IMG/VR virus record: IMGVR_UViG_3300028578_000002
Length of the DNA stretch: 40,299 nucleotides
Origin: a virus
Reading direction: 5' to 3' (one strand)
Numbering within the stretch: the first letter of the stretch is position 1; each line of letters opens with the position of its first letter. Of this stretch, positions 1 to 40,299 are shown in pieces. The notes beneath the pieces are model-generated. The model ran no database searches. It was not told the DNA's origin and saw nothing but the letters and a program-made list of their open reading frames with translations. A program made the position numbers and the translations under genes.

Positions 1-127
1 CGGACCGAGGAGATGATCGCGATGGCAGCGAGCACGACGAAGATGACGCCGAAGACGAACCGGTCGTCGTCGTTCACGAGCCGACCACCGGCGGGGGCAG
101 GGCGTCGCTCTTCACGGTCGACGCGGC
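1..127. repeat. Terminal direct repeat identical to 40173-40299 (circular-assembly overlap or terminal redundancy)
   Basis: Bases 1-127 read identical to 40173-40299. Coding frames run straight through the junction. Confidence 0.95.
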
Positions 128-1012
128 GCCCTCTTTCCAGTCGAGCCACTCGCCGACGTGCTTGGCGTAGAGGAAGACGCGGTGCTCGCGCTCGCCGGCC
201 TCGAGCCGGTACACGTCGTAGCCATCCGCGCGGACGTGGATCGCGCCGCACCAATCCACCACCGGCATCGGCACCTCGACGACGGCGCCAGTGTCGTCGA
301 CGCCGTCGAGCATGGTCTCGCCGTACCGGTAGCCGGCCAACTGCAACGCGGTCTCCGCGAAGATCCCCGACCGTGACGTCTTGATGTCGAGCAGGGCCCG
401 GCCGACCGGTCTGCCCGCCCACGGGGTGCCGTCGGGCCAGAGGCCGGGGAACGCGGCGAGCAGGTCGAACTTGCCCATGTACCGCCACCGGCGGTTGACG
501 ATGACGCGCTCGAGCAGGGCCTCGGTGGGGTCCCACTCCTCGAGGAACCGGAGGTAGGCCTCGACGTGGCCAGCGAGGTGCTCGGGCACGGTGATCTCTT
601 CGCCGGCGGCGAGGCGCACCGCGAGGCCGTGCACGTCGGTGCCCTTGGCGGCGGCTTCGCCGGAGTCCCGGTAGCGGAGCGCGCCGAGGATCTTGGCGAG
701 CGCGAGGCGGGGGAGGGGCTCGTTGCCGACCTTGACGGCGTGGCTCCCGCGGGTCTCGTTCCATGCGAGCAGGTCGCGGACGAGCTCGTCGGCGACGATG
801 CGGGCCTCGCCGCGGTCGTTGCGGGCGACGGTGAGGCCATTGACGACGGCGTCGGCGACGACGTTGCCGGCCCAGCCGATCAGGCCCGGCTTGGGGATGC
901 CGTTGCCCAAGATGGTGGTGACGCCGGGGACCTTCTCACCGTCGAGGTAGTAGGAGTGGCCGTTGCCGTGGCGTTGGATCCGCGTGGGCGGCGCTGGCTT
1001 GCGGGGGCTCAT
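74..1012 (-). CDS. PD-(D/E)XK (RecB/Cas4/RecE-like) exonuclease, partner of RecT
   Basis: ORF 74..1165 trimmed to ATG 1012, which forms an ATGA overlap with the upstream stop at 1009. Motifs GKFDLL, LLDIKT (D-x-K) and QLAGYRY are present. The gene sits in a recombination module with RecT. Confidence 0.8.
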   Translation of the reverse strand: MSPRKPAPPTRIQRHGNGHSYYLDGEKVPGVTTILGNGIPKPGLIGWAGNVVADAVVNGLTVARNDRGEARIVADELVRDLLAWNETRGSHAVKVGNEPLPRLALAKILGALRYRDSGEAAAKGTDVHGLAVRLAAGEEITVPEHLAGHVEAYLRFLEEWDPTEALLERVIVNRRWRYMGKFDLLAAFPGLWPDGTPWAGRPVGRALLDIKTSRSGIFAETALQLAGYRYGETMLDGVDDTGAVVEVPMPVVDWCGAIHVRADGYDVYRLEAGEREHRVFLYAKHVGEWLDWKEGAASTVKSDALPPPVVGS

Positions 1013-1674
1013 GCTCGAACCTCCATCTGCGAGAGGAGGAGATCGCGGGCGGCGACGATGCGCCGGAAGTAGTCGGGGTCGCCGCCAGCGTCGGGGTGGT
1101 GGACCTTGGCAGCCTCGCGGAAGGCGCCGTTGACCGCGCCCGGCTCGGTGAGGAGGTCCATCCACTCATCCTCTAGGTAGGGCCGAGGGTCTGCGACACC
1201 GAGCGTCTGCGCGGCCTCCTCGGCCGTCATGGTCGCGGCGCCGAGCTCGATGCCCGACGGCAGTTCGCGGTACCCGGCGTACTGCTGGCCAGCGCGGGCG
1301 ATGCCGTACCGCTCGACCTTGCGGAGGGCCTCGAGACCGAGCGCGATGGCCCGAAGGTTGGCATGCCAGCCGGGCATGCCGCCACCACCACGGAACTCGT
1401 CGGTCTCATAGACGAGGGTGCCGCGCTCCTTGGTGTCGAGGGTGACGATGACGCCGGGGTGGTCGACGCGGGCGTCTGAGCGGAGGTTGCCACCGCGGGT
1501 GTTGCCGCCGGCGGTGACGACTTGGATGCGGACCTCGCGTGCCCGGAGGTTGTCGACCTCACGGGCGAGGAGGTTGAGCGTCTGCGAGTACGTCGCGCTG
1601 AACGGTGTCCACGGACGTGCGGCGTCGGCGGGCTTCCACGCCGGATGCGGATGGCCGAGGGCCTCGAAGATCAC
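1009..1674 (-). CDS. J-domain (DnaJ-like) protein with a phage-type N-terminal domain
   Basis: C-terminus reads ...AFREAAKVHHPDAGGDPDYFRRIVAARDLL, which carries the HPD tripeptide. The GTG start forms a GTGA overlap with the upstream stop at 1671. Confidence 0.75.
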   Translation of the reverse strand: MIFEALGHPHPAWKPADAARPWTPFSATYSQTLNLLAREVDNLRAREVRIQVVTAGGNTRGGNLRSDARVDHPGVIVTLDTKERGTLVYETDEFRGGGGMPGWHANLRAIALGLEALRKVERYGIARAGQQYAGYRELPSGIELGAATMTAEEAAQTLGVADPRPYLEDEWMDLLTEPGAVNGAFREAAKVHHPDAGGDPDYFRRIVAARDLLLSQMEVRA

Positions 1675-2936
1675 GTCGTCGGCTCCTTCTCGAGCTCGGC
1701 GATGCGGGCGAGGATGACGTCGGTGGCGCCCTTGCGGGTCTTGAGCCCGCGGCCGCGGCCGCGCTTCTCGGCCTCGAGGACCCGACGAGCGTGCGCGAGG
1801 TCGGTGATGCCGGCGACGTTGAGCCGGACGATGTCGAGGTCGGTGTCGACGAGCGTGTAGTCGTCGGGCGTCGGCTCGAGGTCGGGGCCCTCATCGGACG
1901 CCGGTGCGGGGGCTTCGCCTAGCGGTGCGCCGGCGAGCCCGGTGTTGGCGGGGAGGTCCTCACCGGGCAGTGGCGGCAGGTCCGTCCCACCGAGCGGGGC
2001 GCCGGGGAGATCGTCGTCGCGGCCCTTGTAGAGCATCTCGGAGCCGTCGTCGGTCACGGCGTAGATCCGCACGGCGGCATCGACGGCGGGCCCGAGCGAC
2101 GACGACGGTGACGCCGGGGCCTTGGCGGCGTCGACCTCGATGACGGAGCCGTCGGCCATCTCGCACCGGTAGTACGCGATGGTCGGCTCGACGTCGACGT
2201 CCACCGAGGCGGCGGCCTCGTCGGCCTCGGCGGCGTGCTCCATCTCGAGGAGCCGGGCGGCCTGCTGGTCGTCGGTCCACTGCTCGATGACCTCGCCGGT
2301 CTCGGCGTTGAGGACCTCGCGCACGTACACCGTCGCGACGCCACCGTCGTCACCGTCGACCTCGAAGACCTGGCCCGCGGCGGGCTTGGTCTCGTCGGGG
2401 TCGAAGTCGTCGGGCCAGAGCTCGCGCGCCCCGTCGGAGTAGACGACCACGACGGGCGTGAGGCGCTCGTCGGTGAGCGCCGCGGCGGGGTCACCACGGA
2501 GCTCAGCGAGCTCGGCCGGGGTGAGCACGGTGCCGTCCCCGGTGGTCGCACGCGTGGTGCCCTCGTCCTCGAGGGGGAGGGGCTGGCGGCCGAGGCGCTC
2601 GTCGTCGGCCTCCCGGTAGGCCTGGCGCACCGTGGACAACAGGCGCACGCCGGCGGCGCCTTCGACCTCGAACGAGTCCGACACCGAGAAGGTCTCCTTG
2701 TAGGCGAGCCCATCCGCGGTCTGGCGGTGCCCGGCCTCGTCGCAGCGGACCTCGACGACGAGCACGACGCGCTCGCCGATCTCGTGGAGCCGGGCGATGT
2801 TGTCGGCCTTGTGCCCGCCGACGGTGTTGACCCGGGACCCGGGCTTGCGGCCGTGGTACTCGGGGAGCTCGAGGCCGGGCAGGGTGGGGGCCCGGGTGAC
2901 CTCGACGTCGTCGGTGCTGGTGGTGTCCTCGGCCAC
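1671..2936 (-). CDS. Hypothetical acidic 421-aa early protein
   Basis: AGGAGG lies 8 nt upstream of GTG 2936. Third codon positions are G/C-rich throughout. The basic C-terminal tail (RRVLEAEKRGRGRGLKTRKGATDVILARIAEL) looks like a helix-extended-helix. No catalytic motif recognised. Confidence 0.7.
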   Translation of the reverse strand: MAEDTTSTDDVEVTRAPTLPGLELPEYHGRKPGSRVNTVGGHKADNIARLHEIGERVVLVVEVRCDEAGHRQTADGLAYKETFSVSDSFEVEGAAGVRLLSTVRQAYREADDERLGRQPLPLEDEGTTRATTGDGTVLTPAELAELRGDPAAALTDERLTPVVVVYSDGARELWPDDFDPDETKPAAGQVFEVDGDDGGVATVYVREVLNAETGEVIEQWTDDQQAARLLEMEHAAEADEAAASVDVDVEPTIAYYRCEMADGSVIEVDAAKAPASPSSSLGPAVDAAVRIYAVTDDGSEMLYKGRDDDLPGAPLGGTDLPPLPGEDLPANTGLAGAPLGEAPAPASDEGPDLEPTPDDYTLVDTDLDIVRLNVAGITDLAHARRVLEAEKRGRGRGLKTRKGATDVILARIAELEKEPTT

Positions 2937-2947
2937 GGGTGGGCCTC

Positions 2948-3202
2948 CTATCGGTGGTTGTTGGCTGCGATCTGTTGGGCGCGCTGGCGGGTGACGCCGA
3001 GCAGGGCGCCGATGTCTTCCCAGGTCCAGCCGTCATCGGCGAGCTCGCGCACGGCTTCGGCGCGCGCCGCGCGGATGCGGGCGGCGACGTCGTCGGTGTT
3101 GCGTTGGATCGTGTCCAGTGCGGCGAGTCGCCGCTCGGGGTCGGCGATGCTGAGGGCCGTCTCGAGACGGACAGCGCCGCGCCTCTCGGGCGTCGGGGTC
3201 AT
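2948..3202 (-). CDS. Small coiled-coil + helix-turn-helix DNA-binding protein, first gene of the early arm
   Basis: ORF trimmed to ATG 3202 with AGGAG 8 nt upstream. HTH-like WTWEDIGALLGVTRQRAQQI. It lies directly downstream of a sigma70-like promoter. Confidence 0.7.
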   Translation of the reverse strand: MTPTPERRGAVRLETALSIADPERRLAALDTIQRNTDDVAARIRAARAEAVRELADDGWTWEDIGALLGVTRQRAQQIAANNHR

Positions 3203-3245
3203 GGGTTCGGCTCCTGGTGGAAGGCCGGGGCGTCGTGCGCTGGGC

Positions 3246-3275
3246 AACGTAACCGGCCCTTGACGTCAGTGTCAA
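3246..3275 (-). promoter_or_regulatory. Candidate sigma70-type promoter for the early (minus) arm
   Basis: On the minus strand, TTGACA (3275..3270) is followed by an 18-nt spacer and TACGTT (3251..3246). This is about 45 nt upstream of ATG 3202. Confidence 0.45.
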
Positions 3276-3278
3276 GGG
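3257..3278. promoter_or_regulatory. Perfect 8-bp-arm palindrome (operator-like) in the divergent intergenic region
   Basis: CCCTTGAC-GTCAGT-GTCAAGGG read directly. It overlaps the -35 of the minus promoter and a TTGACG on the plus strand. Confidence 0.5.
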
Positions 3279-3296
3279 GGTGTTTCACTACAGCCC

Positions 3297-3614
3297 GTGG
3301 CCGACCAGACCGAACCGCCGACCGTTGGCGAAGATGTGGCGTACCGAGTGACGCCTGATTGGTCGGAGAAGGACCGCCTCTGTGCTCGCTGCCTGCGCCC
3401 GATGGCGACCGATGACGATGACCTACGGCACGACGCCGAGTACGGCGACTCCATCTGCGGCGAGCCTGGGTGCTGGTGCGAGACCCTGTGCTGGGAGGCC
3501 AACTTCTCAGGCGACTGCATTGGGACCGACCTACCCGATGACGACGACCTGGCTCTGCTGGTCATTGTCCGCGGCCTGCAAGAGGCACTTTCTGACAGAG
3601 AAGCGCCCCGGTGA
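3297..3614 (+). CDS. Hypothetical Cys-rich acidic protein (105 aa)
   Basis: Plus-strand ORF with a GTG start. Cys pattern CxxC...CGEPGCWCETLC...C. It uses noticeably more A/T-ending codons than the bulk genome. Confidence 0.55.
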   Translation: MADQTEPPTVGEDVAYRVTPDWSEKDRLCARCLRPMATDDDDLRHDAEYGDSICGEPGCWCETLCWEANFSGDCIGTDLPDDDDLALLVIVRGLQEALSDREAPR

Positions 3615-3679
3615 GCACCGTCGTCGTGCTCCTCATCCTGCTCGTCGTCGGTGTCCTCGCCGGGCGGTTCCTACTGTGA
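3611..3679 (+). CDS. Possible 22-aa hydrophobic peptide (VSTVVVLLILLVVGVLAGRFLL)
   Basis: Bridges two plus-strand genes with GTGA overlaps at both ends (3611-3614 and 3676-3679). It is too short to judge. Confidence 0.3.
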   Translation: MSTVVVLLILLVVGVLAGRFLL

Positions 3680-3990
3680 CGCCGCGCGACCGCATCGACG
3701 CCGTCCGCGCCGCGCACCGCGCCGCGGAGAACGCCTACCGGCGATCCACCCGCCAGACCGGCCACGGCCACGCGCCAACGCGCAACGCCAAGGCCGAGGG
3801 CCTCGCTGAGGCGCTGGCCATCCTCGAGGGGGTCGACGTGGTCGAGGTCCGGGCCCGGGTCCGTGACGAGCTCGACCGCGAGCACGGCGACGGGATGACC
3901 GGGGTGTCGGCCGCCCGGGCGGCGCTGGCCGCCGGTGCCGTGGCGGAGGTGGCCAAGGGGATGGGCGGCAGCCGCTTCGACGTCTGCTGA
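3676..3990 (+). CDS. Hypothetical protein (104 aa)
   Basis: ORF 3382..3990 trimmed to GTG 3676 (GTGA coupling). The sequence downstream of that point looks like a helical, Ala/Arg/Glu-rich protein. Confidence 0.5.
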   Translation: MTPRDRIDAVRAAHRAAENAYRRSTRQTGHGHAPTRNAKAEGLAEALAILEGVDVVEVRARVRDELDREHGDGMTGVSAARAALAAGAVAEVAKGMGGSRFDVC

Positions 3991-4038
3991 AAACCGGGAT
4001 TCTCGGATCGCCACGAGACCCGGCCAGAAGCCCGCCTA

Positions 4039-4063
4039 AGGGCCTCGAGGCCTCCGGGGCCCT
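4039..4063. terminator. Overlapping GC palindromes between convergent units (possible bidirectional terminator)
   Basis: AGGGCC...GGCCCT arms enclose the palindrome GGCCTCGAGGCC. The site lies between the plus stop at 3990 and the minus stop at 4062. No U-tract. Confidence 0.25.
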
Positions 4064-4361
4064 AGGGCGTGGCCGGTGGGTCCTGGCGGGCAGGAGGATC
4101 CCACGCGGCGGGCGCTGGCGGCGTGCCCTCGAGCGCCCCTACGTAGCGGGCGACCTCGACGTCCTCGTCGGCGGAGACCCGGGACCGGGACGCGAGCCGG
4201 ACGACCCATGCGACCCATCCGGTGACCGCGGCCATGACCAGGGGGGAGGGGTCGGCGATGGCGACGGTGGAGACCACGGCGCCGCCGAGCATGACGGGCT
4301 CCCGGGCGAGGGCCGCGAGGAGCCGAGCACCGAGAGATGGCCGCGTCGGCGTGGGTGTCAT
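4062..4361 (-). CDS. Two-TM membrane protein, holin-like (last gene of the late arm)
   Basis: Hydrophobic segments VMLGGAVVSTVAIA and LVMAAVTGWVAWVV. ATGA coupling to the upstream gene. Located in the lysis cassette. Confidence 0.6.
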   Translation of the reverse strand: MTPTPTRPSLGARLLAALAREPVMLGGAVVSTVAIADPSPLVMAAVTGWVAWVVRLASRSRVSADEDVEVARYVGALEGTPPAPAAWDPPARQDPPATP

Positions 4362-4858
4362 CCGGTGCCGCCGGGTGTTGCGCTGGCGATGACCTCTTCG
4401 GGGGTGGGCACCGGCAGGGCCGGGTTCAACTGCACGAGGGGCGGGTTCACGCCGGCCTGCTCGAGCATGATGCCCATGACGGTGACGTAAACGACGGCCT
4501 GGTCGATCACGATCTGCTGCGCGTCGATGGTCTCATCTCGGGCGGTGAGGTCGCCGGCGACGACGTCGTTGGTGTCCGTGGCGACAGTCCTGGTGGCGAC
4601 GGCGACGTCCTCGAGCCGGTCGAGACCCTCGAACAGGGCGAGGAGCCCGATGGTGAACACGGCGACGACGGTGACAAGGAACCCGACGATCGTGACGACC
4701 GCCCACCGGGGCAGCGTGGATGCTCCTTGCACGAGCTCCTTGTGCTTGGCCTCGAGCTCGTCCTCGCGGGCATCAGCGTCGACGGGGCGGCCGTGCATCA
4801 TGTTCGCGTGGCGGCGGTCGACGTCGTCCTCTTGGGCTTGGGTCGGTTCGTCGTTCAT
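4358..4858 (-). CDS. Single-TM membrane protein of the lysis cassette
   Basis: Acidic N-terminus followed by the TM segment WAVVTIVGFLVTVVAVFTIGLLALF. ATGA coupling at both ends. Confidence 0.6.
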   Translation of the reverse strand: MNDEPTQAQEDDVDRRHANMMHGRPVDADAREDELEAKHKELVQGASTLPRWAVVTIVGFLVTVVAVFTIGLLALFEGLDRLEDVAVATRTVATDTNDVVAGDLTARDETIDAQQIVIDQAVVYVTVMGIMLEQAGVNPPLVQLNPALPVPTPEEVIASATPGGTG

Positions 4859-5148
4859 CCTGCGGCCTCTAGCTCTCTGACTCGGGCGCTGAGCCTGGTG
4901 ACTTCGGCGTCGAGGTCAGCAGTCGCGCGGCGTTGGGTAGCGAGATCGGCCTTGCATTGCTCGTGCTCTCGGTGGCTCGCATCCGCAGTGGCGCGGAGCT
5001 CCTTGCGCATCTCCCGTGCCTCTTCCCAAAGGGTCTCGGCTTCGGACGTGACGATGCGCCCGGACTTGGTTCGCCGCGCGACGAGCCACGTGACGAGCGC
5101 GCCGAGGGCGACGCCGATGAACCCGAGGACTACAGCGAGGGTGGTCAC
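4855..5148 (-). CDS. N-terminal TM + coiled-coil protein (holin/spanin-like)
   Basis: TM segment TLAVVLGFIGVALGALVTWLV followed by a charged helical region. GTG start 7 nt after the endolysin stop. Confidence 0.6.
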   Translation of the reverse strand: MTTLAVVLGFIGVALGALVTWLVARRTKSGRIVTSEAETLWEEAREMRKELRATADASHREHEQCKADLATQRRATADLDAEVTRLSARVRELEAAG

Positions 5149-5154
5149 CCCGGG

Positions 5155-5865
5155 TCAGATGCCGACGAGCGCTGACCACGTCTTCGGGCCGCACTCCCCG
5201 TCGGGCTTGAGCTTGGCCCGGCCCTGCCATGCCCGGAGCCCGCGGTCGGTGGCCGCGCCGAAGTCGCCGTCGACCTTGACCGGCTCGCCGTTGGCGACGA
5301 GGAGGCCCTGCATGTTGCGGACGTACTGGCCGGTGGCGCCCTTGCGGAGGACCGGGAGGGCCATGACTCGCTCCTTGAAGTTGTCGGGGCCCGGCGCGGG
5401 CGACGGGGTCGGGGTGGGTGCGGGTGTCGAGGGAACGTCAGCGATCCCCCATGAGGCGGCGGAGTCGTAGGTCGGGCCGGGTTCGCAGTCCGAGCCGCGC
5501 CCGACCCCGGTGTGTGTGTGGCCTCGGTGCTTGTTCGAGCCCTTGTACTCGCGCCAGAGCCAGCCCGTCGCGCGGCTGGCGACGCGGCCGTCGGAGATCT
5601 CGTAGTCGTAGTCGGGGTGGCCGTGTCCCATGCGGGCGAGACCGACCCGGATGTCGGCGTGAGCGTGGGCGTCGTAGCCGCCCGCGGGATCGTGGGTGAG
5701 GTCGAGCGCGCAGACGACGCCGGCGTCGTTCTTGTTGTGCCGCGAGCACCGCGAGGCGTGGGCCGGGTCACCGATCGTGCCGTCGCTGGCCCGGGACCGG
5801 CCCGGTGCCTTGGCGTTGACCTCGGCGCGCAGCCGGGTCAGCGAACCGGCGAGACGCCACGCCAT
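5155..5865 (-). CDS. Endolysin: zinc-peptidase-like catalytic domain + PG_binding_1 domain
   Basis: N-terminal SDGTIGDPAHASRCSRHNKNDAGVVCALD...HRGHTH fits a VanY/M15-type H..D..H pattern. After a Pro/Thr linker, the C-terminal GATGQYVRNMQGLL...VDGDFGAATDRGLRAWQ...GECGPKTWSAL is a peptidoglycan-binding repeat. Confidence 0.75.
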   Translation of the reverse strand: MAWRLAGSLTRLRAEVNAKAPGRSRASDGTIGDPAHASRCSRHNKNDAGVVCALDLTHDPAGGYDAHAHADIRVGLARMGHGHPDYDYEISDGRVASRATGWLWREYKGSNKHRGHTHTGVGRGSDCEPGPTYDSAASWGIADVPSTPAPTPTPSPAPGPDNFKERVMALPVLRKGATGQYVRNMQGLLVANGEPVKVDGDFGAATDRGLRAWQGRAKLKPDGECGPKTWSALVGI

Positions 5866-5867
5866 CG

Positions 5868-6041
5868 CTACTTGCCCTCCTGTGCGGCGAGCTCGACGGC
5901 GAGGTCGAGGGTGCCCTTGAGGAGCTCGTCGGTGGCGGCGTCGGCGTCGGGGAGAGCCTCGCCGATCAGGTCCTCGGTGAGCTCGTCCTCGTCCTCGGTG
6001 GCGACGTAGTCGTCGTGGTCGTCCTGGTCGTCGGGTGCCAT
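5868..6041 (-). CDS. Hyper-acidic 57-aa protein
   Basis: ORF trimmed to ATG 6041. 21 of 57 residues are D/E. The start is preceded by a TAGCGT start-abutting motif. Confidence 0.6.
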   Translation of the reverse strand: MAPDDQDDHDDYVATEDEDELTEDLIGEALPDADAATDELLKGTLDLAVELAAQEGK

Positions 6042-6062
6042 GGCCACCACGCTACGGCGTGG
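6042..6062 (-). promoter_or_regulatory. Start-abutting motif copy B1 (CCACGCCG TAGCGT GGTGGCC | ATG)
   Basis: Read on the minus strand. The TANNNT-like hexamer lies 7 nt from ATG 6041, with no Shine-Dalgarno. Confidence 0.45.
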
Positions 6063-6081
6063 AGCAGCGGGGCCGCCGGAT

Positions 6082-7257
6082 CTAGTTGCGCTCGAGGTAC
6101 GAGACGCGCTGGTCAAGCCCGACGACGCGCCGGAGCAGACCCGAGCTCGGGGCGTCGACGTCGACGGTGACGAGCTCGATGCCGTTGGCCGTGGGGGTGA
6201 TGGTCATGCGCTCGACGATGAGGTCCTCGTCGACGTCGACGCGGCCCGAGCGGATGTGAACCCGGGTGGTGTGCCCTACCCACAGGTGGCCGGGGCCCTG
6301 CCACCAACCGGGCCGGAGCGTGAGCGTGTAGGCGGGGCGGATGACGCCGCGCCGGTCATGTTCGCCGGACACCGCGGCGGCGAGGGTGGAGTAGCCGTTG
6401 ACGTTGGAGAAGCCGACCTGTGCTTCCCATCGACCTTCGGGCCGGGTGGCGAGGTCGTCGACGGAGACGGTGCGGGCGATGCCGGAGTCCGACGAGCCGT
6501 TGCCGCGGATGACGTTGGCGTAGGTGCCGGCCTCGACGGTGCGCTTGACCTTGGTGACGTTGTCGCCGTACTTGAGGACGGTGGTGACCGGCGTGCGCCG
6601 GCCTCGGTGGTAGAGGTTCAAGACGAGGTCGCCGGTGATCTCCCACTCGAACCCGGTGACGGGGTAGGCGGTGTTCGCGATGGTGTCGATCGCGGCGGCA
6701 ATGGTGGTGCCGGGTGAGAGCTCGAGGTCGCGGACCTTGCGGCCGGCGGGGAACCCGGCGCCGAGGGTGATGCCGAGGTCGCCGTAGGGCCGGCTCTGCG
6801 TGAGCTCGACGAGCGCGGCGACGACGTCGCCGACGTCACCGGTGATGGGCCCGGCGGTGAGAAGGTCGTTGTCGTAGAGGATCCGCCCTTGGAGCACAGC
6901 GCGGTAGTCACCGAACGAGAGCGCGAGCGCGTGGCGGGCGCCGTCGATGTCGTCGCCGTTGGGACCGAGCCGTCCCCGGAAGACCTTGACGTCGTCGCGC
7001 CAGGCGTGGGCGTCGCTGACGAGGTCAACGAACCGGCCAGCGATGGGCGCGCGCCCGTCGATGGATCCTTCGAGAGTGGCGCTCGACGTGCGGTTGACGG
7101 TGAGCCGCGCGTCGCGGAGCTCGACGAGGTCACGCGGGCCGTCGGTCCATGCGCCTACCGCGAACGACCACCGGGTTCGCCTTGGCGCCGACGGGACGAG
7201 ATCCTGGCCACCGAACCGACCGGAGCCGAACGTGCCCTCACCGAAACTACGGACCAT
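6082..7257 (-). CDS. Minor tail protein, Tal/baseplate-hub-like (391 aa)
   Basis: Position downstream of the tape measure and Dit genes, and size. No lytic domain recognised. Confidence 0.55.
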   Translation of the reverse strand: MVRSFGEGTFGSGRFGGQDLVPSAPRRTRWSFAVGAWTDGPRDLVELRDARLTVNRTSSATLEGSIDGRAPIAGRFVDLVSDAHAWRDDVKVFRGRLGPNGDDIDGARHALALSFGDYRAVLQGRILYDNDLLTAGPITGDVGDVVAALVELTQSRPYGDLGITLGAGFPAGRKVRDLELSPGTTIAAAIDTIANTAYPVTGFEWEITGDLVLNLYHRGRRTPVTTVLKYGDNVTKVKRTVEAGTYANVIRGNGSSDSGIARTVSVDDLATRPEGRWEAQVGFSNVNGYSTLAAAVSGEHDRRGVIRPAYTLTLRPGWWQGPGHLWVGHTTRVHIRSGRVDVDEDLIVERMTITPTANGIELVTVDVDAPSSGLLRRVVGLDQRVSYLERN

Positions 7258-7828
7258 CGGGCGGCCCGAGGTTCTTGACCGACAGAGTCCACGTCCGCGT
7301 TGCGTTGTTGTGGACGGTGAGCGTGCTCGCCGCGACCGCGGCCATGAGGAACGTGATGGTCACCTCTCCGGCGTCGAGGTCGCCGGGCTGCACGGAGTGG
7401 TGGAACTTCCCGAACAGGACCGTGGCGGCGGTGCCGAGGCCGCCGCTTCGGAGGTCCCCTTCGGACTCGCCGATGCCCACGCCGGCGGCGGCGAACCGGC
7501 CCCGTGCGCCGCCACTGGTGATGGATGAGACCATGGACCCGAAGAACTCGCATTCGAGCACGTCGCCGACCACGGCCGCGATGGCAACACTCGCTCCGGT
7601 GAGGGGGGTGGTCGGTGGGCTCGCGATGCTCGCCGTCGTGAAGTTGCCGGTGCGGTCGCCCTTGGTGATGGCGAACGTCCACGGAGGCTCCGGCGGCGGG
7701 AGCGCGTCGAGCGCGTCCTGCAAGTAGTTGACCGCGACGGCGAGCGCGTTGTGCCGGTCCGGGTGCTCGTTCTCTTGGAGGAGCGCGTTGGTGGCGTCGG
7801 TGGCGGCCGGGTAACCGGGGAAAGGCAT
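7247..7828 (-). CDS. Minor tail / fibre-like beta-rich protein (193 aa)
   Basis: AGGAG lies 7 nt upstream of ATG 7828. A short helical N-terminus (NALAVAVNYLQDALDAL) is followed by a beta-rich body. The gene sits between the Dit-like and Tal-like genes. Confidence 0.55.
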   Translation of the reverse strand: MPFPGYPAATDATNALLQENEHPDRHNALAVAVNYLQDALDALPPPEPPWTFAITKGDRTGNFTTASIASPPTTPLTGASVAIAAVVGDVLECEFFGSMVSSITSGGARGRFAAAGVGIGESEGDLRSGGLGTAATVLFGKFHHSVQPGDLDAGEVTITFLMAAVAASTLTVHNNATRTWTLSVKNLGPPDGP

Positions 7829-7846
7829 GGACGTGCTCCTAGGTCG

Positions 7847-8677
7847 CTAGATCCAACCGGGCCGGGCGCTGGCGACGAGATGAGCGGCGAGCCCGGAGCC
7901 GACCGGCCGGTAGCGCAACGAGTTGACGCCGGGCTCGAGGGTCCACCACGACGACATGGGTAGGACGATGGTGTCGATGGCCAAGCCCGCGCCATTGATG
8001 CGGGCGATGCGGTTGACGTGGTCGATCTCGACGTAGTCGGCGTCGGTCGCGAGGATCGTGTCGGTGAACTTGATGCGCGCACCGGTGGTGGCGTTGACCA
8101 CCTCGACGCCGTTGGCGGGGCCGTAGGCCCGCAGGATCGGGTACACCGGGACGTTGCCAGGCAGGTCGAACTCGAGCGCGGGGATGCCCTCGTAGATCTC
8201 CTCGTAGGTCTCGGAGTAGCCCTCGCCCGGTTCGCCTTCGACGCTGAGGAGGTCGTAGGCCTCTTGGATCCCGTCGGGGGCGCGCCACCCCATGGTGACT
8301 TGCGCGAGGTTGGGTTGGGTGATGGGCCGCGAGTGCTGGTCGGGGGCGAGACGGATGCGGCGCAGACCTGATCCGGGCTCGAGCTCGTACACGAGGTGCG
8401 GCCGGCGCCACGGGACGAGGAAGGCGCCGAGCCGGTCGAGGACCTCCTGCCGGCTGGCCGTGGCGGTGGGGACGATCGCACCGGAGAGCACGACGGCGCG
8501 GCCACCGAACAGGGCGGTCTGGTCGTCCTGGCCATGCCGGTCGGGGTGGTCCTCGGCGACGGTGCGGATCGACGGGTAGCCGATGTCGAGGGCGTCGATG
8601 GCGATGCCGTGCTCGATGGTGAGCTCGAAGTCGTCGAGGCCTTCGGCTTCGAGGCGGGCTGACCCGATGTAGGTCAC
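7847..8677 (-). CDS. Distal tail protein (Dit)-like
   Basis: Immediately follows the tape measure gene with GTGA coupling. At 276 aa, its size and position are typical of siphovirus Dit proteins. Confidence 0.6.
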   Translation of the reverse strand: MTYIGSARLEAEGLDDFELTIEHGIAIDALDIGYPSIRTVAEDHPDRHGQDDQTALFGGRAVVLSGAIVPTATASRQEVLDRLGAFLVPWRRPHLVYELEPGSGLRRIRLAPDQHSRPITQPNLAQVTMGWRAPDGIQEAYDLLSVEGEPGEGYSETYEEIYEGIPALEFDLPGNVPVYPILRAYGPANGVEVVNATTGARIKFTDTILATDADYVEIDHVNRIARINGAGLAIDTIVLPMSSWWTLEPGVNSLRYRPVGSGLAAHLVASARPGWI

Positions 8678-11127
8678 GAGTCGAACCTCCCGGCCATGGA
8701 CGCGAACGCTGCACGTGAGAACAGGAGGTCGATGTCGACCTCGTCGTCGAAGTGTGCCTCGTCGATGGCGACGACTGGGCCACGATGCCCGGCGCCTTCG
8801 GCGACGAGGTCACCGAGGGCGTTGAGGGGGATGACGCGGGCACCGGCCCGGAGGTCGAGGAGTTCGGGCTCCTGCTCGCCGACCCATGAGAGGCCGGACT
8901 CGATGACCTTGCCGCCCTCCGCGAGGCCGCGGCCTTCGGGACTGATGCGGCCGCCGGGTGCGCTGCGGTTGCGTGCGAGCTCGGCGGCCGTGGGCGGCGC
9001 GGTGACCCGGCCGACCTCGAAGTCGACGTCGTCGATGGTGTCGGCGCTCACGAACGGGAGCGCGTCGTAGGCACGGATCGCGACGTTCATGGCGTCGATC
9101 ACGAGGTTGACCGCGTCCTCGAAGAGGTTGACCACGGCGTTGAGGATCCCCGAGAGGCCGTCGACGACCCATCCCCACAGGTCGCCGGCGGCGTCGATGA
9201 GCATGCCGGGGAGGTCGCGGAAGAATCCGACGATCTCCTCGAGGATGGCGAAGACGAGGTCCTTGGCCGCGCCGAGGCCGTCGCCGATGAGCGTCGTGAC
9301 GACGTCGAGCGCTCCGCTGACAAGGGTGGTGATGAACTCCCAGGCGCTGGCGAGGATGTCCTTGATCGCGTCCCACGCCTTGCCCCAGTCGCCATTGATG
9401 ATGGCGAGGACGAACTCGATGACCCCGCGGATGAGGTCGATGGCGAACTCGATGTGTGCCCGGATGGCGTCCCATGCGGCCTGGGCGGTGGCGAGGATCG
9501 TGTCGCCGAAGTATTCCCACGCGAGCGAGATGGCGGCGATGGCGAACTCGATGATGCCGCTGACGACGGTGATGACGTGGTCGATGGCCTCGGAGATCTG
9601 GTCCCAGTGGGTGCGGACCCACTCGACGAGGTTGCCGAACTGCTCGACGATGTAGTCGACGAACTTGCCGACCCGCGGCGCGACCTCGTTGACGATGAAC
9701 GCGATGACGGCGTCGACGATGTCGCGGAAGGTCTCGCTCTGGGTGTAGGCGTAGATGAGCGCGGCGACGAGCGAGCCGATGGGCGAGATGAGCAGCGCGA
9801 GCGTGACGCCGAGCCCGATGAGGATGGGCTTGAGGTTGTCGCGGATGAACGTGCCGACGGTGATGATGACCTCGCCGATCCGGCGGAACAGGTCGACGTA
9901 CTTGCCAGAGTTGCCGAGGAGGTTGTCCATGACCTCGCCGAACCCTTGGGCGCCGTCGTCACCGGAGAGGATCTTGAACGCGTCGACGACGGTGCCGATG
10001 ACGCGGGCGACGTCGGAGAAGATGTCCTCGGCGGCGACGAACGCTCGCTCGAGGACGGGTGCGATGCGCTCGCCGATCTCGATGGCGAGCACCGCGAGCC
10101 GGGCCTTGATCTTGTCGAACACCGGGCCGATGCCCTTGTTCATGGTCTGGAACGCCTTGTCGGTGGCGCCGGCGGCGTCACCCATGGCGACAAGGTTGTC
10201 GGTGAACGTCTCGCTGCCGGCGAGGGTCAGCGCGGCGGAGCCGGCCTCGACCGAGCCGAAGAGGTCGTTGACGCCGACACCGGTTTCGTCGGCGTGCTTC
10301 TTGAGGAGCTCGAGGGCCTGAGCGGTGTTGCCGCCCGCGGCAATGAACTCCTTGAACGACTTGCCCGCGATGTCCTCGAAGACACCGGCGGTCGCGGAGC
10401 CCTCCTTGGAGAGCTCGACGAACAACTGCCGGAGTTGGGTGGTGGCGACGGAGGTGGGGACACCTTGCAGGGTCATCGCGGCGAGGGCGGCGGTGACGTC
10501 CTCGAACGCGACGCCGAGCCCGGCGGCGGTGGGGGTGACGTTGAACAGCGACGCGGAGAGCTCTTGGAAGTTGGTCTTGCCGAGCCGGACCGTGGTGAAC
10601 ATCAGGTCGGACGCCTTGGTCGCGTCGACGAGCTCGGCGCCGTACGCGTTGACGACCGACGAAATGCCGTCGACGGCGGTGGTGAGGTCGGTGACGCCAC
10701 CCTTGGCGGCCTTCTGGGAGGTCTCGAGGAACTCGAAGACGTTGCCCGGTGGCACGCCGGCGGAGAGCGATTGGTACAGGGCGGGGACGAGCTTGTCGGG
10801 GAGGACACCGAACTCGGTGGCAAAGCCCTTCACCTGATCGGTCATCTTGTCCATCGCCGGGCCGGAGATGCCGGGGAGGAGGGTAAACACCTCGTTCATC
10901 TGGCGCTCGAACCCGGCGAAGTCGATGACGGATTTGATGCCGACGGCGACCGCGGCGCCGGCGCCGGCGATGAGGGCGCGGCCTGCTACCGCGCCGACCT
11001 TGCCCATGGCGCCGCCGATGCGGCCTTGCTCTCCTTCGACCTGGCGCTCGACGTCGTTGGCGAAGCCGTCCTTGAGGCGGGGGACGAGGTCGACGAACGC
11101 GCGCCCGGCGGTGAGTTGACCGGCCAC
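8674..11127 (-). CDS. Tail tape measure protein (817 aa)
   Basis: ORF trimmed to GTG 11127, which overlaps the TAG of the G-T frame. TP901-type core (FATEFGVLPDKLVPALYQSLSAGV...GGVTDLTTAVDGISSVVNAYG) and a long helical/TM-like repeat region. Confidence 0.85.
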   Translation of the reverse strand: MAGQLTAGRAFVDLVPRLKDGFANDVERQVEGEQGRIGGAMGKVGAVAGRALIAGAGAAVAVGIKSVIDFAGFERQMNEVFTLLPGISGPAMDKMTDQVKGFATEFGVLPDKLVPALYQSLSAGVPPGNVFEFLETSQKAAKGGVTDLTTAVDGISSVVNAYGAELVDATKASDLMFTTVRLGKTNFQELSASLFNVTPTAAGLGVAFEDVTAALAAMTLQGVPTSVATTQLRQLFVELSKEGSATAGVFEDIAGKSFKEFIAAGGNTAQALELLKKHADETGVGVNDLFGSVEAGSAALTLAGSETFTDNLVAMGDAAGATDKAFQTMNKGIGPVFDKIKARLAVLAIEIGERIAPVLERAFVAAEDIFSDVARVIGTVVDAFKILSGDDGAQGFGEVMDNLLGNSGKYVDLFRRIGEVIITVGTFIRDNLKPILIGLGVTLALLISPIGSLVAALIYAYTQSETFRDIVDAVIAFIVNEVAPRVGKFVDYIVEQFGNLVEWVRTHWDQISEAIDHVITVVSGIIEFAIAAISLAWEYFGDTILATAQAAWDAIRAHIEFAIDLIRGVIEFVLAIINGDWGKAWDAIKDILASAWEFITTLVSGALDVVTTLIGDGLGAAKDLVFAILEEIVGFFRDLPGMLIDAAGDLWGWVVDGLSGILNAVVNLFEDAVNLVIDAMNVAIRAYDALPFVSADTIDDVDFEVGRVTAPPTAAELARNRSAPGGRISPEGRGLAEGGKVIESGLSWVGEQEPELLDLRAGARVIPLNALGDLVAEGAGHRGPVVAIDEAHFDDEVDIDLLFSRAAFASMAGRFDS

Positions 11128-11929
11128 TAGTTCTCGACCTTCGGGGTGTAGCGCACGGTGCCGGGTCCTCTCCCGAGAGCCTTGGCGAGCTCGTCGGCGG
11201 TGAGCGGTCGCTTCCGATTCTGCCCGTCGTCGGGTGTCGGACGCCGGACCATCGTGGGCTCGGGCACGTGGGTGCCCCTCTTGGAGTTGGCCTTGACGAA
11301 CAGGTAGTTGGTGCGGCGGATCTCGTTGACGACGCCGGCGAGGAGCTCCTCGGCGTTGTGCCACTGGCCGGGCTTGAGCGCGCCGAGGTGGCGCGCGAGC
11401 CCGGACTCGGCCGGGAGGTTCGCTACGTGGGTGGCGACCCACCGGAACGTGCGGCGCTCGGAGGGTTCACCCCAGAGGGCGGCGACGAGGTCGGCCTGGT
11501 AGTACCGGGTGAAGTCGGCCTCGACGATGTCCCAGTGGCCGAGGACTACTTCGCCGAGGCTCGCGATTCCGGGAGCGTGACCTCGTAGACCTCGAGGGAC
11601 TGCTCGAGGAGGAAGACGATGTCCTCGAGCTCGAGCGGGTCGCCGGCCTTCTTGGCGTCGGCGATGACCTGCTCATAGACCTCGCCGCCGAGGAGGAGTT
11701 TGATGGCCGGGACCGCGCCGGTCCACTGGCCTTGGGAGACGAGGCCGGCGAGGTCGAGGACCTCGGCGGGGAGGCTGCGCGGGAGGGGCCGCTCGACGCC
11801 GAGGAACACGATGCACGGCGCGGGCCCCTGCTTCTCGCGGCGGGCCTTGCGTGCGGCGTCGAGGTCGATGCGCTTGGGGCCGTCGGTCGCCGGCGATGCC
11901 GGCTCCTCGTTGGTGGTGATGCCGGTCAC
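11127..11929 (-). CDS. Tail assembly chaperone, -1 frameshift product (G-T)
   Basis: The -1 frame is open from 11672 to TAG 11129..11127. It encodes ...GHWDIVEADFTRYYQADLVAALWGEPSERRTFRWVATHVANLP..., which is typical T-part sequence. Confidence 0.65.
11546..11929 (-). CDS. Tail assembly chaperone (G)
   Basis: 127-aa ORF between the major tail and tape measure genes. GTGA coupling to the major tail protein stop. Confidence 0.75.
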   Translation of the reverse strand: MTGITTNEEPASPATDGPKRIDLDAARKARREKQGPAPCIVFLGVERPLPRSLPAEVLDLAGLVSQGQWTGAVPAIKLLLGGEVYEQVIADAKKAGDPLELEDIVFLLEQSLEVYEVTLPESRASAK

Positions 11930-12495
11930 GAACCCTGGGTGTCCTCGAAGGCCGGGTGGTTGGTGTCGAGGATGAACGGCTCGAGCTCGGCCGAGCCGAG
12001 GAGGGCGAACGTGATGGGCAACAGACCGGCGGCGGTCCGCACGATGTTGACCTCGACGTTGTCGGAGACCATGCCCTTGGGGAACACGAGCCGGAAGTCA
12101 TGGTCGCCGTCTTCCCACTCGACGGCGAGCATCCGCTCGTCGATGTCCTGCGGGTCCGGCGGCGTGTACCGGTACGCGTTGGGCGCGGGCTCGGTGACCT
12201 CGCCGCCACCGAACGCGAGGCGCACGGTGTTGCCGTTCCACTGCATGAGCGAGAACGCGAGGGACCCTTCCTTGCTCGTGACGATCCGGCGGAGGTCGTA
12301 GAACGACTGCCACGCGCGGATGCTTTGGAGGCTCTTACCGTCGACCCATGTGACGCCGTCCTCGCTGGCGTAGCCGAGCTCGACCCACGCGCCGCCGAGC
12401 GGCGCGGTGATGTTCGCGGGGATGGGGCTCCCGAGCGGCGCGGTGTAGATGGAGCCGTTGGCCCCAATGACGATCTCGGACGGGTCCTTGGCCAT
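11926..12495 (-). CDS. Major tail (tube) protein
   Basis: 189 aa, positioned just before the G/G-T chaperones. GAGGAG lies 9 nt upstream of the ATG. Beta-rich sequence typical of actinophage tube proteins. Confidence 0.75.
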   Translation of the reverse strand: MAKDPSEIVIGANGSIYTAPLGSPIPANITAPLGGAWVELGYASEDGVTWVDGKSLQSIRAWQSFYDLRRIVTSKEGSLAFSLMQWNGNTVRLAFGGGEVTEPAPNAYRYTPPDPQDIDERMLAVEWEDGDHDFRLVFPKGMVSDNVEVNIVRTAAGLLPITFALLGSAELEPFILDTNHPAFEDTQGS

Positions 12496-12536
12496 GTTGG
12501 CGGTCTCCTCGTGGGTGTCCCCGGTGGGGTGCTGAG

Positions 12537-12554
12537 CGCGAGGCTACGCCGCGG
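12537..12554 (-). promoter_or_regulatory. Motif copy A4 (CCGCGGCG TAGCCT CGCG), 45 nt upstream of the major tail ATG
   Basis: Same 18-mer as at 23473-23491, 30470-30489 and 32859-32879. Its TAG is the stop codon of the upstream gene. Confidence 0.45.
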
Positions 12555-12969
12555 AGCGGTGTGCGTAGAGGACCACGCCGAAGATGTAGCGCTCGGAGTC
12601 GGAGTCGGGGTCGCCGACGTTGGCGAGGGGGAGGTCCTCGTCGACGGCGGTGATGACGCCACCGGTGACCTCGCCGGCCATGCCCTCGAGGAGGGCCTTG
12701 GCCCGGGCGCCGACGGCGAACGCGGTGGCCTCGGTGCCGGCGAAGGCGTCGATCTGTAGGCGGTAGCGGCGGAGGTGCTTCGCGGCCTGCTCGGTGGGGG
12801 TGCCGCCGATGCGCCGGATACGGAGGGCGGAGATGCCGGGCGCCCATGAGCGGTGGAGCCGGGAACCGATCTGCGCGTCGTCGACGAGCGCGGCCATGGA
12901 GGCCTCGGCCTTGAGGTAGGTGACGGCGATGGCTTCGGCGTCGAGGTCCTCGGCGATGGCGGGGCTCAC
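12544..12969 (-). CDS. Tail terminator / tail completion-like protein
   Basis: ORF trimmed to GTG 12969 (GTGA coupling). 141 aa, positioned immediately before the major tail gene. Confidence 0.5.
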   Translation of the reverse strand: MSPAIAEDLDAEAIAVTYLKAEASMAALVDDAQIGSRLHRSWAPGISALRIRRIGGTPTEQAAKHLRRYRLQIDAFAGTEATAFAVGARAKALLEGMAGEVTGGVITAVDEDLPLANVGDPDSDSERYIFGVVLYAHRSAA

Positions 12970-13295
12970 GTGTCTCCTCCTCGGTCGTAGACGATGGTGA
13001 GCCCGAGCGACTCGATGGCCCGGCGGAGCGAGCCGTCGGGAGCGCGGAGCGATGTGCCGAACTCGATGATCCCGGCCTTCCAATCCTCTGCGCCGATGCG
13101 TCCGATCCATCCGCGCTCGGTGAGGGCGACGTCCCCGAAGACGGAGTCGCGTAGGTCACCTTCGGCGACGGGGACACCGTCGCGGTAGACCTCGGCGCCT
13201 TCCTCGGCGAGGGCGTCGAGGAGGTGAGCAACGTGGACGTCACGGAGGAGTTCGGCCTCGAAGCCTCGGTTGAGCTCGAACCGTGCGGTGGCCAC
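12966..13295 (-). CDS. HK97 gp10-family neck/tail-component protein
   Basis: 109 aa with ...AEGDLRDSV...GIIEFGT..., the gp10-type EFGT motif. Connector-gene position. Confidence 0.6.
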   Translation of the reverse strand: MATARFELNRGFEAELLRDVHVAHLLDALAEEGAEVYRDGVPVAEGDLRDSVFGDVALTERGWIGRIGAEDWKAGIIEFGTSLRAPDGSLRRAIESLGLTIVYDRGGDT

Positions 13296-13298
13296 GCC

Positions 13299-13655
13299 CT
13301 AGCCCTTGTGCTCGTAGGCGACGGCCTCGAGGTGGTGCACGCGGGGGCGGCGCCGTCGAAGCAGCGTGTCGGGTAGAGCGCGGATCTCGAAGGTGCCGTC
13401 GGTGTCGACGATCCGGTCATAGCCGGTGATGGCCAGGGCGACGCCGGCAACAGTGGGCTCGAGGAAGTACCGATAGACGCGGGTCTGCGCGTCCTGCCCG
13501 TCGAGGTCTTCGCTGGCCTCGAGGAGCTCGCGCGCGGCGTGGACGCCGGCGGTAGCGGGGCCGTTGCCGATGATGTCGTTGCCGCGCGCGTCGGTGCCGG
13601 TGACGACGCGTCGTTGCACGGTGATCGTGCGGTCGAGCATCCGACGGAACGTCAC
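13299..13655 (-). CDS. Head closure / head-tail joining protein
   Basis: ORF trimmed to GTG 13655 (GTGA coupling). 118 aa beginning ...LDRTITVQRR. Position after the adaptor gene. Confidence 0.55.
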   Translation of the reverse strand: MTFRRMLDRTITVQRRVVTGTDARGNDIIGNGPATAGVHAARELLEASEDLDGQDAQTRVYRYFLEPTVAGVALAITGYDRIVDTDGTFEIRALPDTLLRRRRPRVHHLEAVAYEHKG

Positions 13656-14251
13656 GAGCCGACGGCCTCGAAGATGCCGGGCGCGGCCATCGACACGCGG
13701 TAGAGGTCGAGCTCGCGCCGGTCGGGCGCGGCAAGGGTGGGGAGCCGGGACTCGTCGAACGCGAAGCCGGCCGAGTAGCCGCCCATGCTCTCTTGTGAGA
13801 GGCCTTCGGGGTTGACGAGGGCGCGTGCGGCGACGCGCAGGACGACGAGCTTGACGGCTTCGATCTCGTTGGCGCTGAGCCCGTAGGAGATCGTGACCTC
13901 GTACCACCGCGACCGGCGGAGCCAGACGCCACCGTCAACGCGGTGCAAGATGCCGTCGCGGTTCCAGTCGAAAGCGGTGTCGACGGCGAGGTCGGTGGCC
14001 GCGCCGCGGGGGTCCTCGACGATGGAGATGACGTCGATGATGTGGTCCGCGGGGAGCAACATGACCGGGGTGCCGGAGCCGTCGATGAGCCCGACGGCCT
14101 CGACGGCTTCGAGGCTTGGTCGTTGGAGGTGGCCGAGCACCATGCCCGAGACGCCGGCGAGGAGGAGCTCAGCGCGTCGGACCTCGTCGCCGACGGGCGC
14201 GTCGAGCTCGAGGAAGTCGGCGAGCTCGGTGGCGCTCGCGAGGAGGGTCAT
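13652..14251 (-). CDS. Head-tail adaptor (gp6-like connector)
   Basis: N-terminal ATELADFLELD...RAELLLAGVSGMV is typical of gp6-like connectors. ATGA coupling to the upstream gene. Confidence 0.6.
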   Translation of the reverse strand: MTLLASATELADFLELDAPVGDEVRRAELLLAGVSGMVLGHLQRPSLEAVEAVGLIDGSGTPVMLLPADHIIDVISIVEDPRGAATDLAVDTAFDWNRDGILHRVDGGVWLRRSRWYEVTISYGLSANEIEAVKLVVLRVAARALVNPEGLSQESMGGYSAGFAFDESRLPTLAAPDRRELDLYRVSMAAPGIFEAVGS

Positions 14252-15747
14252 GCCTGCGGGTTGTCCTTGACGACGCGGCGCCGGCGCGAGCTCGGAGGCT
14301 GGCGCTTCTTGTCCTTGACCCCGACCTCGTCGTCGTCATCGTCGTCGCTGGCGCTGGCCGTGTTCGCTCCGATGCGCTTGACCTTGTCAGCCATGGCCTC
14401 CTCCTTGCGGGCTCGGTGGGTGACACCGGAGGGGCGCATGACCCCGGCGAGGGCGGGCTCTGGCGCTGGTGCCGCCGTGGTCGAGGTGACGGGGCCGGCG
14501 CCACCCGGGTTGGTGATGTCACCGGTGGGAGCGGACCGTGCCGGGGCGGCGACGTCGGAGCCGAGGAGCCCGAGCCGCCGGGCGGTCTCGTCGCTGAGCT
14601 TGATGAACGAGCCGGGGTAGTCGGGGTTCGGGTATCGCTTGAGGTTGCCCATGCGGGTTCTCTCCTTGATGCGTTGGTCGACGGGGACGACATCGGTGGG
14701 TCCTCCGCACGATGCGTGGTTGGCGCCGCAGACGATGCAGGTGCGGGTGAGCATGCTCACGATGGCCGAGGCGGCGCGGTCGGCGGAGGTCCCATCGGTG
14801 CAAGGGTACGTGCGGGCGACCGCGGCTCGCCGTGACCGTGCCACTTCGGGCCGGTCTTCGAGGGCGGCGAGGATCGTGTCGGCGAGTTGGCCGGGCTCGG
14901 CGTTGAGGCCGACGTCGGCTTCGGTCCAGAACCGGAGGCCGTGTTGCACGTTGCGGCGGTAGGCGCGGGCGTTGAGGACGACGACGGGCCGGTCGAGCGC
15001 GGCGAACTCGAACAGGGTGGAGGAGTTGTCGACGGCGTACAGATGGGCGCGGGCGGCGACCTCGGCGAACGTGTCGACGACTGCGATGCCCGCGGCACGG
15101 TAGGCCGCGCTGGCTTCGGCGAGGATCCGAGGGTGGCCGTGGCCGATGAGCTCGACGCCGGCGGCCGCAAGGGTGCGCCGTGCCCGGTCGAGCTCGGGCG
15201 CGAAGTCGTCGAGCGCGGTGCCGGTCTCGGGGACCACGTCGCATCGCCAGTGGAACGACACCGCGGCGACGACGGGCTCGGCGGCGGGGGGCTCGAGCGC
15301 GAGGAGCTCGTCGACCTTGGGGCATCCGACGATGGCGTTGGGGGTGTTCGGGTAGAAGCGGGCGTTGCGGTCGGCGGCCTGGGCGTTGGGGACGATGAAC
15401 AGGGCGACGTGGTCGCGGCCGGTGCCGCCGGCGTAGGAGCGATGCCGGTCGCTGTAGGACTGGCCGGCGCCGTGCTCGAAGAGGATGACGGGGCGCCGGG
15501 TCCGTGAGCAGACGCGGAGGTCGCCGTAGGAGGCGGCGAGGATCGGACCGAGGCGGGTGCCGCGGTAGGGCCAGCCGATGACGACGCGGTCGAGGCCGTG
15601 GTAGCGGGCCCTGGCGGCGACCTCGAGGTCGGCGACGTAGACCGAGCCTCGGAGCTCGGCGGGGAGGGCACGCCAGACCGGTGCGAGGTGGTCGAGGAAG
15701 TGGACCTCGCGGGCGGAAAGGTCAATCCGGGGGACCGGCTTGGTCAC
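14248..15747 (-). CDS. Putative glycosyl-/glycerophospho-transferase (TagB/TagF- or GT-B-like) with a ~135-aa low-complexity C-terminal extension
   Basis: ORF trimmed to GTG 15747 (GTGA coupling). Motifs ILFEHGAGQSY, GHGHP and VDNSSTLFEFAALDRPVVVLNARAY. The fold assignment is tentative. Confidence 0.5.
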   Translation of the reverse strand: MTKPVPRIDLSAREVHFLDHLAPVWRALPAELRGSVYVADLEVAARARYHGLDRVVIGWPYRGTRLGPILAASYGDLRVCSRTRRPVILFEHGAGQSYSDRHRSYAGGTGRDHVALFIVPNAQAADRNARFYPNTPNAIVGCPKVDELLALEPPAAEPVVAAVSFHWRCDVVPETGTALDDFAPELDRARRTLAAAGVELIGHGHPRILAEASAAYRAAGIAVVDTFAEVAARAHLYAVDNSSTLFEFAALDRPVVVLNARAYRRNVQHGLRFWTEADVGLNAEPGQLADTILAALEDRPEVARSRRAAVARTYPCTDGTSADRAASAIVSMLTRTCIVCGANHASCGGPTDVVPVDQRIKERTRMGNLKRYPNPDYPGSFIKLSDETARRLGLLGSDVAAPARSAPTGDITNPGGAGPVTSTTAAPAPEPALAGVMRPSGVTHRARKEEAMADKVKRIGANTASASDDDDDDEVGVKDKKRQPPSSRRRRVVKDNPQA

Positions 15748-16943
15748 CGCGTGGCGACCTTGGCCTTGCGGCGGAGGGTGTCTTCGGCCTTGACCGGGCC
15801 GGTCCATTCGCGCTGGGCGTTGAGGGTGGTGCTCTTGTCGTGCTCGAGGGGAAGCCCGTCTACCCGTGCCGCGGTGAGCCCGGCGGCTTCGAGGTCCTCG
15901 ACGAAGTCGCCGTCGCCGTGGATGAGCCGGTAGCGCTCGTCGAAGTAGGGGATGACCGGACCCATGAGCTCGCCGGCGAAGAGGAATGCGAACCCGGAGA
16001 GGCCGCCCTTCGACCATGCGCCGCTCGTGACGGTGAGCCCGGCGACGTCATGGCCGTCGGTGAGGCGACGGTTCCAGTCGGGGTAGACGGCGGCGACCTC
16101 GGAAGGCGATGACCGGAGCGCGTCGGCGAGCGCTTCGATGGTGCCGGGGAGGAAGCGGACATCGTTGTTCAACAGCGCGACGTTGACGGGGTCGCCGGGC
16201 TCGATGGCCTGGGCGGTGCGGACCACCTCGTTCCAGAGGGCGTAGAGCGAGCCGCCGGCTTCGAGCGCGGGGCCGCGGTTGAGCACGACACGAGGCGAGA
16301 GGATGACGCGGTCGAGGTACTCGAGGAGCCGCGGGTCGGTGGATCCGTTGTCGGCCAGGAAGAGCACGTCGACGGCGGGGTCTGCGAGGACGGCCTCGAT
16401 GACCTCGGCGGTGCGGTCGGTCTCGTCGATGAACGGGATGCCGACGACGGTTCGGACCCGGCGCCGGGCGTGGGCGCGGACGTCGCAGCCGGCGACGTCG
16501 ACCTCGATGTCGATGAACCCGGCGCGCTCGAGCTCGACGGCGAGGAGCCGCGGGTCGATGTTCTCGTAGTGCTCGCCGGGTTCGAGCGTGCGGCGGCCGG
16601 TGATGCCGGAGTGGGGGCGGCGTCCGGGGCCCGCGGCGGTGACGATGAGCCGCCCGTCGGCACGGAGGTAGCGGGCTGCCATGGCGAGCACGTCGGGCCA
16701 GTCGGCCACGTGCTCAAGGACTTCGCAGCACACAACAACCTCGGAGCGCACGCGCACGGGCGGCGGGACCGCGGGGTCGAAGACCACATCGACACCGGGA
16801 CCGTCGACCACGTCGAGCCCGACATAGGTGGCGCCGGGGAACAGCGGCCGGACCGACCCGTTGAGGTCCCGGGACCCGATCTCGATGACCGAGGCGGGCT
16901 GGCCGGCGTGCGCGGCGACGTAGTCGTAGGCGGCGCGGTGCAT
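15744..16943 (-). CDS. Fusion of a class I SAM-dependent methyltransferase and a GT2 (GT-A) glycosyltransferase
   Basis: N-terminal VIEIGSRDLNGS...YVGLDV...CCEVLEHVADWPDVLAMAARYLRADGRLIVT. C-terminal VVGIPFIDETDRT...VLFLADNGSTD...LLNNDV. Confidence 0.75.
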   Translation of the reverse strand: MHRAAYDYVAAHAGQPASVIEIGSRDLNGSVRPLFPGATYVGLDVVDGPGVDVVFDPAVPPPVRVRSEVVVCCEVLEHVADWPDVLAMAARYLRADGRLIVTAAGPGRRPHSGITGRRTLEPGEHYENIDPRLLAVELERAGFIDIEVDVAGCDVRAHARRRVRTVVGIPFIDETDRTAEVIEAVLADPAVDVLFLADNGSTDPRLLEYLDRVILSPRVVLNRGPALEAGGSLYALWNEVVRTAQAIEPGDPVNVALLNNDVRFLPGTIEALADALRSSPSEVAAVYPDWNRRLTDGHDVAGLTVTSGAWSKGGLSGFAFLFAGELMGPVIPYFDERYRLIHGDGDFVEDLEAAGLTAARVDGLPLEHDKSTTLNAQREWTGPVKAEDTLRRKAKVATR

Positions 16944-16945
16944 CG

Positions 16946-18508
16946 CTAGAAGACGCCGTCGAAGATCGGAACGTAGCCGATGAACGCGCCCGTCGGGTCA
17001 TGGACGCTATGGCGGCCGATGACGTTGCCGAGGGTGGTGAGCCCGGTGACGACGGGGACTTGGTACTGGTTGAACGTGACGGACCCGCCGGCGGTGATGT
17101 TCCCCGCGACGTGGTGGTTGCCGGTGACGCGCTCGTGGCCGACGACCTCGAACGTCGACGGGTTGACCGGGTCGCGGCCCCATCGGACGTCAGTGCCGGC
17201 GGTGCCGTCGCCGGCAATCGTCGAACCGTCGGCGATCCGGTAGAAGCGCAGGTTGGCTTCGCCGATGACCTGGCATGCTTCGATCACGTCGTTGTTTTGC
17301 TCGGGCCGGATGAAGTCGACCGCAGAGCGCTCGTGCCGCGGGATGATGCTGGTGATGCCAGCTTGGTCGAGCTTCTGTGCGACCGTCCCGAAGTACCACG
17401 GCTCCTTGCCGAAGATGATGTTGCCTTGGAACGCGAGAGGGACAGCGCCGACCGAGCCGCCACCCACGTCCATGCGGGCACCGACGAAGGGGTTGGCGCT
17501 GAACGCGACGTCGCACGCGTTGCCGCCGTGGAACTTGGTGTCCTCGACGATGAGCGAGGACTGACCGGTCCCGTCGGCGTTGTCCGCGAGGACCGCCGTG
17601 CCCATCGCGTCGGGGAGGTCGCCACCGAAGATGTCGCCATTGATGGAGATGGGCACGTGCCGCAGGATGTTGAGCGCACCCGCGGAGTTCTTGACCATGT
17701 GCTGACTCGACGCGTAGGAGCCCTCGAGGATCGTGTCTTGCACGACGTTGTAGAGCGTGTACGCGAACTGGCCGAGCGGCTGCGCGAGGACCCGGCGGAA
17801 CTCGAGGATGGTGTCGTATGCGCCGGCGAGCTCGCCCTTGAGGATGACGTTGTTGGCGGCGCCGGCGTCGAAGCGGCAGACGACGTTCCCGTCGACGCAC
17901 CACGGGTCGTTGATCAGCGAGTTCTGCAACGTGGCGAGGAGCAGACAGATGCCCTCGTCGGGGTCCGCGAAGTTGGCGGTGACGGCCTCGATGTACGCGG
18001 AGACCAGGAGGCCGAACACGAGCGGGCGCGTGGCGATGCCGAGCGCGGGCCCGGGCCCACCCCAGACGGCGAAGTGCCCGTAGTACCCGGCGTACTGGCG
18101 GGGGTTGCCGTACGCGTTGCAGTCGACCCCGGCGCCCGCGTCGACGCATTCGATGATGGAGATATCGCGGCCCTGCCCGACGATGCCCTTGCCCAACATG
18201 TCGGGCCGGCCCTCGAGGTAGAAGTGGTCACCGGGGTTCGCGGGGAGCGGGAGCGCGACACCGTTGGCGCCGATCTCCTCGGCCTCCTCGCGTGCCGAGA
18301 TGAGCGCGGCGGTGTTGTCGAACGCGGAGCCGTCGGCCTTCCCGCCGTGGCGCTCGAGCGGGACGTTGATCATGTGCCGTCGGAGGAACTCCCCGCGGGC
18401 GAGCATGCCGAAGATGTCCTTGTAGATCTCGGAGTGCTCGGGGTGCGCCGGCGTGACGTCGGCGACGATCTCTGAGGGTAGGAGGTCGATGGTGTCTTCG
18501 GGTTGCAC
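16946..18508 (-). CDS. Pectate-lyase-superfamily / right-handed beta-helix protein (tailspike- or depolymerase-like)
   Basis: N-terminal HGGKADGSAFDNTAALISAREEAEEIGANGVALPLPANPGDHFYLEG signature, followed by a G/N/V/I-rich repetitive body. GTG start. Confidence 0.6.
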   Translation of the reverse strand: MQPEDTIDLLPSEIVADVTPAHPEHSEIYKDIFGMLARGEFLRRHMINVPLERHGGKADGSAFDNTAALISAREEAEEIGANGVALPLPANPGDHFYLEGRPDMLGKGIVGQGRDISIIECVDAGAGVDCNAYGNPRQYAGYYGHFAVWGGPGPALGIATRPLVFGLLVSAYIEAVTANFADPDEGICLLLATLQNSLINDPWCVDGNVVCRFDAGAANNVILKGELAGAYDTILEFRRVLAQPLGQFAYTLYNVVQDTILEGSYASSQHMVKNSAGALNILRHVPISINGDIFGGDLPDAMGTAVLADNADGTGQSSLIVEDTKFHGGNACDVAFSANPFVGARMDVGGGSVGAVPLAFQGNIIFGKEPWYFGTVAQKLDQAGITSIIPRHERSAVDFIRPEQNNDVIEACQVIGEANLRFYRIADGSTIAGDGTAGTDVRWGRDPVNPSTFEVVGHERVTGNHHVAGNITAGGSVTFNQYQVPVVTGLTTLGNVIGRHSVHDPTGAFIGYVPIFDGVF

Positions 18509-18526
18509 GCCGACGATCCTACGGGC
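18509..18526 (-). promoter_or_regulatory. Motif copy C2 (GCCCG TAGGAT CGTCGGC | GTG), ambiguous with a weak AGGA ribosome-binding site
   Basis: Read on the minus strand between the capsid terminator hairpin and GTG 18508. Confidence 0.35.
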
Positions 18527-18535
18527 GGGCGCGAA

Positions 18536-18561
18536 CCGGCCCGGGCGATGGGCCCGGGCCG
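18536..18561 (-). terminator. GC-rich hairpin after the major capsid gene (intrinsic terminator/attenuator candidate)
   Basis: Perfect 11-bp stem CCGGCCCGGGC/GCCCGGGCCGG with a 4-nt loop, 28 nt past the capsid stop. Only TT follows it on the sense strand. Confidence 0.5.
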
Positions 18562-18588
18562 GTCGTTGCTAAGCCGGGGGGCGAAGCG

Positions 18589-20037
18589 TCAGGAGCCGGC
18601 GGCGGTGAGGTCGATCTCGACGAACGCCTTGGGGCGGATCACGCCGAACGCCGCGCGCATCTCGGCCAGGATGGCGACGAGGTTGCGGACGAAGAAATCG
18701 GCGTGCGAGTCGCTGACCTGCAACGCGGCCTGCTCGCGGTCCCACAGGACCGCCATGCGCCAGTCGGCGACCATGCCGGTGCCTTCGGGCATGGCCTCGC
18801 ACTCGACGCGGGGCAGACCCCAGAGCGGCGCCGACGGGTTCGACGTGGGCCCGCCGAAGTAGAAGTCGCCGTTGAGGTTCCGCAACAGGTCGATCCGCTC
18901 GTTGTCGTTCGGGTGGAACACGTAGGCGGTGGGCCGGGCCCGGCCGACGGTGCGCACCTTGGTCCGCGCCTTGCGGGTGGTGGTGAGCAGGTCGGAGTCC
19001 CATGCCTGGGCCTGCGTGCCCTCGACCTCGAGGATGCCCTCGAAGTTCTCGCCGGTGTCGTTGCCGGTGAGGACCTGATCCTCGAGCGCCTCCTCGAGCC
19101 CGTACCGGAGGAACGAGTCGATCAGGGTGCGGATCTGCGCGGCGTCGGACAGGGCCCGCTTGGTCGCGGGGATCCAGTGGGCGATCGTCTTGACGTTCGC
19201 GGTGATCTTCTCGAGCGCGAGCCCGGACTCGGGCTTGCGACCGGCGGCGTTGGGGACGTCGGGGTCGGGCCCGGGGAACGCGGCGGTGGTGGCCTCGGGC
19301 ACCGGCGCGGCGTTGTTGGTGAACCCGGTCACCCGCGCGTACTCGACCTGATCGGAGCCGGTCGTGCCGCGGGTGATGAGGTCCACGATCGACAACGGCC
19401 GCTGGAACTGGCCGAGCCCGTCGAGGAGGCCGAGCCACTGGGTCTGCACGAGCGCGCCGCCCGACGTCTGCGAGACACCGGTCACGAGGTCCTTCATCCC
19501 GAACGCGACGGCGGGGGAGTGGATGCCCTTGGCCGACTCGGGGATCTGCCCGGACGGTGCCATCGACGAGAGCCAGGACTTGAACTCCGGCGCGGTGGCG
19601 AACTTCTCGCCGAGGCTGATGCCCTCACCGGCGGTGGCGGCGCCACCCTTGGCGAGCTCGCCCACGGGGCGGCCGAGGATGTTGAGGTCGTCGAGGAGCT
19701 TGGCGTCACCGTCGATGCCGAGGATGGCGTCATGGAACTCCTTGGCCTCCGCGACGAAGCCCTTGATCTGGTCGCGCTCTTCGGTGGTGAGGTGACGGCC
19801 CTCGCCCTCGGCCTTGGCAGCGATGTCGCGGGCCTTGGAGAGGGTGCCGAGCTTCTCGGCCTCGAGCTCGAGGCGGGACTTGCCCGCGAGTGCGACCTCG
19901 CCGGCGTCGGCGCCGAGGTGGCCGAACACGAACCGGAGGCGGTCGAGGAGCGGGAGGTCGGAGCGCTCGAGCACGAACCGTGCCGTGAGCAGGACGGCCG
20001 AGATGGTCACGGCCAGGTGGAACAGGGTGGAACGCAT
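18589..20037 (-). CDS. Major capsid protein, HK97 family (with N-terminal delta/scaffold region)
   Basis: ORF trimmed to ATG 20037 with AAGGAGGG 5 nt upstream. Core sequence ...KPESGLALEKITANVKTIAHWIPATKRALSDAAQIRTLIDSFLRYGLEEALEDQVLTGN... Confidence 0.9.
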   Translation of the reverse strand: MRSTLFHLAVTISAVLLTARFVLERSDLPLLDRLRFVFGHLGADAGEVALAGKSRLELEAEKLGTLSKARDIAAKAEGEGRHLTTEERDQIKGFVAEAKEFHDAILGIDGDAKLLDDLNILGRPVGELAKGGAATAGEGISLGEKFATAPEFKSWLSSMAPSGQIPESAKGIHSPAVAFGMKDLVTGVSQTSGGALVQTQWLGLLDGLGQFQRPLSIVDLITRGTTGSDQVEYARVTGFTNNAAPVPEATTAAFPGPDPDVPNAAGRKPESGLALEKITANVKTIAHWIPATKRALSDAAQIRTLIDSFLRYGLEEALEDQVLTGNDTGENFEGILEVEGTQAQAWDSDLLTTTRKARTKVRTVGRARPTAYVFHPNDNERIDLLRNLNGDFYFGGPTSNPSAPLWGLPRVECEAMPEGTGMVADWRMAVLWDREQAALQVSDSHADFFVRNLVAILAEMRAAFGVIRPKAFVEIDLTAAGS

Positions 20038-20060
20038 GGGGCCCTCCTTGGGCGATGGGT

Positions 20061-21191
20061 CTAGGAGAGCTCGGCCTCCGCGAGGTCGAGCTCGGCGAGC
20101 ACGGTGTCGTACCCACTGGCATCCTCGGACCCCGTCTCCGCTCCCGGCTCCTCCGCGTTGGCCCTGCCGGGCTCCTCCGCGTTGGCCGTGGCCTTGCCGG
20201 TGTTCGATTCGGCCGCGACCGTACCGCGGTCCTTGCCGACGATGGCGGATCGGACGCGGTTCTTGCGGACCCGGGCCTTGCGCGACACCTCGACGGTCAC
20301 CTCGATCTCCGCGGCGTCGGCGACCGTGACGGTGCCGTCGTCGCCGCGCTCGAACGACACCTCGTAGAAGATGCCCTCGCCGATCGGGTCGTTCCACCCT
20401 TCGACCAGGACGATGGCCCGGTCCTCGGTCGGGTAGGTGGCTTCCTGGTGGAGGTAGTAGAAGCCGCCGTCGCCGGAGTCGAGCTCGCGGAAGTGCTCGA
20501 ACGCGGCATCGTAGAGGGCTTCGACCTCGGCTTCGACGGAGCCCTCGAAGTCGACGTTGACGCGGGCCTTGGCGCCGGTCTCGGCGCGGCGCTTGGCGAC
20601 GGCCTCGAGGGCCTCGATGACCTGCTCGGCGTTGAGCTCGCCGTCGAGCGCGGCGGAGAGGAGCCGGGTCGCGGGGTTCGCTCCCTTGAGCGTGGGCCCG
20701 ACCTCGATGACGTCGAGCTCGAGGAGCTCGTTGGCGCCGTCGGATCCGCGGCGCTCCTCGATCACGTCGTACGCGAACGAGAACTCCTTGATCCGTCGCT
20801 TCTCGAGCCGCTTGGCCAGCCGGCGCGCGAAGGGCTCGTCGGGGTCGTCAACGTCGAGCCGGAACTTGGTGAGGAGACCGCCGTTGTCCTCGAGGCCGGT
20901 GCCGGCCAACAACGGGTCGCCGGCGCCGAGCTCCTTGGCTTCGAGGACCTCACCGACGTGGGCCTCGAGGTCGTCCCACTGGTGGGAGAAGATGACCGGG
21001 ATGGGGTCACCGGACGCGGCCCATCGCTCGAGGCTCTTGGCGAACGCGCCCGCGATGATCCGATCGCCCTGGTGATCGACGTTCCCGAACACCGAGACGA
21101 TCGCGGAGAAGACGCCGGGGCCCTCGTCGGGTAGCGCCTTGAGGCCGTGCAGGGTGGCGACGGTCTTGGCCTTGCGAATGGTCTTGCTCAT
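20061..21191 (-). CDS. Prohead (capsid maturation) protease, HK97/S78 family, with a ~190-aa C-terminal extension
   Basis: ORF trimmed to ATG 21191 with GGAGG 9 nt upstream. GVFSAIVSVFGNVDHQGDRIIAGAFAKSL...VIFSHQWDD. The tail contains ANAEEPG twice. Confidence 0.8.
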   Translation of the reverse strand: MSKTIRKAKTVATLHGLKALPDEGPGVFSAIVSVFGNVDHQGDRIIAGAFAKSLERWAASGDPIPVIFSHQWDDLEAHVGEVLEAKELGAGDPLLAGTGLEDNGGLLTKFRLDVDDPDEPFARRLAKRLEKRRIKEFSFAYDVIEERRGSDGANELLELDVIEVGPTLKGANPATRLLSAALDGELNAEQVIEALEAVAKRRAETGAKARVNVDFEGSVEAEVEALYDAAFEHFRELDSGDGGFYYLHQEATYPTEDRAIVLVEGWNDPIGEGIFYEVSFERGDDGTVTVADAAEIEVTVEVSRKARVRKNRVRSAIVGKDRGTVAAESNTGKATANAEEPGRANAEEPGAETGSEDASGYDTVLAELDLAEAELS

Positions 21192-21204
21192 GGTGGTCAT
21201 CCTC

Positions 21205-23235
21205 CTACGAGAAGTCGAGCGAGCACTGGCACCCGGCGGTCTGCGCGACACCGAGGACCGGGTCGCCGGGGTACTGGCCGCCGTTGCTGAACGGCTGGCC
21301 GAGGGGGACGGTCTCGCCGTTGAGGCCGGCGTGGCGCGAGTCCTGCGCGCCCGACGACCGCCACGTCTTGGTGCGGACACCGGCTTGCGACGCGGCCTCG
21401 CGTCGGGCCCACTGGCCGACGGTGGTGGCGCGGGTGGTGGCGATGGTCGGGATCCGGGCGGCGACGGTCACGGCGAACACGTTGCGGGCGGGGTCGAGGA
21501 ACGAGTCGCCGCCGAGGAAGTCGTCGACGCCGTCGTCGTCGAGCGCGATGCCGAGCTCGGTGAGGGCCTCGGCGATGGCCTTGCTCGCGGTGCCGCGGCG
21601 TGCCACGCCGGACCAGGCTTCGGCGAGCTCGTCGTAGGTCGCACCATTGATGCCCTCCGCCGCGATCCGGGCGTTCTCCCCGAGCCATGCTTCGGTCCGG
21701 GTGATGTCGAACTCCGCGCCGAACTCCGCGGCGAGGGGCGTGCCGAGGTCCTCGGTCATCGCGAGGTTCAACGCGAAGAGGTCGGTGCGGAGCTCGCCGT
21801 CCCACCGGGCCCGGTCGAAGGCCTCGTCGAGATCCTGGCCGGCGCCGAGCCGGGACAGCACCGAGGCGGCCTGGCGGTTGACGAACCCGGTGAGGACCTC
21901 GACGTGCTTGGCCTGCCAGCCGGTGAGGTTCGCGGGGAGCGCGGCCTTGGCGAGGGCCTTGGCGCCGTGCCCGGTGAGCGTCGCGGAGGCGGTGCCCGAT
22001 GGTGCGGAGTCGGTCGGTGAGGCCTGGCCACCGACGAGCACGTTGAGGGGGACAACGAGCTCGTTGCCGCCGTCGATCGGCGGGAGGTTGCGGAGCGCGC
22101 GGGCCTCGTTGCGCGACAGCCACGGCGCGCCCGTCGCGGTCTGGATCGCGGAGGCCTGCTCCTCGAAGCGGCCGCGGAGCTTCTCTTCGATGTTGAACTC
22201 GAGGTAGACGTCGTCGACGTCGTCGAACTCGGGGAGGACCTGGGCCTCAAGTTCGAGGGTGAGCCAGTCGAGCCACGGGCCGAGGGTGTCGGCGTAGAGG
22301 CTGACGTGCTGCTCCTTGATGTTGGCGAAGTTCGCGTGCTCAAGGATCCCGACGAACACCGGCGGGATGAAGTACGCCGCGGCGCACTCCTCGCGGGTGA
22401 GCCTGCGCGCGCCGAGGTATTCGGAATCCTTCGCGGAGAACGAGGCTTCCTTCCATTGCATGCCGTCTTCGAGGATCGGAGTGCCGCCGGCGCCGGTGCC
22501 CGATCCGGTGTAGGTGCCGCGCCAGTCCGAGAGGAACCGGTTGCGCGCGGTGTCGGACCACTTCGGCGCCTCGACGGGGCGCTCAATGATGCCCGACATC
22601 CGCGCGCCAGTGCGCCAGAACTGCTCGCGGTACTCACCGGCGGCGGCCTCCTCGGCGAGGATCTGGCGGAGCGACTCGACCGGGCTGACCCCGATGCGCG
22701 GGTCGCTCGGGTTGTGGCCGTGCATGTAGAAGACCGCGTCGTTGGGATAGGTCCGCTCGCCGAGGATGCCGGTGACCTTGAACCCTTCGGGCCACAGGAG
22801 CGAGTCACCGATCGGGGTGATGAGCGTGGGCGGGATCCGCACCGCGTTGAGCTCGCCGTTGGCGTCGTTGCGGAGCTTGAGCTCGAAGAGCGAGTCGTAG
22901 AGCGCGAGGTCCTCGATCATGTTGCGGATCCACACGTGCCGGGTGGTGGGCCGCGGGAGCGCCGGCGTCGGGTTCTTGAGGAACCGCGCTAGGTCGTGGC
23001 CCGGCTCGAGGCCGATACGCTCGTTGTCGCTGACGCGCCGGTAGGCCTTGAGCCCGAGTTGTGCGATGTTCCGGGCGAGGAACCGGATGACGATGCGCAG
23101 GTTGGGCTGCGCCTTGTAGAGCTCGGCGTAGTCCTGAACGCGGCCGTTGTAGAGGGTGATGCTCTGTACGGCGGGGCCTTGGACCCACTGGCGGTAGGTG
23201 GAGACGAGCGAGCCAGCGGACTCGACGATGGCCAC
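21205..23235 (-). CDS. Portal protein (HK97-type) fused to a Mu F / SPP1 gp7-like head morphogenesis domain
   Basis: The N-terminal ~400 aa are portal-like (…FWRTGARMSGII…EDGMQWKE…LTREECAAAYFIPPVFVG). The C-terminus ...SRHAGLNGETVPLGQPFSNGGQYPGDPVLGVAQTAGCQCSL is a MuF motif. GTG start. Confidence 0.85.
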   Translation of the reverse strand: MAIVESAGSLVSTYRQWVQGPAVQSITLYNGRVQDYAELYKAQPNLRIVIRFLARNIAQLGLKAYRRVSDNERIGLEPGHDLARFLKNPTPALPRPTTRHVWIRNMIEDLALYDSLFELKLRNDANGELNAVRIPPTLITPIGDSLLWPEGFKVTGILGERTYPNDAVFYMHGHNPSDPRIGVSPVESLRQILAEEAAAGEYREQFWRTGARMSGIIERPVEAPKWSDTARNRFLSDWRGTYTGSGTGAGGTPILEDGMQWKEASFSAKDSEYLGARRLTREECAAAYFIPPVFVGILEHANFANIKEQHVSLYADTLGPWLDWLTLELEAQVLPEFDDVDDVYLEFNIEEKLRGRFEEQASAIQTATGAPWLSRNEARALRNLPPIDGGNELVVPLNVLVGGQASPTDSAPSGTASATLTGHGAKALAKAALPANLTGWQAKHVEVLTGFVNRQAASVLSRLGAGQDLDEAFDRARWDGELRTDLFALNLAMTEDLGTPLAAEFGAEFDITRTEAWLGENARIAAEGINGATYDELAEAWSGVARRGTASKAIAEALTELGIALDDDGVDDFLGGDSFLDPARNVFAVTVAARIPTIATTRATTVGQWARREAASQAGVRTKTWRSSGAQDSRHAGLNGETVPLGQPFSNGGQYPGDPVLGVAQTAGCQCSLDFS

Positions 23236-23241
23236 GGTGCG

Positions 23242-23472
23242 CTAGCCCTCCGCGGCCGGGACGATGACCTGGGCGAAAGACACGTTGGTGCGCTCGACGA
23301 TGACGTCGCCGTCGAGCCGGACCGGGTCACGTGCGGCCTCGAGGAGGTAGGCGTCCTTGAGCACGAGCAACGGTCCCCGGGCCTCGAACAGCACGCCGCG
23401 GATGGCGACGGCGTCCTTGAGGTTGACGAGGACTCGGCGATGGAGCGCTACCCGGCGCCACGACGAGAACAT
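23242..23472 (-). CDS. Hypothetical 76-aa protein directly upstream of portal
   Basis: Good G/C third-position bias. ATG 23472 is abutted by the TAGCCT motif. Confidence 0.6.
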   Translation of the reverse strand: MFSSWRRVALHRRVLVNLKDAVAIRGVLFEARGPLLVLKDAYLLEAARDPVRLDGDVIVERTNVSFAQVIVPAAEG

Positions 23473-23491
23473 GCCGCGAGGCTACGCCGCG
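23473..23491 (-). promoter_or_regulatory. Motif copy A3 (CGCGGCG TAGCCT CGCGGC | ATG)
   Basis: Read on the minus strand at the end of a 112-nt non-coding gap. No Shine-Dalgarno. Confidence 0.5.
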
Positions 23492-23584
23492 TCCTGGGGG
23501 GTGCTAGGGATCGGGGCGCGGCACCGGCCCGAGCCGAAGCCCGGACCGGCCACCGGTGTCGCAACCCAACCGACCGCGGTGACG

Positions 23585-23797
23585 CTACCCGGTGCCCTCC
23601 GCGATCCGAAGTACCTGCACGTTGGAGAGCCCGGCGAGCCCACCGATGGCCCGCGCTGAGGGCGGGTCGGGGAGCGCACGGAGCTCTCGGATGATGGCGT
23701 CGCGCGCGGCCTTGGATCCATCGACCTGGGCCTCGGCCGCGTCGAGCCGGAGGCGCACCGAGCGAAGCCGGCTCTCGAGCTCGGCCCGGCTAGCCAT
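23585..23797 (-). CDS. Small coiled-coil + HTH DNA-binding protein
   Basis: 70 aa. ...RDAIIRELRALPDPPSARAIGGLAGLSNVQVLRIAEG. Same architecture as 2948-3202 and 33965-34234. Confidence 0.6.
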   Translation of the reverse strand: MASRAELESRLRSVRLRLDAAEAQVDGSKAARDAIIRELRALPDPPSARAIGGLAGLSNVQVLRIAEGTG

Positions 23798-23966
23798 GGT
23801 CGTCCTCCCCGAGGTCGCACGACAGGGCCGTCACGTTGCCGAACCCGTTGCGACGGACGATGCAGGTGACGCCGTCGATGACCTCGGTGTGCGGGCTGCG
23901 GTCGGCGCATCCGCTGGCCGCGAGCACGAGCGCGACCACCGCGGCCACCGCGCGACGGCTAGCCAC
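23790..23966 (-). CDS. Small lipoprotein (58 aa)
   Basis: GTG 23966. Signal peptide plus lipobox VAAVVALVLAASGC. Second Cys pair further along the sequence. Confidence 0.5.
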   Translation of the reverse strand: MASRRAVAAVVALVLAASGCADRSPHTEVIDGVTCIVRRNGFGNVTALSCDLGEDDHG

Positions 23967-24429
23967 GGTCGTCGTCCGGCATCGGTGAGAAGAGCCAGGG
24001 GGACTCTCCCGCGAGGGTGATCCCGTAGCCGTGGAACGTCGCGAACAGGGCCCAGACGACGTAGAAGCCGGGGAGGCTAGCGACGATGAACCGGGCCGCC
24101 GCGCCGCGCTGGCGGATCGCGACGTCGATGGCATGGTCGGCGACGAGCCGACGGAACACCGCGACACCGACGTCGTTGAGCACGAGCTCGTCATCGGCGA
24201 TGACACCGAGGCCGAGGTCGACGGCCTCGATGTCGTCCATCTTCCCGGCGGCGAGCAGGGCCTTGACGAGGATGACGAGCTCCTCGAGGTCATGGTCGGA
24301 GATGGTCTCGGCGTCGGGCTCGGTGTTGACGAGCTCGTCGAGGGTGACGGTCTCGACCGGGAGCTCGACGTCGACGTCGGGGTCGTCGGCGCCGGTCTCG
24401 GCGTAGAGGTGGGCGAGGGGGTCGGTCAT
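23959..24429 (-). CDS. Acidic protein with a C-terminal hydrophobic anchor (156 aa)
   Basis: ORF trimmed to ATG 24429 (ATGA coupling). The N-terminal half is D/E-rich. The C-terminus FIVASLPGFYVVWALFATFHGYGITLAG is TM-like. Confidence 0.6.
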   Translation of the reverse strand: MTDPLAHLYAETGADDPDVDVELPVETVTLDELVNTEPDAETISDHDLEELVILVKALLAAGKMDDIEAVDLGLGVIADDELVLNDVGVAVFRRLVADHAIDVAIRQRGAAARFIVASLPGFYVVWALFATFHGYGITLAGESPWLFSPMPDDDRG

Positions 24430-24719
24430 CGGTTCGTGTCCTCCTTGAGGAACGCTTGGGCTTGTCGGTGTGAGCACGAGCAGTCGATCGGGCACTCCCC
24501 GTTGGGGCCGTAGTCCATGGTGTGCCGACGGAGGAGTTCGGTCGCTCGAGCGGCGCGGACCTCGGCGTCGGCCCATGCGCGGCCGAGGTCCTTCACGGTG
24601 GGCCAGCCGAGTTGGTGGAGCTCAAGGCGCATCGTGGTCCCCTCGAGCGCGTCGGCCACCACGTGAGCGAGGTCCTCGCGGAGATGGCGTAGCGCTCGGA
24701 GCTTCTCGCGGATGGTCAT
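24426..24719 (-). CDS. Hypothetical 97-aa protein
   Basis: AAGGAGG lies 8 nt upstream of ATG 24719. C-terminal Cys/His cluster GECPIDCSCSH. Confidence 0.6.
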   Translation of the reverse strand: MTIREKLRALRHLREDLAHVVADALEGTTMRLELHQLGWPTVKDLGRAWADAEVRAARATELLRRHTMDYGPNGECPIDCSCSHRQAQAFLKEDTNR

Positions 24720-24859
24720 GGGATGAGCCTCCTTGCGGCTCGGCCGGTGAGCCGGCCGTAGATCCGTCGCAGGATGCGGCGGAGGATGCGTCCGCGCCGG
24801 ATGGCACGGAGGTCGTTGGCGACCCGGAGGCCGCGGTAGAGGTGGTCGCGCGTGCTCAT
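24716..24859 (-). CDS. Arg-rich 47-aa peptide (15 Arg; RRGRILRRILRRIYGRLTGR)
   Basis: Not in the ORF track because it is under 60 aa. ATGA overlaps at both ends (24856-24859 and 24716-24719). Translated by hand with no internal stop. Confidence 0.5.
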   Translation of the reverse strand: MSTRDHLYRGLRVANDLRAIRRGRILRRILRRIYGRLTGRAARRLIP

Positions 24860-25086
24860 CGGAGCACCACGGCGACGCCGTCGATGCGGAGGTCGACGTC
24901 GAGCTCAGGGAACCGCTCGCGGATGGAGCGGAGAGCGGCGGAGGCAGCGCCGCTGATCACGTCGGCGGCGAACTCGGCGAACTCCTCGGCCTCGTCGGGG
25001 CGCTCGTCGAAGTCGAGGGCCTCGTAGCGGGTGAAGAGCTCGAGCTTGGTGTCGAGGATCTGGTCCTTGGTGGTGGTGTCGGTCAT
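24856..25086 (-). CDS. Acidic 76-aa protein, first gene after terL
   Basis: ORF trimmed to ATG 25086, 7 nt after a TAGCAT hexamer. An alternative ATG at 25095 would overlap that hexamer. Confidence 0.55.
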   Translation of the reverse strand: MTDTTTKDQILDTKLELFTRYEALDFDERPDEAEEFAEFAADVISGAASAALRSIRERFPELDVDLRIDGVAVVLR

Positions 25087-25103
25087 GGCCGCCATGCTAC
25101 ATG
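25087..25103 (-). promoter_or_regulatory. Motif copy C1 (CATG TAGCAT GGCGGCC | ATG)
   Basis: Read on the minus strand. It is embedded in the second hairpin after terL. Confidence 0.4.
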
Positions 25104-25135
25104 GTGTAGCACGCTGGCGCAAGTGGCTCTTGCGC
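25096..25135 (-). terminator. Two adjacent hairpins immediately after the terL stop
   Basis: GCGCAAG-5 nt-CTTGCGC (25117-25135, includes one base of the stop codon) and GCTACA-3 nt-TGTAGC (25096-25110). No U-tract. Confidence 0.3.
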
Positions 25136-26982
25136 TAGGCGACGGTGAGGCCGGCGTCTTCGTAGGCCGAGGTGGTGTAGGTCTCGCGGGTGTAGCCGTC
25201 GACGGCCATGACCACGGCGACGGCGGGGTCGACGTGGCCGGTCGACCGGGACCGGTTGGGCTTCACGTTGAGCGCGGCGTCCTGCTCGACGGCGAGGTTC
25301 TCAAACGCGTACCGCAGGAGCGGGTTGCCGCCGGTCCAGAGCCGGCCCTCGGCGATGATCCGCTCGGTTTCCTTCATGGCGGGGGAGATCCCGGCGAAGC
25401 CCTGGCCGACCTCGGCGACGGTGAGGCCGCCGTCGCGCAGGTGTTGGAGGATCTGCTTGGAGCCCCACCGGTCGAACGACAGGCGTGCGAGCTCGAGCTC
25501 ATCGGCGAGGTGCATGGCCTCGTCTTCGATGGCGTCGTAGTCGATGGTCTCGCCGGCGCAGAGGCGGAGCCATCCGTCGCGTGCCCACCGGGTGAAGAGC
25601 TCGCGCACCGCGGGCGGCCTCGACTTGAGCCGCTCCGCGGGGGTCCACGCGCGGAGCACGACCTCGAGGACCTCGATCTCGTAGTCAGGGTCCGCAGGAT
25701 CGGGTACCCACAGGGGAACGGCGACGGCGAGCGCGGTGAGGTCCATGGACGACGACAGGTCGAGCCCGGCGTAGCCGACCTGGCCGCGCACCGCGGGCCC
25801 GAGCGTCCCGATGTGGGTGCCGCCGAGCTTGGCACCGCGGTCGTAGAGGTCCAGGTCGAGCCAGCGTGACACCGTCGAGGTGCGCACGTTGAGGTGCAGA
25901 CGCAAGAACGCGAGGCGCTTGCGTTCCGAGCGCCGTGCCTTTTTGACGTTGTCCTCGAGGTAGTCGACCGACACCGACACACCGAGCCCGGGGTTGGCGA
26001 CCTGCCAGACGTCGGGGTCGTCCCACCGGTCATGGAGGTGCTCGGGAATGGAGTAGATCACGGCCCAGGTGCGCAGGTCGGTGACACGTCCGTCGCCGAT
26101 CGCTTCGGCGAGGTCATGGAGCTCGGCGTAGATGGTGCCGTCGGTGTCCGCGCCGGCGGTGGTGAGGTGCGCAACGAGGGGTTGGGCGCGGCCGACGGTG
26201 CCGGACTCGATCGTCTCGATGAGCCGGGCGTCGCGATGCACGTGGGTCTCGTCGATCACCGCGCCCGACACGTTGCCGCCCATCTTCTCCTCGGCCTTCG
26301 CGGGGTCCCCGGAGATCACCTCGGCGCGCGAGAGCGTCCGCTCGTAGACGAGGGCCCGGTCGGCTTGGATCCCGAGCCGCTCGTACAGGGTCCGCGACGC
26401 GCGGACCATTGCTTCCATGGGGCGGAACACGTTGCGGGCCTGGTCGGTGGTGGTCGCCGCGAGGTACACCTCGGCGCCGGGCTCGAACAGCCGGCCCGCC
26501 GCGAGGTTGGAGTCCGCGAGCAACAGGTAGAGCGCGAGCACCGCGGCGAGGGTGGTCTTGCCGTTCTTGCGTGGAACCTCGAGGAACAGCGTGCGGTAGA
26601 ACCGGTTGCCGTCGGCCTGGCGCCACCCGAACACCGGGGCGAGCACGTAGATGACCTGCCACAGGTCCGGCCGCAGACGGCGCCCGGCGAGCTCGCCCTT
26701 GGAGTGGCGGCCGTTCTTCCAACAGAACTCGAGGACACGCCGGACCTCGTCGACGTTGAACGTGATGCCGTGCCGGCGGCGCATCTCCCGGTTCGGCGGT
26801 GCCGCCACCGACAGAGGCGGGATGCACCGGTCGAGCTCGGCGTCGAGGTCACGCCAGTACCCGAGCTCGCCGAGCACCTCCGCCAGACCCGGCATCGCGG
26901 CGAGATCCGCACGGACGCGGGCCCGTCGGGCGTCGACGTCGAGCGGGTCTCTACGTGCCGAAGTCGAAGCCGTCGTCGTCAT
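25135..26982 (-). CDS. terL: Terminase large subunit (Terminase_1 type)
   Basis: ORF trimmed to ATG 26982. Walker A region FLEVPRKNGKTTLAAVLALYLL, followed by AEVYLAATTTDQA and a C-terminal nuclease region. Confidence 0.9.
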   Translation of the reverse strand: MTTTASTSARRDPLDVDARRARVRADLAAMPGLAEVLGELGYWRDLDAELDRCIPPLSVAAPPNREMRRRHGITFNVDEVRRVLEFCWKNGRHSKGELAGRRLRPDLWQVIYVLAPVFGWRQADGNRFYRTLFLEVPRKNGKTTLAAVLALYLLLADSNLAAGRLFEPGAEVYLAATTTDQARNVFRPMEAMVRASRTLYERLGIQADRALVYERTLSRAEVISGDPAKAEEKMGGNVSGAVIDETHVHRDARLIETIESGTVGRAQPLVAHLTTAGADTDGTIYAELHDLAEAIGDGRVTDLRTWAVIYSIPEHLHDRWDDPDVWQVANPGLGVSVSVDYLEDNVKKARRSERKRLAFLRLHLNVRTSTVSRWLDLDLYDRGAKLGGTHIGTLGPAVRGQVGYAGLDLSSSMDLTALAVAVPLWVPDPADPDYEIEVLEVVLRAWTPAERLKSRPPAVRELFTRWARDGWLRLCAGETIDYDAIEDEAMHLADELELARLSFDRWGSKQILQHLRDGGLTVAEVGQGFAGISPAMKETERIIAEGRLWTGGNPLLRYAFENLAVEQDAALNVKPNRSRSTGHVDPAVAVVMAVDGYTRETYTTSAYEDAGLTVA

Positions 26983-27508
26983 CGCGCTCGGCTCCCTGTC
27001 CCGCACCCGCGGCCGCGCCCGGGCGCAGCGACACACGCGCCGACGGGGTGAGCCCGAAGTCAGAGCACCACGCACGGTAGGTGTTGACCGCCATGTTGAA
27101 CGTCGAGAACGCCGGATGCTTCTTGAGCATCCCGCCGTGCGCGTTGTCCTTCACGACGACCTCGTAGCCACGACGGCGCCCGTCGTTCTCACCGTCGGAA
27201 CGCTTGTAGCGCATCGCCTCGAGCGACGAGATGGCCATTGCGTAGCACTCGCACGCCAACCGGAACGACCCCACGTCGAGCCGCGTGAGCAGACCGAGCC
27301 GCTCGAGCTCCGGCGCATGCAGCCGCCAACAGTCCCGGGCATGGGGCGACAGGTCCTTCGGCGGGTCGACATCACGGACCGGTTCGGCCTTGACCTCAGC
27401 GGCCTCGCGCTCCTCGAGCTCGGCCTTCGAGAGCTTCGCCCGGTTCCCATGCAACCGGATCACCTCCGCAGAGTGGCGCGGCGGCCCCGGCTTGCCCGGC
27501 CCGGCCAT
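26951..27508 (-). CDS. terS: Terminase small subunit, P27 family
   Basis: MAGPGKPGPP...LSPHARDCWRLHAPELERLGLLTRLDVGSFRLACECYA...AWCSDFGLTPSARVSL matches the P27-family pattern. Confidence 0.85.
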   Translation of the reverse strand: MAGPGKPGPPRHSAEVIRLHGNRAKLSKAELEEREAAEVKAEPVRDVDPPKDLSPHARDCWRLHAPELERLGLLTRLDVGSFRLACECYAMAISSLEAMRYKRSDGENDGRRRGYEVVVKDNAHGGMLKKHPAFSTFNMAVNTYRAWCSDFGLTPSARVSLRPGAAAGAGQGAERDDDDGFDFGT

Positions 27509-27795
27509 CAGGCGCTCCGCTCGAGGTCGGTGAGCTCGTCGAGCACGAGCCGTGCGGCCGCACCACGGTCGACCTTGGCCGCCGGCAGCGGCCGGGGCGA
27601 CTCGACCACCATGCCGTGCCCGGCATGCTCGTGCTCAAGATGCGCCGACGCCGCGCCCACTGCCCGGACCCGGCCCGGCACAAGCACCGGCATCGCACCA
27701 TGCGCCGAACACGCCACAGCCCACCCCGTCACCCGGCCACGCGGAGCCTCCCCGAACAGCACGACAACCGGGTCGACGAGCGGCGGGAGCCTCAC
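27508..27795 (-). CDS. Hypothetical 95-aa protein
   Basis: GTGA coupling upstream and a TGATG overlap with terS. It uses G- and T-ending codons, unlike the bulk genes. Confidence 0.5.
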   Translation of the reverse strand: MRLPPLVDPVVVLFGEAPRGRVTGWAVACSAHGAMPVLVPGRVRAVGAASAHLEHEHAGHGMVVESPRPLPAAKVDRGAAARLVLDELTDLERSA

Positions 27796-28118
27796 GACCC
27801 CGGCACCTCCCCCGGCCCGGCCTCAAGCGGCGGGCCCGTCACCGACGCCGGCATCACCACCTCACCCGACTCAATCCACCCGGCCAGCACCGACGTGTCC
27901 CGACGCAACACCGCCAGCAAAGCCGGCGTCGCCTCACCCTCCTCGGTCCCCATCAACCCCGCCGCCTCCGTCTCGAAGCCCGCCGGATCCTCGACCGCAC
28001 GAGCCTCCCACGTCGCATAGGCCTCCGCGAGCGCCACCACCTCCGGCGCCACCTCCGCGACCTGCGGCCCGAACTCATACCCCGGCGGAACCACAGGGCC
28101 AGCACGCCAGTCCGTCAC
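27792..28118 (-). CDS. Hypothetical acidic 108-aa protein
   Basis: GTGA coupling to the HNH stop. Same atypical G/T-ending codon habit as its neighbour. Confidence 0.5.
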   Translation of the reverse strand: MTDWRAGPVVPPGYEFGPQVAEVAPEVVALAEAYATWEARAVEDPAGFETEAAGLMGTEEGEATPALLAVLRRDTSVLAGWIESGEVVMPASVTGPPLEAGPGEVPGS

Positions 28119-28660
28119 GGATCGACCCTCCTCCGGCGCCGAGACGGCGGCGCCAAGCCGGTGTCCTCAGAGCCTACGCGGCCCCGCACAGGCGACCTCG
28201 GACCACCGTCGGAGCGCGCGTGGTTTCCCCGGCGGTCCTTCGGCGAGGGGATGAGCCGATCGCGACGCCCTTCCCTCTCGCTCGGGCTCGGGCCCGGGTC
28301 GATGTCGTCTCCTCGTGTTCGTCGTCGGGCGAGGTCGGTGGCGGTCTTGCGGGAGTGGCAGGGGTGGCAGAGGGGTTGGTGGTTGTCGGGGTTCCATGGG
28401 TCGCCGCCGTCTTCGAGGGGTTGGATGTGGTCGACGTCGGTGGCTGGTTGTCGGCATCGTGGGGTGGCGCACCATGGGTGCTCGAGGAGGTAGCGGCGGG
28501 AGTAGGTGCGCCACCGTGGGGTGCGGTAGATGGCGAGGCTGGTTGCTCGCTGCGCGTTGCGTTGAGCGTCTGAGCCTGGTCGGTGGGTGTCGTGGTCGGG
28601 GCAGGGGCGGAGGTGGGGGCAGGGCCAGGCTGGGCATGGGGTGGGGTTGCGGGTGGGCAC
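28115..28660 (-). CDS. HNH endonuclease (packaging-associated type)
   Basis: IYRTPRWRTYSRRYLLEHPWCATPRCRQPATDVDHIQPLEDGGDPWNPDNHQPLCHPCHSRKT. The only in-frame start upstream of this motif is GTG 28660, which gives a Pro/Cys/His-rich N-terminus encoded by the C-rich tract. Confidence 0.8.
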   Translation of the reverse strand: MPTRNPTPCPAWPCPHLRPCPDHDTHRPGSDAQRNAQRATSLAIYRTPRWRTYSRRYLLEHPWCATPRCRQPATDVDHIQPLEDGGDPWNPDNHQPLCHPCHSRKTATDLARRRTRGDDIDPGPSPSEREGRRDRLIPSPKDRRGNHARSDGGPRSPVRGRVGSEDTGLAPPSRRRRRVDP

Positions 28661-28720
28661 GGTCGTAGTTTGCTGCGGGTGGTGGGGTGGTCGGTTCGAT
28701 GGTGGGGGTGGGGTGGTGGT
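28582..28720 (+). repeat. G-run-dense tract with at least two canonical G-quadruplex motifs on the plus strand
   Basis: GGGGCAGGGGCGGAGGTGGGGGCAGGG (28598-28624) and GGGCATGGGGTGGGGTTGCGGGTGGG (28632-28657), plus further GGGG/GGGGG runs to 28713. Confidence 0.8.
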
Positions 28721-28743
28721 GCCCGTCGTTTTTTCACGGGCAC
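28719..28743. other. Hairpin with an A/T-rich loop in the divergent non-coding region
   Basis: GTGCCCG-TCGTTTTTTCA-CGGGCAC (7-bp stem). The T6 run is the most AT-rich spot in the window. Confidence 0.6.
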
Positions 28744-28859
28744 GTTGCGACCTGAGAACCCGGTAGCCCCGCCAGGCTTGACAGAGCCGGTACGCTGTGG
28801 CGGTCTCGGCGCGGAGGCAGAGCCGCCCAGTGTGGCGTCCACCGGGGTCGGGCAACGTG

Positions 28860-29306
28860 ATGAGGAGCGCGGAGCGCATGAGCAGGAACGTCGAGCGGCG
28901 GTTCGCGTACCGGTCGCCAGGGCTCTACGACCGAGTCGTCGAGCACGTGGTGCAGGCTCGAGCCGAGGGGATCGGCTGGGCTGAGCTCCTGGCCCGGGCC
29001 GACCCGGACAACGAGTACGCCGAGCGCAGCGTCGAGGGCGCGATCCGTGAGCTCTGGATGCTCGGCCTGCTCTCGGTCGGTGGCCGGGCCGGGACGTACA
29101 ACCGGCCGAGCACGCGCCGGGTGTGGGTGTCGCCGCTCGGGTTCGCTGCGCTCGCTGGTGAGGTGGCTGACCTGCCCTGGTCCTCTGCGCTGTGGCGCGT
29201 CGACGGTGACGATGACGAACCGGTCGGCGAGGACTGGGTACCTGAGGTGCCGGGAGCGGCCGAGCTCGCCGAGGTGGTCGACGTGGTCCTCGACCGGGAG
29301 CCGTGA
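28860..29306 (+). CDS. Winged-helix-like DNA-binding protein (start uncertain: 28797 GTG, 28860 or 28878 ATG)
   Basis: YDRVVEHVVQARAEGIGWAELLARAD...SVEGAIRELWMLGLLSV...RRVWVSPLG resembles a wHTH. First gene of the plus-strand cassette. Confidence 0.55.
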   Translation: MRSAERMSRNVERRFAYRSPGLYDRVVEHVVQARAEGIGWAELLARADPDNEYAERSVEGAIRELWMLGLLSVGGRAGTYNRPSTRRVWVSPLGFAALAGEVADLPWSSALWRVDGDDDEPVGEDWVPEVPGAAELAEVVDVVLDREP

Positions 29307-29733
29307 CGACACCGGCGCATCGCCGTCCTCCGATGGCCCGGGATCTGCCGTGCTGGCGGCGACCGTACCGGGAGCGTCGGCGGCGTGGGCCGCTGGTGTT
29401 GCCGCCGTGCTCGCTCTGCGGGGCGGAGGTCCGGCCACCCCGGTCAACGTGGTGCTCTCGGGACTGCGTAGACCTGTGGCTCTGGACGGCGCGCCCCGCG
29501 GTGGCCCGGGCCATGCTCGTCGCCCTCCATGGCCCGGGCTGCTGGGAGTGTGGGGTCATGATCCTCGGGCTGAGGTCGATCATGTGCGGCCGCTCTGGTC
29601 GCTCGACGAGGTGGAGCGCTGGCAGTTCCGGTGGTGGTCACCGTGGAATCTGCAACTGCTCTGCCGTGGGTGCCATCGTAGGAAGACCGCCCGCGAGGCG
29701 GCCGAGAGGGGAAGACGACATGCCGAGGCGTGA
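29303..29733 (+). pseudogene. HNH endonuclease split between two frames at the G-run 29552-29555 (1-nt indel, assembly error or -1 shift)
   Basis: Frame of 29303: CSLCG...WCSRDC...GPGCWECG. The -1 frame continues (G)HDPRAEVDHVRPLW...NLQLLCRGCHRRKT to the stop at 29733. Joined, they form a canonical HNH. Confidence 0.65.
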
Positions 29734-29869
29734 TGGGAATGTGTCGGGGTGGCGGTTGAGCCGTGCTCGCCGGCGGTGTGAGGCGCGGCGGTGGGCGCGG
29801 CGTGCGGCGCGGTTGACGGCGGCGCAGAGTCGGGCCGAGCCGCCTGAGCGCAAGTTGTGGCCGACGTGA
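29720..29869 (+). CDS. Possible basic 49-aa protein
   Basis: ATG 29720 lies in the frame of ORF 29303..29869. Its TGA overlaps the next ATG (TGATG). Weak call. Confidence 0.3.
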   Translation: MPRRDGNVSGWRLSRARRRCEARRWARRAARLTAAQSRAEPPERKLWPT

Positions 29870-30138
29870 TGCGCTGCTCGTGCTGGCCGGAGTGTGGCCT
29901 CCCGGGGTGGGCGCCGGATGGGCGGTGCTCGGCGTGCAGGGCGCGGGGGTGCCCGCCGTGGTACCTGTTGGCCGTGCTGGCCGAGCTCGAGCGGGAGCGG
30001 GTGCGTGCGGCGATGGTGGCGCGTGCCCGTGAGCAGGGCGGCGCCTTGGCGGAGGCGCTTGGGCTACCCGCGGGTGTGACGGTGGTGTTCGATGAGCGGC
30101 CGCTCCTTCGCATGGCCCAGCGGGAACGGTGGACCTGA
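29869..30138 (+). CDS. Small Cys-rich protein (89 aa)
   Basis: MRCSCWPECG...CSACRARGC followed by a helical region. ORF 29857..30138 trimmed to ATG 29869. Confidence 0.5.
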   Translation: MRCSCWPECGLPGWAPDGRCSACRARGCPPWYLLAVLAELERERVRAAMVARAREQGGALAEALGLPAGVTVVFDERPLLRMAQRERWT

Positions 30139-30174
30139 GCGCGGCGTGCTCAACTATCCGGGTTGTCCACAGGG

Positions 30175-30195
30175 GTTGTGGGTAGCGTGGTGGCC
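30175..30195 (+). promoter_or_regulatory. Motif copy B2 (GTTGTGGG TAGCGT GGTGGCC | ATG)
   Basis: The 20 nt at 30182-30201 are identical to the minus-strand sequence of 6055..6036, including ATG GCA. Confidence 0.45.
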
Positions 30196-30348
30196 ATGGC
30201 AGTGCTGCTCGTGGCTCTCGATGGCCCTGAGGTTCGACCGGTGGTCGAGGTCGATGGTGTGCTCGTCGACGTCGAGACCGGCGCGCCCGTCGAGCTCGAG
30301 CGGGTGGTGCTGCGGGCGGTGACGGTCGGGGAGCGCTCTGCGGCGTGA
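30196..30348 (+). CDS. Hypothetical 50-aa protein (MAVLLVALDGPEVRPVVEVDG...)
   Basis: ORF 30163..30348 trimmed to ATG 30196 because the TAGCGT motif abuts it exactly as at 6041. Confidence 0.4.
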   Translation: MAVLLVALDGPEVRPVVEVDGVLVDVETGAPVELERVVLRAVTVGERSAA

Positions 30349-30381
30349 AGACGGCGGGGATGCGGGGCCGTGCGCTGGCGG

Positions 30382-30417
30382 GGCGCCGCGCGGTGGTGCT
30401 TCACCGGTGGCGGCGCC
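30382..30417 (+). terminator. GC hairpin between the small plus-strand genes and the next motif/promoter
   Basis: GGCGCCGC...GCGGCGCC 8-bp arms with an inner GGTG-CTT-CACC. GGCGGCGCC is repeated just downstream. No U-tract. Confidence 0.25.
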
Positions 30418-30469
30418 AACGGGCGCGCCGGGCGGCGCCGGTGCGCCAGGTCGCGGGTAGCGGCTCGCC

Positions 30470-30489
30470 CCGCGGCGTAGCCTCGCGGC
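30470..30489 (+). promoter_or_regulatory. Motif copy A1 (CCGCGGCG TAGCCT CGCGGC | GTG)
   Basis: Read on the plus strand directly abutting GTG 30490. No Shine-Dalgarno. Confidence 0.5.
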
Positions 30490-31245
30490 GTGGGTGAGGT
30501 GCTGATCTCGGAGCGCAGGTCGAAGCCGTCGGCTGGGACGCGCTCAGCGTCGGGGGTGTCGGTGGCGGGCCCGTTCGAGGTCCTTGAGGGTGATGAGCTC
30601 GAGGAGGTCCTCGCGTCGGCTGACGGGGCCCTCGAGGGCCTGGCTGAGGCGATGGCGACGTTGGAGGCCTCGGCGGGCGTGGTGGCGGTGGAGACGCTCA
30701 CGGAGGACCTGGCGGCGCTGGGGGCGAGGACGCGGCTGGTCGGCGGCGGGGTGGGCACCTCTGCGGTGGTCAACACGGTCGTGGAGACCGATCTGGTGTC
30801 GACGTCGACACCGTTGGGCCTGGTCGCTGGTGACGTGCTGGTGTTGCGGGTCCGCGGGACGGTCCTGAACGCGTCGGCGGGCCCGGTGACGTTCTTGCCG
30901 CGGGTGCGTCTGGCGGGCGTCGCGGTGGTCGCTGGCGCGGCGGTGGCTCAGCCGGTGAACGTGCTGCCGTCGGAGTGGGACCTCGAGGTGCGGATCCGGG
31001 TGAACACGATGCTCGAGCAGGTGATCTCGGCGCGCGGGTGCCAGGGTGCGCCGGCGCTGCCGGGGGCGCTGGGGGCGACGGTGCCGGGCGGCCCGTTCGA
31101 TGGGGTGGCCCGGTCATCGGGGACGGCGAACCTGGCGACGGCCAAGACGCTGCGGGTGACGGTGCAGATGGGCACGGCGTCGCCGGCGGCGTCGTGCGCG
31201 CTCACGGCGTGGGAGCTCGTGCTGCTGCGCTCCCCGACGTCCTAG
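30490..31245 (+). CDS. Fibre/receptor-binding-like protein (251 aa): helical N-terminus + beta-rich C-terminus
   Basis: The plus frame gives a protein-like sequence, while the antisense ORF is S/T/P/R junk. Strong GTG/CTG/GCG/ACG codon preference, unlike the bulk genome. Confidence 0.6.
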   Translation: MGEVLISERRSKPSAGTRSASGVSVAGPFEVLEGDELEEVLASADGALEGLAEAMATLEASAGVVAVETLTEDLAALGARTRLVGGGVGTSAVVNTVVETDLVSTSTPLGLVAGDVLVLRVRGTVLNASAGPVTFLPRVRLAGVAVVAGAAVAQPVNVLPSEWDLEVRIRVNTMLEQVISARGCQGAPALPGALGATVPGGPFDGVARSSGTANLATAKTLRVTVQMGTASPAASCALTAWELVLLRSPTS

Positions 31246-31997
31246 AGCTCGTAGTCGGTGGGGAACGTGGCGCGCAGCCACGTCTCGAAGGGCGCCGCGG
31301 CGGCGGTGAGGGCGGCTTCGGAGTGGCCGAGCGCACCGACGCTGATGAGGGTGACGTCGTCGAGGGCCGCGGCGAAGGTGACGGCGGTGGCCGGGGAGAC
31401 GAGGGGGTCGTCGCTCGCGTAGGCCAAGAACACGGGGCAGGCGATCTGGCCGGGCAGGTTGACCGGGTTGGCGTCGGGGACGACGTTGGGGAGAGGGTCC
31501 TGGGCGGCGAGGCCCCATGCGGTGTTGAACGACGCGGGGAACAGGGCCCGGACCGCGGCGGCGTCGATGGCGGGGATCCACAGGGCGAGCCCGGCGACGT
31601 CTTCGGGGTGCTGGGCGGCGTAGCGGGTGGCTACGAGCCCGCCCATGGAGCCGCCGGCGACGAGCTTGGGGCCCGCTGAGGCCCCGCCGGCCTCGAGGAG
31701 CGCAGACGCGGCTGCGACGTCGGCGAGGGCGTTGGCGTTGCCCCAGTTGTCGCCGCCGAAGTCGCCGGCGTAGCAGAAGTGCCGGGCGGTGATGAGCGCA
31801 CGCAGGGCCCCGGAGCCGGGCTTGGCGGGGTCGAACCACGAGGTGGCGGTGCCGCCGGCGCCGTGGCACAAGATGGCGCCGCGGTGGGTGCCGTCGCGCT
31901 TGGAGAGCCGGGGGCGGGTGCCGATGTCGGTGTTGGCGGCGCGGACCGCTCCGATGGATCCTCGCTTGAGGTAGGCCCCGCGGTTGTCGGTGAGCAT
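31242..31997 (-). CDS. Alpha/beta-hydrolase fold esterase/lipase
   Basis: Oxyanion-hole region ILCHGAGG, nucleophile elbow GGSMGG, and candidate acid and His residues in ASDDPLV and LGHSE. Confidence 0.7.
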   Translation of the reverse strand: MLTDNRGAYLKRGSIGAVRAANTDIGTRPRLSKRDGTHRGAILCHGAGGTATSWFDPAKPGSGALRALITARHFCYAGDFGGDNWGNANALADVAAASALLEAGGASAGPKLVAGGSMGGLVATRYAAQHPEDVAGLALWIPAIDAAAVRALFPASFNTAWGLAAQDPLPNVVPDANPVNLPGQIACPVFLAYASDDPLVSPATAVTFAAALDDVTLISVGALGHSEAALTAAAAPFETWLRATFPTDYEL

Positions 31998-32000
31998 CGG

Positions 32001-32591
32001 CTAGAGCTCGAGGACGAGGAGACGGAGCGGGGTGTCCGCGGACCCGAAGGCGTGCGCGACACCGGAGGCGATGGCCTGGCCGAGCTTGACCTCGTAGGTG
32101 TGGGGCCCGGCCGCGGGGGTGAGCGCAATGCCCTTCCAGTGGTTCTGGATGGCGTTGACCGCCGAGGTGTGCGCGGTGAAGTCGAGGGTGACGCCGTCCT
32201 GTTGCAACACGAGCCGGGGGCCTTGCCCGTTGGCGGAGTGGTACACGGGCCCGCCCCACAACACGACGAGGGGCCGGGCGGTGACGGCGATGTCGGGGCA
32301 GATGAGCCCGCCACCGGCGAGGGAGATGGGTCCGACCGCGGCGTTGAGGGCGGTGTCGGACTGGTTGTCGTCGGAGCCGAGGATCCGCCCGCCGATCGAC
32401 GCGAGCGCGGAGGCGAGGGCGTCTTCGAGGTCGCCGACGTCGTTGCTGAGCGCGGCGAGGGCATCGGCGAGGCCGACGACGGTGCCGCCGAGCGCGGTGA
32501 CCGTCGCGGTGAGCGCCTCGAGGTCCGCGGCGAGCTCGGGGACGGTGGCGAGCGCGGTGGCGGGGACGGTGACGAGGTCGAAGCGGTCCAT
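32001..32591 (-). CDS. Fibre/receptor-binding-like protein (196 aa)
   Basis: Ala/Leu-rich coiled N-terminus (ELAADLEALTATVTALGGTVVGLADALAALSNDVGDLEDAL) followed by a beta-rich C-terminal domain. Confidence 0.55.
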   Translation of the reverse strand: MDRFDLVTVPATALATVPELAADLEALTATVTALGGTVVGLADALAALSNDVGDLEDALASALASIGGRILGSDDNQSDTALNAAVGPISLAGGGLICPDIAVTARPLVVLWGGPVYHSANGQGPRLVLQQDGVTLDFTAHTSAVNAIQNHWKGIALTPAAGPHTYEVKLGQAIASGVAHAFGSADTPLRLLVLEL

Positions 32592-32594
32592 GGC

Positions 32595-32858
32595 CTAGTA
32601 CTCGATCTCGTAGGAGACGACGCCCGTGGACAGGAGCCGTATCGCGGTGGGGCCTTCGAGGTCGCGGGTGATGACGCGCCGCACGCCGGGGGGGACGATG
32701 CGGGTGTCGTGCTGGCCGATGGCCGGGTCGCCGCCGTCGACGCGGACCAAGAGCAGGTCGGTGCCGGCGTAGTTGAACACCGCGATCGAGCCGGCGTCGT
32801 CGTTGAAGTTGACCTCAGCGACGGTGTCGGCCTCGGTGGTGCCGTGGTGGGTCGTCAT
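32595..32858 (-). CDS. Hypothetical beta-rich 87-aa protein
   Basis: ATG 32858 is abutted by the TAGCCT motif. G/C third positions. Confidence 0.6.
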   Translation of the reverse strand: MTTHHGTTEADTVAEVNFNDDAGSIAVFNYAGTDLLLVRVDGGDPAIGQHDTRIVPPGVRRVITRDLEGPTAIRLLSTGVVSYEIEY

Positions 32859-32879
32859 GGCCGCGAGGCTACGCCGCGG
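32859..32879 (-). promoter_or_regulatory. Motif copy A2 (CCGCGGCG TAGCCT CGCGGCC | ATG)
   Basis: It fills the whole 21-nt gap between the stop at 32880 and ATG 32858. Confidence 0.5.
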
Positions 32880-33233
32880 TCACTGCTCGTCGCGGTACTC
32901 CTCGAGCCGGCGTTGGAAGTCGGCGGCCTCCTCGGCGGCGGCGGGGTACAGGTCGAGGCGGATGAGGTCGAACTCGAAGCGGTGTCGTTCGCGGAGTTCG
33001 TTGAGGGCCCGGCTGTAGGTCATCTGCCACGCGGCGCGGTGGACGTCGGGGACGTCGAGGGACCGTTCACACAGCAGGCAGGTGATCCGGGCTGGGTCTT
33101 CGGTGGCCTCGTAGCGGTCGACGTCGCGCTCGGTGAAGAACAGCCGGCCGCAGGCGAGCCAGACGGTCTCACCGAGGTCGTCCTCGCGGGGCTCGACGTG
33201 GTCGATGAGATGGACGCGCCGCTTGCCAGTCAT
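32880..33233 (-). CDS. Hypothetical 117-aa protein
   Basis: ORF trimmed to ATG 33233 (ATGA coupling). Confidence 0.6.
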   Translation of the reverse strand: MTGKRRVHLIDHVEPREDDLGETVWLACGRLFFTERDVDRYEATEDPARITCLLCERSLDVPDVHRAAWQMTYSRALNELRERHRFEFDLIRLDLYPAAAEEAADFQRRLEEYRDEQ

Positions 33234-33580
33234 CCGACGGCGATGTCGGGCGCGGTGCGCTGGTCGATGTAGGCGACGTGCGCGGGCTCGAGCTTGAGGT
33301 CGAGCGCGATGGCCTCGAGGGTCTCGCCGGCGGTGATGCGCCGGCACGCGTAGTAGAACACCGCGGGCTTTAGCCCGATCGCGGCGAGGTCGGTCCCGGT
33401 GACGGTCATGGCCGGCGCGGGGACGATCAGCGGCGTGCGCCGGCGTCGTGGTGGCCGGTTGCACGTCGCGCAGTGGCGCCGGCACGCGGGGAGGTCGCAG
33501 CGGCAGAGCCCGGAGCATCCGGGCTCGTGGTCGTCGTGGCGGTCCTCGCCGAGCGCGGTCCCGCAGATATGGCACCTCAC
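33230..33580 (-). CDS. Cys-rich (zinc-ribbon-like) protein with a possible C-terminal HTH
   Basis: MRCHICG...CSGLCRCDLPACRRHCATC, followed by ...ITAGETLEAIALDLKLEPAHVAYI. ATGA coupling. Confidence 0.6.
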   Translation of the reverse strand: MRCHICGTALGEDRHDDHEPGCSGLCRCDLPACRRHCATCNRPPRRRRTPLIVPAPAMTVTGTDLAAIGLKPAVFYYACRRITAGETLEAIALDLKLEPAHVAYIDQRTAPDIAVG

Positions 33581-33774
33581 CGGCGGGGTGGCCGCGCGGG
33601 GCGGTCATGGCCAGCGAGGAACGCGGCGAAGAGCTCTACGGCCTGGTCGTCGGTGCGGCCGGCGTCTTGGTGGCTGGGGCCGGTCGCGTACATGAAGCGG
33701 ACGACCGCGGCGAGCGCGCCGAGGCCGACGTCGCCGGCGGGCCCGCCCTTGATGGTGGGGATGTGGACGGTCAC
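33577..33774 (-). CDS. Hypothetical 65-aa protein
   Basis: ORF trimmed to GTG 33774 (GTGA coupling). Coding-like third positions. Confidence 0.5.
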   Translation of the reverse strand: MTVHIPTIKGGPAGDVGLGALAAVVRFMYATGPSHQDAGRTDDQAVELFAAFLAGHDRPARPPRR

Positions 33775-33971
33775 CGGTCGAACTCCTCGACGAACCCGAT
33801 GGCCTCGATGACTCGGCCGAAGGATGCGAACCGGGTGCCGTCGCCTGAGGCGACGATGACGTCGGTGAAGTCGGCGCCGTGCCGGACGAACGTGCGGCGG
33901 CCGGTCCTGCGGAGGACCCATCGCCACGCGGGCAGGGAGCGGAGGTGGACGGCGAGGCGGTGGCTCAGCAT
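33771..33971 (-). CDS. Hypothetical 66-aa protein
   Basis: ATG 33971 overlaps the upstream gene by 7 nt. Coding-like third positions. Confidence 0.55.
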   Translation of the reverse strand: MLSHRLAVHLRSLPAWRWVLRRTGRRTFVRHGADFTDVIVASGDGTRFASFGRVIEAIGFVEEFDR

Positions 33972-34234
33972 CCCTTGCGCCCCATCACCGTAGATGCGAG
34001 GAACCCGGCCTCACGTGCTCGCTGGACGCGCTTGGCGGCGGCGTCTTGAGTGATCCCGAGTTGGCTGGCGACGGCGCGCGTCGGGGGCATATCGACGAGT
34101 AGGGCAAGTCGATACACCACGGCGACGTTCGCCGGGCCGAAGGTGCTGCCGTATTCACCGAGCAGAGTGTCGATCTCCTCGGCGGCGGCGCGGAGTCGGG
34201 CGGCCTCGGTTCGGGCCTCGCGCAAGATGTTCAT
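33965..34234 (-). CDS. Small coiled-coil + HTH DNA-binding protein
   Basis: ORF trimmed to ATG 34234, 1 nt after the helicase stop. HTH TRAVASQLGITQDAAAKRVQRAR. Confidence 0.65.
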   Translation of the reverse strand: MNILREARTEAARLRAAAEEIDTLLGEYGSTFGPANVAVVYRLALLVDMPPTRAVASQLGITQDAAAKRVQRAREAGFLASTVMGRKGC

Positions 34235-34235
34235 C

Positions 34236-35882
34236 TCAGAACTCCTCTTCGCCTTCGGGCCAGGGCCCTCGGACGACGTTGTCGGTTGGATGGTCGGGAT
34301 CGAACAGCGCGGGGTCATCGCGCGGTGGCTCGGTGGGGCCGGGGTCGCCGCCGTCGGCGTAGGGGCGGATGAGGCGCAGGACCTTGGAGCGTCCGGCGCG
34401 TGCTTCGACGACGTAGCGCTCGACGATGAGCCGGGAGATGGCTTCGGTGACCAGCTTGGGCTTGTCGGAGTGCACGAGGCTCTTGAGCGCGGTGGCGGAG
34501 AGCCCGTCGGGTGCCTTGGCGAGCTCATCGGCGCAGCGGCGCATGAGCACGGTGGGTTTCCACGTGTCGTTGGCGGAGACTTCGCCGGTGTCGCGGGTGA
34601 GGCGCATGAGGACGCGGGTGCCGTCGGCTTTGGGTTCGATGTCGACGATCGCTGCGGTGTCACCGATCGCGCCGACACCTCCGGGCCGGTCCTTGGCGAT
34701 GACCAGACGCAGCCGCCCGGCGCGGGTCCGTGAGAACGGGACGACGACCTTGACGAGGTAGGCGGAGCCGTCGACCGCGCCCAACTTGGCGCCCGAGCCG
34801 CGTGCCCACCGGCCCTGCTCTTCGCGGTTCTTGACGACGTGGTCGAGCATCAACACCGCGGCGCCGGTGCGGGCGAGCCAACGCGGGAGCGCTTCGACCC
34901 ATGCGACGACCTCGGCGGCGCGGTCTTCGGCGTAGCCGTCGCGGACCAAGGCTTCGGCGACGCCGTCGATGACGATGAGGTCGGGGTTGAGGGTCTTGCA
35001 CAGGCGCGAGAGCTCGACGCGCTCGGTGGGTCCGAACGGGCCTGACGGCTGGATGTACCGGAACCGGTGGCGCACCGCGGCGGGGTCCGCGCCGAGCGCT
35101 AGGAGCCGGCCGAGGATCCCGACGGAGGTGTCCTCGTAGTCGAGGTACACGACGGCTCCGCCCATCGCGAGGACCTCGAGCGCAGCGAGCAGAGCGAGCC
35201 AGGACTTGCCCGACGACGGCTCGGCCTGCAACACGTGCATCTTGCCGCCGTAGAGCAGGGCCCGGCCGTCGTTGCGGCGCAGGAAGTCGGGCTCTTCGGT
35301 GGTGAGGTCACCGTCGAGGAGCGCGGCGACGTCGGCGACGTCGAGGGAGGAGTAGGACCGGGACCCGTTCTGTGACGCGACGCCACCGAGGAGCGCTTGG
35401 GCTCGCAGGATGACGTCGTGCGCGTCGTCGGCGCGCGACCCGTACCCGAGCTCGGAGATCTCCGCGCCCGCCGCGAGGAGCCGGCGCAGCGTCGCGAGGT
35501 CATGGACGATGGTGGCATAGCGCGCCGCGTTGGACGTGGCCGGTGCGGTGGCCATGAGCCCGGCGACGAACGCGGGGCCGCCAACGGACTCGAGGAGCCC
35601 GCGGCGGGTGAGCTCTTCGCCGACGGTGACCGAATCGACGGCTTGGCCTTGCTCGAACGCGTGGCGCAGCACCGCGGCAACGTGGCCATGACCGGGCTTG
35701 TAGAAGTCGCCGGGCTCGGTGCGCGTCGCCAGCACCTCGAGCGCGTCGGGCGAGATCATGGCGGCACCCAACAACGACGCTTCGGCGTCGAGGTTCGACG
35801 GCGGGACGCGGCCCGCAGGTCGATCGGGTTGGTTGGCGACGGGCCGGCCGCGGGTAGCGTGTCGGGCGCGGTCGTCGGTCAT
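34236..35882 (-). CDS. dnaB: DnaB-like replicative helicase (DnaB N-terminal domain + RecA/AAA_25-type NTPase + C-terminal wHTH-like tail)
   Basis: N-terminal PPSNLDAEASLLGAAMISPDALE...DFYKPGHGHV...VGGPAFVAGL. Walker A AEPSSGKSW. Walker B-like VLMLDH. Confidence 0.8.
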   Translation of the reverse strand: MTDDRARHATRGRPVANQPDRPAGRVPPSNLDAEASLLGAAMISPDALEVLATRTEPGDFYKPGHGHVAAVLRHAFEQGQAVDSVTVGEELTRRGLLESVGGPAFVAGLMATAPATSNAARYATIVHDLATLRRLLAAGAEISELGYGSRADDAHDVILRAQALLGGVASQNGSRSYSSLDVADVAALLDGDLTTEEPDFLRRNDGRALLYGGKMHVLQAEPSSGKSWLALLAALEVLAMGGAVVYLDYEDTSVGILGRLLALGADPAAVRHRFRYIQPSGPFGPTERVELSRLCKTLNPDLIVIDGVAEALVRDGYAEDRAAEVVAWVEALPRWLARTGAAVLMLDHVVKNREEQGRWARGSGAKLGAVDGSAYLVKVVVPFSRTRAGRLRLVIAKDRPGGVGAIGDTAAIVDIEPKADGTRVLMRLTRDTGEVSANDTWKPTVLMRRCADELAKAPDGLSATALKSLVHSDKPKLVTEAISRLIVERYVVEARAGRSKVLRLIRPYADGGDPGPTEPPRDDPALFDPDHPTDNVVRGPWPEGEEEF

Positions 35883-35959
35883 GGGGATCGCTCACGTGTG
35901 CGGGGGGGGCCCGGCGGTTGCCGGGTCCTCGCCGCGTGGGCGGGACGGTGGGCCACGGG

Positions 35960-36172
35960 CTAGAGCTCGGGGTCGTTGCGCCAGTCGAACGGGCCGGGCC
36001 CGACGATGGTGAACCCGGGCGGTAGCTCTGCGAGGGTGGGCTCGTGGTGAGGGGGTGGCCGGTCGGCGCGTCGGGCGCGCCAGGCGAGCGCGCCGAGTCC
36101 GGTCCAGACCGCGACGGCGATGGCGTCGCCGATGCTGGGGACGAGGTCGGTGAGGAGGCCTGTGAGGGTCAT
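35960..36172 (-). CDS. Small membrane protein (70 aa)
   Basis: Hydrophobic segment AIAVAVWTGLGALAW. ATGA coupling upstream. Confidence 0.55.
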   Translation of the reverse strand: MTLTGLLTDLVPSIGDAIAVAVWTGLGALAWRARRADRPPPHHEPTLAELPPGFTIVGPGPFDWRNDPEL

Positions 36173-36813
36173 GGGCGGCGGCTCCTTGGGGTGGGCGGCC
36201 GGCGGGGGGCCTCGGTCGCACGCAGGTCACGGGTCGGCCGGAGTGTCGCTCGAAGGTCGAGCACGGCCGCAGAGGTGAGGGTATGACGCTCGGGGAGCGC
36301 GTGCTCGGCTTGCGCACGTAGGGCCTCGAGCGCTTCTCGCGTGGCGGGCTCGTTGAGGAGCGCGGCGATGGCTTCGGCCATGGGCCGGACGACCTCGCCG
36401 AACGCGGTGGCGAGCCCGTCGAAGAGGTCCCGGATGGTCTCGGCTGCGACCCCGAACACGGCGATGACGGCAGCGAAGTCGTCCATGGTCATCGCCGGGA
36501 CCTCGTAGACGATGTACGCGTGGGTGTGCTGCGCGTGTCGGTCGCCGATGACGGCGCGGTCAGCGACGTCGGCGAACCGGCCAGCGAACTCGGCGTAGAT
36601 GTACTCCTCGATCGCCCGGTGTGCGGGATCGTCGTCGACGTCGCCGAGGAGGAACGCCCGGCACCCTTCGCACAGGTCGCCGCCCTTGACCGGAGCATGC
36701 AACTGGCAGCGTGCGCACGCGTCGGGCGCGCGGTCGGTGCCGAACCCGGTCTCGGTCGAGGCCTGTAGCCCGGAGTCGAGGACCTCGAGGATCCGGTCGG
36801 CGCGCTCGCTCAC
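36169..36813 (-). CDS. Hypothetical 214-aa protein with an N-terminal CxxC...CxxC
   Basis: CARCQLHAPVKGGDLCEGC. ATGA coupling with the resolvase stop. Confidence 0.65.
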   Translation of the reverse strand: MSERADRILEVLDSGLQASTETGFGTDRAPDACARCQLHAPVKGGDLCEGCRAFLLGDVDDDPAHRAIEEYIYAEFAGRFADVADRAVIGDRHAQHTHAYIVYEVPAMTMDDFAAVIAVFGVAAETIRDLFDGLATAFGEVVRPMAEAIAALLNEPATREALEALRAQAEHALPERHTLTSAAVLDLRATLRPTRDLRATEAPRRPPTPRSRRP

Positions 36814-37346
36814 GGCAGGACCGGCCAGGTGATCGACGCGAGGACCTCGCGCTCATGGTCGGCACCGGCGACGGTCTGCCCGTAGGCCATCCGGCCGAGC
36901 CGGCGCAGATGGTAGGCGTCGGCCTCGTCGTGGTTCCTGGGGTGTGCACTATGTGCACGCGCAGCGTCGACCATCGCGTCCTTGTCGGCGTTGCCGCGAC
37001 CGGTGGCGAAGCGCTTGAGGCTCGACGGTGGCACCTCGACGACGTGCGCGCCGAGCCGGAACGCGGTGGTGCGGACCATGCCACCGACCTCACCGAGGCG
37101 CACGAGCGCGAGCCGCCCCGGGGTGCCGAGCCCGTAGCCCTCGACGACGACGAGCACGGGCCGCGGGGGGTGGAGCTCGAGCGCACGCCACAGGGCCCGC
37201 TCGAGCTCGGCGAGGCGGCGAACGGGGTCCTTGGCGCCGGCGCGGGCGTTGAGGGTGATGAGGGTGCCGTCGGTCCGCGCGAGGCCGAGGTTGCGGGTGG
37301 CACCGTCGACACCGGCGATGGCGACTGTCACCGGTGTGCCCGCCAC
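36810..37346 (-). CDS. ruvC: RuvC-like Holliday junction resolvase (start 37346 ATG, or 37331 GTG in GTGA coupling)
   Basis: IAGVDGATRNLGLA, VVVEGY, KRFATGRGNADKDAMV and NHDEADAYHL match the catalytic acidic residue pattern. Confidence 0.75.
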   Translation of the reverse strand: MAGTPVTVAIAGVDGATRNLGLARTDGTLITLNARAGAKDPVRRLAELERALWRALELHPPRPVLVVVEGYGLGTPGRLALVRLGEVGGMVRTTAFRLGAHVVEVPPSSLKRFATGRGNADKDAMVDAARAHSAHPRNHDEADAYHLRRLGRMAYGQTVAGADHEREVLASITWPVLP

Positions 37347-37579
37347 TCGTCGGCCTGGGGGCAGGTGGCGTGATGGGGCATGTACCGGACACCGTCGGTG
37401 TGACCCTCGAACAGCGACGCGGCGCCGTGGACCTGGGCCAGCGGTAGGCCGGGGCCGGTGTGCTCGAGGGTGACGTTGCCGTCGGCGGTGGGCTCGGCGT
37501 CGAGGGGCATGAGGGTGCCCTTGGTGGTGCGGGCGAACACGATGAGCGCGCCGCAGGACCGGCAGCGGGTGGTCTTCAC
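37328..37579 (-). CDS. Small zinc-finger-like protein (83 aa)
   Basis: ORF trimmed to GTG 37579 (GTGA coupling). CRSCG...MPHHATC. Confidence 0.55.
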   Translation of the reverse strand: MKTTRCRSCGALIVFARTTKGTLMPLDAEPTADGNVTLEHTGPGLPLAQVHGAASLFEGHTDGVRYMPHHATCPQADEWRAHR

Positions 37580-37773
37580 TGGCGGCCGGCGCGGATGCGG
37601 TCGAACAGCCGGGCGCCCTCTTGGCACGAGTAGGAGATGGCGCGCAGGTGCCGCGCCGCGACGTCTAGGTCCTCGCTGGTGACGTCGTCGAACGTCTCGG
37701 GCTTGGAGTAGCGCAGGTTCCGGGCGACGTGGAGCGCACGGCCAGCCTCCGCCAGCAACGCCTGCCCGGTCAC
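37576..37773 (-). CDS. Hypothetical 65-aa protein
   Basis: ORF trimmed to GTG 37773 (GTGA coupling). Confidence 0.5.
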   Translation of the reverse strand: MTGQALLAEAGRALHVARNLRYSKPETFDDVTSEDLDVAARHLRAISYSCQEGARLFDRIRAGRQ

Positions 37774-38048
37774 CGCGGCACAACCTCGACGAGGTGGATG
37801 GGCAGGCCACCCCATGTGGAGAGCCAGAGCGTGCCGCCCTGAGCGAGCGCGGCGAGTTCGATCTCGTCCAACTGGTAGGCGACCCGGCAGACGACGACCC
37901 CTTGGGTGGTGTCGAGGCCGACGAGGGTGGGGCAGGGGATGACGTCGGGCGCTTCCGCGGGCCCGCCGATGACGCGGCGCACAGGCTCGGCGCCCGCTCG
38001 CTGGGTCCAATAGGCGACCTGCTCGTCGGTGGCTTCCACAGGGATCAT
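37770..38048 (-). CDS. Hypothetical 92-aa protein
   Basis: ORF trimmed to ATG 38048 (ATGA coupling). Confidence 0.55.
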   Translation of the reverse strand: MIPVEATDEQVAYWTQRAGAEPVRRVIGGPAEAPDVIPCPTLVGLDTTQGVVVCRVAYQLDEIELAALAQGGTLWLSTWGGLPIHLVEVVPR

Positions 38049-38611
38049 GGCCGGGCCTCGCGCGGAAGGTAGGGCATGACCGCGGCGGTGAACGACTGCG
38101 CGATCTGCGCGACGCCCTCGACGATCGCGGGGGTGACGAGCTCGGGCTCGCGGGTGTGCCCGTTGTTCGCCATCTCCACCATCAGCCCCGCGGTGGTCAA
38201 CGCGACGTAGAGGGTCTCGTCGTCGTAGAGCGACAGTCCGAGGGCGTCCCACGTGTCGCGCACGTACGCGCCGAGGTCATCGGCGCGGGACTGGTACCCG
38301 GGATCCGCGGCGACGGTGGCGCCGATGATCCGGGTGGCCTTGGCGACGTTGGCCCACTGCGGCCGTGGCCGGTGAGCCTCGCCGGTGACGACGTGCTCGA
38401 GGTCCTCGTCGGACATGCCGAGGACCTCGTCGACGGGCACGGCCTCGCCGGTGCGCAACCGGTCCATCACCGCATGCCGCTTGGCCTGGGCGACGACCTC
38501 GGAGAGGTGGCGAGCGGCGACCTTGGTGGCGTCGTCGAGGACGCACACCGAGAAGAGCTCGTCGATGCGCTCGGCATCCTCGAGCGCGAGCTCGACGGTG
38601 CGGCCGCTCAC
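38045..38611 (-). CDS. Hypothetical 188-aa protein
   Basis: ORF 38045..39274 trimmed to GTG 38611 (GTGA coupling). The upstream part of the long ORF is an alternative frame of recT. Confidence 0.6.
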   Translation of the reverse strand: MSGRTVELALEDAERIDELFSVCVLDDATKVAARHLSEVVAQAKRHAVMDRLRTGEAVPVDEVLGMSDEDLEHVVTGEAHRPRPQWANVAKATRIIGATVAADPGYQSRADDLGAYVRDTWDALGLSLYDDETLYVALTTAGLMVEMANNGHTREPELVTPAIVEGVAQIAQSFTAAVMPYLPREARP

Positions 38612-38763
38612 CGGAGACCCCACAGGCCTTGGATGCCGAGCGCCGCGGCGACGACCACGAAGACGACGGCGATGCCCATGAGCGTGACCGCGAGCGCCAT
38701 CGCGCAGCCGCGCATGAACTGCTGCTCGGAGGGGGTGAACTCGGTGCGGTCGCGGCCGGTCAC
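38608..38763 (-). CDS. Small membrane protein (51 aa)
   Basis: Not in the ORF track. GTGA overlaps at both ends. Hand translation gives ...CAMALAVTLMGIAVVFVVVAAALGIQGLWGLR. Confidence 0.45.
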   Translation of the reverse strand: MTGRDRTEFTPSEQQFMRGCAMALAVTLMGIAVVFVVVAAALGIQGLWGLR

Positions 38764-40070
38764 TGCTTGGCCCTTTCGAGGGAGAGGTCCTCGACGTACC
38801 CGACGAGCACGGCCTCGATGCCCGACCCGGTGATCTCGTCAAGGGTGGTGGGCGCGACCACGTCGTCGTAGTCACCCGCGACCCGGGCCGCCTCGCGCAG
38901 GACCTCGGTGACCTTGACGCCACGCTCGCTGAGGAACGTGCGCCAGTCGTCGCCGGTCCATGAGGTGGCAGGTGGCCGCACCGGGCCAGACGGTCCCGGC
39001 GCGGCCACCCTCCGGCGCCGGGGCGGCTGAGGAGGGCGATCCTCGGCGGGAGCCGCGGCGGCGGTCTCGGTCTCGATGTTGTAGTCGGCGGGGTCGAACC
39101 CGTCAGCGGAGATGGTCTCGAGGATGGTGGTGACCTCGTCGGGGGCGAGGTCCTTGGTGGTGTCGATGTCGCGCCCGACGATCGCTGAGCACAGGGCGAT
39201 CTTGGCGTCGCGGTCGAGGCCGAGCTCGGCGATGCGAATGGCGATGATCTGGCCCGGGCTGTAGGTGCGCGCACCCTCGTGCGCCGGCGGCGGGTCGGGG
39301 TCGCGCTCGAGCGGGCCGTCGTCGATCACCTCGCCGTCAGGGCCGACGAGCTCGGCGTCGACGGGCTCGTCGTCACCCTCACCGGGGAGCGGCGGGGCCT
39401 CGCGCTCAACCGGCGGGGCGGGGTCCGGCTCGGTCTGTGCTGGCGCACCGGACCCGCGTGTCGCCGGTCGTCGCGCACGTGCGGTGCGCCCGGGCGGCGG
39501 TGCCGGCGCGTCGACGGGGACCTCCTCGACCTCGATGAGGTCGCCGTCCTCGAGCTCCTCGACGGTGTAGGAGATCCCCGAGAGCACGTCGGCGAAGATC
39601 GCCCGGCAGAGTTGCCCGGTGGCGCGGGCCGTCAGCATCGCCGTCGGGTACTTGCGCCAGACGTCTTTGCCCGCGAGGTTGGCGCGCTTGGCGTCGTCCA
39701 TGGTCCACGTGACGCGGGTCTCGCGGTCGGAGCCCTTGCGCTTGCCGCCGATGATGACCCGGGTGGAGGACTGCTCTTCGATCCACAGGTCATGGCCGTC
39801 GCGCAGCACCACGGCGCGCATGAGCTCCGCGGACATCGCGGGTCGGCCTTCGATGACGTGGATCTTCGCGAGGGCCTGCATGGGGGAGATGCCGACCTCG
39901 GCGCCGGTCAGGATCGCGGCGAGGATCGCCTCGGGCTTGCCCCGGAGGGCCTTCGGGACAAAGTCGGTTTGCTGCAACGTCTGCGCGAGCTTCCACGCGT
40001 CGTTGGCCAGGGCGATGGTGGCGTTGGGGCCGGCGTAGCGTTCGAGCGCTGCGCCAGTGGTGTCGGTCAT
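38760..40070 (-). CDS. recT: RecT-family single-strand annealing protein with a long C-terminal extension
   Basis: FVPKALRGKPEAILAAILTGAEVGISPMQALAKIHVIEGRP...WRKYPTAMLTARATGQLCRAIFADVLSG. This is followed by an acidic/Pro linker and a further ~170 aa. AGGAG lies upstream of ATG 40070. Confidence 0.7.
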   Translation of the reverse strand: MTDTTGAALERYAGPNATIALANDAWKLAQTLQQTDFVPKALRGKPEAILAAILTGAEVGISPMQALAKIHVIEGRPAMSAELMRAVVLRDGHDLWIEEQSSTRVIIGGKRKGSDRETRVTWTMDDAKRANLAGKDVWRKYPTAMLTARATGQLCRAIFADVLSGISYTVEELEDGDLIEVEEVPVDAPAPPPGRTARARRPATRGSGAPAQTEPDPAPPVEREAPPLPGEGDDEPVDAELVGPDGEVIDDGPLERDPDPPPAHEGARTYSPGQIIAIRIAELGLDRDAKIALCSAIVGRDIDTTKDLAPDEVTTILETISADGFDPADYNIETETAAAAPAEDRPPQPPRRRRVAAPGPSGPVRPPATSWTGDDWRTFLSERGVKVTEVLREAARVAGDYDDVVAPTTLDEITGSGIEAVLVGYVEDLSLERAKQ

Positions 40071-40081
40071 GGGGATGGCTC

Positions 40082-40249
40082 CTACGGTTGGTACGGGGTG
40101 GCGGGGTGGTCTTCGATCGTGACGGGCGTGGGCTCCTCGAGCCGGTCGAGGCGCGAATCGAGCTGGTTGATGCGGACCGAGGAGATGATCGCGATGGCAG
40201 CGAGCACGACGAAGATGACGCCGAAGACGAACCGGTCGTCGTCGTTCAC
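40082..40249 (-). CDS. Small membrane protein (55 aa) spanning the circular junction
   Basis: GTG 40249 (equivalent to position 77) forms a GTGA overlap with the exonuclease stop. VNDDDRFVFGVIFVVLAAIAIISSV... ends at TAG 40082. Its 5' part is duplicated at 1-77. Confidence 0.5.
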   Translation of the reverse strand: MNDDDRFVFGVIFVVLAAIAIISSVRINQLDSRLDRLEEPTPVTIEDHPATPYQP

Positions 40250-40299
40250 GAGCCGACCACCGGCGGGGGCAGGGCGTCGCTCTTCACGGTCGACGCGGC
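40173..40299. repeat. Second copy of the 127-bp terminal repeat
   Basis: Identical to 1-127. Confidence 0.95.

Follow-up and report, generated by a model that had tools for sequence, protein, structure and literature searches.

Between the major capsid and head-tail adaptor genes of the phage recorded as IMGVR_UViG_3300028578_000002 lie two genes, denoted gpB and gpC, which make up a cassette that related phages conserve at the same place and whose presence correlates statistically with a Gly-Ser (GS) tag at the C-termini of virion proteins. We consider it rather likely that the pair is a late-expressed virion-modification cassette acting on these tags, a variant of mycobacteriophage-like virion glycosylation that employs a different enzyme. 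A third gene in the interval, gpA, lies outside the conserved cassette. The window, meaning the whole stretch of 40,299 nucleotides analysed, derives from a complete, circularly assembled phage genome of ~40.2 kb.

Gene order and expression signals at the capsid/adaptor junction

All ORFs of the region lie on the minus strand, where the gene for the HK97-type major capsid protein (18589..19896; PF05065, E=2.7e-39; phrog_10, E=1.7e-51) is followed by the co-oriented gpA (16946-18508), gpB (15744-16943) and gpC (14248-15747), then by the genes for the head-tail adaptor (13652..14251; phrog_442, E=5.9e-25) and the tail tube protein (11926..12495; phrog_117, E=1.5e-33). A preliminary description of this DNA had placed three genes between the capsid stop at 18589 and the adaptor start at 14251, in agreement with the ORFs and the strong GC3 coding signal across them. 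The capsid start is uncertain: GTG at 19896 was chosen by comparison with relatives of 429-441 aa, and translation could also begin further upstream, at an ATG near 20037. In Jamun, Xeno and MargaretKali, whose capsid gene is 45% identical, a single ORF of about 80-90 aa parts capsid from adaptor, so that the 4.3-kb insertion is a true departure from the usual layout, as had been proposed. The junctions, read directly from the sequence, likewise agree with the coupling suggested earlier, gpB overlapping gpC in GTGA (15744-15747) and gpC overlapping the adaptor gene in ATGA (14248-14251), while between gpA and gpB a TAG stop is followed, after 2 nt, by an ATG.

The relatives divide this interval differently from the earlier picture of a single three-gene island. 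The order capsid, gpB homologue, gpC homologue, adaptor is found in L001 and L002; in L004 the capsid gene is followed by a GT2-like gene and a gpC homologue, in L005 by a TagF-GT4 fusion, and L006 shows the same capsid-cassette layout with an unrelated capsid and an SPP1-type portal. The synteny survey that had been called for thus finds gpB and gpC recurring together at the junction, but gpA in none of these relatives nor in any other cassette-bearing locus examined (about 110 loci). Since minimal cassettes exist that consist of the TagF-like enzyme and a methyltransferase, or of the TagF-like enzyme alone, the latter is the constant, and probably protein-directed, transferase. Neither the window nor the sampled neighbouring genes showed a gene for donor synthesis.

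Directly 3′ of the capsid stop codon lies a GC hairpin on the minus strand (18534..18564), described before as an 11-bp hairpin at 18536-18561, which is indeed present but has a 13-bp stem and a 5-nt loop. The 88-nt region around it folds at -47.5 kcal/mol (z=-2.56), no U-tract occurs 3′ of it, and a consensus scan of 11000-21500 detected neither a terminator nor a sigma-70 promoter. GC hairpins stand at the same spot directly after the capsid stop in L001, L002, L004 and L005, and their retention in relatives without gpA speaks against the idea that the hairpin insulates the island; it is probably an attenuator or mRNA-stabilising element that lifts capsid expression over that of the downstream genes. 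Hairpin and overlapping start/stop codons together would hold the enzymes well below capsid in amount and tie their expression to that of the virion genes. The TAGGAT noted upstream of gpA exists, not as a special element but as an ordinary ribosome-binding site of its own, an AGGA Shine-Dalgarno sequence 8 nt 5′ of the gpA GTG.

Enzyme families of gpB and gpC

gpB had been read as a methyltransferase fused to a GT2 glycosyltransferase, of which the first part is well founded and the second stands at the level of the family only. Its N-terminal domain (about aa 1-145; 16509..16943, minus strand) is a class I SAM-dependent methyltransferase, with matches to PF13489 (aa 11-145, E=6e-10) and phrog_32762 (E=5.6e-15), and methyltransferase models are matched by all 15 gpB family members compared. 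In the GT-A/GT2-like C-terminal domain (about aa 163-399; 15744..16457, minus strand), PF00535 falls below threshold on the window's own sequence (E=0.15, aa 167-284) but is significant in 5 of 15 homologues (best 6.1e-7), and the motifs DNGS, NND (replacing DxD) and GDGD are invariant. The homologous methyltransferase and GT2 are separate ORFs in L083.

The assignment of the 499-aa gpC as a TagF-like GT-B enzyme holds, while the glycerophosphotransferase activity suggested for it stays putative. Its only sequence-family match is PF04464 (25.7 bits, above the gathering score of 22.1 bits), which is matched by 40 of 40 homologues (best 1e-10), and the Foldseek searches on AlphaFold-type models suggested earlier gave a beta-helix fold for gpA and a GT-B fold for gpC, the latter with pLDDT above 90 over the catalytic region (aa 1-335; 14743..15747, minus strand). 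Structural matches comprise UDP-GlcNAc 2-epimerases (1.7e-11), TagF 3l7l (1.6e-8), Cps3D and SdgB. The motifs GHGHP and VDNSSTLFEFAALDRPVVVL, picked out beforehand, do occur in gpC and coincide with alignment columns that are invariant in the family (H203, H205, P206, D240, N241, S243).

gpC thus shares Pfam family and GT-B fold with the CDP-glycerol or CDP-ribitol polyol-phosphate transferases TagB/TagF/TarL (S. epidermidis TagF, PDB 3L7I-3L7M) and with TagF-like capsule polymerases (Cps3D, PDB 8QOY), as well as histidines invariant in each of the two Rossmann halves (H92 in EHGAGQ, H203/H205 in GHGHP), and its C-terminal signature DNSS...RPVVV...Y..R...G.RFW presumably resembles that of the TagF family. 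It differs in matching no TagF by sequence profile, in being structurally closer to UDP-GlcNAc 2-epimerases, in having no membrane-association or polymer-binding N-terminal region, and in its phage head-tail operon context, with protein C-termini as the likely acceptor; its cellular homologue, moreover, sits in a nucleotide-sugar cluster and not in a tag/tar operon. To our knowledge, all characterised PF04464 enzymes use lipid-linked or polymeric glycan acceptors, not proteins. A different parallel is offered by S. aureus SdgB (PDB 7VFK-7VFN), also of GT-B fold (structural match E about 5e-8, with a low TM-score of about 0.3), which glycosylates the hydroxyl groups of serines within short Ser-containing repeats of a protein, as serine is the acceptor proposed for gpC; SdgB, however, belongs to family GT4, and its acceptor is an SD repeat inside the protein, not a Gly-Ser at the C-terminus.

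Enzymes of the gpC type are widespread in uncultured phages, with at least 526 homologues and at least 200 IMG/VR contigs carrying one, and none was found in cultured phages. Most are about 320-350 aa long and lack the C-terminal extension, which pLDDT profile and family consensus place at aa 336-499 (14248..14742, minus strand) and which is confined to the closest relatives; most of it is disordered, apart from a CxxC...C beta-hairpin (about aa 345-385) and a single helix (444-463), and it also contains a KRYPNP motif and a tail that is first acidic, then basic.

C-terminal Gly-Ser and a proposed virion modification

The capsid protein ends ...FVEIDLTAAGS-stop, and we propose its last three residues, AGS (codons at 18592-18600), as a candidate C-terminal acceptor tag; the adaptor and tail tube carry the tag too, since they end ...GIFEAVGS-stop and ...AFEDTQGS-stop. 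GS also ends two apparently non-structural ORFs of the window. Across 80 IMG/VR viral loci of 30-73% GC, picked only by gpC homology, 119 of 967 plus-strand ORFs have GS at their C-terminus, against about 5.8 expected from internal dipeptide frequency, the next commonest ending being AA (38 times). Most of the proteins so tagged are capsid, tail-tube or connector subunits, and their families are unrelated: capsids of PF05065 (38), SU10_MCP (5), P22 coat (2) and Phage_capsid_4 (2), tail tubes of four families, and also adaptors, head-closure and tail-completion proteins. The capsid protein has a GS ending in 27 of 34 enzyme-positive but only 5 of 60 enzyme-negative loci (Fisher p=2.3e-12, uncorrected for shared ancestry), and it ends in Ser in all 34 of the former; non-redundant capsid tails from enzyme-positive loci number 20 with GS and 6 without. 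Many enzyme-negative capsid homologues end ...FVEIDLTA-stop, the window C-terminus minus AGS. For tail tubes the counts are 11/15 versus 0/21 for GS and 15/15 versus 0/21 for Ser, and for adaptors 9/12 versus 2/67 for GS.

This enrichment, with its enzyme-negative controls, makes virion modification the best supported of the three functions offered in the preliminary description. Another of them, in which gpB and gpC would remodel a host wall polymer such as one of teichoic-acid type, late in infection or from a prophage, and so block superinfection or re-adsorption of progeny to debris, as the prophage glycosyltransferase TarP alters wall teichoic acid, we regard as unlikely. Characterised members of gpC's sole family build wall or capsule polyol-phosphate polymers (TagF, Cps3D), and a cellular homologue, 37-50% identical, belongs to a cell-surface sugar cluster of Halalkalibacter; yet such remodelling leaves unexplained the C-terminal Gly-Ser on unrelated capsid, tail-tube and adaptor families in enzyme-carrying genomes, the genes sit inside the head-tail operon, coupled to the adaptor gene, and not in a lysogenic-conversion module, and homologues occur in MAGs of lineages that lack teichoic acid (Verrucomicrobiota, Bacteroidota, a haloarchaeon), although MAG binning of phage contigs is uncertain. 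TarP is, like gpB/gpC, a phage-encoded GT2-type enzyme dealing with teichoic-acid-type chemistry, but a lysogenic-conversion GT-A enzyme acting on host wall teichoic acid, whereas gpB and gpC are encoded in a late structural operon, and their occurrence co-varies with that of virion-protein tags.

For virion modification, the tags on capsid, adaptor and tail tube (AGS, VGS, QGS) share a small residue followed by a C-terminal serine, to whose hydroxyl gpC would attach the first group, a sugar or a polyol-phosphate; the gpB GT2 domain might then extend the chain and the methyltransferase domain O-methylate it, giving a glycan-type coat over head, neck and tail, as in Che8 and Corndog. That the GT-B enzyme and methyltransferase instead decorate phage DNA, in the manner of the T4 glucosyltransferases, is highly improbable: methyltransferase domains are present and T4 beta-glucosyltransferase is itself a GT-B enzyme, but no hypermodified-base synthesis genes were seen, the methyltransferase matches small-molecule or O-methyltransferase families rather than DNA methyltransferases, and neither the head-tail operon setting nor the association with protein C-termini fits.

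The closest known parallels are in mycobacteriophages such as Che8 and Corndog, the glycans of which, Freeman and colleagues are said to have found in 2023, attach at protein C-termini. The Che8 capsid and tail tube end ...NKTGS and ...YSDGS and the Corndog capsid ...PLVGS, as the virion proteins of the window end in Gly-Ser. Secondary accounts describe virion O-glycosylation systems in Che8 (gp108-110), Corndog (gp35-38) and Myrna (Freeman et al., 2023, Cell Host Microbe 31:1216, via PMC12363180, PMC11600133), with O-glycans on the capsid and tail-tube subunits of Che8 and Corndog made by phage glycosyltransferases (PMC12363180, PMC11600133, PMC11256854, citing Freeman 2023). As there, glycosyltransferase and methyltransferase are phage-encoded here, and the targets proposed for this phage, which like all its relatives is uncultured, are capsid and tail-tube subunits. 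The combination had been thought unmatched, but Che8 gp108 is a GT2-methyltransferase fusion, and Corndog has an O-methyltransferase (gp35) and glycosyltransferase genes within its structural operon (PMC4351075); it is the TagF-like component alone that lacks a precedent in cultured phages. Several differences stand beside these likenesses. This phage has no counterpart of the GT25 (Che8 gp110, Corndog gp38) that is essential according to those accounts; gpB has the opposite domain order to gp108, a methyltransferase of Methyltransf_23 rather than TylF/Methyltransf_24 type, and weak GT-A similarity only, near the DxD region (hhalign E of about 0.005); and gpC showed no detectable homology to the enzymes of Che8 or Corndog. 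The adaptor is tagged here and not in Che8, and the cassette lies between capsid and adaptor, unlike in Che8 and Corndog. The tag itself is not exclusive to gpC, for it accompanies non-homologous GT25/GT2 enzymes in Che8 and Corndog, and in mycobacteriophages of cluster N, Xeno among them, the capsid ends in GS with no glycosyltransferase annotated in the genome.

The beta-helix protein gpA

The 520-aa gpA is, as first described, a right-handed beta-helix protein of pectate-lyase/tailspike type (AF2 core 50-380, pLDDT about 88). In structure it comes closest to tailspikes and appendages of phages, namely Geobacillus virus E2 ORF18, phi29 gp12, CBA120 TSP3 and the Sf6/HK620 tailspikes (1e-7 to 1e-5), with which it also shares an N-terminal capping helix; profile searches gave no sequence-family match. 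Only 8 homologues, all distant, were found among 1.84 billion representatives, and two of them (P0139, P0142) occupy the distal end of tail modules, adjoining minor tail proteins. Being found only here, with relatives in tail modules, gpA is probably a displaced virion spike or receptor-binding depolymerase, most likely that of this phage and separate from gpB and gpC, inserted at an unusual place between capsid and putative glycosylation genes; the window's own tail module contains no large spike or fibre gene.

Because it is encoded beside capsid and connector genes, directly after the former, gpA might instead be a fibre of head or neck, attached to capsid or collar in the manner of the phi29 head fibre or gp12 appendages, and the neck-attached gp12 is among its top structural matches; this seems a minor possibility, given that gpA carries no GS tag and that tail-tip modules are where one finds the homologues that share its first 45 residues, a conserved stretch by which it is likely attached. 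More doubtful still is the earlier suggestion of a single unit that builds and trims, with gpA cutting back the glycan made by gpB and gpC or clearing host polysaccharide: the genes lie side by side in one orientation, gpA and gpB 2 nt apart, and the beta-helix fold is common to polysaccharide lyases, hydrolases and epimerases, but against it stand the missing gpA in other cassette-bearing loci, the tailspike-like structure, the tail-module setting of the homologues and their varying C-terminal tips, swappable as is typical of fibres and spikes.

Gene order between capsid and adaptor

The late genes of the window, whose GC content is 71%, lie on the minus strand, and nucleotides 1-127 are identical to 40173-40299; this 127-bp terminal direct repeat indicates that the genome, of ~40.17 kb, is complete and was assembled as a circle. 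Another copy of it, of 40,313 bp, is present in other sources. The head genes comprise the portal (21205-23235), an S78 protease upstream of the capsid gene (~20061-21182) and the HK97-type major capsid protein (stop at 18589; PF05065, 2.7e-39), while the head-tail adaptor (13652-14251; phrog_442, 5.9e-25) leads into the head-closure and terminator genes, tail tube (11926-12495), chaperone, tape measure (8674-11442), Dit (276 aa, 7847-8677), two small tail proteins and the endolysin, all on the minus strand. Between capsid and adaptor we find, as first described from the sequence, three further minus-strand genes, encoding gpA (520 aa, 16946-18508), gpB (399 aa, 15744-16943) and gpC (499 aa, 14248-15747), where the cultured phages Jamun, Xeno and MargaretKali, whose capsid gene is 45% identical, have one small ORF only.

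The preliminary description regarded the three genes as a single island with a boundary and signals of its own. Its overlapping junctions are present, ATGA between gpC and the adaptor and GTGA between gpB and gpC, with gpA and gpB spaced as TAG-2nt-ATG. The GC hairpin proposed to set the island off is also real, having a 13-bp stem at 18534-18564 and no U-tract, but it stands directly 3′ of the capsid stop and is conserved in relatives without gpA, so that it belongs to the capsid gene and was rejected as an island boundary. Likewise, the TAGGAT sequence is not a regulatory element, since it contains the AGGA ribosome-binding site of gpA, and no consensus promoter or terminator was found within 11000-21500 of the window.

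Related loci also argue against a single island. Homologues of gpB and gpC lie together between capsid and adaptor in two loci (L001, L002); a third has a GT2-like gene and a gpC homologue there (L004), a fourth a TagF-GT4 fusion (L005), and a fifth (L006), whose capsid is unrelated and whose portal is of the SPP1 type, combines two GT2 genes with a gpC homologue. The gene for gpA is absent from these five and from all other loci fetched. The block thus consists of two parts, an enzyme cassette, gpB+gpC, that recurs at this junction, and an unrelated, probably displaced tailspike-like gene, gpA. The cassette can be reduced further: four minimal loci (L034, L038, L064, L075) have a capsid gene ending in Gly-Ser (GS) and a TagF-like gene with only a methyltransferase besides, and in another (L053) such a capsid gene and the TagF-like gene are followed directly by a head-completion gene; elsewhere the cassette is enlarged by GT2, GT4 (as fusions), Glyco_transf_7C-like or extra methyltransferase genes. 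Because the minimal cassettes keep the TagF-like gene with a methyltransferase only or alone, the TagF-like enzyme is the constant part.

The C-terminal Gly-Ser ending

The capsid and tail tube end in GS (the tag) in the window, as ...AAGS and ...TQGS, and likewise in each of the five related loci, among them L006; the window adaptor also ends in GS. To count such endings in diverse loci, 80 of 200 IMG/VR contigs with a gpC homologue (enzyme-positive loci, GC 30-73%) were kept, and their ORFs, taken as plus-strand GC3-filtered calls, were classified by Pfam/PHROG scans. GS ends 119 of 967 plus-strand ORFs, as against 5.8 expected from the internal dipeptide frequency and 38 for the next commonest C-terminal dipeptide. 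These 119 ORFs are mostly virion subunits, adaptors, head-closure and tail-completion proteins among them, and the capsids and the tail tubes so ending each span four families (unrelated Pfam families in the case of the capsids), which indicates a convergent rather than inherited ending.

As a control we used 80 IMG/VR loci picked by capsid homology alone, none of which has a gpC homologue (enzyme-negative loci). Here 5 of 60 capsids end in GS, compared with 27 of 34 in enzyme-positive loci, where all 34 end in Ser (Fisher p=2.3e-12 for capsid GS endings, uncorrected for phylogeny, the loci not being phylogenetically independent). The corresponding counts are 0/21 and 11/15 for tail tubes (Ser endings, 0/21 and 15/15), and 2/67 and 9/12 for adaptors. 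Many control capsids end in ...FVEIDLTA-stop, which is the window ending, ...FVEIDLTAAGS, minus the tag. The same GS pattern is found in Rctr41k, the only deposited genome with a gpC homologue, and in most prophage-like loci in MAGs. As read from these genomes, the association of enzyme and tag is correlative.

The tag also occurs without gpC, in the mycobacteriophages Che8 and Corndog, which carry other glycosyltransferases. In addition, capsids of cluster N-type mycobacteriophages (L094/L098, both from Xeno, and L124, L125, L130, L131 and L157) end in ...PTSGS or ...LSSGS; Xeno has no annotated glycosyltransferase, and no gpC homologue lies nearby in these loci. Here the tag could be a relic, the substrate of a host enzyme, or a matter of chance. 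Two window ORFs of probably non-virion function end in GS as well, an exonuclease-like one at 74-1165 (minus strand; phrog_298; ...PPVVGS) and one of 108 aa upstream of the terminase genes at 27792-28118 (minus strand; ...GEVPGS), and these could be chance endings or additional substrates. A haloarchaeal contig of a Natronococcus sp. MAG (L199, NZ_JBLRWX010000055.1) encodes a gpC homologue of 40% identity and bears ORFs ending in ...SAAAGS (341 aa) and ...SSGSGS (156 aa), which suggests that an archaeal tailed virus has this system too. The window Dit has no tag. In several loci (L014, L055, L080, L085, L087, L180, L193, L207), however, the tape-measure gene is followed immediately by a small ORF whose product, of ~128-157 aa, frequently has ...GSGS or ...EGS at its C-terminus, so tail-tip components may also be tagged in some lineages.

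The enzymes gpB and gpC

The folds proposed at the outset, a beta-helix for gpA, methyltransferase and GT2 domains for gpB and a TagF-like GT-B enzyme for gpC, are borne out by the predictions, the GT2 assignment at family level only. The class I methyltransferase domain of gpB scores 39.5 bits against PF13489 (cutoff 27; 6e-10) and 23.3 bits against PF08241 (cutoff 21.2); all 15 gpB homologues match methyltransferase models, and there are weak PDB profile matches to UbiG-type O-methyltransferases. Its C-terminal domain falls below threshold against PF00535 in the window sequence itself (E=0.15, 12.4 bits versus a cutoff of 23.3) and is significant in 5 of the 15 homologues (best, 6.1e-7). Among GT-A motifs, DNGS is invariant and an invariant NND replaces DxD. 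In a more distant locus (L083, 7344-8401) homologues of the two halves are separate adjacent ORFs, so the window protein is a lineage-specific gene fusion.

The match of gpC to PF04464 (Glyphos_transf) lies just above threshold (25.7 bits, gathering cutoff 22.1) and covers the C-terminal half of the model only (aa 201-330), and the family is matched by all 40 gpC homologues sampled (best, 1e-10) from a family of at least 526 protein clusters. The AlphaFold model is confident over residues 1-335 and has a GT-B fold. In Foldseek it matches UDP-GlcNAc 2-epimerases (1.7e-11, TM 0.55-0.63) better than TagF (3l7l; E=1.6e-8, TM ~0.56 normalised to target), and it also matches Cps3D, a TagF-like capsule polymerase, and at a greater distance SdgB, a serine O-glycosyltransferase. 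H92, H203 and H205, spread over the N- and C-terminal halves, do not vary among 26-40 homologues; they are candidate counterparts of the catalytic TagF histidines H444 and H584, but the gpC family profile gave no hit to PDB sequences, TagF among them, even at E<=10. Residues 336-499 (14248-14742, minus strand) are mostly disordered, conserved in the closest relatives only and absent from the ~330-aa majority of the family; its recognisable elements are CxxCG...CG, the conserved motif KRYPNP..PG, a helix at 444-463 and a stretch of Asp that precedes one of Arg, and it may serve as a zinc ribbon or for targeting. With gpA, gpB and gpC as single-sequence queries, PDB sequences and NCBIfam yielded no informative match, tblastn of gpB and gpC against cultured phages gave no hit, and megablast/tblastn among 50,697 deposited phages found no relative of the island bar the metagenome-derived Rctr41k.

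We propose that gpC would be the transferase that recognises the C-terminal Ser, and that gpB would extend and methylate its product. What gpC transfers may be either a sugar or a polyol-phosphate. Its Pfam family and invariant histidines favour TagF-type, polyol-phosphate chemistry. Several observations favour a nucleotide sugar instead: gpC is structurally closer to UDP-sugar enzymes, an O-methyltransferase is a frequent partner, as in Che8 and Corndog, some MAGs with gpC homologues belong to lineages that lack teichoic acids, and a Halalkalibacter homologue lies in a sugar cluster with dehydratase, aminotransferase, acyltransferase and GT2(-TPR) genes. TagB/TagF enzymes use CDP-glycerol or CDP-ribitol on wall or capsule polymers and are encoded with tagD/tarI-type donor genes; the gene context of gpC is a phage head-tail operon instead, and no cytidylyltransferase was found among the neighbouring genes sampled. 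It seems rather unlikely to us that gpC acts as a genuine polyol-phosphate transferase, initiating and possibly also polymerising a glycerol- or ribitol-phosphate chain on the C-terminal Ser of capsid, adaptor and tail tube, with its GT2/GT4 and methyltransferase partners decorating the chain. Were it so, virions of many uncultured phages from several phyla would wear a teichoic-acid-like coat readable in the genome as a C-terminal Gly-Ser tag, amounting to a new type of protein modification and a new class of acceptor for the TagF family.

The Halalkalibacter sp. homologue (L187, 7983-9410; 475 aa, 37-50% identity) has a Methyltransf_14-like C-terminus and neighbours encoding a 4,6-dehydratase, a DegT aminotransferase, a hexapeptide acyltransferase, a GT2 and a GT2-TPR protein; in H. 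hemicellulosilyticus JCM 9152 (L205) the homologous gene appears disrupted. Neither locus yielded a GS-ending ORF, and both resemble a cellular glycan cluster more than a prophage.

Virion glycosylation is, to our knowledge, shown so far only for a few mycobacteriophages, in which O-linked glycans reportedly occur at the C-termini of virion proteins, and is said to be rare outside actinobacteriophages. The papers citing the mycobacteriophage glycosylation study gave no detail of an acceptor motif. In Che8 the capsid ends in ...NKTGS and the tail tube in ...YSDGS, and in Corndog in ...PLVGS and ...KGDS, so that GS stands on both capsids and the Che8 tail tube, as on the window capsid and tail tube. 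The enzymes are likewise of similar kinds, phage glycosyltransferases with a methyltransferase: Che8 has a fusion of GT2 and methyltransferase in gp108 and a GT25 enzyme in gp110, Corndog a TylF-type O-methyltransferase in gp35 and a GT25 enzyme in gp38, and the window a methyltransferase and, at family level, a GT2 domain in gpB and a GT-B transferase in gpC. Corndog carries its O-methyltransferase and three glycosyltransferase genes within the structural operon (PMC4351075). However, GT25, reported to be essential in those phages, is absent from the window, gpC has no detectable homology to any cultured-phage protein, and the gpB family, compared with gp110/gp38 by hhalign, shows no more than weak GT-A similarity (E ~0.005-0.008 over ~58 residues). 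With tag and enzyme types in common and homologous enzymes not, the window matches Che8 and Corndog in substrate tag and enzyme logic only.

Judged from sequence and predicted structure, gpB+gpC would hence be a new enzyme variant of a known phage strategy for virion glycosylation, marked by a TagF-like GT-B gene and C-terminal Gly-Ser, and the variant appears widespread in uncultured phages. The window points to a second, non-homologous enzyme system, which counts at least 526 protein clusters, is carried by 200 IMG/VR contigs and by MAGs of many phyla, and goes together with one and the same C-terminal ending on capsids, tail tubes and connectors that differ in fold and family. Should enzyme and tag be causally linked, modification of phage surfaces would be far commoner than cultured phages indicate and predictable from sequence alone, by enzyme plus tag; the tag could serve as a handle for glycan-shielded therapeutic phages or site-specific C-terminal protein modification, and the question would arise whether a TagF-family enzyme can take a protein serine as acceptor.

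The beta-helix protein gpA

The AF2 model of gpA is a parallel right-handed beta-helix (core pLDDT ~88), for which Foldseek returns tailspikes and appendages as well as pectate-lyase-fold enzymes (1e-7 to 1e-5), phage tailspikes and appendages being the best. Sequence searches gave no Pfam, PHROG, NCBIfam or PDB match, nor a Pectate_lyase_3-type signature. An indexed search found no homologue, and an exhaustive HMMER search found eight relatives of 32-45% identity. Those of known context (P0139, P0142; L008, L009) lie at the distal end of tail modules, and the genes flanking them have no counterparts in the window. The relatives (A3 alignment, P0138-P0145) have a C-terminal tip of either of two kinds, GY(I/V)P(I/V)(F/Y)D... 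or YFDTTL..KPIWWNGT.W, which looks like domain swapping at a putative receptor-binding end.

The tail-tip module of the window (5868-8677, minus strand) is unusually small for a siphovirus, encoding Dit (276 aa), a protein of 193 aa, a minor tail protein of 391 aa and an ORF of 82 aa before the endolysin follows directly, and no large fibre or spike gene was found in it. A head or neck fibre, at home beside the capsid gene, is a lesser possibility for gpA. Given its relatives in tail modules, their exchangeable tips and a window tail tip without a large spike, gpA is best read, as a predicted role, as the product of a tailspike-like gene that is mobile and came to lie behind the capsid gene.

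What the first reader, a model, noticed from the sequence alone, without database searches (positions are those of the whole stretch)
23242..25135. Seven-gene accessory island between terL and portal with its own boundary signals
terL and portal are usually adjacent. Here 1.9 kb intervene. The island opens with two hairpins right after the terL stop (25096-25135) plus a TAGCAT start motif. It closes with a 112-nt non-coding gap plus a TAGCCT motif in front of the gene preceding portal.

Contents: an acidic 76-aa protein, an Arg-rich 47-aa peptide, a 97-aa Cys/His protein, an acidic protein with a C-terminal membrane anchor, a lipoprotein (lipobox LAASGC), a small HTH protein and a 76-aa protein.

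Membrane and lipoprotein genes together with a regulator in a late-operon moron position is the classic layout of superinfection-exclusion or anti-defence cargo. None of these proteins is recognisable.
Basis: partly seen in the sequence, partly recalled or inferred. Interest (0 to 1): 0.65.

Follow-up and report, generated by a model that had tools for sequence, protein, structure and literature searches.

The report
Variable gene cassette between terminase and portal
A high-GC actinobacterial phage carries, between its DNA-packaging gene and its head genes, a six-gene cassette of unknown small proteins that appears to have its own promoter and terminator; related phages carry different cargo at the same spot, so it looks like an ordinary accessory-gene hot spot with undescribed proteins.

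Summary
Seven minus-strand ORFs lie between terL and portal, with the stated properties, two hairpins after the terL stop, a 112-nt gap, and TAGCAT/TAGCCT motifs.

The seventh gene (g7, 23242-23472) is not cargo. It is an Sm-like protein (phrog_6750) that sits between terL and portal in 137 actinophage records.

The cassette is therefore six genes, g1-g6 (23585-25086). It has the layout of a separate transcription unit, inferred from sequence only:
- a sigma-70-like promoter, TTGCGC-17-TAGCAT-7-ATG, directly after terL;
- six translationally coupled genes;
- a 12-bp G+C hairpin whose sequence differs but whose position is kept in five relatives;
- then a conserved promoter-like 17-mer (four exact copies in the genome) 6 nt before the g7 ATG.

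The closest sister phages (L008, L014) have only g7 at this site. Six relatives share parts of the cassette (the acidic g4 family, the HTH g6 family). More distant relatives carry WhiB, esterases or DUF6884 there. The lipoprotein gene g5 is a 169-bp insertion flanked by 22-nt direct repeats.

g1, g2, g3 and g5 are singletons among 15 billion proteins. No integrase was found. Superinfection exclusion is possible but unsupported. Verdict: a new member of a known kind, moderate interest.

The parts
25135..26895 (-). terL (586 aa as gene-called; the open frame extends to 27075)
   Evidence: Pfam TerL_ATPase and TerL_nuclease, phrog_9 at E 8e-122. Gene call.
25117..25135 (-). Hairpin 1 (GCGCAAG-AGCCA-CTTGCGC). 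It starts at the last base of the terL stop codon, and its 3' arm contains the -35-like TTGCGC.
   Evidence: strand folding.
25093..25113 (-). Hairpin 2 (GTGCTACAC-CAT-GTAGCAT). It overlaps the -10-like TAGCAT.
   Evidence: strand folding.
25084..25122 (-). Putative cassette promoter: TTGCGC (25117-25122), 17-nt spacer, TAGCAT (25094-25099), 7 nt, then ATG (25084-25086). This would give a leaderless g1 mRNA.
   Evidence: It is one of only three TTGNNN-16/18-TA[GC]NNT sites in 40 kb, and all three are intergenic. The same -35/17/-10 layout is aligned after terL in L108, L109, L105 and L035. The stretch is 17/19 identical to the -10 and downstream part of the 32862 copy of the 17-mer. No transcript data exist.
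24856..25086 (-). g1, acidic protein of 76 aa (79 aa if the ATG at 25095 is used); singleton
   Evidence: GC3 0.89. pI 4.2. No family hit at E up to 0.001 (only weak matches at E about 0.1 or above). A cluster of one among 15 billion proteins.
24716..24859 (-). g2, 47-aa Arg-rich peptide (net +13). Its start overlaps the g1 stop as ATGA.
   Evidence: Its similarity to 47-aa ORFs in L109 and L094 is by eye only and not significant.
24426..24719 (-). g3, 97 aa, with a C-terminal Cys/His cluster (GECPIDCSCSH); singleton. It has an AAGGAGG Shine-Dalgarno and an ATGA overlap with g2.
23959..24429 (-). g4, 156 aa. It has an invariant N-terminal peptide MTDPLAHLYAETG, an acidic linker, a small folded domain (residues about 45-100), and a hydrophobic segment at 112-132 that is unique to this phage.
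   Evidence: The family has 9 clusters in 5.8 billion proteins. All contexts examined lie between terL and portal. Alignment. The peptide is kept through synonymous codon changes. AF2 core pLDDT is about 90 with no fold match.
23956..23977 (-). Left copy of the 22-nt direct repeat GGA(S)GACGACC(R)TGGCTAGCCG, at the g4|g5 junction
   Evidence: Two matches in the window against 0 expected.
23790..23966 (-). g5, 58-aa predicted lipoprotein (signal peptide plus LAASGC); a 169-bp insertion relative to sister phage L108
   Evidence: Lipobox pattern. Flanking repeats. L108 has a single junction copy. Singleton.
23787..23808 (-). Right copy of the 22-nt direct repeat, at the g5|g6 junction
23585..23797 (-). 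g6, 70 aa: a long N-terminal helix plus a C-terminal helix-turn-helix. It is the last gene of the cassette in the window, L105, L108, L109 and L094.
   Evidence: Homologues in relatives. Only about 5 small homologues among 1.84 billion representatives. AF2 pLDDT 95.8. Fold resembles sigma region 4 and small actinophage HTH proteins, with TM about 0.8 but weak E-values.
23523..23550 (-). 12-bp G+C hairpin with a UUCG loop and three G-U pairs, so it folds well only in the sense RNA. Putative terminator of the cassette; no U tract.
   Evidence: A 12-14-bp hairpin with a different stem sequence sits at the same relative position in L105, L108, L109, L035 and L094 (z down to -4.0).
23473..23512 (-). 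Putative promoter of the head operon: GATCCC box (23507-23512), 22 nt, then the 17-mer CGCGGCGTAGCCTCGCG (23475-23491, -10-like TAGCCT at 23479-23484), then 6 nt to the g7 ATG
   Evidence: Four exact copies of the 17-mer in the window, co-oriented with downstream genes. Three of the four lie 6-7 nt before a start codon. CGCGGCGTAG(C/T)CT plus 6-8 nt plus ATG is kept in L011, L092, L094 and L108, with near variants in L105, L109 and L008; the GGTCCC box at 22-23 nt is kept in L105, L108, L109, L035 and L008.
23242..23472 (-). g7, a 76-aa Sm-like protein. It is a conserved core gene preceding portal, not part of the variable cassette.
   Evidence: phrog_6750 at E 4.7e-20. 137 phage records, most listed hits annotated 'RNA binding protein', and all four records inspected have it between terL and portal. 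The family profile matches solved Sm-like proteins at E 4e-8.
21205..23235 (-). Portal protein (676 aa), with a C-terminal head-morphogenesis-like extension
   Evidence: Pfam Phage_portal at E 5e-66, phrog_2662 at 2e-151, phrog_2468 over residues 512-675.

Best explanation
g1-g6 (23585-25086) form a lineage-specific, fast-evolving accessory cassette. It occupies a gene-flux hot spot between terL and the conserved Sm-like gene that opens the head operon.

**Proposed mechanism.**
1. Host RNA polymerase with the housekeeping sigma starts at TTGCGC-17-TAGCAT, directly after the terL stop. This gives a leaderless mRNA beginning at the ATG of g1. (Inferred.)
2. The six genes are translated as a coupled chain, through 4- and 8-nt start/stop overlaps. 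(The overlaps are shown; the coupling is inferred.)
3. Transcription ends, or the RNA is stabilised, at the 12-bp G+C hairpin in the 112-nt gap. (Inferred.)
4. The head genes restart from a different, -35-less promoter class, the 17-mer. (Inferred.)

The cassette would thus be expressed independently of, and probably earlier than or in parallel with, the flanking morphogenesis genes.

**Content.**
- A semi-conserved core: the acidic g4-family protein with an invariant N-terminal peptide; usually a small membrane or secreted protein; and a small DNA-binding protein, g6, which is replaced by WhiB in one sister phage.
- Interchangeable singleton genes around that core.

In this phage the cassette has recently gained envelope targeting, through a membrane segment on g4 and an inserted lipoprotein gene g5.

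**Most likely role.** A non-structural host-interaction or regulatory function is about 55% likely. Cell-envelope-based exclusion is one candidate within that, at about 20%. Virion assembly is less likely.
For: **Position and variability.**
- The terL-to-portal distance is 220-350 nt in most of about 90 relatives, which carry only the Sm-like gene. It is 1.9-3 kb in the window, L011/L035, L092 and L094 (and in L013, L019, L020). L105, L108 and L109 carry comparable 1.3-2.1 kb cassettes between terL and the Sm-like gene (gene tables).
- The sister pair L008/L014 lacks the cassette.
- Cargo at the same site elsewhere includes WhiB, a GDSL lipase, a SASA esterase and DUF6884.

**Shared families.**
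- The g4 family is found only in terL-to-portal contexts.
- The g6 family is the last gene before the gap in five phages.

**Promoter.**
- The site after terL is one of only three full sigma-70-like sites in the genome, and all three are intergenic.
- It is positionally conserved in four relatives.
- g1 and g7 lack Shine-Dalgarno sequences, whereas g3, g4, g6 and portal have them.

**Hairpin.** The structure is kept while the stem sequence changes across six phages. G-U pairs make it specific to the sense strand.

**17-mer.** Four exact copies, co-oriented with transcription, 6-7 nt before start codons.

**Insertion of g5.** It is flanked by 22-nt direct repeats, and L108 has a single junction copy.

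**Not lysis.** The endolysin and adjacent membrane proteins lie at 4358-5865.
Against: - There are no transcript data, so the promoter and terminator are sequence inferences. The standard consensus scan found neither.
- The hairpin lacks a U tract, and its z-score in this window alone is not significant.
- Vertical retention of the g4 and g6 families at one place in the packaging/head block across a clade would also fit an assembly or packaging accessory role.
- No protein has any link to a known exclusion, defence or anti-defence family.
- No integrase was found, so prophage-type moron expression has no basis.
- The host is unknown.
Confidence: 0.55

Rival explanations
1. The cassette is superinfection-exclusion or anti-defence cargo. 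The membrane-anchored g4 and the lipoprotein g5 would sit in the cytoplasmic membrane and block DNA entry of incoming phages, in the manner of lipoprotein-based exclusion. The acidic g1 and g4 would mimic or sequester a host factor.
For: - Lipobox in g5 and a hydrophobic segment in g4.
- Strongly acidic g1 and g4.
- A host-type promoter independent of the late promoters.
- Most sister cassettes also hold a small membrane or secreted protein between the g4 and g6 slots.
- g5 is a recent gain.
Against: - No similarity to any exclusion or defence-related family, and no fold match for g4.
- The membrane segment and the lipoprotein are absent from the other g4-family cassettes, so envelope targeting is not the conserved function.
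- No sign of a temperate lifestyle.
Confidence: 0.2
2. The conserved part of the cassette (g4 and g6, perhaps g2) serves packaging or head assembly. Examples would be an accessory factor of terminase or portal, or a regulator that times the head operon. It would sit here because it is co-inherited with terL and portal.
For: - The g4 and g6 families are found only at this position, in a clade whose portals are 67-82% identical.
- The N-terminal peptide of g4 is under protein-level selection.
- g6 is DNA-binding-like and lies directly upstream of the head-operon promoter.
- In one sister phage the g6 slot holds WhiB, another transcription factor.
Against: - The sister phages L008 and L014, and most relatives, assemble heads with the same terL, Sm-like and portal genes and no cassette.
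- L035 and L092 keep the 17-mer promoter but have no g6 in the cassette.
- The cassette promoter is of a different class from the head and tail promoters.
Confidence: 0.15
3. The cassette is an early host-takeover block. Small proteins made from a host-type promoter at the start of infection would inhibit host processes. Its location between the structural genes would be incidental.
For: - It has a full -35/-10 promoter, like the one in front of the HTH_23 gene at 2948-3202 and unlike the 17-mer promoters.
- The proteins are small, charged singletons.
Against: - Timing is unknown.
- The block is co-directional with and embedded in the morphogenesis genes.
- The hairpins overlapping the -35 and -10 elements could equally mean repression or read-through control.
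Confidence: 0.1

Closest known systems
Morons of lambdoid phages (extra genes with their own promoter and terminator inserted between conserved late genes; concept from HK97/HK022 comparisons, cited from my own knowledge)
   Same: The block is inserted between two conserved morphogenesis genes and is absent from the nearest relatives. It is bracketed by a promoter-like element and a stem-loop. Its promoter class differs from that of the neighbouring operon.
   Different: It has six coupled genes rather than one or two. Part of the content is inherited vertically across a clade. The phage shows no integrase or other sign of lysogeny. The stem-loop lacks a U tract. Nothing has been measured about expression.
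Phage lipoproteins that exclude superinfecting phages (T5 Llp, phi80/N15 Cor, Streptococcus phage TP-J34 Ltp; from my own knowledge)
   Same: g5 is a very small predicted lipoprotein encoded by a phage, next to another membrane protein.
   Different: There is no sequence similarity. The mature part is only 39 residues. The host is an actinobacterium with no outer-membrane receptor to mask. No phenotype is known.
SEA-PHAGES 'RNA binding protein' (Sm-like) gene between terminase and portal in Arthrobacter, Gordonia, Nocardia and Mycobacterium phages (for g7)
   Same: It belongs to the same family (phrog_6750), has the same position immediately upstream of portal, and has the same Sm-like core.
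   Different: The window's copy lacks the N-terminal membrane helix that about half of the family carries. In this clade it has its own leaderless-type promoter. The function is untested anywhere, as far as I could find.
Repeated short regulatory motifs of actinophage genomes (cluster K start-associated sequences; L5 stoperators; from my own knowledge), compared with the 17-mer
   Same: It is an asymmetric motif repeated exactly, lying in short intergenic regions and always co-oriented with transcription.
   Different: There are only four copies. It contains a TANNNT -10-like hexamer at the distance from the start codon expected for leaderless transcripts, so a promoter fits better than a repressor stop site or a translation signal. 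No binding protein is known.
Sigma-70 region 4 and small actinophage HTH DNA-binding proteins (for g6)
   Same: The predicted fold is a long helix followed by a helix-turn-helix. It superposes on sigma region 4 at 2.5 A over 41 residues, and on small phage HTH proteins at TM about 0.8.
   Different: There is no significant sequence or Foldseek E-value and no Pfam hit. At 70 aa it is not a sigma factor.

Membership tests
Moron (autonomous accessory transcription unit in a late operon) | Extra DNA between two genes that are adjacent in close relatives | tested here: met
   L008 and L014 have terL, 45-60 nt, the Sm-like gene, then portal. The window has 1.5 kb more.
Moron (autonomous accessory transcription unit in a late operon) | Own promoter | tested here: inconclusive
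   TTGCGC-17-TAGCAT-7-ATG is conserved in position in four relatives and is one of three such sites in the genome. There is no transcript evidence, and the consensus scan was negative.
Moron (autonomous accessory transcription unit in a late operon) | Own terminator | tested here: inconclusive
   A structurally conserved 12-14-bp hairpin is present in six phages, but it has no U tract and termination has not been measured.
Moron (autonomous accessory transcription unit in a late operon) | Carried by a temperate phage and expressed from the prophage | tested here: not met
   No integrase or recombinase domain was found in any ORF over 300 aa or in the plus-strand genes. Expression cannot be tested here.
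Superinfection-exclusion lipoproteins (Llp / Cor / Ltp) | Signal peptide with a lipobox cysteine | tested here: met
   g5 has VVALVLAASGC, which fits the PROSITE-type lipobox pattern. No dedicated predictor was available.
Superinfection-exclusion lipoproteins (Llp / Cor / Ltp) | Sequence or profile similarity to a known exclusion protein | tested here: not met
   No Pfam, PHROG, NCBIfam or PADLOC hit at E up to 0.001 (two weak PHROG matches to unknown-function families at E 0.06-0.09). No tblastn hit in 50,697 phage records.
Superinfection-exclusion lipoproteins (Llp / Cor / Ltp) | Blocks infection when expressed | not testable with these tools
   This needs host, phage and plating assays.
Sm-like / LSm fold proteins (g7) | Profile similarity to Sm-fold proteins | tested here: met
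   A profile of 16 family members matches PDB 4xq3 at E 4.2e-8 and 5mkl at E 3.2e-6. phrog_6750 matches at E 4.7e-20.
Sm-like / LSm fold proteins (g7) | RNA binding and ring assembly | not testable with these tools
   The SEA-PHAGES label 'RNA binding protein' rests on homology only.
Helix-turn-helix DNA-binding proteins (g6) | HTH fold | tested here: met
   The AF2 model has pLDDT 95.8 with helices at 4-40, 48-55 and 59-67. Fold hits include sigma region 4 and phage HTH proteins with TM 0.76-0.83 and weak E-values.
Helix-turn-helix DNA-binding proteins (g6) | Match to a curated HTH family | tested here: not met
   The only Pfam hit is DUF7092 at E 0.073. The PDB profile search best HTH hit has E 0.23.
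Known anti-phage defence systems (PADLOC) | Any component model matched | tested here: not met
   No hits for g1-g7 at E up to 1. The weak NCBIfam ZorA hit for g4 (15 bits against a cut-off of 100) is noise.

The most novel reading that the evidence does not exclude
The semi-conserved trio makes up an undescribed phage module expressed from a host-type promoter inside the packaging/head block. The trio is an acidic protein with the invariant N-terminal peptide MTDPLAHLYAETG (g4), a small membrane partner, and a sigma-region-4-like HTH protein (g6, swapped for WhiB in a sister phage). In this reading the DNA-binding member redirects host RNA polymerase to the phage's -35-less GGTCCC-22-TAGCCT promoters, or gates them, and so times head-gene expression. 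The acidic protein would sequester a host factor.
Probability: 0.1. Interest if true: 0.65.

Novelty: new member of a known kind. Interest (0 to 1): 0.38.

Why it matters
- It shows that the terL-to-head-operon junction in this actinophage lineage is a defined hot spot for gene flux. The hot spot has its own promoter and terminator, and one gene gain (a lipoprotein flanked by 22-nt repeats) is caught in the act.
- It supplies two new small protein families (g4 and g6) and four singleton genes as candidates for host-interaction functions.
- It yields a testable map of transcription punctuation for an uncultured phage: sigma-70-like against 17-mer promoters, leaderless starts, and U-less hairpins.
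- The practical value is modest. It gives targets for expression and deletion screens, not a new principle.

Tried and rejected
- **Megablast** of 21000-27200 against 50,697 phage records found no match.
- **tblastn of concatenated g1-g6** against the phage records found no match even at E up to 1.
- **The search for homologous proteins with the concatenated g1-g6** filled up with 8,000 low-complexity candidates and did not even recover the window's own proteins. That search was wasted.
- **Portal search in 185,579 reference genomes** found no relative, so no prophage copy or host clue.
- **g6 word-based search** found only itself. The exhaustive HMMER search found about five small homologues plus repetitive long proteins that I regard as spurious.
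- **g4 AF2 model** gave no Foldseek match in the PDB; best E 1.6.
- **Profile of g6 against PDB sequences** gave only coiled-coil noise and one weak XRE-type HTH hit.
- **Lysis role for g4/g5** was rejected. The endolysin and its membrane-protein neighbours lie at 4358-5865.
- **g2 homology to 47-aa ORFs in L109 and L094** looked convincing by eye but BLAST does not support it.
- **The exact 17-mer in two unrelated IMG/VR contigs (L009, L010)** is not in a promoter-like context and is probably coincidence.
- **Rfam** has no credible family in 22800-25600. There are no tRNAs.
- **The standard promoter/terminator scan** found nothing relevant on the minus strand. Its E. coli-type criteria do not fit this GC content.
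- **My own perfect-stem hairpin scan** missed the gap hairpin because three of its pairs are G-U.
Full report
**What the window is.**
- The window is a 71% G+C phage genome of about 40.3 kb, and almost all genes are on the minus strand.
- Identical contigs of 40.2-40.3 kb occur in a Logan assembly (SRR8270007) and an ENA assembly (ERZ27256766).
- A RecT-like gene at the right end and an exonuclease at the left end suggest a circularly permuted complete genome.
- Megablast finds no close relative among 50,697 phage records.
- The portal finds no relative in 185,579 reference genomes.

**Gene order around the finding.**
- The order is HNH, terS (26951-27508), terL (25135-26895), seven small ORFs, portal (21205-23235), an S78 protease and an HK97-type capsid.

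**Checking the observation.**
- The seven ORFs are real by composition: GC3 is 0.83-0.94 in the named frames against 0.4-0.8 in the other frames.
- An independent gene caller finds the same seven.
- They are chained by 4-nt overlaps (g1/g2, g2/g3, g3/g4) and 8-nt overlaps (g4/g5, g5/g6).
  - g1 is acidic.
  - g2 has net charge +13.
  - g3 has 3 Cys and 5 His.
  - g4 has net charge -23 and one hydrophobic segment.
  - g5 matches a lipobox pattern.
- The two hairpins after the terL stop (25093-25135) fold at -24.5 kcal/mol, z = -2.3.

**The seventh gene is core, not cargo.**
- g7 matches phrog_6750 at E 4.7e-20.
- It has homologues in 137 phage records from Arthrobacter, Mycobacterium, Gordonia and Nocardia phages, mostly annotated 'RNA binding protein'.
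- In each of the four records I inspected it lies directly between the terminase and portal genes.
- A profile of 16 family members matches solved archaeal Sm-like proteins at E 4e-8.
- About half of the family carry an N-terminal hydrophobic helix; the window's copy does not.
- The normal state in this lineage is therefore terL, an Sm-like gene, then portal.

**The junction in relatives.**
- I fetched about 90 related loci using the portal.
- In most of them terL and portal are 220-350 nt apart, which leaves room for the Sm-like gene only.
- A few are directly adjacent, and a minority are 0.4-3 kb apart.
- In a portal tree, the window groups with L108, L035 (= L011), L105, L109 and L092. All of these have a 1.3-2 kb cassette at this spot.
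- The sister pair L008/L014 has none. L094, one step further out, has a 3-kb one.

**What the relatives' cassettes share.**
- The g4 family, with the N-terminal peptide MTDPLAHLYAETG, has nine clusters among 5.8 billion proteins. Every context examined lies between terL and portal.
- The g4 N-terminal peptide is kept through synonymous codon changes, so selection acts on the protein.
- The g6 family is the last gene before the gap in the window, L105, L108, L109 and L094.
- The exhaustive search finds only about five small g6 homologues among 1.84 billion representatives.
- Most cassettes also hold a small membrane or secreted protein.
- g1, g2, g3 and g5 are singletons among 15 billion proteins.
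- More distant phages carry quite different cargo at the same spot:
  - WhiB in L092, in the slot where g6 sits elsewhere.
  - A DUF6884 protein in L094.
  - A GDSL lipase in L019.
  - A SASA esterase with an fn3 domain in L020.
- This is a gene-flux hot spot with a semi-conserved core.

**A gene gain caught in the act.**
- The lipoprotein gene g5 is flanked exactly by a 22-nt direct repeat, 20 of 22 bases identical, at 23956-23977 and 23787-23808. None is expected by chance.
- Sister phage L108 has one copy of this sequence at its g4|g6 junction.
- So g5 is a 169-bp insertion.
- The hydrophobic C-terminal segment of g4 is likewise absent from all other family members.
- Envelope targeting is therefore a recent feature of this phage, not the conserved function of the cassette.

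**Signals after terL.**
- After the terL stop the sequence is TTGCGC, 17 nt, TAGCAT, 7 nt, then ATG (the 76-aa form of g1).
- Only three sites of the form TTGNNN-16/18-TA[GC]NNT exist in the whole window on both strands, and all three are intergenic.
- The same layout aligns after terL in four relatives:
  - L108: TTGCCA-17-TACAAT-6-ATG.
  - L109: TTGTCA-17-TAGCAT.
  - L105: TTTGCA-17-TAGCGT.
  - L035: TTGAAA-17-GAGACT-6-ATG.
- The two hairpins overlap the -35 and -10 elements. They could be a terL terminator, an operator, or both. I cannot tell which.

**Signals in the gap.**
- A 12-bp G+C hairpin with a UUCG loop and three G-U pairs lies at 23523-23550.
- Five relatives have a 12-14-bp hairpin at the same relative place with different stem sequences, with z down to -4.0.
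- That argues for a conserved RNA structure, most simply a U-less terminator.
- The hairpin is followed by a G(G/A)TCCC box, then 22-23 nt, then CGCGGCGTAG(C/T)CT, then 6-8 nt and the ATG of the Sm-like gene.

**The 17-mer elsewhere in the genome.**
- The 17-mer CGCGGCGTAGCCTCGCG occurs four times exactly in the window.
- Each copy lies in or at the edge of an intergenic region and points the same way as the downstream genes.
- Three copies are 6-7 nt before a start codon that has no Shine-Dalgarno sequence.
- The spacing fits leaderless mRNAs as known in Actinobacteria (my own knowledge).
- A similar arrangement follows the capsid gene: hairpin, TAGGAT, 7 nt, GTG.
- The 'boundary signals' are thus the ordinary punctuation of this genome.
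- They do mark g1-g6 as a separate unit whose promoter class (full -35 and -10) differs from that of the head and tail operons.

**What the proteins are.**
- g1-g6 have no match at E up to 0.001 in Pfam, PHROGs, NCBIfam or PADLOC; only weak hits at E 0.008 or above, all far below curated cut-offs.
- They have no tblastn hit in the phage records.
- The g4 model has a confident small domain at residues 45-100 (two helices, a beta-hairpin, a helix) but no fold match.
- The g6 model (pLDDT 95.8) is a long helix plus a helix-turn-helix.
  - It superposes on sigma region 4 at 2.5 A over 41 residues.
  - It superposes on small actinophage HTH proteins with TM about 0.8.
  - All of these matches have weak E-values.
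- The lysis genes are elsewhere, at 4358-5865.
- No integrase was found.

**Verdict.**
There is a separately punctuated accessory cassette.
  - It has six genes, not seven.
  - It is partly inherited within a clade.
  - Its exclusion or anti-defence function is unsupported though not excluded.
  - The temperate-phage moron picture lacks support.
- My best reading is a host-promoter-driven accessory cassette at a hot spot, with a non-structural role.
- This is a new member of a known kind, of moderate interest.

Noticed in passing
window 12537-12553(-), 23475-23491(-), 30471-30487(+), 32862-32878(-): The 17-mer CGCGGCGTAGCCTCGCG occurs four times exactly and is co-oriented with downstream genes. 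Three copies lie 6-7 nt before a start codon. A GGTCCC-like box sits 22-23 nt upstream of the TAGCCT. This is probably a phage-specific promoter class for leaderless mRNAs, lacking a normal -35 element.
   Followed up: partly
window 18509-18563: A perfect 12-bp G+C hairpin (18535-18563) follows the capsid gene. After it come TAGGAT, 7 nt, and the GTG of the 520-aa gene. This is the same terminator-plus-leaderless-promoter punctuation seen at the cassette.
   Followed up: partly
window 14248-18508: Directly after the capsid gene lie a 520-aa unknown protein, a Methyltransf_23 protein (399 aa) and a protein with a weak Glyphos_transf hit (499 aa). This may be a virion glycosylation or modification cassette.
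   Followed up: no
window 27000-28900: GC and AT skew are reversed at 27-28 kb. An open frame at 28115-28879(-) carries an HNH motif (Pfam E 5.6e-7) but was not gene-called on the public contigs, and coding potential is poor across 27.5-31 kb. This could be a cos/regulatory region or a mis-annotated HNH gene.
   Followed up: no
window 21205-23235: The portal is 676 aa. Residues 512-675 match a head-morphogenesis family (phrog_2468), so the protein is a portal fused to an SPP1 gp7/Mu F-like domain. The fusion is shared with Arthrobacter phage relatives.
   Followed up: no
L001, L002, L004, L024, L029, L035, L037 (g7 homologues): About half of the Sm-like proteins encoded between terL and portal carry an N-terminal hydrophobic helix. 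That is odd for a protein annotated as RNA-binding.
   Followed up: partly
L108 3219-3443: The g4 homologue of sister phage L108 is gene-called with a 75-residue N-terminal extension containing a DPPY motif. It looks like a remnant of a DNA methyltransferase and hence a recombination scar in the same hot spot.
   Followed up: no
window 3230-3275 and 2948-3202: A second full sigma-70-like site (TTGACA-18-TACGTT) precedes an 84-aa HTH_23 / sigma-region-4-like protein. This protein is a candidate early regulator.
   Followed up: no
window 30490-31245(+) and 28878-29306(+): The only plus-strand genes lie here. One starts with a GTG 6 nt after a 17-mer copy. Neither has a family hit, and their role (immunity or other) is unknown.
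   Followed up: no

Follow-up and report, generated by a model that had tools for sequence, protein, structure and literature searches.

Start-codon-abutting TANNNT hexamers and an upstream GRTCC box as candidate late promoters of an uncultured virus

Results

TAGNNT hexamers abut start codons in a viral genome

The window is a 40,299 nt stretch of viral DNA (IMG/VR record IMGVR_UViG_3300028578_000002), with a long minus-strand gene array and a short plus-strand block. Positions 30490-31245 of the plus strand hold an ORFan; a homology search returned only the ORF itself. The codon-position GC pattern favours the plus strand. The start at GTG 30490 is putative, and the JGI gene caller begins the ORF at 30562. 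Directly upstream of GTG 30490 is a TAGNNT hexamer. The original prediction named eight such copies as candidate phage promoters, and the position and sequence of all eight were verified. Each follows a non-coding gap (21-141 nt), as claimed. The elements are listed below. Note that 28666(+), the leadered 28176(-) and 20223(-), 3275-3246(-), and the GRTCC box had no place in that prediction.

30470-30492, plus strand: family-A copy, CCGCGGCG TAGCCT CGCGGC GTG; hexamer 30478-30483, predicted leaderless start GTG 30490
32856-32879, minus strand: family-A copy; TAGCCT 32871-32866, 7 nt, ATG 32858
23470-23512, minus strand: candidate bipartite promoter of the portal unit; GATCC 23512-23508, 23-nt gap, TAGCCT 23484-23479, 6 nt, ATG 23472
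23517-23556, minus strand: GC-rich terminator-like hairpin upstream of the portal-unit promoter; -33.5 kcal/mol, z -1.97
12493-12574, minus strand: candidate bipartite promoter for the tail unit, with a leader; box GGTCC 12574-12570, TAGCCT 12546-12541, 45-nt stretch with GAGGAG, ATG 12495 of the tail-tube gene
6039-6082, minus strand: candidate bipartite promoter for the lysis unit; box GATCC 6082-6078, TAGCGT 6054-6049, 7 nt, ATG 6041
30155-30198, plus strand: candidate promoter in front of a small divergent gene; TATCC 30155-30159, TTGTCCACAGG 30163-30173, TAGCGT 30183-30188, 7 nt, ATG 30196
25084-25103, minus strand: copy with a candidate -10 element only; TAGCAT 25099-25094, 7 nt, ATG 25086, no GRTCC box
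18506-18566, minus strand: candidate terminator-promoter pair after the capsid gene; hairpin 18533-18566, TAGGAT 18521-18516, 7 nt, GTG 18508
18533-18566, minus strand: 13-bp GC hairpin after the capsid gene; -35.3 kcal/mol, z -4.35
28666-28681, plus strand: additional start-abutting copy; TAGTTT, 7 nt, GTG 28679
28116-28204, minus strand: candidate bipartite promoter opening the packaging/late operon, with a leader; box GGTCC 28204-28200, TAGGCT 28176-28171, 52 nt with GGAGGAGG, GTG 28118
20218-20251, minus strand: candidate internal promoter for the major capsid gene; GATCC 20251-20247, TACGGT 20223-20218, ~180 nt upstream of ATG 20037
3246-3275, minus strand: canonical -35/-10 promoter; TTGACA-N18-TACGTT, upstream of the HTH gene 2948-3202

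ATG 32858 opens an 87-aa gene (phrog_32632 match from residue 4), the first in a three-gene unit ending with an alpha/beta hydrolase; the site has neither a Shine-Dalgarno site nor a GRTCC box. The 76-aa gene starting at ATG 23472 lies just before the portal gene. Its N-terminus, MF(A/S)W, is conserved in most cases and a phrog_6750 match begins at residue 5. ATG 6041 starts a 57-aa gene, followed by a peptidoglycan-binding lysin, and ATG 30196 a 50-aa ORF with a weak protein match in the related locus L002. ATG 25086 belongs to the first gene of a small-gene island after terL, with a hairpin upstream at 25113-25136. GTG 18508 begins a 520-aa gene, first in a methyltransferase/glycerophosphotransferase island. 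The 28666 copy lies where the genes diverge, between the HNH gene and the plus-strand block, and precedes a putative ORF; folding gave no support for a short RNA from a promoter here. Labels of 'fibre unit', given earlier to two of these units, find no support: one consists of the alpha/beta hydrolase and two proteins without assigned function, and the other is the ORFan.

Some elements lie further from a gene. The hexamer at 12546 is 45 nt before the tail-tube ATG, which, as previously described, has its own GAGGAG. Its TAG doubles as the stop codon of the upstream tail-completion gene, and the predicted leader to ATG 12495 is ~39 nt. Similarly, TAGGCT at 28176-28171 is inside the 3' end of the HNH gene, with a predicted leader of ~46 nt to GTG 28118. 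The 20218-20251 candidate is inside the protease/scaffold gene and is conserved in 8 genomes; since it sits within coding sequence, protein constraint may be the source of this conservation. The 3275-3246 element is the only canonical promoter in the genome. In the related locus L145 it is kept, as TTGAAG-N17-TACGTT, upstream of the HTH homologue, and it is probably an early promoter.

The hexamer is rare, oriented and precisely spaced

The genome contains 16 TAGNNT hexamers, counting both strands, where 33.4 +/- 5.6 are expected from 300 dinucleotide shuffles. At 8 of the 16, ATG or GTG follows 6-7 nt downstream. The same 300 shuffles averaged 2.0 such sites and never exceeded 6, so the start-abutting pattern is real. 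Each of these 8 starts begins a coding-strand ORF, 50-520 codons in length, and the first T of its hexamer is 12-13 nt upstream. Motifs of the GGAG/GAGG type are absent from 7 start-abutting genes and present in 26 other genes. Hence, the claim that abutting copies lack a Shine-Dalgarno site holds for seven; between hexamer and start codon there is none, save for an overlapping AGGA at 18508. Of 23 sites, 21 have a pyrimidine at -1 (P = 3e-5) and a purine at +1. A -35 element of the form nTGACn, 16-18 nt upstream, occurs only at 3275-3246. Note that nTGACn is found in ~60% of host promoters and is not obligatory for the leaderless family. A consensus sigma-70 scan of 17000-33500 found nothing, because TANNNT hexamers score only 3/6 against TATAAT.

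Four copies, which we call family A, share an exact 17-mer, CGCGGCGTAGCCTCGCG, at 12537-12553(-), 23475-23491(-), 32862-32878(-) and 30471-30487(+). By exact k-mer analysis, used because a general repeat search was swamped by codon periodicity, this is the sole 17-mer with more than two copies in the genome. A second sequence, GTAGCGTGGTGGCCATGGCA, has two exact copies, at 6036-6055(-) and 30182-30201(+), and the lysis-unit site has this 20-mer in common with 30182-30201. The two families are the longest non-terminal exact repeats of the genome. Between the loose copies and the two-copy family, only GTAGCNT and the spacing are shared. The eight copies originally aligned do not form a single uniform motif: four are identical, two more are identical to each other and two are loose. 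We also note that the 17-20 nt identity across the four family-A copies exceeds what a -10 box needs, a point against the promoter interpretation.

The family-A repeat, CGCG GCGTAGCCT CGCG, could instead be an operator, akin to a 'stoperator'. A phage protein bound to it would stop or gate transcription where units meet, and the TANNNT would be incidental or just overlapped. Four exact copies with CGCG at both ends, going beyond the requirements of a -10 box, are in keeping with this, and the 30470-30492 site is within a strong palindrome, 30464-30498 (fold z-score -3.9). The genome also encodes small HTH proteins, and Microbacterium phages contain repeated asymmetric intergenic motifs without known function (PMC7302621). 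However, there are only four such copies, the others having just GTAGCNT and the spacing in common, and Pfam scans found neither a repressor nor an integrase. Moreover, orthologous sites lose the arms but retain the hexamer and its distance to the start (see below). We consider an operator unlikely, and regulation of this kind would be compatible with, rather than replace, a promoter.

The motif itself does not behave as an RNA structure

Several copies in the window have inverted arms (CCGCG/CGCGG, CCACGC/GCGTGG, CCATG/CATGG) and the motif adjoins start codons without a Shine-Dalgarno site. On a read-through transcript, a hairpin 5' of the start, with TAG in the loop, might therefore act as a translation-initiation element, similar to Cluster K mycobacteriophage start-associated sequences, or as an RNase processing site yielding leaderless ends. 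Folding argues against such an RNA-level signal. Energies were no better than those of shuffles for 5 of 6 window sites (z-scores of -1.2 to +0.5) and 4 of 5 relatives. An Rfam search with the motif gave no match, it has no complementarity to the anti-Shine-Dalgarno sequence, and the arms at orthologous sites are neither conserved nor covarying. The motif also occurs 39-56 nt upstream of tail-tube genes that have a Shine-Dalgarno site. The stable, conserved stem-loop expected of a structured RNA or, with a U-tract, of an intrinsic terminator is thus not found in the motif. An RNA-level signal is highly improbable, and a hairpin was rejected because of the fold energies, the blank Rfam search and the unconserved arms.

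Separately, GC-rich terminator-like hairpins are found just upstream of three sites. The hairpin before the portal unit has equivalents of different sequence in relatives.

Hexamer and spacing, but not flanking sequence, are conserved

Relatives on metagenome contigs have portal proteins 58-71% identical to that of the window; for the clade, the analysis covered 10-kb flanks. Among 133 independently called genes from six related metagenomic phages, TANNNT is present with a spacer of 6 nt in 4 genes and 7 nt in 7; spacers of 0-5 and 8-14 nt are not represented. Orthologous sites retain both the hexamer and its spacing to the start codon, as the original prediction would expect, while flanks, including the CGCGG arms, diverge. 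Note that orthologous sites are non-independent observations in such counts. Variants at equivalent sites are TACCCT, TACGCT, TATCCT and TAACCT, always with the final T kept. Therefore, the signal is TANNNT rather than a TAG stop codon. These variants, with the sharp spacer peak at 6-7 nt, favour the earlier assignment of TAGNNT to the actinobacterial -10 consensus, TANNNT.

The same data bear on whether the pattern is chance, or a by-product of TAG stops and short intergenic junctions. TAG ends 23 of the 56 genes in the genome, many gene junctions have the form TAG-N2-6-start, and the 12546 copy is itself a stop codon. Nevertheless, shuffles fall short of the observed count, the variants above are not stops, and at none of the seven start-abutting copies inspected is the motif TAG the end of a called upstream gene. 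We regard chance as having practically no likelihood; the artefact is refuted by the shuffles and by the spacer counts in relatives.

Individual sites agree. Before the portal gene, box and hexamer are present in 9/9 genomes (alignment A2), with a hexamer-to-ATG spacing of 6-7 nt in 8/9 and 8 nt in L002. Tail-tube orthologues keep the hexamer with a 39-56 nt leader, always then a Shine-Dalgarno site, and box-N23-hexamer is retained in 8/8 genomes despite differing C-termini of the overlapping protein. These distant copies fit a transcription signal, rather than a translation signal. The packaging-operon site has an orthologous box and hexamer in L002, L003, L005 and L009. Post-capsid sites of L003, L005, L008 and L009 consist of a hairpin followed by TANNNT-N6/7-start. 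The post-capsid orthologues carry TACGCT, TATCCT or TAGCCT, at the same spacing and without AGGA, which settles, in favour of a -10 box, the earlier caveat that the 18526 copy could be a weak AGGA ribosome-binding site. Equivalents of the 30155-30198 site, in L003 and L145, read TT(A/G)TCCACAGG-N8-TAGGAT/TAGGTT-N6-ATG. Several sites with box and hexamer (tail-tube, packaging and capsid-internal) are in coding sequence. Hence, part of their conservation could reflect protein constraint.

A profile scan of genome contigs gave 80 prophage loci; a genome-contig search with the single portal protein had no match. The closest genome-embedded relative, with a portal identity of 52%, is a prophage of a MAG from the Microthrixaceae (Actinomycetota), chromosome OY970242.1, and nearly all other prophage relatives are in Actinomycetota genomes. 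The closest cultured phage is Arthrobacter phage Kuleana (portal 44%). Its genes are led by Shine-Dalgarno sites and the pattern is absent, making it unfit as an experimental proxy. We found no near-identical DNA in cultured phages, and the exact 18-mer had a single, unrelated match in IMG/VR. Lysin homologues, as a test of the lysis-unit promoter, came from unrelated mosaic phages and had no box.

A GRTCC box lies at a fixed distance from core late sites

In the window, G[GA]TCC is exactly 23 nt upstream of the hexamer in 5 copies, all on the sense strand. At other gaps of 15-31 nt there is none, save one at gap 20. Eight clade loci contain 31 copies of G[GA]TCC-N23-TANNNT, plus 8 at N24, against 0-1 for any other gap and for the antisense strand. 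The box is confined to late and lysis regions. None was found in the 16-kb early region of L145, though the canonical early promoter is conserved there, and 79 other actinobacterial prophage loci (1.5 Mb) have 0 copies of G[GA]TCC-N23-TANNNT. The strict bipartite pattern had 49 single matches in IMG/VR, of diverse GC content and none start-abutting, which we treated as background. At 30470-30492 there is no strict box; the sequence is GGTCG, shifted by 1 nt. The candidate promoters fall into two classes: core late and lysis promoters with the box, and accessory-island promoters with a -10 element only.

Relative to the predicted transcription start, the box is at about -40 to -36. This is too far upstream for a -35 element, so the box may be an activator site. 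That GRTCC is a clade-specific activator site, probably for a phage-encoded factor, is a proposal we make tentatively from its distribution. Pfam scans revealed no sigma factor or obvious activator, small HTH proteins aside. That the box-reading factor comes from the HTH gene 2948-3202, which follows the early promoter, is only a guess.

Alternatively, an ECF-type or other alternative sigma factor, of host or phage, might read GGTCC as a -35 element and CGnC, 5' of TA, as the -10, with transcription starting inside or just after the hexamer. ECF promoters have the form GGAAC-N16/17-CGT, which GGTCC-N18-CGNCG loosely resembles, although typical ECF spacers are one or two nt shorter. Enrichment of C-5, G-4, C-2 and G-1 upstream of the hexamer is consistent with this. 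Yet CG precedes TA at box-less sites too, no sigma factor gene was found, and neither the exclusive 6-7 nt spacing from hexamer to start nor the pyrimidine at -1 is explained. We judge such a sigma factor very unlikely.

A model for transcription of the late genes

In Actinobacteria, leaderless genes are marked by TANNNT ~12 nt upstream of the start codon (PMC3160421), and 93% of the leaderless promoters of S. lividans contain TAnnnT (PMC8079986). The hexamer, its spacing and the pyrimidine at -1 match this published signature, which supports a leaderless interpretation. From the sequence patterns, we consider it likely that the TAGNNT (TANNNT) hexamers are -10 boxes of promoters, with the start-abutting ones giving leaderless mRNAs. 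The positions, statistics and conservation of the motifs are observed; where transcription starts, which polymerase and sigma factor act, and what the box does are inferred, as follows. Host RNA polymerase with the principal sigma factor would read TANNNT as the -10 element. Where the hexamer ends 6-7 nt before ATG or GTG, transcription would begin at the first base of the start codon, and the mRNA would be translated without a Shine-Dalgarno site, in the standard actinobacterial leaderless mode. Hexamers ~45-180 nt upstream of a gene would generate leadered mRNAs, and those for the tail-tube and packaging genes would use a normal Shine-Dalgarno site. Together with the upstream GC-rich hairpins, the sites would divide the long minus-strand array into units: the packaging operon, the island after terL, portal-capsid, the glycan island, tail, lysis, and the hydrolase unit, alongside the short plus-strand block. 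A clade-specific activator, made from the single early promoter at 3275-3246, would act at GRTCC to time the late promoters.

More speculatively still, G[GA]TCC-N23 with an extended -10 element (CGnCG-TAGCCT-C) could be an undescribed class of late promoter, common to an uncultured actinophage clade and one Microthrixaceae prophage. A clade-encoded factor would steer the host RNA polymerase towards -35-less promoters firing directly onto start codons. Such a switch, resembling sigma appropriation or a class II activator, would make leaderless late mRNAs.

Discussion

Leaderless arrangements are ordinary for high-GC Gram-positive bacteria; what is new here is the GRTCC box on core late promoters. 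Leaderless transcriptomes are known in M. tuberculosis and M. smegmatis (PMC4633059). Actinobacterial principal-sigma leaderless promoters (PMC3160421, PMC8079986) have the same TANNNT, with the first T 12-13 nt before ATG/GTG. The absence of a Shine-Dalgarno site, and a predicted purine start after a pyrimidine, are also the same, and relatives of the window phage occur as prophages in Actinomycetota genomes. Unlike the bacterial promoters, the candidate promoters of the window are inside a phage late-gene array, four are identical over 17-20 nt, TTGACN at 16-18 nt is missing except at the one early promoter, and the core late copies have a fixed GRTCC box 23 nt upstream. The Streptomyces consensus, TAGRRT, has G at hexamer position 3, as do the TAGNNT hexamers of the window.

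Cultured actinophages contain comparable repeats: the 18-bp motif TAGaCTATaGGTgTaAgC of Microbacterium Cluster EC, the repeats of Cluster EI, and the start-associated sequences of Cluster EF and mycobacteriophage Cluster K (PMC7302621, PMC11373665). Like the window motif, these are short, asymmetric, sense-oriented repeats in the small gaps of tight phage operons, among them the interval from terminase to portal and inserted genes. At its start, the Cluster EC motif has TAGaCT, which is TANNNT-like. However, sequence similarity to the window motif is absent. Furthermore, Cluster EC motifs are 22-30 bp from the start, rather than 6-7 nt, with no assigned function. Start-associated sequences are at the ribosome-binding position with a Shine-Dalgarno-like core, whereas the window motif has no GGAG/GAGG and is at -10 geometry.

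Cluster A mycobacteriophage genomes each have ~20-35 stoperators, to which the immunity repressor of these temperate phages binds. Stoperators are likewise asymmetric repeats, oriented with transcription, near gene boundaries. In contrast, the window has four identical copies only, with no repressor or integrase found, and unconserved flanks; what the relatives conserve is a -10 hexamer, placed as in a promoter.

As a working analogy, we favour activator-dependent phage promoters. T4 MotA-box middle promoters and the extended -10 middle/late promoters of Thermus phage P23-45 (PMC7403470) also combine a host-like -10 with an upstream sequence that is particular to the phage group and set at a fixed distance, the -35 being replaced. 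In the window, too, an upstream element is at fixed distance from a host-type -10, at late genes only, and late-gene use would follow one canonical early promoter. The T4 MotA box is at -30, rather than about -40 to -36, and the sequences differ. No homologue of MotA/AsiA or gp39/gp76 was found in the window. We liken the window to P23-45 in a further respect, that of leaderless mRNAs, predicted for the window, in a phage whose host would be rich in leaderless genes. Many P23-45 transcripts were reportedly leaderless in work by Berdygulova et al. in 2011.

Our findings do not change what is known of leaderless expression in Actinobacteria. Rather, they concern actinobacteriophage late-gene promoters, which are poorly defined so far. 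A simple rule, a start codon preceded by TANNNT at 6-7 nt and optionally by GRTCC 23 nt upstream of the hexamer, predicts a map of transcription units and start codons for a whole uncultured clade. It also tells conserved core late promoters from those of inserted accessory islands, and GRTCC is a defined DNA target in the search for a late activator. Gene callers routinely miss or mis-start leaderless genes. In relatives, at least 4 such predicted starts were missed, and in the window a start downstream of the predicted one was chosen.

Genome and relatives

The two ends of the window are identical (1-127 and 40173-40299, 127 bp). Hence, the window is a complete circular assembly with a true length of 40,172 bp. 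The genome has a G+C content of 71%, almost all genes are on the minus strand, and genes cross the circular junction. No tRNAs or Rfam matches were found in the window. Gene products were named using Pfam.

Gene products of the window (Pfam)
26951-27508, terS
terL
21205-23235, portal
prohead protease
18589-20037, major capsid protein
methyltransferase/glycerophosphotransferase island
tail-completion protein
11926-12495, tail-tube protein
tape measure
5155-5865, peptidoglycan-binding lysin
DnaB, RecT-like and RuvC-like proteins
HNH endonuclease

None of 50,697 cultured phages is a DNA-level relative, and the portal is 44% identical to those of Arthrobacter phages. A protein search with the portal recovered many uncultured relatives on long contigs (58-71% identity). 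We took six loci with independent gene calls (L003, L005, L007, L008, L009 and L010) and added L002, from IMG/VR, a Microthrixaceae prophage (L011/L062, portal 52%) and an early-region relative (L145, DnaB 58%). The prophage (OY970242.1, 2255531-2277450) is the closest genome-embedded relative. Since it lies in an uncultured Microthrixaceae (Acidimicrobiia) MAG, the clade's hosts may fall outside the usual Actinomycetes phage hosts.

TANNNT hexamers at start codons

The original prediction was that TAGNNT hexamers abut start codons and act as -10 boxes for leaderless mRNAs. All eight listed sites match their description. An exact k-mer census found four copies of CGCGGCGTAGCCTCGCG, with identity extending over 19-20 nt in three, and two copies of GTAGCGTGGTGGCCATGGCA; these two sub-families are the genome's longest non-terminal exact repeats. 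TAGNNT is scarcer than expected: the two strands together have 16 copies, whereas dinucleotide shuffles give 33.4 +/- 5.6. ATG or GTG follows 6-7 nt after 8 of the 16; over 300 shuffles this count averages 2.0 and never exceeds 6. The ORFs opened have 50-520 codons, all in the coding orientation. The observation thus holds up. Seven of these eight start-abutting sites had been listed, and one had been missed:

28666, plus strand, TAGTTT-N7-GTG

The remaining listed copy, at 12546, is present but leadered; its TAG also serves as stop codon for the upstream gene. Among 57 window genes examined, a Shine-Dalgarno (SD)-like motif precedes 26, TANNNT at 6-7 nt precedes 7, and the other 24, mostly stop/start-coupled, have neither.

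The same spacing is found in relatives. Of 133 genes called in the six loci, 4 have a TANNNT ending 6 nt before the start and 7 have one ending 7 nt before it, with none at 0-5 or 8-14 nt; hexamer density predicts about 0.1 per offset. Variants include TACCCT, TACGCT, TATCCT and TAACCT. Therefore, the signal is TANNNT, not a TAG stop. The hexamer before the small pre-portal gene is kept in 9/9 genomes, and lies 6-7 nt from a conserved N-terminus, MF(A/S)W or MLAW, in eight; in L002 the spacing is 8 nt and the N-terminus differs. A pyrimidine directly precedes the start codon at 21 of 23 sites, as position -1 of a transcription start predicts.

These data bear on other readings. The evidence does not support an RNA hairpin or a processing site: predicted folds do not beat shuffles at 5/6 window sites and 4/5 in relatives, and the arms are not conserved. 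The CGCGG arms at the window's pre-portal site are replaced by unrelated sequence in relatives. Upstream of the tail-tube gene, the hexamer lies 39-56 nt away and is followed by a strong SD in all genomes compared. Such leadered copies exclude a translation signal like the start-associated sequences. Conservation is limited to the hexamer and its geometry, which makes a pure operator array unlikely, though a regulator could still bind this genome's four identical 19-mers.

In leaderless actinobacterial genes, the start codon is preceded at about 12 nt by a TANNNT -10 box (PMC3160421), and 93% of S. lividans leaderless promoters contain TAnnnT (PMC8079986). Position, conservation, leadered copies and the -1 pyrimidine together match this published signature. 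Spacing, orthologous conservation and the -1 pyrimidine support, in silico, the interpretation of TANNNT sites as predicted -10 boxes yielding leaderless mRNAs. Note that this part would belong to a well-known actinobacterial class, and is unremarkable for the presumed host phylum. Phages, too, are known to have leaderless genes, one being predicted in mycobacteriophage Adephagia (PMC11373665). Sense-oriented motifs whose function is unknown recur in intergenic regions of Microbacterium phages, and one from Cluster EC starts TAGaCT (PMC7302621). The motif pattern is missing from Kuleana, the closest phage in culture.

In most genomes, a post-capsid GC hairpin precedes TANNNT-N6/7-start (-35.3 kcal/mol, z = -4.35, in the window). 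In silico, this arrangement supports a predicted terminator-promoter pair.

A GRTCC box at fixed distance

When 36 sites were aligned by their hexamer, G[GA]TCC emerged at -28 to -24 relative to the first T. We counted G[GA]TCC-N(gap)-TANNNT at each gap from 15 to 31. The sense strands of eight clade loci have 31 matches at N23 and 8 at N24; all remaining gaps, and the antisense strand, give 0-1. The window has five N23 matches, all sense and none on the plus strand, against an expectation of about 0.14.

N23 box sites in the window (hexamer position)
28176, sense strand
23484, sense strand
20223, sense strand
12546, sense strand
6054, sense strand

Since the box is already visible from relatives alone, the window is an independent test. 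L002 and L011, examined once the motif was defined, both carry it. In 79 other actinobacterial prophage loci (1.5 Mb), no N23 match occurs outside the Microthrixaceae prophage. Relative to the predicted start, the box spans about -40 to -36, which is 5 nt further upstream than a -35 hexamer could lie. Promoters that carry it are those of the packaging operon and portal unit, the capsid-internal one, and the tail and lysis promoters; it is absent from accessory-island promoters (25099, 18521, 32871 and 30478) and from the 16 kb L145 early region. The literature searched holds no description of a fixed GRTCC-N23-TANNNT architecture. The closest analogues are activator-dependent phage promoters with a host -10, namely the T4 MotA-box and P23-45 extended -10 (PMC7403470). 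We consider the motif a modest new variant, a putative clade-specific late-promoter box.

The genome's only canonical promoter, TTGACA-N18-TACGTT (3275-3246), has an HTH gene downstream, and is conserved before that gene in L145. Together with the box distribution, this suggests a simplest model. The single host-type early promoter would act first; box-dependent late promoters, served by a putative clade-specific factor, would follow; inserted islands would be driven by -10-only promoters. Here, we infer the role of the box.

Additional sequence features

The gene that lies before the pre-portal gap ends TAGC(C/G/T)T in four genomes, preceded by GRTCC at N23 in 3/4. Either a second promoter, some 100 nt upstream of the leaderless one, or constraint on the coding sequence may account for this.

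Upstream-gene ends
23585-23587 (-), window
9658, L003
4975, L005
2139, L008

In the window, L003 and L145, the small divergent leaderless gene has a conserved TT(A/G)TCCACAGG 8-9 nt upstream of its -10 hexamer; in L007 the element is present without the TANNNT hexamer. It is placed between the divergent promoters of the small gene and of the HNH/packaging operon, and resembles the operator of a regulatory switch.

Positions of TT(A/G)TCCACAGG
30163-30173 (+), window
about 3030 (-), L003
about 15450 (-), L145
upstream of 4039 (-), L007

TTGACA-N7-TACGCT, with spacing unfit for a -35/-10 pair, is common to the window (28778-28796, +) and L145 (about 15533, -). In L145, N6-GTG follows TACGCT and opens a 96-codon ORF; in the window, GTG follows immediately.

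The TAGCCT-family copy before ORFan 30490-31245 sits in a strong palindrome spanning the start codon (30464-30498, -23.7 kcal/mol, z -3.9), and the remaining family copies do not. The palindrome may be an operator, or a terminator of the upstream plus-strand transcript. Within the minus-strand DnaB and RecT-like genes, about 20-30 nt from their 5' ends, are two antisense TAGCGT hexamers (35855-35860 and 40036-40041, +), the first accompanied by TTGGCG at 16 nt. These may be antisense promoters, or chance.

Genome-wide, stop codons are 33 TGA, 23 TAG and 0 TAA. Numerous junctions are TAG-N2-6-start without an SD site, which suggests widespread termination-reinitiation coupling.

Between capsid and head-tail genes, island 14248-18508 (-) encodes a 520-aa protein of unknown function, a methyltransferase and a CDP-glycerol glycerophosphotransferase-like protein, probably for glycan or teichoic-acid-type modification of virion or cell wall. 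The island's make-up differs among relatives.

Predicted leaderless starts at L003 3213 and 14591, L005 10164 and L002 831 are absent from automatic gene calls. Source-database calls also miss or truncate such genes at L002 4264 and window 30490, the latter called from 30562. Affected genes include the L003 HNH gene and a small post-capsid ORF beginning MAE.
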